From: Tissierellales bacterium
GTDB lineage: Bacteria > Bacillota > Clostridia > Tissierellales > JAOAQY01
Direction: 5' to 3'
Assembly (NCBI GenBank): GCA_025210965.1
Contig: JAOAQY010000044.1
Coordinates: 1 to 32,000 of the forward strand
Length of the DNA stretch: 32,000 bases
Below, one piece after another: positions 1-32,000 of this stretch; positions within the stretch are counted from its first letter, which is position 1, and each line of letters starts with the position of its first letter. The notes beneath the pieces are model-generated. The model did not search any database, had not been told where the DNA came from, and saw only the letters and a program-made list of their open reading frames with translations. The translations under genes were made by a program, and so were the position numbers.

Positions 1-104
1 CCAAGTGATACAGTGATTCCTCCGCTATTTGCAAACACCATCACTCCGCCTGCAAATACCATAGTGCCTATTGCCAATGCCGATATCAACTTCTTATAAT
101 TCAT
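1..104 (-). CDS. Partial CDS (first 34 codons; continues past the window start): exported or membrane protein with a signal-peptide-like N-terminus
   Basis: ATG at 104..102 is preceded by GGAGGA 9 nt upstream. The translation is MNYKKLISALAIGTMVFAGGVMVFANSGGITVSLG, with a basic N-terminus and a hydrophobic core. The frame stays open to the window edge. Confidence 0.45.
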   Translation of the reverse strand, partial: MNYKKLISALAIGTMVFAGGVMVFANSGGITVSL

Positions 105-230
105 ATTCTTCTATGTCCTCCTAAATGCATTATGAATATATAGTAACCGCGTTTTGTCTCTAATATATTCCTCACATATTTCCAAGTTGTAAACATTTGA
201 GTATTCACCTTTTTTAGTTTTTTCCAAAAT

Positions 231-299
231 AAAAAATCCCAAAAAGCAGCAAAGCCAATAAATTCAAAATTTCAAGCTTTCATCTGTCTGTTTTTTGGG
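231..299 (-). terminator. Long interrupted hairpin plus U-tract downstream of the ABC exporter gene
   Basis: In minus-strand sense, CCCAAAAA (299..292) pairs with UUUUUGGG (245..238). Inner helices are CAG/CUG and AAAGC/GCUUU, and AUUUUUU follows. The hairpin starts 15 nt after the stop at 315. Confidence 0.4.
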
Positions 300-314
300 A
301 ATAAGTCATTCTAG

Positions 315-1910
315 CTATGCTAATCCGTTACGTTTTATTTGTTTCTCTCTTGCTCTTCCACTTTTCATCTCTACGATTCTATCAAATAACTCTGTAAGCT
401 CAACTATATGTGTTATAAATATCATAGTAAGTCCTTCTATTTCTATCAACTCTTTAAGTATAATAATCAGCTCTTTTCTATCGATATTTGAAAGCCCTTC
501 ATCTATTACCAATACGCCTTTATTTGCATATAGTGCTCTTGCAAGACTGACTTTTTGTTTTTCACCATGTGACCAAGCGCTTACTAGGGAATCAAATCCA
601 TAACCTAATCTATCTATTCTCGATATCCTTATTACTTCTTCTAACTTTCTTTGATCTAATGGTTTTCCACAAAGTATGTTTTCAAGCAAGTTTCCTGAGT
701 ACACAAATGGTTCTGCACAAATGTATTGTCCAGTAAATTTTCTAAATCCGCTTTTATCTGTATTCGAATCGTATCCTAATTGTCCTGTAAGCACCTTAGC
801 CAATGTAGATTTTCCAGAACCAGAATGTCCTATTATAGCTACCTTTTCGCCTTTGTTTATGGAAATAGACGTGTTTTTTAATATATGCTTATCTCCTACT
901 TTATAATCAGCATTTTGAAGTATCATATCTAATTCGCACGATTCTACCTCCTGTGAAACAACCTCTAAATCCAATATTTCATCCATTCTATCACTAGAAA
1001 CCTTAGCTTGACTAAAGTTGAATAAATAGTTTGCAATTGCCGAAAGAGGAACTATGCTAGCAGTTAAATATGTATTAAAAGCTATTATCTCCCCAATAGT
1101 AAAATCCGATAAAACTGTCATTGATCCTCCAATTCCAAGTATAAAGTAAGGTACTACCCCTGAAATTGTAGCCGTTAAACTAGAACCTGCTAGTTTACAA
1201 TACATCTTTTTTTCATTAGCCAAACATTTTTCATTCGCAGTATCACTATATCTGTCCGCTGCAAAATTTGACATTCTATTTATCTTCAAAAAATCGAGAC
1301 CATCAATCAATTGAACCAACATATCTTTGCTAAATGTCAGCGTTTTCACATATTTCATGTAGTAATTTTCTAGTCTTGAATTAAATATGCTTACAATAGC
1401 TATATACACTACCATCATAAATATTACTAAAACCACAAGTTCCTTTGAAAGCATAAACATCATAAATACATTCATCACTAGCACAACCAAATTTTGCATA
1501 CACCTTGCGATTTCATCTACAAACAGAACTACTATACTCTTTATATCTTCTTCTACCCTAGTTATCAAGTCTCCTTTTGTGTAATTTGAAGTATCTTCTA
1601 CCCCGCTTTTCACAATGTGGCTGAATAATGCTATTCTTATATCTCTAACCATATGTAAATTTACCTCTGCAAATATCCTATCTTCAGCATATTTTAGTAT
1701 ACGACTAATGACAAATAGTATAATCATAGACCACATAGCCATATTTATATGTACTAAATCTTTACTTGGTATTGTAATATCTATCATGTCTTTCATCATC
1801 ATCGGTATTCTGATGGTAAGTAGTGGATACAGCAATATAATACACAGCCCCAAAAATATTCGCATCTTATACTTCCTTACAAACCTAAGTACGAATTTTA
1901 AATGTTTCAT
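315..1910 (-). CDS. ABC exporter half-transporter (N-terminal permease domain fused to a C-terminal ATP-binding domain)
   Basis: 531-aa ORF; AGGAG lies 7 nt upstream of the ATG. The N-terminal ~300 aa contain multiple hydrophobic helices. Walker A is GHSGSGKST, Walker B is VLVIDE and the H-loop is ITH. The signature motif is degenerate (WSHGE instead of LSGGQ). Confidence 0.85.
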   Translation of the reverse strand: MKHLKFVLRFVRKYKMRIFLGLCIILLYPLLTIRIPMMMKDMIDITIPSKDLVHINMAMWSMIILFVISRILKYAEDRIFAEVNLHMVRDIRIALFSHIVKSGVEDTSNYTKGDLITRVEEDIKSIVVLFVDEIARCMQNLVVLVMNVFMMFMLSKELVVLVIFMMVVYIAIVSIFNSRLENYYMKYVKTLTFSKDMLVQLIDGLDFLKINRMSNFAADRYSDTANEKCLANEKKMYCKLAGSSLTATISGVVPYFILGIGGSMTVLSDFTIGEIIAFNTYLTASIVPLSAIANYLFNFSQAKVSSDRMDEILDLEVVSQEVESCELDMILQNADYKVGDKHILKNTSISINKGEKVAIIGHSGSGKSTLAKVLTGQLGYDSNTDKSGFRKFTGQYICAEPFVYSGNLLENILCGKPLDQRKLEEVIRISRIDRLGYGFDSLVSAWSHGEKQKVSLARALYANKGVLVIDEGLSNIDRKELIIILKELIEIEGLTMIFITHIVELTELFDRIVEMKSGRAREKQIKRNGLA

Positions 1911-2242
1911 TCAACCACTCCTATTAATTATATATTTCATAATTTCTAAATAAACCTATTATATTTATACAACAAATCCAAGTATTTTGGTATGTTTTTC
2001 CATGAAAGGTATGTATTTGACCGCGAATAGCAAAATAATTGGAATCACAAAAAAATGTCATTTTTATATCAATGCTATGCCCGGTTCTGTTTATTAACAA
2101 ATCGCAACATTTTCGTATAAATTAATGATTTTTTGTGATAAAATTCTAATTAGTAAATACGATTAAATTTTAATCATACTTACATAATGTTATAGCTTTA
2201 TAGGGGAGTTGAGCTGTAATGTATTGGCAGAGGGGGGTTTTT

Positions 2243-4303
2243 ATGAAAAATGTAAAAAAAATATCAAAATCTAAAAGTAGAGGATCTCTAGCAATCAAAC
2301 TTTCAATAGTCTGTTTGGTAGCTATATTAGCAGTTTTCACCATTGTCGGATCAATGAGTATTTACTCTATGAATAATCAACTAAATGACAATCTTAAACG
2401 ACGAATAGAACTAAGGTCAGAAAGTGCTGTAAAAAGTATAAGTAAAGTATTCGAAAAAGGTTCTGTAACAGTAGATCAAATGATAAACAATCAATTTTTC
2501 AAAAACTATCTATCAATTGTAAATACATATGATGAAGTAAATACTGCAGACTCATATAGCAATATAGTAAGTACATTAGATCAAATAAAAAACAATAATT
2601 CTACTATTGGACTTGCATATATAGGAAATGATAGAGCTTCGTTTATAATAGGAAACAACGAAACTAGATCTGATAGAGATTATAAAACCACTGAAAGACC
2701 TTGGCATAAATCAGCTGAAAATACTACTAGAGTTGGCTTTACAAAACCATATACAGATGCTATAACTGGAGAATTGGTACTAACTCTATCAAAACTCTAT
2801 AGAGATGAAGCTGGTAGCTTTGCCTGTATAGACATGAGTATATCCGAATTACCTGTAATCATGGAGGAACAGACCATAGGTGATATGGGCCGAAATATAT
2901 TGATTTCTAGTGATGGTACTATAATCTACGATAAAAATGATAAAAAAATAATGACTGAAAATATATTAGATGACAGTGATTTAAAGAATATCGGTAGCAA
3001 AATGATAGCTGGTGAACACGATATAATAGATATTGATTATGAAGGAAAATCATACTATATGTCGTACCAACCAATAGAAATAAGTGGCTGGTCAGTTGCT
3101 ATACTAGCGGAACAAGAAGAAATGCAAGCTGACCTTCATAAAGCTGTATTTGTAATGTCAATGAGCTATCTAGCTGGAGCTACATTTTTAGTAGTATTGA
3201 TTTATATAATGATACGAAGAAGTTTAAAACCTATAAAAGAAGCTGCTGCATTTGCTAAAGTAATGGCTTCTGGTGATTTGAGCAATGAAATACCAAAGAA
3301 ATTTCTAAATAGAAGAGATGAACTTGGCGAACTAGCAGAAGCATTTGAAAATATGGATTCTAGCTTTAATTCACTTTTAAAACAGGTCAAGGAATCATCT
3401 ATGCAAGTAGATTCAGCGGCAAATGAGCTCTCAACTGCTGCAAACCAAGCTGCATTAACTTCTGAGGAGATAACAAAGACTGTAGATGAAATTGCAAATG
3501 GTGCAACTGGTCAAGCCTTAGATACTCAGGAAGGATCTTTCAAAACTGAAGAATTAGGAGATTTAGTTGAAAAAGAACAAAATATAATTGAAAAAATAAA
3601 TGAGCAATCTGCATCTGTTGAAAAATCTATAGAATCTGGACTAGATATAGTATCTGATCTTACTCAAAAAGCTAAGAACAGTGAGCACGCATCTGAAAGC
3701 ATAAGAAAAGTAATACTAAAAACTAGCGATAGTTCTGAAAAAATAAAGCAAGCTAGTATCGTAATCGAATCTATCGCTGAGCAAACAAATCTACTCGCTC
3801 TAAACGCTGCTATAGAAGCCGCTAGAGCCGGTGAACACGGAAAAGGCTTTGCAGTAGTCGCAGAGGAAATACGAAAACTGGCAGAACAATCAAGCAAATC
3901 TACAAAAGAAATCGATGCTATAGTTACAGAGCTTATAGAAAACTCAAATGACGCAGTTCAAACTGTGGAGTCAATGGTAGACACTCTAAAAGAACAGCTA
4001 AAAAGTGTTGATTTAACAGAAGAAAAATACAAAGAAATAGAAGGAGCTATAAGAGTTGTAGCAATTGAAATATCAAATATGGTCGCTTATAGTGAACAAG
4101 TTCACGAAAAGAAAAACGAAATATTAGATAAAATGCAAAATCTTTCTTCTATAGCAGAAGAAAATGCAGCTTCAACTGAAGAAGTTTCAGCCTCTACGGA
4201 AGAACAATTAGCTTCCATGGAAGAAATAGCAAATTCTAGCGAATCACTTGCATCACTTTCTCAAGATTTACAAGAAGAGATAAGTAAATTTAAAACTAAA
4301 TAA
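2243..4303 (+). CDS. Methyl-accepting chemotaxis protein (TM - Cache-like sensor - TM - HAMP - MA signalling domain)
   Basis: The track ORF starts at 2219, but ATG 2243 follows the G-rich SD GAGGGGGG. The MCP hairpin core [38 protein letters not shown] is conserved. There are two TM segments and a sensor-domain RPWH motif. Confidence 0.9.
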
Positions 4304-4314
4304 TGCCCTAACAC

Positions 4315-4359
4315 AAAGCCCTATCACACTTCAAAGCGAAGTATAATAGGGCTTTTTTT
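4315..4359 (+). terminator. Rho-independent terminator after the MCP gene
   Basis: AAAGCCCTAT (4315..4324) pairs with ATAGGGCTTT (4346..4355), followed by a T-run. It lies between convergent genes. Confidence 0.7.
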
Positions 4360-4408
4360 ATGATAAATTTATTTTAAATCTCACATATCCTGAGTTCTTT
4401 TATCAAAA

Positions 4409-5947
4409 CTATACAGCTAATGTTTTTGTCTCCAATTGCTTTTCTATTCTATCGAGCAATTCATCAGGATATCCCAATAATTTCAATACTTTCACTGCAT
4501 TTCTAGTAGGCGAAATTCCAGGTCTTATAGTATAATCAAATGCCAATCCTTCGTCGTCTACATCATCCATGAAGTAATAAAAATCATAATTTTTAACCAT
4601 CTTTGTCAGTTCTAAATCGTGAGTTGCCACCATTACAAGTCCATTTCTCGCATCCACATAATCAAGTATTTCAGCTGCAGCATTAACTCGCTCTATTGGA
4701 TTAGTTCCTCTGAAAATTTCATCTATGAGAGCTAGTGTCGTTATTTTATCTCCACTTGTATCAACTATTCTTTTTATTGATTCAGCCTCACTCATATAAT
4801 AACTTTTACCACCCATCAAATCATCCTGCGGACTTATAGACGTAACTATTTTGAAAAAACTAGCTTCATAACTGTCGCAAATGCAAGTCATAATGGTCTG
4901 TGCCAACAATGCGTTTACCCCTACCATTCTCACAAAAGTCGATTTTCCTGACATATTAGAACCTGTAATCAAAACACTATGTCCTGATACACTTATATCA
5001 TTAGATATCGGATTATCAATTAGAGGATGTGCTATTCCCCTTAATTTTAGATATTTACTTTCTTCTCTAAATACAGGTTTGCAATATTTCTCTATGGATT
5101 CTCTGTATTCTGAAACTGCAACAAATGTGTCTACCTCCCCAAATATGCGAAATAACCTCTGAAGATGTTCCTTGTTTTTTTCAACTTCTCGTACAGAATC
5201 AAAAAACGATCTCTCTTTAATCAGAAATATTATAGTTAGGTAATCTCCGAGCACGTCAAGTCCTTCAACTAAAGACACATTTCTCGAACGTTTTCCTAGT
5301 TTCTTGCACTCTTTCTTTATTGATCTAAGTTCTTTAGCCGTATTTGAATCAATAGAGTCAAACACTCTTGCGAGCTCTTCACTACAATTAACTAGTCTTC
5401 CCAAGTACTGAACAGCTTCGACTCTACCCACCATTTTCATTTTCAAATTATAATGCAGTGCCATATTTGCCATGAGCAGAATTCCAAATGCAAACATAAA
5501 TACAGAACTTTTTATCACTGCCATTAAAATCATCATAACAATCAACGCCAGATAAAGACCTTTGCAAATCCAATGAAACTTTTTCTCATACTCCATATCC
5601 GAATAAAGAATATTTGCCACATCCATATCAGTTTTGCCAGCTTTTCTAAGTACCTTTACCACTTTTTGTTTAATGATTTCATCATTTTCAAACTTCTTTA
5701 TTTTTTCTTGTCTATCATATAGTGTTTCATTGTCAAAAACAGGTCTTCTAAGCATATCGTAAAAAACATACTCCCCTGCTGTAGAAGATGTATAATCTAT
5801 CTTTTTAAAAACTTCATCCATGACTAAATCTCTCCAAGTCATTTCATCAATGCATCCATCTGCGCCATTTTCAGATCGTCTAATCACATACCTTCTCATA
5901 TCATCAAATTCACGTTTCTTATCATTTGTAACTCTAAAATGTTTCAT
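4409..5947 (-). CDS. MutS-related protein: N-terminal region with TM helices plus a MutS domain V ATPase; no mismatch-recognition domain
   Basis: 512-aa ORF; GGAGG lies 9 nt upstream of the ATG. Walker A is GSNMSGKSTF, Walker B-like is LIDEIFRGTNPIER, and THD is present, as in the MutS/MutS2 ATPase core. A hydrophobic stretch (LYLALIVMMILMAVIKSSVFMFAFGILLMANMAL) indicates membrane anchoring. Confidence 0.8.
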   Translation of the reverse strand: MKHFRVTNDKKREFDDMRRYVIRRSENGADGCIDEMTWRDLVMDEVFKKIDYTSSTAGEYVFYDMLRRPVFDNETLYDRQEKIKKFENDEIIKQKVVKVLRKAGKTDMDVANILYSDMEYEKKFHWICKGLYLALIVMMILMAVIKSSVFMFAFGILLMANMALHYNLKMKMVGRVEAVQYLGRLVNCSEELARVFDSIDSNTAKELRSIKKECKKLGKRSRNVSLVEGLDVLGDYLTIIFLIKERSFFDSVREVEKNKEHLQRLFRIFGEVDTFVAVSEYRESIEKYCKPVFREESKYLKLRGIAHPLIDNPISNDISVSGHSVLITGSNMSGKSTFVRMVGVNALLAQTIMTCICDSYEASFFKIVTSISPQDDLMGGKSYYMSEAESIKRIVDTSGDKITTLALIDEIFRGTNPIERVNAAAEILDYVDARNGLVMVATHDLELTKMVKNYDFYYFMDDVDDEGLAFDYTIRPGISPTRNAVKVLKLLGYPDELLDRIEKQLETKTLAV

Positions 5948-6080
5948 ATAAAAACCTCCATGAAATTGATTTTACATCTTTAGCCCAAAAATAACAATTA
6001 AATTCAGCTTAAAATATACTTTGATATATTATGTGAATTTTTGAGCCATGCAAAAATTCATATCAATCTCGGCTCAAAAT

Positions 6081-6135
6081 AAAAAACTGTATCGTCAAAA
6101 AACAAGTAAAATACACTTGTTTTTTGGCAATACAG
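6081..6135 (-). terminator. Strong rho-independent terminator downstream of the MetRS-like gene
   Basis: In minus-strand sense, CUGUAUUGCCAAAAAACAAGU pairs with ACUUGUUUUUUGACGAUACAG. That is about 21 bp with one mismatch and one wobble pair. UUUUUU follows. Confidence 0.75.
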
Positions 6136-6158
6136 CTCATGTAATTTTTAAAATTTAT

Positions 6159-8156
6159 CTACTTAAACTGGCTCTCAAGCTTGGCAAAAAAGTCAAATTT
6201 AGGTGGAATTGTATTTATTTTGTGATTTTCTACATCATTCATGTGCTTCGAAATAGGTTCCATGATGTAATCCCAAGACCAAACACTGTCATTTAAGTTC
6301 ATGTACTCAAGTACTTTTTCACTACTTTCTGGTACTATTGGGTGAAGCAGTGTAAGTGTCACTTGTGCACCATAGAAACTGTCAGCTATAACCTGTGCTC
6401 TCATGTCATTATCATCTGCATCGTCAGCTTTCTTCATCTCTCTAGAGAAATACTTAGATAGCTTTCTAATTAAACTATCCAAATCAGAAATCACACGGTG
6501 GAATTCTTGTCTGTACATATTTTGCTCATAATTCAAAGCAGTTTTTTCAACTAATTGAAGCATTTCTTCAGATACTTCTAAATTAGGAATTTTGTTATCA
6601 AAATACTTTTGTGTCGTATAGAAACAAGAACGAAGTAATCTATTGTAAACATTAGTAAGTAAATTACCATCTTTAAGAACCACGTCTGCTTCATCTTTAT
6701 TCGCATCTGGGTCAAATGGCTGTGGGTTAAAACTTACACTTCTCTTAGAAAGACCAAGGCTTAAGAAATGCATTCTTAGCTGATCTTTTGTATAGTAGTC
6801 TAAAAGCTCATCAGCCATAGGTGGCTTTATATCTCCAGAGCTACTAGCCTTAGAATTTAAGAACAATAAATGACGATTAGCTACTAATTGAGGGAAATTA
6901 ATGTTTTCAACATCCTCTTCTGACTTAGGTCCATGACCCAAATATGCCATAAGCATAGCCATTTCAGCGATTCCGTAAAAGTACACGTTATCTTCTCCTA
7001 TGAACTGATATGCTTTAGTATCTTCTGAAATCCACCAATCTTTCCAATCAGCAGCATCTTTGCCAATAGATTCTAAATACGTTTTAGTAAACGAAATAGG
7101 AGCCCAAAGAGATTCAGGCCATACCCAGAATGTCAAATCATCCAATCCATCTGTATTTGGTACAGGAACTCCCCACTTTGCATTACCAGAAAGTCTAAAC
7201 GGAACTAGAGTTTTTCCAGTTCTATATCTTATAGTTTTTGCATCTAATATAGCTCTAGCTTTATCTCTATCATCTAATGATTCAAACTCGTATGTTACAG
7301 AAGGTTTTTTCTCTTCATCTATCAATGTAGCATTTTCAAACTCTACTCCTGCTTCTATAACTTTTTCCTGTTCTTTTCTAGTCACATAAATAGCAGGCTT
7401 TTTCAAAAATTCTTCTGTTACGTTCAGTATAGTTTGTCTTACCAATCGCTCTTTTCTTTGTTTTTCAACCATTTTATAAAGCTGCTCTGTATATTCATCT
7501 AATACAAAATACCAGTTATCAACTTCTTTTAATACAGGCTTTTCATTTGACAATATACTGATAGGATTTATAAGCTCGCTTGGCATATATTGATGTCCTA
7601 ATGCACATTCATCAGCATAGGCTTTATCTGACTGACAGCCTTCAAAAGGACATTCTCCAACTACCTGACGACCATTTAAGAATACTCCCTCTTTTTCATC
7701 ATAAAACTGAAGAGTCGACAATTTCTTCAAATAACCATTCTTGTATAAATTCTCAAAAAGTGCATTTGAAACCTCTTTGTGGATTTCTCCACTTCTATCG
7801 AATGCAGATGAAGCAAATAGACTAGGTGCTACATCGTATTTACCTAAAATATCTTTTTGCAATTTGTGAAACCCGTACACATAATCTTTAAGTGATACAT
7901 GCTCCGCCTCAGTACCGTGCTCGTCTAAATACTTTTTATAGCTCGCAATTATAGGTGAACCATAGCAATCTGTACCTGAAACAAATATTACATTATCTTT
8001 TCCAATTCTATCTTTCAAAAATCTTGCATATGTATCCGCGTGAATAAACACACCACCAATATGTCCAAAATGTAGAGATTTATTGCCATAAGGCATACCT
8101 GCCGTTATCACCGCGCGTTTTGGAAACTCCGGTCTAGGTCGCTTAAATCCTTTCAT
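6159..8156 (-). CDS. metG: Methionyl-tRNA synthetase-family class I aminoacyl-tRNA synthetase with a divergent KMSKS loop
   Basis: The track start GTG 8165 overlaps the SD, so ATG 8156 (AAGGAG, 8-nt spacer) is preferred. MetRS hallmarks are PYGNKSLHFGHIGG (HIGH), the Cys knuckle CPFEGC...DEC and WGVPVP. The KMSKS position reads KASSS (6837..6851). There is no C-terminal Trbp111-like extension. Confidence 0.75.
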   Translation of the reverse strand: MKGFKRPRPEFPKRAVITAGMPYGNKSLHFGHIGGVFIHADTYARFLKDRIGKDNVIFVSGTDCYGSPIIASYKKYLDEHGTEAEHVSLKDYVYGFHKLQKDILGKYDVAPSLFASSAFDRSGEIHKEVSNALFENLYKNGYLKKLSTLQFYDEKEGVFLNGRQVVGECPFEGCQSDKAYADECALGHQYMPSELINPISILSNEKPVLKEVDNWYFVLDEYTEQLYKMVEKQRKERLVRQTILNVTEEFLKKPAIYVTRKEQEKVIEAGVEFENATLIDEEKKPSVTYEFESLDDRDKARAILDAKTIRYRTGKTLVPFRLSGNAKWGVPVPNTDGLDDLTFWVWPESLWAPISFTKTYLESIGKDAADWKDWWISEDTKAYQFIGEDNVYFYGIAEMAMLMAYLGHGPKSEEDVENINFPQLVANRHLLFLNSKASSSGDIKPPMADELLDYYTKDQLRMHFLSLGLSKRSVSFNPQPFDPDANKDEADVVLKDGNLLTNVYNRLLRSCFYTTQKYFDNKIPNLEVSEEMLQLVEKTALNYEQNMYRQEFHRVISDLDSLIRKLSKYFSREMKKADDADDNDMRAQVIADSFYGAQVTLTLLHPIVPESSEKVLEYMNLNDSVWSWDYIMEPISKHMNDVENHKINTIPPKFDFFAKLESQFK

Positions 8157-8201
8157 GAAATCCACTCCTTCTATATAAATATCTAACCTTTATTTTACCA
8201 C

Positions 8202-8231
8202 ATTATATTAGAAGAACCAACTCTATGTCAA
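8202..8231 (-). promoter_or_regulatory. SigmaA-type promoter for the MetRS-like gene
   Basis: In minus-strand sense, TTGACA (8231..8226) is followed by an 18-nt spacer and TATAAT (8207..8202). It lies about 45 nt upstream of the start codon. Confidence 0.55.
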
Positions 8232-8245
8232 AAAATAATTGACTC

Positions 8246-8283
8246 AAAAAAATACGAGCCAATTGCAATTATTATTGACTCGC
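8246..8283 (-). terminator. Rho-independent terminator after the secreted-protein gene
   Basis: In minus-strand sense, CGAGUCAAU pairs with AUUGGCUCG (9 bp including one G-U pair). UAUUUUUUU follows. Confidence 0.6.
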
Positions 8284-8326
8284 AAATTCATAATAATATG
8301 AAGCCACAACTATCCATTAACCATTA

Positions 8327-9925
8327 CTACTTGAATAACTCTAACTTAATCAAACTAATTATTCTATAATATCCTATAGGTGCTAATTCAGTAATTCTAA
8401 CAAATCCATCAAAATCGTCTCTTCCCTTTATCTCATCTAGCGTGAATGCATCTGAATAAAATTTATCGCGAATATATTGCTCGCTTACATCATCAAATAA
8501 AGATCCATCTGCACTACTATAGTTATATTTGATCGAATATTCAAATGAATCCACATCACATAGAAAACTAGGCGGATTTTTTACAACTACTATAGCTTTT
8601 ATATCTTTATATGGATGTACATAGCACATATCGCCAGCTTTCAAATCTGATATGTCCATAGCAAAAATCTTATTAGGGTCCGTAAGATCTTCAATTGTAG
8701 CTCTCCTTTCTATAGAGTCTACAAAATAAACCTTCACATCGCTGTATTTTTCCTTTGGTATAATTATATGATTTAATTCACGATCCTTTATATGAAGAGG
8801 ATTTCGATCTACATATCTAATCACAGCAAGTTTATCACTAGTCTCCGAAACGAATCCTGGGTAAAAGTATCTCGAATCGAACCCCAGTGTCTTGCCATAG
8901 TGAGTAAATCCTTTAGCCTCTTTGCTAAGCTCTTTTACCTCTTTTGGATCTAGCTTAATTAATACCGAAAATTCATTTGCCTGTGACATTGTGTATATAA
9001 GAACAAAATCCCCAATGCCGATAGCTCCATTTTCATCATAAAACTGCTTCATATCTTTATTTTCTTTCAGTGAAAACCTTTCATTTATACCAAATTCTTC
9101 TACATTAGTATCCTTATCTCGCCGACATCCAAATGTCCATACATCGTTATTTTTTGAAATAACCTTGTAAATATCATACATGAACCAATAATTTGGATTA
9201 TAGACTCTATTGTTATCATAAACTTCTAAGAGTTCTTTCTTTTTGCCATTCTCTATTTTAAATTGAGCGAGAACTATGTCTTCTTTGACCAGAAACATCG
9301 GATTATCATCTTCAAAAAATACAGATTCCAAATTATATCTCAAAACCCACTCTTCATAATCTCTATTTTTCATATAATAAGGTTCGTTAACTTTATCGTC
9401 TACTTCTATCCACTCTTCTAAACCTTCAAAGTAAAAGTCTGTAATCTGTACTACTTCATTTTTCAGATGCCCTTCCATATTCGTCCCTAAAGGCTCTGGA
9501 TTAAGAGTTTTATAACCTTTAAAATTATAAACACGATCTATTGGATGCAGCTTGATAATTTCACCTTTTTTATTCAAATCAATTCTCCAAATATAATCTT
9601 CCAAAAACGCAGGCTTGTACTCTTTTGAATTATCTATTATTTTTTCGTAATTCGGGTCCATTTTCAGTCCAAAAATATCTTCTGGTTCAAACATTTCTGT
9701 AAATACGTTAGCTCTATATCCAAAGTAATAATAATCACCATCTATCCTTATAAACTTGTAACCTATACCATCTTCATGATGTTCCTCCGCCTCCAACTTT
9801 GAAAGATAATAATCAAACTTTTCCTCTTTTATGCTAGTTTTTTCTGCCTTTGCACTTACTTGACAAACTTGAATTGTAATTAGTACCAAACATAATAAAT
9901 ACGTAAAAAACATCCTTTTTCTCAT
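8327..9925 (-). CDS. Hypothetical secreted protein (532 aa), no recognisable domain
   Basis: AGGAGG lies 9 nt upstream of the ATG. The N-terminus MRKRMFFTYLLCLVLITIQVCQVSA|KAE looks like a signal peptidase I substrate. The protein is rich in D/E/K/Y/F, and I recognise no catalytic motif. Confidence 0.7.
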   Translation of the reverse strand: MRKRMFFTYLLCLVLITIQVCQVSAKAEKTSIKEEKFDYYLSKLEAEEHHEDGIGYKFIRIDGDYYYFGYRANVFTEMFEPEDIFGLKMDPNYEKIIDNSKEYKPAFLEDYIWRIDLNKKGEIIKLHPIDRVYNFKGYKTLNPEPLGTNMEGHLKNEVVQITDFYFEGLEEWIEVDDKVNEPYYMKNRDYEEWVLRYNLESVFFEDDNPMFLVKEDIVLAQFKIENGKKKELLEVYDNNRVYNPNYWFMYDIYKVISKNNDVWTFGCRRDKDTNVEEFGINERFSLKENKDMKQFYDENGAIGIGDFVLIYTMSQANEFSVLIKLDPKEVKELSKEAKGFTHYGKTLGFDSRYFYPGFVSETSDKLAVIRYVDRNPLHIKDRELNHIIIPKEKYSDVKVYFVDSIERRATIEDLTDPNKIFAMDISDLKAGDMCYVHPYKDIKAIVVVKNPPSFLCDVDSFEYSIKYNYSSADGSLFDDVSEQYIRDKFYSDAFTLDEIKGRDDFDGFVRITELAPIGYYRIISLIKLELFK

Positions 9926-10007
9926 AAGACATTCCTCCTATTCATTGTTTACGCTTAGCGTGAATATCTCAATTCATATCCAAATACAAAAGCACATGGC
10001 TATCCTT

Positions 10008-11189
10008 CTAATTCAATTTCTCTACTGCCACCTTTATCCTCTCAAGCGCATCTTCTAAAACTACTCTAGCACAACCTATATTTAATCTCACAAATCCGTC
10101 TCCGCCAGTACCGTAGCAATCACCTTGATTCATAAGTACTTTAGCTTCCCTTATCAAAAAGTCTTCAAGTTCTTTTCCTTTTACAGGCATGCCTCTAAAA
10201 TCTAGCCACATCAAATAAGTGCCATCTGGTTTTGATACCTTTATTTGTGGCAGGTTTTCATCAATATAAGATTTCACAAAATCAGCGTTTCCTTCTAAAT
10301 ATACTAGCAATTGTTCTAGCCACTCTTCACCAAACGTGTATGCAGCTTCAAGTGCTTCAAAACCAAATACATTTGGCCTAGATATACCAAACGAAGCTCT
10401 CTTATCTAGATAAGCTTTTCGTAATTTTTCATTTGGTATGATGAGATTTGCTGTATTTAATCCAGCTACATTAAACGTCTTACTTGGAGCTGTACATATC
10501 ACTGTATTTTGAGCAAATGACTCCCCAAGCATAGCAAATGGCGTATGTTTAGACTTTTTATAAATCAAATCTCCATGTATTTCATCCGAAATTACAATCA
10601 CACCATGCTTTTCGCAAATTTCACCAAGTCTTGTAAGTTCTTCTCTAGTCCAAACTCTCCCAACAGGATTGTGAGGGCTACAAAGTATAAGTAATTTAAC
10701 ATTTTCAGACATTTGAGATTCTAAATTTTCAAAATCCATCTCATATCTATCTCCATTTTTGATCAGCGGATTCTCAACTACTTCGCATCCATGATTATTA
10801 ATAGCTTCATAAAACGGCGTGTATACTGGTGGCTGAACTATAATTTTATCTCCTGGTTTTGTAAGTGCCGATACTAACAAATTTAAACCAGTTACTATTC
10901 CTGGTGTATACGCAATCCATCCTCTATCAATATCCCATCCATGACGATTTTTCATCCATCTAATAACTGAATCCTCATAATCTTCAAAATCACCAGAATA
11001 ACCATATATACCGTGAGAAGCTTTGTGCTTCAACATATCAGCTACCTCTATAGGTGATTTGAAATCCATATCTGCAACCCACAGAGGTAGTATCCCCTCC
11101 GGATTTATTCCAAACTTTTCCTTTATACCATCCCATTTAAGCGAATGAGTATTCGCACGATTAATAGGTTTACTAAAATCATACCTCAT
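10008..11189 (-). CDS. patB: PLP-dependent class I/II aminotransferase-fold enzyme, MalY/PatB-type cystathionine beta-lyase (C-S lyase)
   Basis: 393-aa ORF. The N-terminal NRANTHSLKWD motif is typical of the PatB/MalY family. The SPHNPVGRVW and PSKTFN (PLP lysine) motifs are present. Confidence 0.8.
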   Translation of the reverse strand: MRYDFSKPINRANTHSLKWDGIKEKFGINPEGILPLWVADMDFKSPIEVADMLKHKASHGIYGYSGDFEDYEDSVIRWMKNRHGWDIDRGWIAYTPGIVTGLNLLVSALTKPGDKIIVQPPVYTPFYEAINNHGCEVVENPLIKNGDRYEMDFENLESQMSENVKLLILCSPHNPVGRVWTREELTRLGEICEKHGVIVISDEIHGDLIYKKSKHTPFAMLGESFAQNTVICTAPSKTFNVAGLNTANLIIPNEKLRKAYLDKRASFGISRPNVFGFEALEAAYTFGEEWLEQLLVYLEGNADFVKSYIDENLPQIKVSKPDGTYLMWLDFRGMPVKGKELEDFLIREAKVLMNQGDCYGTGGDGFVRLNIGCARVVLEDALERIKVAVEKLN

Positions 11190-11277
11190 TTAACGTATAC
11201 CACCTTTCTTCAAAATCATGAATTTGTCTAATCCCTGTATATAGTTTACCCCAAATCATCCTAATATTACCATTAAT

Positions 11278-14109
11278 TTATTCAATACCATTTACCCAAT
11301 TTAATGTATTTATTTTTCCATCTACTACTCCAAATCTAGCATTTAACTTTTCTCCAACAATGTACCTATACCAATTGTCAGCTACAGCAATTACTTCTTT
11401 CTCTTTTCCATTTGAAGTTTTTACTGTAAGCTTGTAATCATTCTCTTGTTTTACAACATCTAATATTTCTACCAAGTCATCGACATATTCATTCTTCAAA
11501 GGCCTTCCCTCAGCTGGAATAATTTGCGATTTGAATTTTTCTGATTTTTCATTAAACATCTGCATAGAAACCTTCTCTATAGCCTTCAAATTTTTATTTT
11601 CATCTCTAAAGAATTCAAAATAAATATCTTCATATGCTCTCTCATCATTTTTGTAAATATTTCCATAGTCTAATGCATCCCTAAACTTAGACTCTTCAGC
11701 TTCATTTAAAATAAAACTATGTGCTAAATCAAAATCATTAGTGTTTTCACCCATTCCAAATACAAATTTTCCATTTAATCTACCTAAGTAACGATATATG
11801 TAACTCTCATTTATTTTCCCCAAATATTCAACGCCCTTAATTACAAGTTCTTCCGCCCAATCTTTTTTGAATATTTCTCCTTCTATTTTATAAAGCGCAT
11901 CCTTATCAACCTCATTTTTCCCAAAAAGTCTTTTGATATCTGGTTCTTCTTTCAAATGAAATCTAATAGAATCTCCAGACTTTAAATCAAATAATTCCAT
12001 TTGGCTAGAATCAAATTCAATCCCAAATCCCGTGTAATTATTTTCCCCTATAGATGACCATTTTTCGAAACTAAATGGCACATAAGATATCCCATTATTA
12101 GTCACAATTGCACATTCTGCCTTTCCACTATCACCAACTAATACAACTGCATTCTTCACTCCATGTTCATATTTTTCCAAAAATTCATTTATACCTATCC
12201 TTTCTATTCCGTTTACAATTACAAATTCATCATCCAACTCGATAATATCTCCTGATGATGTTTCAAATCTCATCTTCGTTAACTCTCCATCAAATATTGA
12301 TCTTTCACTTGGAACAATTTTTATCATATCCCTTGCAACAAAATCATCAATCCCAACATTAAATAAATAAATTTCACCTTTTCTAAATCTCTCACTTGTC
12401 AAATCAAACTCTTTTAAATTTTCCAATCTATTTTTGTAAAGTTTTTTCAATTCCCCAGGATTTTTAACTATAAAATCGTAATCATAACTATACTCATAGC
12501 CTCTAGTATTTTCATCTACAATTATTTTTCCATCTATATTATTATACAAACCTCTTATATCTAATGATCCTATACCATATCCACTTTTAAAAACTTGACC
12601 TATTATTAATGAGGTTTTTTTATCTTCTGATTCAACATATGGAGAATTTCCTGCAAATAACATGCTTCTTACACTTGTATTAGCGAGGACAGTTCTGATT
12701 CTATTTTCATCATTTAGCTCAATATATATCCTCTCTCCTATAATATTTTGATTCTCTTTTTGGCCAAACCATATACAATCATCAGCCAAATATACCCATG
12801 ATCTTTGATTTTCATCAAATTGATTTGGAGCCATGCTACTCATATTTCCATATCCTAGTTCTAATTGTCCATCGCTTGAATTTAGTACTGTATAATATGC
12901 TGAATTTTTTTCTCTTGATATGATGGGATTAACCTTTGTTACATACCCGCCAGCAACTGAATCTATACTTATAACTGAATGTTTCAATTCTTGATAAAAG
13001 TATCCCTTATCATTTGACCAAAACGTTCTCAACTTGCCATCTTCATCTTTCAAAGTCATTTCAACCAAATCGCCGTATTTATCTAACTCTTCTACATCTA
13101 TTACTAAACCTCTCTCCAAATGATTTACTTTGTTTTCGCCCTCATCATCTAATTTTTCTATTGATACTAATTGATCCAGGCAATTTATTTTCAAGAATAC
13201 TATATCCCCTTCATTCCATGATTCTAAGTATTCATTGCTTTCTTCACTCATATCACTATGAGTTTTAATAATCTCTTCTACTAACTCAGATTTATTTTCT
13301 AATTCATAAGTCACATAAAAATTATTTTTTGACGACCCAACATCTTTTATTTTTGCTTTTACAATGTATTTTGTTGCATATTCAATCGAATCCAAATCAG
13401 TGAAGTAAATAAGACCGATTCCCTTTAAATCATCGGGACTTAAAATATATCTAAAAGAAGTTCTACCATCAGTATTGTATAAATCTGAAAAGTCCTTTTT
13501 CTCGCCTTTATAATTGAGCCATCTATCATAATCAAAAAACAAAAATCTTCCATTTTCTCGAGTAACTATAAATTCTTCGCTCATATAAAGACCTAAATTT
13601 TCTTCAATTTCATCATCATAATTTTTAATATTTGATATACTTTTCTCATCCTGTTCTACCAGTATCACAGCATCTATATTTCCTTCTTTCGATAAGTCTT
13701 CACTTTTTCTATGAAAATAAACTAAATCTCCCTGTTCTATATCTTCTTGAGAAATTCTAACCATTTTATCCTTAGCAAACTTAAAATTCTCTTCCAACAT
13801 ATCCCCTATTTTTAATTTTAAAAACACAGTGCTCTCATCTAAATCATTTGCTTTTATATGACTTTTTCTATCTATTTTATAGTACTCTACAATTTTATGG
13901 CTCTTTTTCGACCATTCCGACACCACTCCGCAAAAAAGCATTTCCGGATCAAATACTTCATCAATATTCTCATACAAACTATCTGCCGAACTCAGCACAT
14001 CACTCTTGCTAGATTTTTCTCCCTCGAGTTGAAACTCACAACTACATGCAATCATAAGCACAAAAAATACCGCCATTACCAAAACAATAAAATTACCTCT
14101 TTTTTTCAT
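11278..14109 (-). CDS. Hypothetical large exported protein, probable lipoprotein (943 aa), no recognisable domain
   Basis: The track start at 14124 is TTG. ATG 14109 follows GGGGAG with a 7-nt spacer. The N-terminus MKKRGNFIVLVMAVFFVLMIAC has a lipobox-like IAC. A G-D/E-x-[IV]-x-[FL] motif recurs along the protein. Confidence 0.7.
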   Translation of the reverse strand: MKKRGNFIVLVMAVFFVLMIACSCEFQLEGEKSSKSDVLSSADSLYENIDEVFDPEMLFCGVVSEWSKKSHKIVEYYKIDRKSHIKANDLDESTVFLKLKIGDMLEENFKFAKDKMVRISQEDIEQGDLVYFHRKSEDLSKEGNIDAVILVEQDEKSISNIKNYDDEIEENLGLYMSEEFIVTRENGRFLFFDYDRWLNYKGEKKDFSDLYNTDGRTSFRYILSPDDLKGIGLIYFTDLDSIEYATKYIVKAKIKDVGSSKNNFYVTYELENKSELVEEIIKTHSDMSEESNEYLESWNEGDIVFLKINCLDQLVSIEKLDDEGENKVNHLERGLVIDVEELDKYGDLVEMTLKDEDGKLRTFWSNDKGYFYQELKHSVISIDSVAGGYVTKVNPIISREKNSAYYTVLNSSDGQLELGYGNMSSMAPNQFDENQRSWVYLADDCIWFGQKENQNIIGERIYIELNDENRIRTVLANTSVRSMLFAGNSPYVESEDKKTSLIIGQVFKSGYGIGSLDIRGLYNNIDGKIIVDENTRGYEYSYDYDFIVKNPGELKKLYKNRLENLKEFDLTSERFRKGEIYLFNVGIDDFVARDMIKIVPSERSIFDGELTKMRFETSSGDIIELDDEFVIVNGIERIGINEFLEKYEHGVKNAVVLVGDSGKAECAIVTNNGISYVPFSFEKWSSIGENNYTGFGIEFDSSQMELFDLKSGDSIRFHLKEEPDIKRLFGKNEVDKDALYKIEGEIFKKDWAEELVIKGVEYLGKINESYIYRYLGRLNGKFVFGMGENTNDFDLAHSFILNEAEESKFRDALDYGNIYKNDERAYEDIYFEFFRDENKNLKAIEKVSMQMFNEKSEKFKSQIIPAEGRPLKNEYVDDLVEILDVVKQENDYKLTVKTSNGKEKEVIAVADNWYRYIVGEKLNARFGVVDGKINTLNWVNGIE

Positions 14110-14252
14110 ATTGTCACTCCCCAATTTAGTCGGTAGTGTAAAATATTACACTACTTTCTGTTTTCACAAATCGCGTATACATAATTTTATTATACACATT
14201 ACAATCGTTCAAGCTGTTACAAAATTATTAAAATTTTGATTAAACACAAAAA

Positions 14253-14299
14253 ATCAGGACAAAGCCCCGCTCAAACTTAAGCAAAACTTTAGTCCTGAT
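14253..14299. terminator. Hairpin with flanking A/T runs downstream of the APC permease gene (possibly bidirectional)
   Basis: ATCAGGAC (14253..14260) pairs with GTCCTGAT (14292..14299) around a ~31-nt loop. In minus-strand sense it is followed by UUUUUUG. Confidence 0.5.
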
Positions 14300-14324
14300 C
14301 TTTTTAAAACTCTATTCTGTAACA

Positions 14325-15737
14325 TTAAGATACTGATGATTGTTCTATCACGCCCACTTCCGCTGAACCTTCTCTTACCGCTTTCCACTTCATCCAGCCA
14401 AAGAAGCCTGCCCCCAATGCTGACCACGCAAGTATAATTCCCCATTCATAAGGCCATATTAGTGATGCTGGTCCACCAGGCATATACATACATATCATAC
14501 CTACACAAAGAAGTACAGCCATAGTCCCAACAAATTTACCGTTTTTAACTCTATAAGGTCTACTCATATTGGGTTCATTTTTTCTAAGAACTAAAAATGA
14601 TATAGAAACCATCATATATGAAACAACTATGGTAAGCCCCCCTGCATTACTAAGCCAGACAAGCATACTTCTACCAAGAAGTGGTGCTAATGTTGAAAGT
14701 GCTCCTATCAAAAATATAGCATTTACTGGAGTCTTATGCTTAGGATGTAATTTCCCCAAAAAGCTAGGAAGCATACCCGATTCAGCCATAGCATAGATTG
14801 CTCTACTTCCACCTACAAAGAATGAATTCCAACTAGTAAGTATTCCTCCTATACCTGCTAATACAACTATCTTAGCTGCTATAGGACTACCACCAAATAT
14901 AGCCATCATTGCATCTGCTGTAACCAAGCTTGAACCTTGAATTTGTTCTGCACTCAACGTTTTTGACACACTAAATATAATCATCACATACCATACTACA
15001 GCCATTATTACTGATAATACTATTATTTTTCCAATTTTTTTAAATGGCATATTTATCTCTTCTGCCGCCTGAGGTATAACATCAAAACCAACATACATAA
15101 ATGGTGTCATTACAGCAACTGCAAATATTCCCTTTCCACCATTTTGAAATAGTGGTACCATTTCTGCTGCTGGTGCCGCAGTAAATGATCCTGTAAATAA
15201 CATTATTCCAACGCAAGCAATCAAGAATGTTACTATTCCTTGGACAAAAGCAGCTGCTTTCACCCCAAAGTAATTTACTATAGTAATAATTATAGAACTA
15301 ATAGCTCCAACCAACACCCAAGATAAATATACATCGTATCCAGCTATCTCATAGAGATAACCAGTCAAATAGGATGGAAATAAATACTCCACCACAGTCG
15401 GAAGTGCAACTGCTTCGAATGCTACAACCGATATGTATCCCAATACAATAGCCCAAGTACAAACAAAAGATGCGTTATATCCAAGCGCTCTATGACTGAA
15501 AACATGCTCGCCACCACACTTTGGCATAGCCGATGTAAGCTCCGCATAAGTAAGTCCTACAAATAAGACCATCACGCCACCCATTACAAATGCAAGCATA
15601 GCGCCTAACATTCCTGCCATCTTTATCCATTCCCCAGCTAGAACAACCCATCCCCAACCAATCATTGCTCCAAACGCAAGTGCTAGTATATCCTTTTTCG
15701 ACAATACCCTATTAAAATCACTGCCATCACTATTCAT
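14325..15737 (-). CDS. APC-superfamily amino acid permease
   Basis: The track start is 15779, but ATG 15737 follows GGGAGAGG with a 4-nt spacer. There are about 12 hydrophobic helices. The N-terminal LSKKDILALAFGAMIGWGW motif is typical of amino acid/polyamine permeases. Confidence 0.85.
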   Translation of the reverse strand: MNSDGSDFNRVLSKKDILALAFGAMIGWGWVVLAGEWIKMAGMLGAMLAFVMGGVMVLFVGLTYAELTSAMPKCGGEHVFSHRALGYNASFVCTWAIVLGYISVVAFEAVALPTVVEYLFPSYLTGYLYEIAGYDVYLSWVLVGAISSIIITIVNYFGVKAAAFVQGIVTFLIACVGIMLFTGSFTAAPAAEMVPLFQNGGKGIFAVAVMTPFMYVGFDVIPQAAEEINMPFKKIGKIIVLSVIMAVVWYVMIIFSVSKTLSAEQIQGSSLVTADAMMAIFGGSPIAAKIVVLAGIGGILTSWNSFFVGGSRAIYAMAESGMLPSFLGKLHPKHKTPVNAIFLIGALSTLAPLLGRSMLVWLSNAGGLTIVVSYMMVSISFLVLRKNEPNMSRPYRVKNGKFVGTMAVLLCVGMICMYMPGGPASLIWPYEWGIILAWSALGAGFFGWMKWKAVREGSAEVGVIEQSSVS

Positions 15738-16240
15738 CAAACCTCTCCCTTCAAAATAACATGGTGTCATTGTTCCCACAACAAAAATTTGTACAACAAA
15801 AAAAGCGTTTCTAATGTATTTACTAATACCTAAAAACTACTGCTAAAATAAAATCAATTGCACAAATGATTTACTGCTATTAATTTGCTAACTCAAATTG
15901 ATTAAATCAAAGAAAAGAATAAACATAAGAAAAAATGTAATTTTTTAAGTCAGAACACAATATATATATTGAATATATATCCCTCGCTAATCATTATTAT
16001 ATACTATATTTCAATGTTTTTGAAGTTATTTTTTTACCATGTTTCAGTTATATCCTTTCTTTTTTGAACACATTTCGAGCATCGACCAATGCATAAAAAA
16101 ACATGTCCATAATCATTGATTAATTACTAATCCATGCCAATTTACTAACTACAGATCATTTTCTAACTTGTGAGTATAAATTGAACGAATTCATCATTTA
16201 CTTTAACTGTGTTTTTTTAACTTTTTTGTATTTTCTTCCA

Positions 16241-16255
16241 AATATTCTGAAAATA
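16241..16255 (+). promoter_or_regulatory. CodY-box-like sequence abutting the -35 of the nucleobase permease promoter
   Basis: AATATTCTGAAAATA matches 13 of 15 positions of the Firmicute CodY consensus AATTTTCWGAAAATT. It ends 2 nt before the -35 element. Confidence 0.3.
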
Positions 16256-16257
16256 CA

Positions 16258-16286
16258 TTGACATTTAAATATCAAAGTGATAACTT
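16258..16286 (+). promoter_or_regulatory. SigmaA-type promoter (extended -10) for the NCS2 permease gene
   Basis: TTGACA (16258..16263) is followed by a 17-nt spacer whose last 3 nt are TGA, then TAACTT (16281..16286). It lies 30 nt upstream of the ATG. Confidence 0.5.
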
Positions 16287-16316
16287 TAAAATAAAAGAAT
16301 ATAGGGGGAATACTTT

Positions 16317-17672
16317 ATGGACACATCTAAGGTATCAAGTAGTAGCAGTAGTAGTGAAATTTTGTACAAGATAGACGACAAGCCACCACTCAAAATCGCT
16401 GTACTCTTGGGTATTCAGCACATCATGGCCGCATTTGGCGGTATAGTTGCAGTACCACTGATTGTTGGAGGAGCACTCGGTTTACCATTAGAAGATGTAG
16501 CATTTTTAGTAAGTTCTGCTTTATTGGCAGCTGGTATTGCTACATATATTCAGGCTAAAGGACTCGGTCCTGTAGGGGCTAAACTTCCCTGTATAATGGG
16601 CACCGACTTTACATTTGTAGGGCCTTCAATAGCCGTCGGATCTGCATATGGTATAGCTGGTATGTTTGGCGCTACTATAATGGGTTCTTTCATAGAAATA
16701 TTTTTGAGCCGCTTTATAAAACCTCTTAGAAAATTTTTCCCACCAATTGTAACCGGTACTGTAGTAATGCTAATAGGGCTTACTCTACTTCCAGTTTCGA
16801 TTGATTGGACTGCTGGTGGTGTTGGCTCTCCTGACTACGGCAGTATACAAAACATATCTATAGCCTTTTCTGTAATGGTTGTAATAATGCTACTAAATAG
16901 ATATGGTAAGGGCATGTTTTCTTCTGCTTCAGTTATAATCGGTCTCATCTTTGGCTACATAGTCTGTATTCCTTTAGGTATGATCGACTTTTCAGCTATA
17001 TCAAATGCAAGCTGGTTTTCAGTGCCAATGCCTTTTAAATACGGTATTAGCTTTCACTTTGGAGCTTTTGTTGCTTTTGTAACCGCATATTTAGTTACAA
17101 CAGTGGAAACAGTAGGATGTCTTTTTGCAGTTGGAGAAGCTGCTGAAAAAGAATTGGAATCTGAAGATATATCTAGAGGGATATTAGCAGATGGTGTGGG
17201 CTCTTTTATAGCTGGTATATTTAATGCTGGTCCAAATACATCTTTTTCACAAAATGTAGGTCTAATACCTCTTACAAAAGTTGCTAGCAATTCTGTAGTT
17301 GCAGTAGCTGGTATCATATTGGTTTTACTTGGACTATTTCCAAAACTTGGAGCGCTAATAGCTATAATGCCTAGTCCAGTTTTAGGTGGAGCAGGTATTA
17401 TAATGTTCGGTATGGTAGTCTCTGCTGGTATAAAAACAATAAAAGATGTAGACTTAAACAATAGAAACATGCTAATTTTAGCAATTTCTCTAGGAATAGG
17501 TATGGGCGTTACCGTTCGTCCTGATCTACTAAATAGCATGCCTTCTGCTATACAAAGCTTTTTCTCTTCTGGCATAAGTGCTGGTACAGTTTCTGCACTT
17601 ATTTTAAATATCGTATTGAAAGAAGAAAATAAATTTGTTGAGGTAAACAGCGAAGAAAAAATTGCAAAATAA
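16317..17672 (+). CDS. NCS2-family nucleobase:cation symporter (xanthine/uracil permease family)
   Basis: 451-aa polytopic membrane protein with a GGGGG SD. The motifs GTDFTFVGP and GPNTSFSQNVGLIPLT are characteristic of xanthine/uracil permeases. Confidence 0.9.
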   Translation: MDTSKVSSSSSSSEILYKIDDKPPLKIAVLLGIQHIMAAFGGIVAVPLIVGGALGLPLEDVAFLVSSALLAAGIATYIQAKGLGPVGAKLPCIMGTDFTFVGPSIAVGSAYGIAGMFGATIMGSFIEIFLSRFIKPLRKFFPPIVTGTVVMLIGLTLLPVSIDWTAGGVGSPDYGSIQNISIAFSVMVVIMLLNRYGKGMFSSASVIIGLIFGYIVCIPLGMIDFSAISNASWFSVPMPFKYGISFHFGAFVAFVTAYLVTTVETVGCLFAVGEAAEKELESEDISRGILADGVGSFIAGIFNAGPNTSFSQNVGLIPLTKVASNSVVAVAGIILVLLGLFPKLGALIAIMPSPVLGGAGIIMFGMVVSAGIKTIKDVDLNNRNMLILAISLGIGMGVTVRPDLLNSMPSAIQSFFSSGISAGTVSALILNIVLKEENKFVEVNSEEKIAK

Positions 17673-17703
17673 TAACTCTATTATTTATTCATATTCATAC
17701 ACA

Positions 17704-17753
17704 CAAAAAAAGATCTACAATTTCAATTAAATTGAACTTGTAGATCTTTTTTT
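17704..17753. terminator. Bidirectional rho-independent terminator between convergent genes
   Basis: AGATCTACAA-T-TTCAAT taa ATTGAA-C-TTGTAGATCT forms a ~16-bp stem. An A-run lies on its left and a T-run on its right. Confidence 0.8.
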
Positions 17754-17777
17754 ATCTCAGTTAAGTATTATATAACT

Positions 17778-19331
17778 CTAACCTTTTACTATATTTCTTC
17801 CAGCCTCTTTAGCTTCGTACAATTTATAGTCAGCCCTAGCTATAAATTCGTGAATCTGCTCTCCATCTTTGTATTCTGCAACACCCATACTGAGTGTAAC
17901 TGCATGAACCGTTTTAGCAAAATGAGTTCTGTCATAAACCATTTTCCTTATATTTTCAGCTAGTCTACCTGCCTCAGCTAAATCTGTATCCGTCAATGCT
18001 ATAATAAACTCATCTCCACCGAATCTAAACAATCTGTCTGTAGACCTTATATTTTTCTTTATCAAATCCGTTGTTTCTTTTAAAACTGCATCTCCTACTA
18101 AATGTCCATATTTGTCATTTATTAATTTAAAGTAATCTACATCATATATGATAATAGCTAAATCGCCTCCTGATTTATGTGCTTTTTCCATAAGCATTTT
18201 CATATATTCATAGAAACGATTTCTATTATAAGCTCCTGTCAATTTATCAGTATACATCACTCTATTTACCTTTTCTTTTGATGCATGTGATAGTACTATT
18301 ATAGCCATTACTAGTATCCACAAAAAGAATACCAGGAAGCTCTTTATGATCATACTTCTTTTAAAATTACCATACGCTTCATTTTTGCTATAAAATACAA
18401 GATAACCCACACTTTTACCAACCACATTCTTTATACTCAAAAATGTAATAGAATACATTGTTCCATTTATATCAGAGTTGACTAAAAAAGTCTCTCCATC
18501 GTCAAAAAAACTATCTAATTTTGATATAAAATCCTCGCAGCCAACAACATTTTCTATTAATTTGCTATAATTCCCATATTTTTTGACATATGAAAGTGCT
18601 TCTCTATCATAGTAATAATCAGCTGACAATTTACTTTCTCTGTAATTATCAGCTATCTGCTCTTGCCAAACCTTTCCATTCACTATCGATTTCTTTATCA
18701 TGAATGATGTTGGATTTTCAAATAATTCATCCATCAATTGAATTATAGACATGAATGATATACTAGTTTCTACACAACCCAAATAAGTTTCTTTATAAAA
18801 AAGAGGATATTCAAATCTATATCCGTTAAAGACCCTACCTTCTTCAAATCCCTCAGCATATCTATGATATGAATTTACAATTCGAACTGTATCTCTGATA
18901 TCAGTCAAACTATCTCCAAATTTATCTTTTTTATGCATTCTTAAAAAACTCGTATCATCATTTAAAACGAAATGAAATTGCCTAAAATTATTTGCTACCA
19001 TATTCTCATATGTTCCTTGCAACTCATCAGCTAATTTTTCTCTCAAATAAGACTTTTTTTCCGCATTCGCTGAATACACTGTACTCATAATTTTCAGTAT
19101 CTCATCTTTATTTATTATCTCATCAAAATATGTTTTTGCAATCATTCTATAACCCGATACTATGGTATTATACTCTTCCTCATAACGTGCAATGCAATCA
19201 TCATCGTAATTCTTAATTTCCCTTTTATAATCGCTAATCAATATAATTTCTAACAAACCAAATAGCATTGTTGCAATCAATATAATACTACTAATTTTGA
19301 CAATAGTCTTCTTTTTATCAATAGCATACAT
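17778..19331 (-). CDS. Sensor diguanylate cyclase (TM - ~300-aa extracytoplasmic sensor - TM - GGDEF domain)
   Basis: The track start at 19364 is TTG. ATG 19331 follows AGGAG with an 8-nt spacer. The active-site motif RFGGDEF is intact. RSTD, five residues upstream, fits an RxxD I-site. There are two TM segments. Confidence 0.85.
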   Translation of the reverse strand: MYAIDKKKTIVKISSIILIATMLFGLLEIILISDYKREIKNYDDDCIARYEEEYNTIVSGYRMIAKTYFDEIINKDEILKIMSTVYSANAEKKSYLREKLADELQGTYENMVANNFRQFHFVLNDDTSFLRMHKKDKFGDSLTDIRDTVRIVNSYHRYAEGFEEGRVFNGYRFEYPLFYKETYLGCVETSISFMSIIQLMDELFENPTSFMIKKSIVNGKVWQEQIADNYRESKLSADYYYDREALSYVKKYGNYSKLIENVVGCEDFISKLDSFFDDGETFLVNSDINGTMYSITFLSIKNVVGKSVGYLVFYSKNEAYGNFKRSMIIKSFLVFFLWILVMAIIVLSHASKEKVNRVMYTDKLTGAYNRNRFYEYMKMLMEKAHKSGGDLAIIIYDVDYFKLINDKYGHLVGDAVLKETTDLIKKNIRSTDRLFRFGGDEFIIALTDTDLAEAGRLAENIRKMVYDRTHFAKTVHAVTLSMGVAEYKDGEQIHEFIARADYKLYEAKEAGRNIVKG

Positions 19332-19366
19332 ATCTCTTTCTCCTATAGATTTTTTAATCCTCAATC

Positions 19367-19395
19367 ATTATATTCCTAAATGCGATTATTTTCAA
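19367..19395 (-). promoter_or_regulatory. SigmaA-type promoter for the diguanylate cyclase gene
   Basis: In minus-strand sense, TTGAAA (19395..19390) is followed by a 17-nt spacer and TATAAT (19372..19367). Confidence 0.5.
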
Positions 19396-19427
19396 TAAAA
19401 AAACCAAGAGTTTACAATTACTCTTGG
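19396..19427 (-). terminator. Rho-independent terminator after MCP paralogue A
   Basis: In minus-strand sense, CCAAGAGU aauuguaa ACUCUUGG is followed by UUUUUUU. Confidence 0.75.
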
Positions 19428-19435
19428 CTCTTTCT

Positions 19436-21478
19436 CTAATCAATTTTAAATTTACCTATTGCACCATTCAGTTCATTTGCCAAATCAGATAATGACTGAC
19501 TAGCTGATGAAATTTCATCCATCGATGCAGTTTGTTCCTCTACACATGCTGATGACTGCTGAGTACTAGCTGCATTCTCTTCTGCTATCGCGGATAGATT
19601 CTGTATAGTATCCAATATATCTTCTTTTTGTTTTTCCATTGCCTTTTCAGAAGCATTGAGTTTCTTCATTGCAGTTTCAGATAATTTTATAGCTTCAAAT
19701 ATTTCTCTATACTTTCCTTCAGTATCTCCTACGCTATTAACCTGTTGCTCTATGATTTCAGTTACCCTCTCTATAGTCGAAACCGCCAAACTAGAGCTAT
19801 CTATAAGTTCCTGAACTATTTCATCTATTCTCTTTGTGGATTCAGTTGACTGCTCAGCTAATTTTCTAATTTCTTCAGCAACTACTGCAAATCCCTTTCC
19901 AGCTTCTCCTGCTCGAGCCGCCTCTATAGCAGCGTTTAATGCCAGTAAATTAGTTTGCTCTGCTATTGAAGCTATCATATTACTAGCTTCTCCAATCTTT
20001 CCTGTACTTTCATCTGTTTTTTTGATTACATCAAAAATCTCTTTAGTTGCTAAATTAGTCTCTTTTGCCTTTACACTCAAGTCATCAACTATTTCTAGCC
20101 CCGTTTCAACTAATCCAAATACATTTGTTGAAGCCTGATTTAAATCCCTCATATGTGATTTGTTTTCCTCAATCAAATCTCCAAGTTCTGCTGTTTTCAT
20201 AGCTCCTTCAGTTGTACTCTCGGCTTGATCGGTAGCACCTTTTGCAATTTCTTGTATAGTCGTTGCCACTTCGCTAGATGCAATTGCAACATGCTCAGCA
20301 GTTTCGTTTAAATAACTTGCAGAAGATGTAACTCTATCAGAAGTATCCTTTATTTCTCCTACTAGTTCTCTAAAGCTATCTGTAAGATACTGAAATGACT
20401 TTGACAATGCCCCAATCTCATCATTTCTCTTAACAAAATCACTTGAAATATCCTCTCTAAAATCTCCCTTTGCTAAAAGCTGTGCATAATCAGCAGCTTG
20501 AACTACAGGTTTAATAGTCTTTTTTATACTGATGAATACTATGGTTACTAAAACAAATGCTCCAATTATATAAATACCTATCAAAAGTGCAGTAAATTTT
20601 GATAGCGGTGCAAAGACTTCTGATTTATCAACTAATTGAATTATTCCCCATCCATTTATTTCTATTGGCTCATATGATACCAGATAACCTATGTCATTAT
20701 ATTCTAGTTCAGTAATATCTGACTTTCCAGATAAAACTTCACTTTCTACAGATGAAAATCCCTTGACATCCGATAAATGCTTCTCTTCTTTTATCAATGT
20801 CTCGTCAGCAGCATAAACAATTTGACCTTCATCTGTTATCAAAAAGTTTGTGCCCTTTTCTCCAATTTTATAATTTTCCATAATCTCTGGTACTCTTTTA
20901 AGTGAAATATCTGCCGAATAGAAACCTATGACTTTTCCTTGATCTTCAATAGCTGTAATACCTGATATTACAGTATTTCCTGAGCCAGAATCTTCATACG
21001 GAGGTGTAAATGCAACTCCATCAGTTCCCATTGCTAATTTATACCATGGTCTTTCACTCGTTATATAACTAGGCTTAGAAACATATTTCGTATTGTCTAT
21101 AAAGAAATCAGCATTTTGACTTGCTATAAAAATAAACATTAAATTTTCATATGAATCTGCAACATTAGTTATAGTTCTACTGACTGTATCATACAAATCA
21201 TGGCTTGTGATTTGCTCCCTAGTCTCGACCTCTTTCAAATACCGTTTAACATTTTCATCAGTAGTCCCCTGATTTGCAATCTGCCTAGTTATCTCAAATA
21301 TACTAGATATACTTTTGTCAACTAAATCAGACTTAGTTTCAATATTTTTGACGATATTTGCCCTTAATTCAGTTTTAGTATTATTGTAAACCACTATGCC
21401 AGATATTACGAAAATAAATATTATGGCTACCAATACAATAGATACTAATTTGCTTGCTATACTACGTCTTTTACTCAT
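19436..21478 (-). CDS. Methyl-accepting chemotaxis protein, paralogue A (680 aa; Cache-type sensor, HAMP, MA domain)
   Basis: AGGAGG lies 6 nt upstream of the ATG. It has two TM segments, the sensor motif ERPWYKLA and the MA core [51 protein letters not shown]. It is gap-free co-linear with the 26963..29005 product. Confidence 0.9.
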
Positions 21479-21602
21479 TTTCTCCTCCTTAATTTCTTTC
21501 CTTTATTTTGCCTTTGCTTCTTCTTTACTATAACAGCTAACTTTACAAAATAGAATCCCCAATAATATTTAAGTAACAGCCATCATTAAAAAACACCGTA
21601 TA

Positions 21603-21619
21603 ATTCGTTATACTCGAAT
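21603..21619. promoter_or_regulatory. Inverted repeat ATTCG-N7-CGAAT upstream of MCP paralogue A (conserved with 29121..29137)
   Basis: The plus strand reads ATTCGTTATACTCGAAT, 125 nt upstream of the start codon. The same half-sites and spacing occur upstream of paralogue B. Confidence 0.3.
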
Positions 21620-21629
21620 ATTTTGACAT

Positions 21630-21684
21630 AAAAAAAAGACGTAATAGCTATTTATTTTGTAAACCCCAAAATAACTATTACGTC
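21630..21684 (-). terminator. Rho-independent terminator after the TetR gene
   Basis: In minus-strand sense, GACGUAAUAGUUAUUUUG pairs with CAAAAUAAAUAGCUAUUACGUC (an extended stem). UUUUUUU follows. Confidence 0.75.
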
Positions 21685-21715
21685 AAAAATATTCTATTTC
21701 AATACATTATAAAAA

Positions 21716-22381
21716 CTACAATGATATATTTAAAGGATCATCTGAATAATAAAGAACCATATCTTTAATATAGTTTACAACTTCATTAACTTCTCTCTCT
21801 ATATCATCTGTTCCCTCATCTAATATAGTCTTGAATTTTCCTTTGAAAAAATACACTGCCATCTTATTTAATTTTAGTGCTTTTTCTATGGAAATAACTC
21901 CTTCTTTCACACAATTTCTGCACATGTACTGATCCCTTTTAAGAAAACTACCCTCTTTAAGCATAATCTGCAAATATTCGCTAACGATATTTATACTATT
22001 TGGAAACATATCATAGTATTCTTGCAACGCTCTTGGAAGAATCTTGCTCTGTGGTCCAAAAAATATGCAGTCAAAAGCCTTTGGATACCTGAAAGCCTGC
22101 CTTGAATAACACTCCCATATACCTATGTGCTTCTCCCATATATTCTTCCATTGCGCTTCTTTATCGTGAAGCTGAGTCACATATCCCTCTAGATATACCA
22201 ATTGAGCGTATACCAATAGTTCATTGAGATTGTCAAAATGTCTATACAATGTAGTCGTGCTACAATTCATCTCTTTAGCTAATCGCCTAATTGATATGCT
22301 TTCGACACCTTCTTTTTTTACAATCTCTTGCGCTTTTATAATATATTCTCTTCTACTAAAATTTCTTCCTTGAATCACCAT
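21716..22381 (-). CDS. TetR/AcrR-family transcriptional regulator
   Basis: The track start at 22387 is GTG. ATG 22381 follows GGAGGT with an 8-nt spacer. The N-terminal HTH is ISIRRLAKEMNCSTTTLYRHFDNLNELL, followed by an all-helical C-terminal domain. Confidence 0.85.
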   Translation of the reverse strand: MVIQGRNFSRREYIIKAQEIVKKEGVESISIRRLAKEMNCSTTTLYRHFDNLNELLVYAQLVYLEGYVTQLHDKEAQWKNIWEKHIGIWECYSRQAFRYPKAFDCIFFGPQSKILPRALQEYYDMFPNSINIVSEYLQIMLKEGSFLKRDQYMCRNCVKEGVISIEKALKLNKMAVYFFKGKFKTILDEGTDDIEREVNEVVNYIKDMVLYYSDDPLNISL

Positions 22382-22401
22382 ATACACGTACCTCCGAAGA
22401 A

Positions 22402-22430
22402 ATTATAGCATTTACTGTCTATTTTTACAA
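22402..22430 (-). promoter_or_regulatory. SigmaA-type promoter (extended -10) for the TetR gene
   Basis: In minus-strand sense, TTGTAA (22430..22425) is followed by a 17-nt spacer ending in TGC, then TATAAT (22407..22402). It sits immediately after the ykvI-like stop codon. Confidence 0.55.
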
Positions 22431-22436
22431 CAAAAT

Positions 22437-23525
22437 TTAAGCTGCTTCTTCTTCAGATGCTGTTTTAGTAACTATTTTCTTGATGTCCTTAACTATCATA
22501 ATCACTAAAAGAGCCGCTCCGACATATCCATTCAATACGTAAACTACATTGACCAGTTTTGAAAATGGCAATTTAACTCCGACAATTAGTCCTACAACAG
22601 CTAATACTATCGTAAGTACCTTGAAATTCTTACTCTTGTCTTCTGTAAATCTTGAAGATGCTGACCAAAGTAGTGGCACTGCAGTTGTAAATATTCCACA
22701 ATACACTATTATAGAAAATACTGTTGCTAGAAATGGACTTATATTACCTGACATTATTAACATAGGTATTTCACTTTTACCAACTAATTCTATAACCGAA
22801 AGAAGTCCCATAGCAACTACCCCTACTGCTATAGAAAAAAGTGTCGCACCTATAATTGCTCCCATTCCAGCTTGTTTTTTGCTGTCCGCAGTCGCTCCCA
22901 TAGATGCCAAAAAGCTAGCTAACCACAACATACAAAATCCAACATAAGATGTCGCTGCCATAAACCAATTAGACGATGCCTGCATTATATTCATATCCGG
23001 AATACTTCTACTAGCCTCTCCTATATGACCGAAGTTCATAAACAATGTTATTGCTCCTACTGCTATAGACATAAATACTATAATCGGTCCTATTTTCCCT
23101 ATTATATCCACTATTTTATTCAATCCCATGAGCACGACTAACGTAACTATTATAGTCATTATAGTTCCTCCAACTACTACTGGTTGACCATAATGCTGAT
23201 TAAGTGTTGCTCCTGCTCCTGCAACCATTACTATGAATGATAGGTATATGAAAACTATCGAAAAATAATCATAAAAATTTCCCAATATATTGCCGCAATA
23301 GTATTTATATATATCACTACCTCTTTCAAATTGTTCTCTCTGCCCCACTGTTATAAAACTATATCCAACATACATCAATAGCAAAAGTGTAACTAAAACC
23401 CCAGCTATTCCCCAATAACCATATGATGTAAAGTATTGAAGTACCTCTTGTCCTGTTGCAAAACCTGATCCAATCAAATAAGCTATAAACGCACCTGCAA
23501 ATGTAAAAACCTTTTTATAATCCAT
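22437..23525 (-). CDS. YkvI-family polytopic membrane protein (putative amino-acid-type transporter, distant APC superfamily)
   Basis: 362 aa with about 11 hydrophobic helices. The N-terminal FAGAFIAYLIGSGFATGQEVLQYF motif is characteristic of the YkvI (COG3949) family. AGGAGG lies 6-7 nt upstream of the ATG. Confidence 0.8.
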   Translation of the reverse strand: MDYKKVFTFAGAFIAYLIGSGFATGQEVLQYFTSYGYWGIAGVLVTLLLLMYVGYSFITVGQREQFERGSDIYKYYCGNILGNFYDYFSIVFIYLSFIVMVAGAGATLNQHYGQPVVVGGTIMTIIVTLVVLMGLNKIVDIIGKIGPIIVFMSIAVGAITLFMNFGHIGEASRSIPDMNIMQASSNWFMAATSYVGFCMLWLASFLASMGATADSKKQAGMGAIIGATLFSIAVGVVAMGLLSVIELVGKSEIPMLIMSGNISPFLATVFSIIVYCGIFTTAVPLLWSASSRFTEDKSKNFKVLTIVLAVVGLIVGVKLPFSKLVNVVYVLNGYVGAALLVIMIVKDIKKIVTKTASEEEAA

Positions 23526-23565
23526 ATAACCCTCCTAAATAGCTATTATATGTGCATTTTTCCTT

Positions 23566-23601
23566 AAAAAATATTCAGCCCGCAAAAAACAGGCTGAATA
23601 T
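23566..23601 (-). terminator. Rho-independent terminator between grdX and the YkvI-family gene
   Basis: In minus-strand sense, AUAUUCAGCC uguuuuuugcg GGCUGAAUAU (10-bp stem) is followed by UUUUU. Confidence 0.7.
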
Positions 23602-23605
23602 ATGA

Positions 23606-24001
23606 TTATTTCAAATAATTTCTGATTGCATTGTCAATCAAAGATTGATCAATGGTTCTATGGTCGTCAGCTATGCTCTCTTCATAAATCGGCACAGGAT
23701 GATTCTTAATAAATTTATGGTAAGTTTCTATCGCGCTGTCTAATAGCATCACGCCGTTTACATCAGTCCCTCCCGAGCTACCTTTCTCGAGCATCACACT
23801 TCTATATGGAGTTTGGTTGGGTTTTAAACTACCTGCTTGTGGATGAGTCAAAAGTACATATCCATCCGAAACCATATATTTTGCCGTTGTGAGCACACCG
23901 ATATAATTTTCCGCTACTTTAACATCCACGACTTTGGCGTATTTCTCACATACTTTTTTATTATTCGTAACTATAACCGCTTTACTCTCTTTATAAAACA
24001 C
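23606..24001 (-). CDS. grdX: GrdX-family protein (small accessory protein of glycine/sarcosine/betaine reductase loci)
   Basis: 131 aa with a GTG start and a GGTGG SD. The VTNNKKV motif and the LLTHPQAGSLKPNQTPYRSV block match the conserved GrdX core (LLTHPLSGSVKPNETPYKS) as I recall it. Confidence 0.75.
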   Translation of the reverse strand: MFYKESKAVIVTNNKKVCEKYAKVVDVKVAENYIGVLTTAKYMVSDGYVLLTHPQAGSLKPNQTPYRSVMLEKGSSGGTDVNGVMLLDSAIETYHKFIKNHPVPIYEESIADDHRTIDQSLIDNAIRNYLK

Positions 24002-24022
24002 AGGACCACCACCAATACATTA

Positions 24023-25330
24023 TTATTCGAATACTGTTTGTTCTTCTATTTCAGTTTCTAAAGATTTCAATGCTCTTCTGACAAGTTCTTCTCTAACCTT
24101 TTTGCTATCTTTTTCTCCAAGTAATGGATTTCCTAATGGATAAGGAATACCAACAGCTGGAACTATTCTATTTGCTCCAATTGTAAGCGAAATAGGAACT
24201 ACTGTAGCTATATGTGCTACTGGAATACCTACTCTCTCAATTTCTTTTACCATAGTTGCACCGCAACGCGTACAAGTGCCTCAAGTGGATGTTAATAGGA
24301 CTGCATCAACCTTATCCTCTAGTAAACCCTTAGTGAATTCCTCACCAAAACGCTTTGAATTTCCAGTAGATGTCCCCGTACCCGTAGTACTGATGAAATA
24401 ATTAGCTAATTCTCCAATTTCACCTGCCACTTCCATCTCTCTAAGCACATCAAGTGGTATTACTAAATTTGGATTTTCAAGCACATAGGCTCTATCATAT
24501 CCACCGTGAACTGTCATAAAATCGTCTTTGCTCATAGCACTCATTCCCTCAATGCTATATTTTCCCCACTTAGTTGCACTAGATGACTCTATATGATCTG
24601 GATTTCCATGAGGTACTATTCCTCCCGATGTAACTACAGCTATCTTTAATTTACTCACATCTTTTACAGCTGGATTTGGAGCAACCTTGTCAAATGTAGG
24701 CATAGAATACTCTGTTTCAACATCTTCACCATTGCATTTTTTAACAAGTAAATCGACCGCCCTTTTTGAGCCTCTAATTTCATTGAAGTAATTTACTCTA
24801 ATTCCTCTTTCAATATATCCTTCTATTGCTGGAGATAATATCTCCTCTTCTCCAACCATTTTCTTAACTAAATTTGCTATTTTTGGCATTGTCTTTTTCA
24901 TACCTGCTGCTGAAATAGGTGTTTCAATTATATGCAAATCCTTTTTAAACATATCTACACCAGGATTTTCAGGATACATTCCAGTAACTACTTTTATTCC
25001 AAGCTTTTCCTCTACTGCCTTTGCAATAGTACCACAAGCTACACCGTATCTACCGGCATTAAATGCTGGTCCAGCAACAAAAACAGCTGGATTTTCGCCT
25101 TTAACCATTTCTAAAATAGTTTCTTCAGCTTGCTCTAGGTTTTCACCAAAATAATTATCACCACAAACAATTGTAGCTACTATCTCAAAGTCATCTCCAA
25201 GAAATGATGCAAGCGATGCTCCTGGGCCTACTGCACCTTTTTTAAGACTTGGTGTAATATCAGCTTTTTCTTCTCCGCCGATGCCTCCAAAAAATTGATT
25301 CAAATAATGAACTACTTTTATTTTCCCCAT
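24023..25330 (-). CDS. grdB: Selenoprotein B of a glycine/sarcosine/betaine-type reductase (GrdB/GrdF/GrdH family), 435 aa with Sec at residue 350
   Basis: Track ORFs 24281..25330 and 24023..24253 are in the same frame. An in-frame TGA (24283..24281) and 9 open codons join them. The junction reads LLTST-U-GTCTRCGATMVKEIERVGIP, the canonical UxxCxxC redox motif of GrdB. The N-terminus VVHYLNQFFGGIGGEEKA is typical of GrdB. GGAGGG lies 5-6 nt upstream of the ATG. Confidence 0.9.
24255..24283 (-). other. UGA selenocysteine codon plus SECIS-like hairpin
   Basis: In minus-strand sense, UGA is followed by a 13-nt spacer. Then comes GUUGC-GGU-GCAAC (24267..24255), a perfect 5-bp stem with a GGU apical loop. 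This fits the spacing and loop type of bacterial SECIS elements. Confidence 0.6.
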
Positions 25331-25340
25331 GATTTCCCTC

Positions 25341-26627
25341 CTAATATCCTCTAGCCGCTAATTTATTGTAACCATTTGCAATAGTAGATGCTATTATGAT
25401 TTGAAGTTCTGCATCAAAACTTCCATCAGCATTCATACAGCCATCACTACCACCAATTTGCGACTCGATATAGTCCGTCATTCCAATAACTTTGTCCATA
25501 GCTGGAAAATGTAGCATAGCATTACCTTGCCCACAAGAAACTAAAGTATCAGCCTCTTCAACTACATCGGCTAAAGACTGTGATTTACCATCCTTACCCG
25601 GGAACTCATCTGTGATAAGTACAACCTTTGCTCCTGCTTCAGTTGCCTTTTTACAATTCATCATGAGATCAGTATCTGGATTTCCATATCCTTCCTCAGT
25701 TATAATTACTCCATCTAACCCCATAAATTCAACTAATTTTCCAACCATATCCGAGCATCTCTCTTTATCTGCAAGAAATACATTCTCATTAGTCAGTATA
25801 ACGCCCATGAAATTCAAGTCTTTACCGTGTCTTTCATACAAATCATGAATAACAGGGTTATTTAAGTGGTGGAACGTAGTAACCTTGTCACAAGGAGCCA
25901 CACAATTACCACTAACTATAGCTCCATCCATTATCTCAGTTGGATACATAAATGTAGGAATAAATTGCTTAGCATCCACTCCATAATAATAAGTATCATG
26001 TAATAAACCTTGAGATTGAAGCATGTGAATATATCCTATTTTAGGCAATTTAGGGTATTGTGCTATTTGTTCCTGAAGTGGTTTTGTTTCATAAGTAACT
26101 ATCTCATTAGGCTCTACTTCTCTTGCAGCTTCACCAACATATGTCGCCACCTTCAAACCTACTAAACGAGCAGATTCTTCATATACATGTGTCTCTAATC
26201 CCTCTACTGGTTCTACTACTACACATAAATTAAGAGTCTTAGAAAACGGACAATAATCAGCTGCTGGACCGCTCATATCTATTACGCCTTCTTGAAAACC
26301 TACAATCTTACCGCAAGTAACTACATTCATACCAACAAGCGCATGAGTTCTTCCACTACCAACTTGTTTTACCTTATTGATAACACCTGGGAATATTTTT
26401 CCCTTCCCTGAAACCTTAACTCTTGGCTCTATAACATCTTTTACCGGTGTAATTCTAACTGACTCTCCCGGTTTAGCAATATCAATTTTCACTGATTTGA
26501 TTTTGTCGTCCTCAAGAACCAAATCCTCAACTGCCTTTTTGCTTACATAAAGAGTACTACCATCAACTCTAGTCTTCTCTCCAAAGACCAAGTCTTTCAC
26601 ATAAATTTTCCCAATTTCTAATTTCAC
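25341..26627 (-). CDS. grdE: GrdE-family proprotein (alpha/beta subunits of the substrate-specific protein B; pyruvoyl-forming)
   Basis: 428 aa with a GTG start and AAGGAGG 8 nt upstream. The N-terminus MKLEIGKIYVKDLVFGEKT and the blocks GFQEGVIDMSGP and LLHDTYYYGVDAK resemble GrdE. SGN-C falls at residues 239-242, which is the GrdE cleavage position. The stop lies 10 nt before the grdB-like start. Confidence 0.9.
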   Translation of the reverse strand: MKLEIGKIYVKDLVFGEKTRVDGSTLYVSKKAVEDLVLEDDKIKSVKIDIAKPGESVRITPVKDVIEPRVKVSGKGKIFPGVINKVKQVGSGRTHALVGMNVVTCGKIVGFQEGVIDMSGPAADYCPFSKTLNLCVVVEPVEGLETHVYEESARLVGLKVATYVGEAAREVEPNEIVTYETKPLQEQIAQYPKLPKIGYIHMLQSQGLLHDTYYYGVDAKQFIPTFMYPTEIMDGAIVSGNCVAPCDKVTTFHHLNNPVIHDLYERHGKDLNFMGVILTNENVFLADKERCSDMVGKLVEFMGLDGVIITEEGYGNPDTDLMMNCKKATEAGAKVVLITDEFPGKDGKSQSLADVVEEADTLVSCGQGNAMLHFPAMDKVIGMTDYIESQIGGSDGCMNADGSFDAELQIIIASTIANGYNKLAARGY

Positions 26628-26642
26628 AAATAAACCTCCTTA

Positions 26643-26658
26643 TTGTTATCGCGATACT
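26643..26658. repeat. Leader repeat copy C (TTGTTATCGCGATACT; core palindrome TATCGCGATA at 26647..26656)
   Basis: It is an exact 16-nt duplicate of 26689..26704. In mRNA sense it ends 3 nt before the AAGGAGG SD of the grdE-like gene. Confidence 0.8.
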
Positions 26659-26666
26659 TAAAAGAT

Positions 26667-26692
26667 AAAAAAAACAAATCCATGGCATTTGT
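26667..26692 (-). terminator. Weak hairpin plus U8 tract inside the grdE-like leader (possible attenuator)
   Basis: In minus-strand sense, ACAAAU-GCCAUGG-AUUUGU is followed by UUUUUUUU. The stem is only 6-7 bp and AU-rich, so the call is tentative. Its 5' arm overlaps repeat copy B. Confidence 0.3.
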
Positions 26693-26704
26693 TATCGCGA
26701 TACT
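26689..26704. repeat. Leader repeat copy B (TTGTTATCGCGATACT; core palindrome at 26693..26702)
   Basis: It is an exact 16-nt duplicate of copy C, 46 nt away. Confidence 0.8.
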
Positions 26705-26770
26705 CGCAATGTAAAAAAATAAATTTATTTGATAATTAACGCAATATAGAAGCACAGCAAGCGGCGCTAT

Positions 26771-26782
26771 GTTATCGCGGTA
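26771..26782. repeat. Leader repeat copy A (GTTATCGCGGTA, 11/12 match to copies B and C)
   Basis: It lies 80 nt from copy B, at about +8..+19 relative to the transcription start predicted from the promoter at 26796..26824. Confidence 0.6.
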
Positions 26783-26795
26783 ATTATTTGTTATA

Positions 26796-26824
26796 ATATT
26801 ATCATAGTTTTTTAGCCTCTGCAA
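26796..26824 (-). promoter_or_regulatory. SigmaA-type promoter (extended -10) for the grdE-grdB-grdX unit
   Basis: In minus-strand sense, TTGCAG (26824..26819) is followed by a 17-nt spacer ending in TGA, then TAATAT (26801..26796). Confidence 0.5.
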
Positions 26825-26880
26825 TAACTTTTTTAAATAGTCTGAAAAAAACAAAAAAATTCTATTTAGTTTATCTATAA

Positions 26881-26927
26881 AAACAAAACCATACTAAATC
26901 CTCAAAAATACGAAATAGCATGGTTTT
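26881..26927 (-). terminator. Rho-independent terminator after MCP paralogue B
   Basis: In minus-strand sense, AAAACCAUGCUA pairs with UAGUAUGGUUUU (12 bp including one wobble pair, ~19-nt loop). GUUUUUAU follows. Confidence 0.6.
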
Positions 26928-26962
26928 ATATATATGATTTATTCTTTCAATTTAACTATATC

Positions 26963-29005
26963 TTACTTAACTTTAAACTTTCCTATAGCTTGATTTAATG
27001 AACTAGCTAAATCAGCCAATGATTGACTAGCTGACGAAATTTCATCCATAGATGCTGTCTGTTCTTCAACACTAGCCGCTGATTCTTCAGTACTAGCTGC
27101 ATTTTCTTCTGCTATTGCAGATAATGTCTGAATAGTATCCAGTATATCAGTTTTCTTTTCCTCCATGGCCTCTCCCGACAGGTTTAAACGCTCTATGGCC
27201 TTCTCTGACATTTGTATAGCTGCATATATTTCTTTATACTTATCTTCAGTATCTCCAACACTATTGACTTGCTGTTCTATGATTTTAGTTACTCTTTCAA
27301 TAGTTGTAACTGCAAGTTTTGAGCTATCTACAAGTTCTTGTACTATATCATCAATTCTCTTTGTAGACTCCGTAGATTGCTCTGCTAATTTCCTAATCTC
27401 CTCAGCAACTACAGCAAAACCTTTTCCGGCTTCTCCAGCTCTAGCTGCCTCGATTGCAGCATTCAATGCAAGTAAATTTGTCTGCTCTGCTATCGAAGCT
27501 ATGACATTACTAGCCTCACCAATTTTTCCTGTATTTTCATCTGTTTTTTTAATCACATTGAAAATTTCTTTTGTTGCAGTGTCAGTTTCTTTTGCTTTAT
27601 CACTCAAATCATCAACTATAACCAATCCTGCTTTGACTAGTTCAAATACATTTTCAGATGCGTTATTTAAAGCATCCATATAATCTCTGTCTTTTTCTAT
27701 CAAATCTCCTAATTCTGCTGCTTGCATTGCCCCTTCAGTAGTGCTCTCGGCCTGATCAGTCGCTCCTCTTGCTATTTCCTGTATCGTACTTGCGACCTCT
27801 CCTGAAGCTATAGATACATGTCCTGCAGTTTCATTTAAATAATTTGCTGAAGACGAAACTTGATTTGAAGTAGTTTGAATTTCTCCAACTAAATTTCTAA
27901 AATTTTCTGTAAGATATTGGAATGATTCTGCCAGTAATCCAATTTCATTGTTCTTTTTCAAAAATTCAGCATCCACATTTTGGCTAAAATCACCACTAGC
28001 CAAAACTTGACCATATTTTGAAGCAACTATTACCGGTTTTATGATACGTCTTACGCTTACAAAAACTACAAAACCCAGAACTAAAATTCCTATGACATAT
28101 ATTATTCCCAATATTGAAGTAAACTCGTTCAATGAATTAAAAGCTTCTGACTTGTTAACTAATTGTATTATCCCCCATCCATTTATCATTATTGGTTCAT
28201 AAGCAACTAAATAAGTCTCTCCATTATAATCCAATTCTTCAATATCTGCTTTTCCAGCTAGCACTTCTTCTTGAACATTTTCAAATCCTTCAATTTCAGA
28301 CAATTTTATAGATTTTTTCATCAAATTAGAATCTTGAGCATATACTATCTGCCCGACCTTATTTATAAGAAAATTTGTTCCTTTTTCACCAATTTTGTAA
28401 TGATTCATTATTTCAGGTATTTTTTCTAAAGAAATATCTGCAGAATAAAAACCTATTATTTCACCATTTTCTCGAATAGCTGTTATACCTGAAATTATTG
28501 TTTCACCACTACCTGCATCTACATATGGAGTTGTAAATTCAACTTTATTAGAATTTACTGCCAAATTATACCAAGGTCTAGTCCTACAATTATAATCTTT
28601 TTTAGATATTGTTCCAGTACTCTCCAAATAAAAATTAGCTCTTTCATTAGCTATCCATGAAAAATATAAATTCTCGTATGAACTTCCTACATTTGATAAT
28701 GTATCGAGCACATCACCATATAATTCATGTGTTTCGATTTGATCATATGTGTCAACTTCTCTTAAATATCTCTGAACATTTTTGTCAGTTACTCCTTGTT
28801 TTACTACTTGTTCTGTTATCTCAAATATATTAGATACACTTTTATTTACTAAATCAGATTTTGTTTCAATATTATTCATTATATTTAAAGTTAATTCTGA
28901 TTTTGTTTTGCTAAATACTGCGACTCCTGATGCAACAAATATAACTAATATTGAGCTAAGTACAATAGCCATCAATCTTGTTGCAATACTACCTCTTTTT
29001 TTCAT
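26963..29005 (-). CDS. Methyl-accepting chemotaxis protein, paralogue B (680 aa; Cache-type sensor, HAMP, MA domain)
   Basis: GGGGGAG SD. Its architecture and length match paralogue A. The 50-aa run [51 protein letters not shown] is identical in both. Confidence 0.9.
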
Positions 29006-29120
29006 ATTACTCCCCCTTGTATTCGATGTTTTACTACTTTCTAACTATATCAATAATTCTAAAAAAATTAAATATTATGGACTATTTAAATAACACTTTT
29101 TGCTCAATATCTCATTTATA

Positions 29121-29137
29121 ATTCGGTATTTTCGAAT
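29121..29137. promoter_or_regulatory. Inverted repeat ATTCG-N7-CGAAT upstream of MCP paralogue B
   Basis: The plus strand reads ATTCGGTATTTTCGAAT, 116 nt upstream of the start codon. It is the counterpart of 21603..21619. Confidence 0.3.
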
Positions 29138-29170
29138 AAAAATTCACCAATCAAATATTAATACATACAA

Positions 29171-29210
29171 AAAGCACTAGTATTTGTTTAAAACTAAATA
29201 CTAGTGCTTT
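29171..29210 (-). terminator. Rho-independent terminator after the HgdB/DCCP-like gene
   Basis: AAAGCACTAGTATTT (29171..29185) pairs with AAATACTAGTGCTTT (29196..29210), a 15-bp perfect stem. A U-rich tail follows in minus-strand sense. Confidence 0.75.
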
Positions 29211-29232
29211 TAAAATTAATTATCTTTTCTAT

Positions 29233-30387
29233 CTACAAAAACTCAAGAAACGCTTCAAGTCTAGTCTCTATTTGTCCCTTATCAGATTGTGAATAGTCTG
29301 TAAGTACTTTCAAATATGGTATATCCAGTTCATCTGTAACCATTTGCTTTACATAATGAGACTCTACATTGAAAGTATGACATGCCTGAAGAACTATCTC
29401 TATAACTCCATCTACTTGATATTCTTTCACCATTGATCTCAAATCATCAAATCGCTTTTTGTTAGGAGACATAACCGAACAGCTTATATTCAAATACTTC
29501 TCTGCTATAGCACTTATAGGATCTATATCTTCTCTAATCATCTGAGCCTTTTCTTTTGGACCGCTACAATTTTCATAGCATACTATATCCGCTCCTAAAT
29601 CCTCTATAGTCTTCAGTACTTTTTCTCGAACACCACCTGCTGGGCATCCAGTTATAAGTATTCTTGGTCTGTCCGAAGTCTTGCCTTTAAAATCAGTTTC
29701 ATATCTATCTTTAATCTCATCAATATACGATCTAAGTTTACTTAATTTCTCTTCTCTATCGAACGTAAAACTAAGCCCTTCAGCAATAGCATTTATATCG
29801 TGACCAGATACTGGTGATGGATTCAATTTACCAAGTTCATACATCTCTTTGATTAAAGCTCTTTCTCTATTTCCATCAACTATAGCTTTTTTTAGATCAT
29901 CTTCTGTAACCTCTATGCCAAATCTCTCTTCCAATACCTCTTTAAATCTCACAACTTCCGTTCTCCAAAAGCTTAAATCATGCTCTAAATCATATCCTGG
30001 TGGTAATTGCATAACGTGCACAGGCTTTATATCGCCTAGCAATTCATACATCTTCTTTTTACCATCACAAGTGGTTTCACCAACTATTATATCTGAAAAA
30101 TAAAAATATGGACATTTGTCACTTATAGCATACCCATAACTTGATTTTATTAGAGGGCATAAATTGCTCGGAAGATCCTTCTCGGCTATCGATATAGTTT
30201 CATCACTCACTCCACATAAACCAACTGGAACAGCTCCTGCTGCATAAATGATTTCCGTAGGTGTATAAGTACAAAATATACCTGCAACTCTAGTTCCATT
30301 CTCTTTTATTTCCTTTATCTTCAAAAAACCCTGCTTTCGAGCCTCAGTAAAACTCTCAAATTCAATAGGTAAATTAGCTTTCTCCAT
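29233..30387 (-). CDS. 2-hydroxyacyl-CoA dehydratase D-component family protein (HgdB/BcrC-like; possibly a double-cubane-cluster-type reductase)
   Basis: 384 aa. The N-terminal block GTRVAGIFCTYTPTEIIYAAGAVPVGLCG is typical of the HGD-D/BcrC/BadD family. There are ten Cys (39, 58, 77, 92, 107, 248, 270, 274, 303, 336). It has its own terminator and upstream spacer. Confidence 0.75.
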   Translation of the reverse strand: MEKANLPIEFESFTEARKQGFLKIKEIKENGTRVAGIFCTYTPTEIIYAAGAVPVGLCGVSDETISIAEKDLPSNLCPLIKSSYGYAISDKCPYFYFSDIIVGETTCDGKKKMYELLGDIKPVHVMQLPPGYDLEHDLSFWRTEVVRFKEVLEERFGIEVTEDDLKKAIVDGNRERALIKEMYELGKLNPSPVSGHDINAIAEGLSFTFDREEKLSKLRSYIDEIKDRYETDFKGKTSDRPRILITGCPAGGVREKVLKTIEDLGADIVCYENCSGPKEKAQMIREDIDPISAIAEKYLNISCSVMSPNKKRFDDLRSMVKEYQVDGVIEIVLQACHTFNVESHYVKQMVTDELDIPYLKVLTDYSQSDKGQIETRLEAFLEFL

Positions 30388-30532
30388 CTTAAAATGCCCC
30401 CATTACTTATAATCTCAAATATAAAACTTCACCATTTCAGATTATCATGAGGACATTTAAGAGTAAAATCAGAAATACTTATGCATTTCTTTTTATTATT
30501 AATTTATTCTATATACTAAAATAATCCTTGAG

Positions 30533-31993
30533 TCAACCCGCACATTCGCTGGCAGGTTTCATCCAATCTAACTCACCATTTTTCAAGAAACAAACATGAT
30601 CGCATGTACTTGCAACTAGCTCTGGATCGTGGGTCACTATAAATATGCTCTTACCCTTTCTCGCTAATTGTTTCATTAGTTTTGAAACTTCAAACATGTG
30701 ATGATAATCTAAACCGCTAGTTGGTTCGTCAAACACCAAAAAATCTTTTTCAGATGCCATAGCGCATGCTATGGCTACTCGTTGTTTTTGTCCTCCTGAA
30801 AGCGACATTGGATGACATTTGTAATATTCTCTGAGATTTAAATTTTCCAAAAGTCTGCATACATAATTATCTTGAATATCTTTGCTCTCCTCTAATTTAA
30901 GCTGACCCTTCAAGCTCAAATTAATCTCTTCTTCAACGCTCTCTGTAAACAATTGGTGATTGACATCTTGCATTACCATAAAAAATTTCTTCGCTCTTTT
31001 CTTACCACAATATTTACCAGAGCTACTCTCCATATTTCCACTAGGTTTTTTCACAAGCCCGCACAGATGATTTACAAACGTCGTCTTTCCTGCACCATTA
31101 TCACCTAATATAGCCATTATACTTCCCTTTGGAAACTTCATATTTTCTATATTTAGCACACATCTTTTACCGTATCTCATATAAAAATTATTTAAAACTA
31201 TAGCTTCCTTTCCCTCAAATCTTTCTCCGTACGACAATGCATTGCCGTTTGACTGTCTAAGCCCCATATCATGCAATTCTTCTGACCCAATTGATTGAAA
31301 TTCATCAACACTTATATCCTTCTTTATAAATCCATCTGCCATATAAATGACTCTATCTGCCACATCCATCAAATAGTGAAGCCTATGCTCCGCTATCACA
31401 ATTGTTTTCCCCATAGATTTCCACTTACTTATTATATTTTTCATCTCTCCTATAGAACTTATATCTAAATTTGAAGATGGCTCATCTAAAACTAGTATTT
31501 CTGGTAACATCGCACCTACTGAACCACACGCAATCCTCTGTTTTTCTCCTCCTGACAACTCAAAGAGACTTCTATTTAATAGATGCTCCAAATTAAGTGG
31601 CTTTATTATACTATTGATTCTCTCACAAATTTGATCTGCAGGCATCCCCCTATTTTCACAGCCAAAAGCAAGTTCATCAGCAGTATCTACATTGAAAAAT
31701 TGAGACCTTGGATTTTGAAATACTGAGCCGACACTTTTAGAAATTATATCCAAATCAGTCTCTCTAACATCCATACCAGAAACTTTTATTTTACCGTTCA
31801 AGTCTCCATCATAAAAATGTGGTACTAAACCATTTATAAGTCTTGTTATTGTTGTTTTTCCACAACCTGATTTACCACAAAGTAAAACAACTTGCCCTTT
31901 TGGAATTTTTAGATTTATATCGCTCAAATTTTTGTGTTTTTCAGTATTATCCGACCCCTTGTACCTAAATTCTACATTCTCAAAAGATATCAT
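30533..31993 (-). CDS. Duplicated ABC transporter ATP-binding protein (two fused NBDs; ECF/CbiO-like)
   Basis: 486 aa. NBD1 has GKSGCGKTT, LSGGEKQRIACG and LVLDEPSSNLD. NBD2 has GDNGAGKTT, LSGGQKQRVAIA and LVFDEPTSGLD. The ATG at 31993 is 7 nt from the window end, so the SD is not visible. Confidence 0.85.
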   Translation of the reverse strand: MISFENVEFRYKGSDNTEKHKNLSDINLKIPKGQVVLLCGKSGCGKTTITRLINGLVPHFYDGDLNGKIKVSGMDVRETDLDIISKSVGSVFQNPRSQFFNVDTADELAFGCENRGMPADQICERINSIIKPLNLEHLLNRSLFELSGGEKQRIACGSVGAMLPEILVLDEPSSNLDISSIGEMKNIISKWKSMGKTIVIAEHRLHYLMDVADRVIYMADGFIKKDISVDEFQSIGSEELHDMGLRQSNGNALSYGERFEGKEAIVLNNFYMRYGKRCVLNIENMKFPKGSIMAILGDNGAGKTTFVNHLCGLVKKPSGNMESSSGKYCGKKRAKKFFMVMQDVNHQLFTESVEEEINLSLKGQLKLEESKDIQDNYVCRLLENLNLREYYKCHPMSLSGGQKQRVAIACAMASEKDFLVFDEPTSGLDYHHMFEVSKLMKQLARKGKSIFIVTHDPELVASTCDHVCFLKNGELDWMKPASECAG

Positions 31994-32000
31994 ATCATCA

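Follow-up and report, generated by a model that had tools for sequence, protein, structure and literature searches.

Gene content and organization of the cassette

The window, by which we mean the entire 32,000-nucleotide stretch analysed, carries five co-directional open reading frames between two flanking chemoreceptor (MCP) genes. They code for a GrdE-family proprotein, a GrdB-family selenoprotein, GrdX, a YkvI-family membrane protein and a TetR regulator. All five reading frames, which an earlier note on this DNA had grouped into one co-directional set, were confirmed and lie on the minus strand:

25341..26627, minus strand: grdG-type (grdE-like) gene with a GTG start, coding for a sarcosine-type protein B proprotein (alpha/beta subunits) of 428 aa; NF040793 and PF09338
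24023..25330, minus strand: grdF-type (grdB-like) gene, coding in read-through translation for selenoprotein B of 435 aa with selenocysteine as residue 350; NF040794
23606..24001, minus strand: grdX, coding for a GrdX family protein of 131 aa; NF038093
22437..23525, minus strand: YkvI-family gene, coding for a membrane protein of 362 aa, predicted to be a secondary transporter of LeuT/APC fold and proposed to import the substrate
21716..22387, minus strand: TetR-family gene, coding for 223 aa from a GTG; PF00440 and PF08279

The grdE-like and grdB-like genes are separated by 10 nt, as the earlier note had stated, and grdA does not intervene. Profile searches matched the GrdG, GrdF, GrdX (125.3 bits on NF038093, cut-off 40) and TetR models and left the YkvI-like protein without a model match. 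Searches by tblastn with verified sequences of GrdA, GrdC, GrdD and TrxA over the 32 kb returned only noise at E <= 10, bearing out the claim that grdA, grdCD and trx are missing from this stretch. The contig stops at the window edge on the opposite side and could be extended on one side only; no grd genes were found in the approximately 6 kb further upstream past the window end (contig L001). No tRNA genes were found within the window. The flanking MCP genes were considered as members of the cassette and rejected, since just one other locus has an MCP gene close by.

The enzyme subunits are of the sarcosine type

The grdG product scored 855.1 bits on the sarcosine GrdG model NF040793 (cut-off 780), and the grdF product 807.7 bits on the sarcosine GrdF model NF040794, a narrow pass about 8 bits above the cut-off of 800. 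The selenoprotein ranks the sarcosine GrdF model above the glycine GrdB model TIGR01917 (658.5 bits, also above that model's cut-off of 602.2) and the latter above the betaine GrdH model (548.6 bits against a cut-off of 775); the score on the fluoroacetate-type FarE model NF053623 was 172 against a cut-off of 675. A single Leptotrichia cluster that contains all three types served as control: the YkvI-linked copy, the canonical grdE product and the betaine type scored 873, 656 (655.6) and 334 (333.6) bits on the GrdG model, and on the GrdF model the same three types, in that order, scored 823, 736 and 571 bits. The reference proteins of Peptoclostridium acidaminophilum scored 881 (881.2) bits on the GrdG model and 854 on the GrdF model. 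A canonical GrdB reversed the order seen for the window selenoprotein, with 802.8 bits on the glycine model and 735.8 on the sarcosine model.

Sequence identities follow suit. The window GrdG and GrdF share 78% and 68% identity with the grdG and grdF products of P. acidaminophilum, and for GrdG this closeness matches that of other members of the clade. Identity of the window GrdG drops to 57% with the canonical grdE product and to 41% with the BCCT-linked GrdI, and a clear gap in the ranking separates the sarcosine-type group from the canonical glycine group. An identity as glycine reductase component B (GrdE/GrdB) was rejected on the lower TIGR01917 score and the lack of grdA between the two genes, and one as betaine reductase component B (GrdI/GrdH) on the GrdH score and the GrdI identity.

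Judged by sequence, then, both subunits belong to the curated GrdG/GrdF families of sarcosine reductase (EC 1.21.4.3) and to the P. acidaminophilum clade, and sarcosine would be the substrate of the window enzyme. This agrees with the earlier note in setting the pair apart from the housekeeping glycine type, and narrows the choice among glycine, sarcosine and other amines that it had left open. Close relatives are already named 'sarcosine reductase complex component B' by NCBI. The clade assignment is further supported by Clostridium sp. FS41, which forms sarcosine and has its B genes split from the A/C genes (PMC4417704), and by strain DCMF, which strongly induces GrdG and GrdF when on glycine betaine (PMC9768040). 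Anaerobic amino-acid fermenters are known to carry a sarcosine-type protein B selenoenzyme module, of which this pair is an unremarkable example. As an enzyme it brings no novelty: it is one more copy, in the usual layout, of a module that is already annotated automatically.

Selenocysteine signals and predicted cleavage site

The catalytic features expected of such a pair are encoded at the following positions:

24281..24283, minus strand: selenocysteine codon, an in-frame TGA, in the motif TST-U-GTCTRCG
24243..24280, minus strand: SECIS element directly after the TGA; Rfam RF01990 (SECIS_4), 52 bits (gathering score 38), E = 1.2e-9
25902..25907, minus strand: codons for Asn241-Cys242 (SGN/CVAP), the predicted self-cleavage site giving a pyruvoyl group, located as a motif in the translation

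The grdF product contains a U-x-x-C-x-x-C motif, and the SECIS hairpin, taken alone, is thermodynamically ordinary (z = +0.8). We assign a putative role in pyruvoyl cleavage to Asn241-Cys242 because GrdE of C. sticklandii is reportedly processed at Cys242. The same type of Asn-Cys site is found in the P. acidaminophilum GrdG.

Layout across related loci and in known systems

Linkage was surveyed at 60 related loci, with grdA scored within 10 kb. Only 6 of the 60 have grdA in this range, making the stand-alone B module the commonest arrangement in the clade. The survey thus supports the earlier proposal of a substrate-specific protein-B module kept separate from grdA, grdCD and trx, but the "orphan" layout is not the unusual one it had been taken for; that of FS41 is already in print (PMC4417704). 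The neighbors recur widely, with grdX at 53/60 loci, the YkvI gene at 37/60 and TetR orthologues (40–60% identity) at 28/60. The sarcosine-type module occurs two or three times in some genomes (L004 and L008; L040, L050 and L057), a hint that members of the clade may differ in substrate.

On the megaplasmid of P. acidaminophilum DSM 3953 (NZ_CP007453, 511.5–515.9 kb), the same four genes run in one direction as grdX-grdG-grdF-'hypothetical protein' and, as in the window, grdA, grdCD and trx are absent within 12 kb. Beyond GrdG and GrdF, GrdX is 38% identical to its window counterpart, and the product of the gene after grdF is a YkvI homologue with 57% identity. The two loci differ in the place of grdX, which comes first in P. 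acidaminophilum and after grdF in the window, and in regulation: the former has a sensor and a sigma-54 activator with a -24/-12 promoter, the latter a TetR and a palindromic predicted operator. Clostridium sp. FS41, compared by its published description only and not by sequence, makes sarcosine from N-methylhydantoin and has the sarcosine B genes and 'a hypothetical protein usually associated' in one cluster and the substrate-unspecific A/C genes in another (PMC4417704). The canonical glycine operon, trxB-trxA-grdX-grdE-grdA-grdB-grdC-grdD, as found in C. sticklandii, Brachyspira pilosicoli (PMC2897892) and Leptotrichia (L073), is composed of the same protein families and shares the selenocysteine chemistry and the GrdX accessory gene; it differs in having grdA between grdE and grdB, grdCD and trx adjacent, a GrdE of only 57% identity and an AgcS transporter.

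Transcription units and the TetR regulator

Two terminators and one promoter-like site delimit the transcription units:

26883..26929, minus strand: hairpin terminator closing the upstream MCP gene (-18.4 kcal/mol, z = -6.32) and separating it from the cassette
23561..23601 (stem about 23571..23601), minus strand: intrinsic terminator after grdX, with a 13-bp stem and a T run (-18.9 kcal/mol, z = -5.64)
22402..22430, minus strand: extended -10 promoter-like site before tetR, TTGTAA-17-TG-TATAAT, with 10/12 matches plus the TG, a consensus match only

Both the terminator after grdX and the extended -10 site before tetR had been predicted by the earlier note and were recovered here. The note's claim of a separate promoter for grdE-grdB-grdX stands in part: the strong terminator ending the upstream MCP gene implies a separate transcription start for the cassette, but the 335 nt upstream of grdG hold no sigma-70 consensus site of at least 9/12, and promoter-like sites across the whole region show no excess (21, against 24.4 in shuffles). 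An Rfam scan for a riboswitch or leader ahead of grdG yielded nothing but the SECIS element in grdF. For ykvI, we found neither a convincing promoter nor an operator of its own; since the gene sits behind a strong terminator, its co-regulation with the cassette is uncertain here.

The TetR helix-turn-helix passes PF00440 marginally (25.2 bits, cut-off 24) and also matches PF08279. Judging by the spacing from a GGAGG ribosome-binding site, its translation more likely begins at the ATG at 22381 (giving 221 aa, the call made in L001) than at the GTG at 22387. Upstream of grdG lie three copies of an operator-like palindrome:

26770..26782, minus strand: copy 1, TACCGCGATAACA, 155 nt upstream of the grdG start
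26690..26702, minus strand: copy 2, TATCGCGATAACA, 75 nt upstream of the grdG start
26644..26656, minus strand: copy 3, TATCGCGATAACA, 29 nt upstream of the grdG start, directly next to the ribosome-binding site

Three matches were reached in none of 100 shuffles. The consensus derived from 46 sites at related loci, GTTATCGCGATAAC, is a perfect 14-bp palindrome, and its presence tracks that of the regulator: it is found near the cassette at 29 of 33 loci with a TetR gene versus 6 of 48 without one, and loci with a sigma-54 activator in place of TetR carry -24/-12 promoters. Most likely, TetR represses the grdG-grdF-grdX transcript by binding the three palindrome copies; both this binding and a response to an inducer are predictions from these sequence patterns. 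TetR and its conserved 14-bp palindromic predicted operator would make a candidate sensor for a gut or anaerobe electron-acceptor pathway that makes methylamine.

The YkvI-family protein as a candidate substrate transporter

Relatives of the YkvI-like protein carry the name 'YkvI family membrane protein' in JGI and UniRef; the protein itself hit no Pfam or NCBIfam family even at E <= 1, and a PDB sequence search with it returned no relative. Its AlphaFold2 model (pLDDT 88.6, pTM 0.85) retrieved NRMT/Nramp, CHT1, MhsT, AgcS, AdiC/ApcT and BetP in Foldseek, with TM scores of 0.6–0.68 and probability 1.0. From this model the protein is predicted to be a LeuT/APC-fold secondary transporter, and it most likely imports the substrate of the enzyme, a direction and a cargo that we infer from its gene neighborhood.

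An SNF-family symporter occurs at 13 of the 60 surveyed loci, at 12 of them in place of YkvI and at only one alongside it. In Leptotrichia, the glycine set comes with AgcS, the sarcosine-type set with YkvI and the betaine-type set with a BCCT transporter. Viewed from the transporter side, all five of the close YkvI homologues examined (5/5) adjoin grdX and four (4/5) adjoin the B-subunit gene pair. The Pyrococcus horikoshii protein PH0137, a distant archaeal member, is a putative D-amino-acid transporter, its transport role having been inferred, and shares its regulation with an enzyme of amino-acid metabolism; its partners are a racemase and a feast/famine regulator (PMC13628549).

Our literature searches found no measured substrate for any YkvI-family member, in keeping with the earlier note, and nothing relevant on a named sarcosine transporter in grd clusters. 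That note had expected the YkvI/TetR linkage to provide the family with a functional hypothesis, and the wide recurrence of the linkage upholds this. Thus, a YkvI subfamily is tied to sarcosine-type reductase genes and is interchangeable with an SNF symporter at the same position, making sarcosine uptake a concrete and testable, if modest, lead for the family. Together with the TetR and its palindrome, it is one of two testable leads in which the modest value of the locus lies.

Two distant homologues were seen on plasmids: one in Enterococcus adjoins an aminotransferase-family gene, which offers general support only for an amino-acid role, and the context of the other, in Pseudomonas, is uninformative.

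Proposed function and alternatives

Building on the gene identities, the clade membership, the selenocysteine signals, the transporter fold and the way in which transporter, regulator and palindrome stay linked across loci, we consider it probable that the cassette supplies component B, the part specific to the substrate, of a sarcosine (N-methylglycine) reductase, along with an accessory protein, an importer and a regulator. The reaction steps that we propose are textbook chemistry for this enzyme family. The GrdG proprotein would cleave itself at Asn241-Cys242 to produce a pyruvoyl subunit, whose pyruvoyl group would bind the substrate amine; selenocysteine 350 of GrdF would attack the alpha-carbon, releasing methylamine and leaving a carboxymethyl-selenoether. 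The carboxymethyl group would pass to selenoprotein A (GrdA) and on to protein C (GrdCD) to yield acetyl phosphate, and hence ATP, with thioredoxin re-reducing the system. Genes for GrdA, GrdCD, thioredoxin and the selenocysteine machinery would lie elsewhere in the genome and serve other reductases as well. The YkvI-family protein, with its LeuT/APC fold, would most likely bring the substrate in, and TetR would free the DNA in the presence of the substrate or a related metabolite, derepressing grdG-grdF-grdX.

We deem it unlikely that the TetR/YkvI-type cassette of Lachnospiraceae acts instead on another N-substituted glycine or C–N compound in the gut, with YkvI as its importer and TetR as its sensor. 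The narrow margin of GrdF over its cut-off and the multiple paralogous copies in several genomes would fit this reading, and the fluoroacetate-reducing FarE homologue (NF053623) shows that the family has other substrates; the FarE score here, however, lies far below its cut-off, and the window GrdG is as near to the P. acidaminophilum protein as are other clade members. A further precedent comes from the B-subunit homologues FinHI of Clostridium scindens, encoded in a Lachnospiraceae genome apart from the A/C genes and with permease genes nearby, whose genes respond to riboflavin with induction and which have been proposed to take a two-carbon unit off a flavin nitrogen, i.e., to cleave the flavin side chain (PMC13492142). 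These genes, distinguished here by their description and not by sequence, are embedded among flavin-metabolism genes (RibF-like kinase, aldolase, alcohol/aldehyde dehydrogenases), none of which is found in the window. Moreover, the fin neighborhood is rare, at about 12 of 792 Lachnospiraceae genomes (PMC13492142), whereas the present cassette is widespread.

Somewhat less probable still is a second glycine-specific protein B, i.e., a glycine reductase isoenzyme for which YkvI would import glycine. The B subunit does exceed the TIGR01917 cut-off, and the Asn-Cys cleavage site is compatible with primary and secondary amines alike. Nevertheless, the sarcosine models give both subunits their higher scores, an order that a true GrdB reverses, the window GrdG is far closer to P. 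acidaminophilum grdG (78%) than to canonical grdE (57%), and Leptotrichia maintains the sarcosine-type set beside a complete glycine set with its own AgcS. That the cassette is a non-functional remnant kept without its A and C components is highly improbable: grdA, grdCD and trx are indeed absent from the 32 kb and the roughly 6 kb past one end, but the five reading frames are intact, the SECIS, selenocysteine motif and cleavage site are all retained, and separation from the A/C genes is normal in the clade and is seen in sarcosine-reducing organisms too.

Gene Content and Signals of the Cassette

The five genes between 21479 and 26962 are co-directional, as the earlier note had claimed, and all lie on the minus strand between two paralogous 680-aa methyl-accepting chemotaxis protein (MCP) genes. 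The 10-nt gap between the first two (grdG and grdF, there called grdE-like and grdB-like) was likewise recovered.

26627..25341 (-): GrdG, GrdE-family proprotein, 428 aa
25330..24023 (-): grdF, GrdB-family selenoprotein gene with one in-frame TGA
24283..24281 (-): selenocysteine TGA, motif TST-U-GTCTRCG
24280..24243 (-): SECIS element directly downstream of the grdF TGA (Rfam SECIS_4, 52 bits, gathering score 38)
24001..23606 (-): grdX (NF038093)
23525..22437 (-): YkvI-family membrane protein, 362 aa
22387..21716 (-): TetR-family regulator gene

GrdG contains the predicted pyruvoyl-forming site Asn241-Cys242, and the in-frame TGA together with the SECIS_4 match bears out the selenoprotein assignment of GrdF. 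The proposed terminator after grdX and extended -10 site before tetR were both confirmed. The proposal that grdG-grdF-grdX has its own promoter stood in part: a strong terminator (z = -6.3) closes the upstream MCP gene and the cassette must therefore begin its own transcript, but a consensus scan found no good sigma-70 consensus upstream of grdG.

Enzyme Identity and Specificity

We scored both subunits against curated NCBI models, whose discrimination was checked on a Leptotrichia supercluster featuring glycine, sarcosine and betaine types side by side.

Bit scores on the models for sarcosine GrdG (NF040793), sarcosine GrdF (NF040794), glycine GrdB (TIGR01917) and betaine-type GrdH, in that order
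Window: GrdG 855.1 (cut-off 780); GrdF 807.7 (cut-off 800), 658.5, 548.6 (below cut-off)
Leptotrichia, YkvI-linked copy: 873, 823, 630, 583
Leptotrichia, canonical glycine copy (grdA between its two genes): 656, 736, 803, 570
Leptotrichia, BCCT-linked copy (betaine type): 334, 571, 500, 785
Peptoclostridium acidaminophilum: GrdG 881; GrdF 854

The window's GrdG shares 78% identity, and its GrdF 68%, with the annotated grdG and grdF products of the megaplasmid of P. acidaminophilum DSM 3953, reportedly the organism used for sarcosine reductase studies, and canonical GrdE shares only 57% identity with the window's GrdG. When 84 GrdE-like sequences were ranked by identity, a clean gap separated the window's GrdG clade from the others. 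Judged by these sequence comparisons, the cassette is a sarcosine-type protein B module, already a known kind; the claim that its substrate specificity is open was overstated, as the curated sarcosine models and the P. acidaminophilum clade fit both subunits.

Action on a different N-substituted substrate appears improbable. It draws on the two or three sarcosine-type copies found in some genomes and on finHI of Clostridium scindens, riboflavin-induced genes resembling the B subunit and proposed to act in flavin C-N bond cleavage (PMC13492142); against it, the window lacks any fin gene. The model scores and clade membership make a glycine-specific isoenzyme of protein B unlikely; a dead remnant is likewise unlikely, every signal being intact. 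Separate sarcosine-type grdG-grdF copies occur within single metagenome-assembled genomes (MAGs) as a pair (retrieved loci L004 and L008) or a trio (L040, L050 and L057), and such copies may differ in substrate.

Separation from the A and C Components

The reported absence of grdA, grdC, grdD and trx from the 32 kb held: tblastn of the window with the GrdA, GrdC, GrdD and TrxA sequences of the Leptotrichia locus, verified with NCBIfam, returned noise only. The ~6 kb past one end of the window is also free of grd genes. To place this layout, we scanned species-representative genomes and recovered 80 loci with GrdG 74-86% identical to the window's, spanning Lachnospiraceae, Peptacetobacter, Sedimentibacter, Brachyspira, Oscillospiraceae, Leptotrichia and others; the nearest GrdG relatives are from Lachnospiraceae MAGs and the cockroach isolate Ohessyouella blattaphilus, and on that resemblance a Lachnospiraceae source for the window was taken as probable. 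Of the 60 loci flanked on both sides by 2.5 kb or more, grdX is near the cassette in 53, grdA lies within 10 kb in only 6 and grdC/grdD within 10 kb in 4. The P. acidaminophilum locus (sensor, sigma-54 regulator, grdX, grdG, grdF, "hypothetical protein") is like the window in having no A and C genes near grdG-grdF (within 12 kb), and B genes are likewise split from A/C genes in Clostridium sp. FS41, a sarcosine former, according to its genome note (PMC4417704). Thus, the cassette is not the unusual orphan that had been proposed. GrdG and GrdF are strongly induced in strain DCMF on glycine betaine (PMC9768040).

Overall, the earlier note was right in its observation and, in spirit, in its reading, but overstated the rarity of the layout and the openness of the specificity. 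To this we add counts for the transporter linkage, an assigned fold for the transporter and a candidate operator, all testable and of moderate interest.

Several TetR-type loci (L010, L011 and L014) carry, ~2-4 kb downstream of grdF, an AIR-synthase-related gene whose product is probably the selenophosphate synthase SelD.

The Predicted YkvI Transporter

The 362-aa membrane protein matched no Pfam or NCBIfam model; its relatives carry the name "YkvI family membrane protein". An AlphaFold2 model built with 38 homologues was confident (pLDDT 88.6, pTM 0.85) and, against the PDB, matched the LeuT/APC-fold proteins Nramp/NRMT, CHT1, MhsT, AgcS, AdiC/ApcT and BetP (TM 0.6-0.68). On this predicted structure, YkvI is a LeuT/APC-fold transporter.

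The suggestion that YkvI linkage yields a testable functional hypothesis gained from a check of its recurrence: a ykvI gene adjoins the cassette in 37/60 loci and an SNF-family symporter in 13/60, with both in one locus only. The P. acidaminophilum "hypothetical protein" after grdF is itself a YkvI homologue (57% identity). Examined from the transporter side, 5/5 close YkvI homologues adjoin grdX and 4/5 directly follow the B-subunit gene pair. Each Leptotrichia set has a transporter of its own: AgcS for the glycine, YkvI for the sarcosine-type and BCCT for the betaine-type genes. Guilt-by-association evidence that the YkvI subfamily would import the reductase substrate is thus good. We found no measured substrate for any YkvI member in the literature; the one functional study retrieved concerns Pyrococcus horikoshii, where it infers uptake of D-amino acids (PMC13628549).

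The Leptotrichia MAG locus (L073, 1047..17860) is an 18-kb supercluster of three substrate modules, each with a separate transporter family: trxA-grdE-grdA-grdB-grdC-grdD-agcS (glycine), grdG-grdF-ykvI-grdX (sarcosine type) and BCCT-grdI-grdH (betaine type). In Dethiosulfovibrio sp. F2B (L084, 7613..9083), there is a ykvI homologue whose start is overlapped by grdX (62% identity to the window's ykvI), and protein B genes are absent within 8 kb; hence, the GrdX-YkvI pair can occur apart from reductase genes. On an Enterococcus faecalis plasmid (L092, 5947..8457), an aminotransferase-family gene comes after one for a distant YkvI homologue (33% identity). The pair resembles P. horikoshii PH0137-PH0138 and suggests a general amino-acid role for YkvI-family proteins.

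Regulation and Mosaic Make-Up

The claimed TetR linkage recurs, with orthologues at 28 of the 60 loci. Three copies of TA(T/C)CGCGATAACA precede grdG, at 155, 75 and 29 nt from its start codon; three matches were reached in 0/100 shuffles. Among related loci, the core TATCGCGATA, counted with at most one mismatch, is near the cassette in 29/33 with the TetR orthologue versus 6/48 without, in most cases no more than 200 nt ahead of grdG and frequently in two copies. The consensus from 46 sites, GTTATCGCGATAAC, is a perfect 14-bp palindrome. TetR would bind this candidate operator and respond to a putative inducer. For the window's ykvI, behind a strong terminator, no promoter or operator of its own was evident. 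Loci with a sigma-54 activator, including that of P. acidaminophilum, instead feature TGGCAY-N5-TTGCW promoters 60-110 nt upstream of grdX/grdG, pointing to at least two interchangeable regulatory solutions for the module; a few loci have a GntR gene in place of either regulator.

The window's gene order is G-F-X-Y-T, whereas the usual one is X-T-G-F-Y. Its GrdG (86%) and TetR (60%) have their best matches in Lachnospiraceae MAGs, whereas its YkvI is nearer the Sedimentibacter/Peptoclostridium type (57-66%) than the YkvI of the same MAGs (48-51%). The cassette has undergone rearrangement, possibly with exchange of its transporter gene. The mosaic is seen in 21716..24001 against L003-L005 and L021.

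Other Features of the Window

Three paralogous dCache_1 MCP genes are present (19436..21478 (-), 26963..29005 (-) and 2219..4303 (+)). The pair flanking the cassette shares 67% protein and 70% DNA identity; the third is 41% identical. Since L065 is the sole other locus with an MCP near the cassette, the flanking MCPs are probably local to this genome. Just upstream, a double-cubane-cluster anaerobic reductase (NF040772, 526 bits) is encoded at 29233..30387 (-) and an ECF-transporter ATPase at 30533..31993 (-); according to a preprint, double-cubane proteins co-occur genome-wide with GrdX-containing genomes.

Two long ORFs, 8327..9925 (-) (532 aa) and 11278..14124 (-) (948 aa), had no match in Pfam (E = 0.05) or NCBIfam (E = 1). 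The 668-aa methionyl-tRNA-synthetase-like protein at 6159..8165 (-) scores 248 bits versus 587, far under the curated MetG cut-offs; it may represent a paralogue that serves a different function. Its gene adjoins one for a 512-aa protein with MutS domains III and V only (4409..5947 (-)).

Follow-up and report, generated by a model that had tools for sequence, protein, structure and literature searches.

The window analysed here is a 32,000-nt (32 kb) contig stretch from a Tissierellales MAG, and it carries on its minus strand a sarcosine reductase cassette of the order grdG-grdF(Sec)-grdX-ykvI-tetR:

25341..26627, minus strand: grdG, sarcosine reductase component B alpha proprotein (NCBIfam NF040793 at 855 bits; cut-off 780)
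24023..25330, minus strand: grdF, selenoprotein B with an in-frame UGA (NCBIfam sarcosine_GrdF on the N-terminal part)
24243..24280, minus strand: SECIS element within grdF (Rfam SECIS_4, 52 bits)
23606..24001, minus strand: grdX (NCBIfam GrdX, 125 bits)
22437..23525, minus strand: YkvI-like membrane protein, putative substrate transporter (names from the source; syntenic after grdF in many loci)
21716..22387, minus strand: TetR-family regulator, proposed binder of copies A, B and C below (Pfam TetR_N; AF2 model and Foldseek; motif co-occurrence)

The grdG control region is limited upstream by the terminator hairpin of a chemoreceptor gene and, read in the direction of transcription, holds the following:

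26885..26927, minus strand: terminator hairpin of the upstream chemoreceptor gene (AAAACCATGCTA...TAGTATGGTTTT, then T-rich sequence)
26819..26824, minus strand: -35-like hexamer TTGCAG of the predicted operon promoter (3/6 consensus; 17 nt from the -10)
26796..26804, minus strand: extended -10, TGa + TAATAT (hexamer 26796..26801; 11 nt upstream of copy A)
26771..26784, minus strand: putative operator copy A, ATTACCGCGATAAC (matrix score 18.3; about +5..+18 of the predicted transcript)
26713..26719, minus strand: T7 run, 8 nt upstream of copy B
26691..26704, minus strand: putative operator copy B, AGTATCGCGATAAC (matrix score 17.3)
26674..26692, minus strand: weak hairpin ACAAAT-gccatgg-ATTTGT (arms 26687..26692 and 26674..26679; the 5' arm shares 2 nt with the end of copy B)
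26667..26674, minus strand: T8 run, 8 nt upstream of copy C
26645..26658, minus strand: putative operator copy C, AGTATCGCGATAAC (matrix score 17.3; directly upstream of the ribosome-binding site)
26635..26641, minus strand: Shine-Dalgarno AAGGAGG (from the sequence)
26625..26627, minus strand: grdG GTG start (from the sequence)

Central to the leader are the three copies, all in mRNA sense, of a palindrome of the GTTATCGCGATAAC type. A first-pass annotation had picked them out, together with the identity of B and C over 16 nt at a distance of 46 nt, a CGCG-centred core described as a perfect 10-bp palindrome, and the lack of any other exact copy in the window; its description stands. The 16-mer AGTATCGCGATAACAA forms copy C (26643..26658) and recurs 46 nt upstream as copy B (26689..26704), copy A reads TTACCGCGATAAC (26771..26783), and the core TATCGCGATA is perfectly palindromic in B and C with one mismatch in A. 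When the whole window was searched for the 10-mer with up to one mismatch just these three copies were returned, 0.67 matches being expected from shuffles and three or more occurring in 3 of 100 shuffles. A 14-bp weight matrix derived from orthologous leaders and used to scan the 32 kb found the same three sites and no more, with scores of 17.3, 17.3 and 18.3 against 8.8 for the best other match. That scan gave no site near tetR itself, as had been remarked of that gene's own promoter.

The promoter proposed at first pass, TTGCAG-17-TAATAT, is present, but it is weak by consensus (7 of 12 positions, three in the first hexamer and four in the second, with a TGn extended -10) and a consensus promoter scan called no promoter, this one included. 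It is accepted here because the geometry of -10 and operator is conserved, the 11-nt gap that separates its -10 from copy A being matched in at least 16 orthologous promoters; where A, B and C lie relative to the transcription start is predicted from it. The hairpin with U8 that had drawn attention as a terminator-like element is likewise there, but at -4.1 kcal/mol (z -0.95 versus shuffles) it is weak, it is unconserved, and with its T8 it went uncalled in a consensus terminator scan whose sole terminator-like call is another hairpin at 26753..26771, just after copy A. The leader corresponds to none of the Rfam families, riboswitches included, in agreement with the initial failure to see a glycine riboswitch: at gathering thresholds the whole window yields SECIS_4 alone, outside the leader, and a permissive scan of 26500..27100 gave chance-level matches only (E above 1).

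The last gene of the cassette encodes what is, on its predicted fold, a TetR regulator with an N-terminal helix-turn-helix (HTH) and an all-helical ligand-binding and dimerisation domain. Pfam TetR_N matches it at 25.2 bits (cut-off 24) and is found in 32/32 of its orthologues (best E = 2e-11), and an HMM profile of the family matches TetR proteins of the PDB down to E = 2e-8. The AF2 model (pLDDT 78.7, pTM 0.70, 13 helical segments by DSSP) is of moderate quality, resting as it does on a 3-sequence alignment, since a protein word-index search with the TetR query gave 3 proteins; the best 50 Foldseek matches in the PDB are nevertheless all TetR-family regulators, over some 200 columns at TM 0.4-0.6.

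Does the palindrome travel with this regulator? Eighty grdG orthologue loci, one per species (species representatives), were surveyed over the 700 nt upstream of grdG. Each of the 35 that bear a TetR orthologue (36-59% identical to that of the window) carries 1-7 copies, and one or more of these reach a score of about 15 or higher within this distance. The 45 loci without a TetR orthologue comprise 40 without a site, four with weak distant matches (10.8-14.9) and a sole strong exception, L052, whose contig begins 104 nt upstream of grdG. Searching from the side of the regulator leads to the same place: grdG-adjacent TetR orthologues of at least 69% identity always come with sites, and two groups of TetR paralogues situated elsewhere (L081-L106 and L128-L160) have no motif at a score of 15 or above, with L082, L103 and L142 lacking a site that reaches even 8. 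The metagenome set agrees with this co-occurrence. That the motif might turn out to be a dispersed repeat, or be missing from orthologous leaders, had been envisaged beforehand; instead, the strong copies in at least 160 related loci (those that score 17 or above) sit with few exceptions at grd-related promoters and leaders. The symmetric matrix widens the 10-mer seed, the flanking T being 97% conserved and the next G 69%, to a consensus of 14-16 bp, the size of an operator for a TetR dimer. In the orthologous leaders it is the sequence of the motif that is conserved, as for a protein site, and the leader beyond it is not conserved across loci. Some of the co-occurrence could reflect inheritance or transfer of cassette and leader as a unit, although the unconserved leader beyond the motif speaks against this.

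The placement of the sites is informative. Some 19-28 of them occupy the 17-nt spacer of near-consensus TTGAAT/TTGCAA-17-TATAAT promoters, some 16-19 (the '+1 class') lie 10-11 nt past a -10 hexamer, and the divergent grdX-tetR promoter, on the other strand, also bears one. Recognition would thus be at the level of DNA, because sites are untranscribed, in promoter spacers, or indifferent to orientation. The +1 position of copy A is common to L007-L012, L036, L045, L047, L058 and others, a site beginning 30-47 nt before the start codon, the placement of copy C, recurs in more than 20 orthologous leaders, and the 14-mer of copy B occurs identically in L167, after T7 and 8 nt. Extra sites are found ahead of trxA-grdA (L009, L012, L036) and of genes for SNF-family transporters (L004, L062), which together with grdGF suggest a coherent regulon. 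In the common order grdX-tetR-grdG a site upstream of grdX was met in 0/25 loci, so autoregulation appears limited to arrangements like those of the window, L003 and L059. One close relative ties the cassette to a creatinase; what the switch controls is therefore probably the anaerobic utilisation of creatine and sarcosine.

Co-occurrence, the sites within promoter spacers and those ahead of trxA-grdA and transporter genes combine to argue for DNA operators of a dedicated TetR regulon. We put at roughly 85% the probability that the three palindromes of the window are operators for a homodimer of the cassette TetR (21716..22387), with the identity of the binder inferred from this comparative evidence. 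Of the two readings put forward at first pass, operators for a dimeric HTH protein with the cassette TetR as candidate, or RNA elements of an attenuator, it is the former that the phyletic pattern and the sites at promoter spacers and linked promoters bear out.

The latter has the self-complementary copies pairing in mutually exclusive helices (A:B versus B:C) that control the hairpin and U8 terminator next to the ribosome-binding site. It can draw on a minimum-free-energy fold of the leader that pairs B with C around the small hairpin (-39.2 kcal/mol, z -2.2), on the U-run that follows the hairpin before C and on the conservation of U-runs in orthologous leaders. However, many sites are untranscribed, inside promoter spacers, which by itself largely refutes it; single-site leaders are frequent, the hairpin is not conserved and, as noted, Rfam gives the leader no match. 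Over 36 site pairs the deviations from consensus are compensated in 8 cases, shared in 16 and neither in 45, and the outer deviation that B and C share is a mismatch in a B:C helix. Identity of sequence is what is conserved, not pairing, and an RNA attenuator must be judged very improbable. Less improbable, yet still poorly placed, is another regulator, cassette-travelling or global, that binds the palindrome while TetR controls something else. The almost constant adjacency of grdX and tetR would suit it, but grdX is also present in TetR-less loci, which are motif-free, no other regulator gene is common to the motif-bearing loci, the size and symmetry of the site are typical for TetR, and the motif tracks the TetR gene in 35/35 versus at most 1/45. 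As for a repeat scattered through the genome or a chance cluster, in either case without a role in regulation, all that speaks for it is the 3 shuffles in 100 that contain three or more loose 10-mer matches in 32 kb. The actual three crowd into 140 nt of a single leader, B and C share an identical stretch of 16 nt, and 35 other species have the motif at the corresponding place, the window having it nowhere else; the idea scarcely deserves credence. A REP-like dispersed intergenic repeat was discarded likewise, given that the 32 kb contain no further copies and that strong copies elsewhere are nearly all grd-related.

Operators that lie deep within a leader raise a further matter, for many of them are accompanied by a run of T. 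Among 94 non-identical site contexts, with a run defined as six or more T upstream, 31 have one, of 6-10 T and mostly 7-9. The gap from run to operator is 8 nt in 24 of the 31 (9 in three, 10 in two, 11 in one, 6 in one), and the 24 spacers of 8 nt include 21 distinct sequences with a mean Hamming distance of 5.1/8: the spacer is fixed in length and unconserved in sequence. From the background rate about 0.4 such cases would be expected, a probability of about 3e-36. The run, spanning -16..-9 relative to the operator, is on the non-template strand and always on the promoter-proximal side; a mirrored A-run downstream of the operators was looked for and none was found. T-runs are rare in grdG leaders without TetR. 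Conspecific contigs vary in the length of the runs alone: in L161, L162 and L164 the run on the B side is T8 and that on the C side T7, with the 8-nt gaps kept.

The leader-internal operators coupled to a T-run include copies B and C of the window, and in several species the coupled site is the only operator (L065, L129 and L137, and L031, L032 and L108 of Peptacetobacter); the single operator of L109 follows a mere T5. A site lies downstream of a predicted near-consensus promoter in L034, L056, L078, L079, L112, L123, L125, L129 and L141. In L065, L129 and L137 a predicted operator-free promoter is about 45 nt upstream of the site and, the operator being absent from the promoter, a block to elongation would therefore be the only route possible for the repressor. 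Hairpins occur before some T-runs (-4.1 kcal/mol before copy C of the window, -6.7 in L072, -8.6 in L076, and by eye in L031, L032, L059 and L112), most runs are without one, and for 21 T-runs the hairpin energy of the preceding sequence does not improve on shuffles (mean z -0.1). The canonical intrinsic terminator was dropped as a general description on that account. Of the role first ascribed to the U-tract, then, what survives is a T-run that is conserved and held at a fixed 8 nt upstream of leader-internal operators, and what does not is its action through RNA-RNA pairing; the fixed distance points to coupling between a bound protein and RNA polymerase. Such fixed pairing of T-run and operator would be a design rule not noted for bacterial repressors and new here.

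What might it achieve? Without inducer, presumably sarcosine or a related N-methyl amino compound, TetR would act at three places. On copy A, 11 nt past the -10 and at about +5..+18, it would keep the open complex from forming or polymerase from leaving the promoter. Some 85 and 130 nt into the leader come copies B and C, each 8 nt past a run of 7-8 T, and TetR on either would be a roadblock to elongation at which polymerase stops with the 3' end of its RNA at the U-run or within it. The weak rU:dA hybrid at that point would favour backtracking and release, perhaps aided by the small hairpin before C or by Mfd, and as each polymerase is removed no queue would form to push the repressor off. 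Inducer-bound repressor would leave, and the weak U-runs by themselves would not hold polymerase back. With tetR at the end of the operon, more repressor would be made on induction, which amounts to negative feedback.

The roadblock and release step as a whole is inferred from the arrangement of sequence elements, and that a T-run and operator pair works as such a module we rate somewhat short of an even chance. Against it are the inconsistency of the hairpin before the T-run (the mean z of -0.1 already given), which sets these elements apart from canonical intrinsic terminators, and the expectation that a polymerase halted about 14-15 bp before the operator would have only the first few U in its hybrid. 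Nor is a bacterial polymerase stalled on a hairpin-less U-run known to release unaided. In addition, about half of the T-runs read TATTTT and could instead be a -10-like element.

This last point opens onto an account in which the palindromes are TetR operators just the same but the T-runs serve otherwise: as -10-like elements (TATTTT) that, 11-12 nt upstream of the operator, make a secondary promoter or cause sigma-dependent pausing, as NusG-type TTNTTT pauses, or as bent T-tract DNA that aids binding or looping. In 17 of 21 cases the T-run is preceded by A, and in about half by TA; in the window TTGCAG-17-TAATAT-11 nt-copy A has a look-alike in TTGCGT-17-TATTTT-11 nt-copy B; and T-runs and the true -10 hexamers of the '+1 class' differ little in their distance from the operator. 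Nevertheless, 7-9 pure T is longer and purer than a -10-like element requires, a T8 or T9 implies a gap of 12-13 nt from -10 to site versus 10-11 in all of the at least 16 true '+1' promoters, and convincing -35 hexamers are mostly missing. A run always on the promoter-proximal side and never mirrored is odd for contact by a symmetric dimer. Looping between operators was rejected as a candidate in its own right, the inter-operator distances (29, 46, 53, 63-66, 70, 74, 77, 80 and 83 bp) not being helically phased. We regard such uses of the T-runs as unlikely.

Should the operator and roadblock readings hold, many Clostridia of the gut and the environment would have, for their sarcosine reductase cassettes, an assigned regulator, the operator consensus GTTATCGCGATAAC and a regulon of grdGF, a transporter and trxA-grdA. 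The pairing of T-run and operator, which many anaerobes of gut and sediment have conserved, would further provide a model for how a small dimeric repressor can block elongation efficiently, stalled polymerases being removed with no queue to displace it, and the module of about 30 bp, U-run plus operator, would be a useful synthetic part for placing downstream of any promoter.

How does this compare with what is known? With Tn10 TetR (tetO1/tetO2), QacR, RamR, FasR and Rv0078 the regulator of the window shares an N-terminal TetR_N HTH and an all-helical ligand-binding and dimerisation domain, here as a predicted fold. Characterised TetR repressors and the window have in common palindromic operators of about 15 bp, several per control region and overlapping the promoter, local control of adjacent genes, and release by a small molecule, which for the window is presumed. 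Detectable sequence similarity to the characterised proteins is limited to the HTH region, and the C-terminal domain matches no Pfam TetR_C family. Unlike systems of the Tn10 type, moreover, the target is a selenoprotein Stickland-type reductase, and many operators are deep in a transcribed leader with a T-run 8 nt upstream. In the searchable literature the operator GTTATCGCGATAAC is not reported for such a system, matches to the 10-mer lead to unrelated MarR or LacI work, and no description was found of a regulator of sarcosine reductase (grdG/grdF) cassettes.

Leaders of grd or amino-acid operons that hold a glycine riboswitch, a T-box or an intrinsic terminator attenuator resemble the present one in having a U-run, sometimes with a hairpin, before the ribosome-binding site; they differ in that here there is no Rfam match and no conserved structure or covariation, and that the palindrome is of a protein type and also present in untranscribed DNA. 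Bacterial roadblock repressors include LacI at O2, PurR at purB, CodY and CcpA in Bacillus subtilis, and C.Kpn2I. With these, as in the proposal made here, a regulator bound to DNA downstream of the start blocks elongating polymerase, and termination of the stalled complex, with Mfd involved, is what sets the efficiency of the block (review PMC10310618; also PMC6237814). A natural bacterial roadblock with a dedicated T-run at a fixed upstream distance was not found described in the searchable literature; in the system of the window, in contrast to the known ones, the pairing of T-run and site is conserved across many species.

A parallel in layout comes from eukaryotic RNA polymerase I. It halts within a T-rich stretch, 15 bp before the Reb1/Nsi1 site is reached; this stretch together with the roadblock promotes backtracking and weakens the hybrid, and an upstream hairpin triggers release (PMC12366685). 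In Pol I terminators (Reb1, Nsi1, TTF-I), as here, the T-rich element is on the non-template strand before the protein site, and the module at copy C repeats their order of hairpin, T-run, spacer and protein site. The polymerase, the protein family and the domain of life are all different, and the release hairpin of Pol I has an inconsistent counterpart here; the resemblance would be one of layout, not homology. It is nonetheless tempting to see in 'T7-9, 8 nt, TetR operator' a ligand-switchable roadblock terminator, with stop and release when TetR is bound and read-through when it is absent, a reading we hold only tentatively and would not back at even odds. Bacteria would then have their own version of the Reb1/T-rich terminators of Pol I, and some species would repress by this module alone. 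Pol I uses its element constitutively, at the end of a gene; the proposed module would be a block that a ligand can switch, set at the start of an operon.

The grdG leader, which on the minus strand runs from the terminator hairpin of a chemoreceptor gene (26885..26927) to the GTG start (26625..26627), contains three palindromes. The first-pass annotation had described these accurately as to position, identity of two of them over 16 nt and their being the sole matches in the window.

26771..26784, minus strand: copy A, ATTACCGCGATAAC
26713..26719, minus strand: T7 run of copy B
26691..26704, minus strand: copy B, AGTATCGCGATAAC
26667..26674, minus strand: T8 run of copy C
26645..26658, minus strand: copy C, AGTATCGCGATAAC

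The identical copies, B and C, lie at a distance of 46 nt. The core, TATCGCGATA, is perfectly palindromic, and a search of the whole 32 kb gave no core match beyond the three copies. Scored by a 14-bp weight matrix built on the orthologues, the copies reach 17.3-18.3, and the runner-up in the window 8.8. A scan for terminator-like structures picked out a hairpin at 26753..26771, directly downstream of copy A, that has 3 G-C pairs (CATAGCG...TGCTGTG) and continues into CTTCTATATT.

When related genomes are searched, as had been proposed, the 10-mer is found again just upstream of grdG in many of 80 loci with GrdG orthologues (73-86% identity) from species-representative genomes, and a symmetrised matrix reveals conservation reaching past the seed to give GTTATCGCGATAAC with A/T-rich flanks. 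The remaining cassette proteins were mapped onto the 80 loci, which were scanned with the matrix. Every one of the 35 loci that encode an orthologue of the window TetR has 1-7 sites at most 700 nt upstream of grdG; among the 45 that lack one, 40 have no site and 4 have weak distant matches, the sole strong site being at L052, a locus whose contig begins 104 nt upstream of grdG. The commonest gene order in the other loci is grdX-tetR-[sites]-grdG-grdF-(ykvI). In a second, independent sample, of metagenomes searched from the regulator side, sites are always present where a TetR orthologue adjoins a close GrdG, and the loci of two paralogous TetR groups elsewhere are free of motif sites.

One of these groups (49% identity to the window protein; L081-L106, e.g. 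L082:4959..7844) is found in many human-gut contigs, upstream of a GrdE/GrdG-like gene whose identity is only 40%, and its locus lacks the motif. About 140 nt ahead of this reductase gene is a different palindrome, GTTACCATGGTAT with core TACCATGGTA, a possible operator for it. The second group (44% identity; L128-L160, e.g. L142:4962..5666) has neither motif nor any grd gene within 5 kb. In several loci (L002:8692, L036:8756, L065:8783, L076:8825) the ykvI-like gene has moderate matrix hits (GTAATCGCGTTTAC-like, scores 12-18) ~25-35 nt past its start, which may reflect conservation of the coding sequence and not operators; the window lacks a counterpart. On metagenome contig L107 the grdG leader contains a tandem duplication (7094 and 7224) of a ~130-nt segment that takes in the operator together with the T-rich flank upstream of it.

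Does the palindrome act in DNA or in RNA? Both had been suggested at the outset, the copies being operators of the cassette TetR, RNA elements that pair alternatively, or both. In many species, all leaders having been inspected, the site exactly occupies the spacer of a near-consensus promoter, e.g. cTTGAAT-GTTATCGCGATAAG-atg-TATAAT, a position that is untranscribed; the second frequent position is 10-11 nt past the -10 hexamer. At locus L059 a spacer site is also present in the divergent grdX-tetR promoter, on the opposite strand, and further strong sites lie ahead of trxA-grdA and SNF-type transporter genes. Sites of one leader, tested against each other, gave no sign of compensatory change, many leaders have a single site only, and the Rfam search that the annotation had advised returned no RNA family relevant to the leader. 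These results and the untranscribed sites speak against alternative RNA pairing and indicate that the palindrome is very probably a protein operator acting on DNA; the spacer sites and the co-occurrence with TetR favor the cassette TetR as the protein that probably binds it.

Five genes follow the leader in this cassette from a Tissierellales MAG:

25341..26627, minus strand: grdG, 855 bits with the NCBIfam sarcosine reductase B-alpha model (cut-off 780)
second gene: grdF, a selenoprotein with in-frame UGA
24243..24280: SECIS_4 element of grdF (Rfam, 52 bits), just past the in-frame UGA
third gene, after grdF: grdX
fourth gene, after grdX: YkvI-like membrane protein
21716..22387: TetR-family gene, 223 aa, last of the five
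19436..21478 and 26963..29005: dCache chemoreceptor genes, 680 aa each, either side of the reductase cassette

Intergenic gaps of 10-80 nt make a single operon likely, and the SECIS_4 element confirms that grdF, split by ORF callers into 349-aa and 76-aa pieces, encodes a selenocysteine-containing protein B. The flanking chemoreceptors are paralogues with 67% mutual identity. This arrangement may reflect insertion of the cassette into a tandem pair or a functional link between receptors and cassette. Elsewhere in the window ORFs 8327..9925 (532 aa) and 11278..14124 (948 aa) are without Pfam match.

The last cassette gene encodes a member of the TetR family. Pfam TetR_N is matched by it and by all 31 aligned orthologues, and the family profile matches solved TetR proteins with E = 2e-8, chiefly across the helix-turn-helix region. 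Its AlphaFold model (pLDDT 78.7, pTM 0.70, from an alignment of three sequences only, since the word-index search found few relatives) is all-helical, and the best 50 PDB matches are TetR-family regulators throughout, over ~200 columns. Because none of the Pfam TetR_C families matches the C-terminal domain, homology gives no indication of the ligand. In a close relative, L167 (TetR 58% identical, gene order different), a creatinase gene (L167:9661..10899; Creatinase_N + Peptidase_M24) directly after grdF links the TetR-controlled cassette to creatine breakdown, which fits sarcosine or creatine catabolism.

Leader-internal operators, unlike promoter operators, have a T-run ahead. A run of at least 6 T is present upstream in 31 of 94 non-identical site contexts, and in 24 of these 8 nt separate it from the 14-mer (9 nt in three, 10 in two, 11 and 6 in one each). 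That the T-run is coupled to the operator follows from several features: the 8-nt filler is unconserved (21 distinct sequences, mean Hamming distance 5.1 of 8), the background T-run rate predicts ~0.4 coincidences, the run is on the promoter side in every case with no mirrored A-run downstream of operators, the operator-Shine-Dalgarno distance varies from 3 to 13 nt, with the module ~80 nt ahead of the ribosome-binding site in L123 and L125, and such runs are very rare in grdG leaders of loci without the TetR. The T-run is thus tied to operator and transcription direction, not to the ribosome-binding site. In the window copies B and C obey the 8-nt rule and copy A is of the '-10 + 11 nt' class. 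Conspecific contigs L161, L162 and L164 have the same leader except for T7 to T8 before copy B and T8 to T7 before copy C, with the 8-nt gaps unaltered, reflecting a length polymorphism of the homopolymers or else an effect of assembly. In module C of the window, and in several species, the T-run has a hairpin ahead of it; across the leaders in general such hairpins do no better than shuffled controls.

From sequence comparison, a local TetR repressor with three putative operators is well supported. On copy A, at ~+5..+18 of the predicted transcript, it would block initiation, and with tetR as the last operon gene negative feedback on tetR would ensue in the window; the common grdX-tetR-grdG arrangement has sites upstream of grdX in 0 of 25 loci, and so no such feedback. 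Copies B and C would serve as elongation roadblocks at which the T-runs would leave the halted polymerase with a weak rU:dA stretch. Its backtracking and release would be favored in this way, so that trailing polymerases could not cooperate in dislodging the repressor. The strength of a roadblock is known to depend on such cooperation and on Mfd-dependent termination (PMC10310618). An elongation block at leader-internal operators is likely, given the position of the T-run and the species in which a T-run-coupled operator stands alone: in L065, L129 and L137 it is ~45 nt downstream of a predicted operator-free promoter, and the Peptacetobacter group has one operator, leader-internal. The T-run covers -16..-9 relative to the operator, close to where polymerase stops before a bound protein; E. 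coli polymerase halts ~14 bp ahead of an EcoRI-Q111 site. The weak points of a roadblock are the uncertain exact stall position and the inconsistent hairpin, and the T-run might instead be a -10-like TATTTT element, a NusG-type pause signal or a DNA-bending feature, which even jointly are improbable.

A repressor with its operators is an ordinary kind of system, of which this is a new, uncharacterised member; literature searches found no paper in which genes for sarcosine or glycine reductase are connected with a TetR regulator or with this motif. The unusual part is the conserved module of T-run and operator, and interest would be higher should roadblock and release prove to be its function. 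Bacterial roadblock reviews and searches yielded no mention of such a composite. The nearest described layout is that of the Pol I terminator: the polymerase halts 15 bp upstream of the Reb1/Nsi1 site, within a T-rich element that cooperates with the roadblock (PMC12366685).
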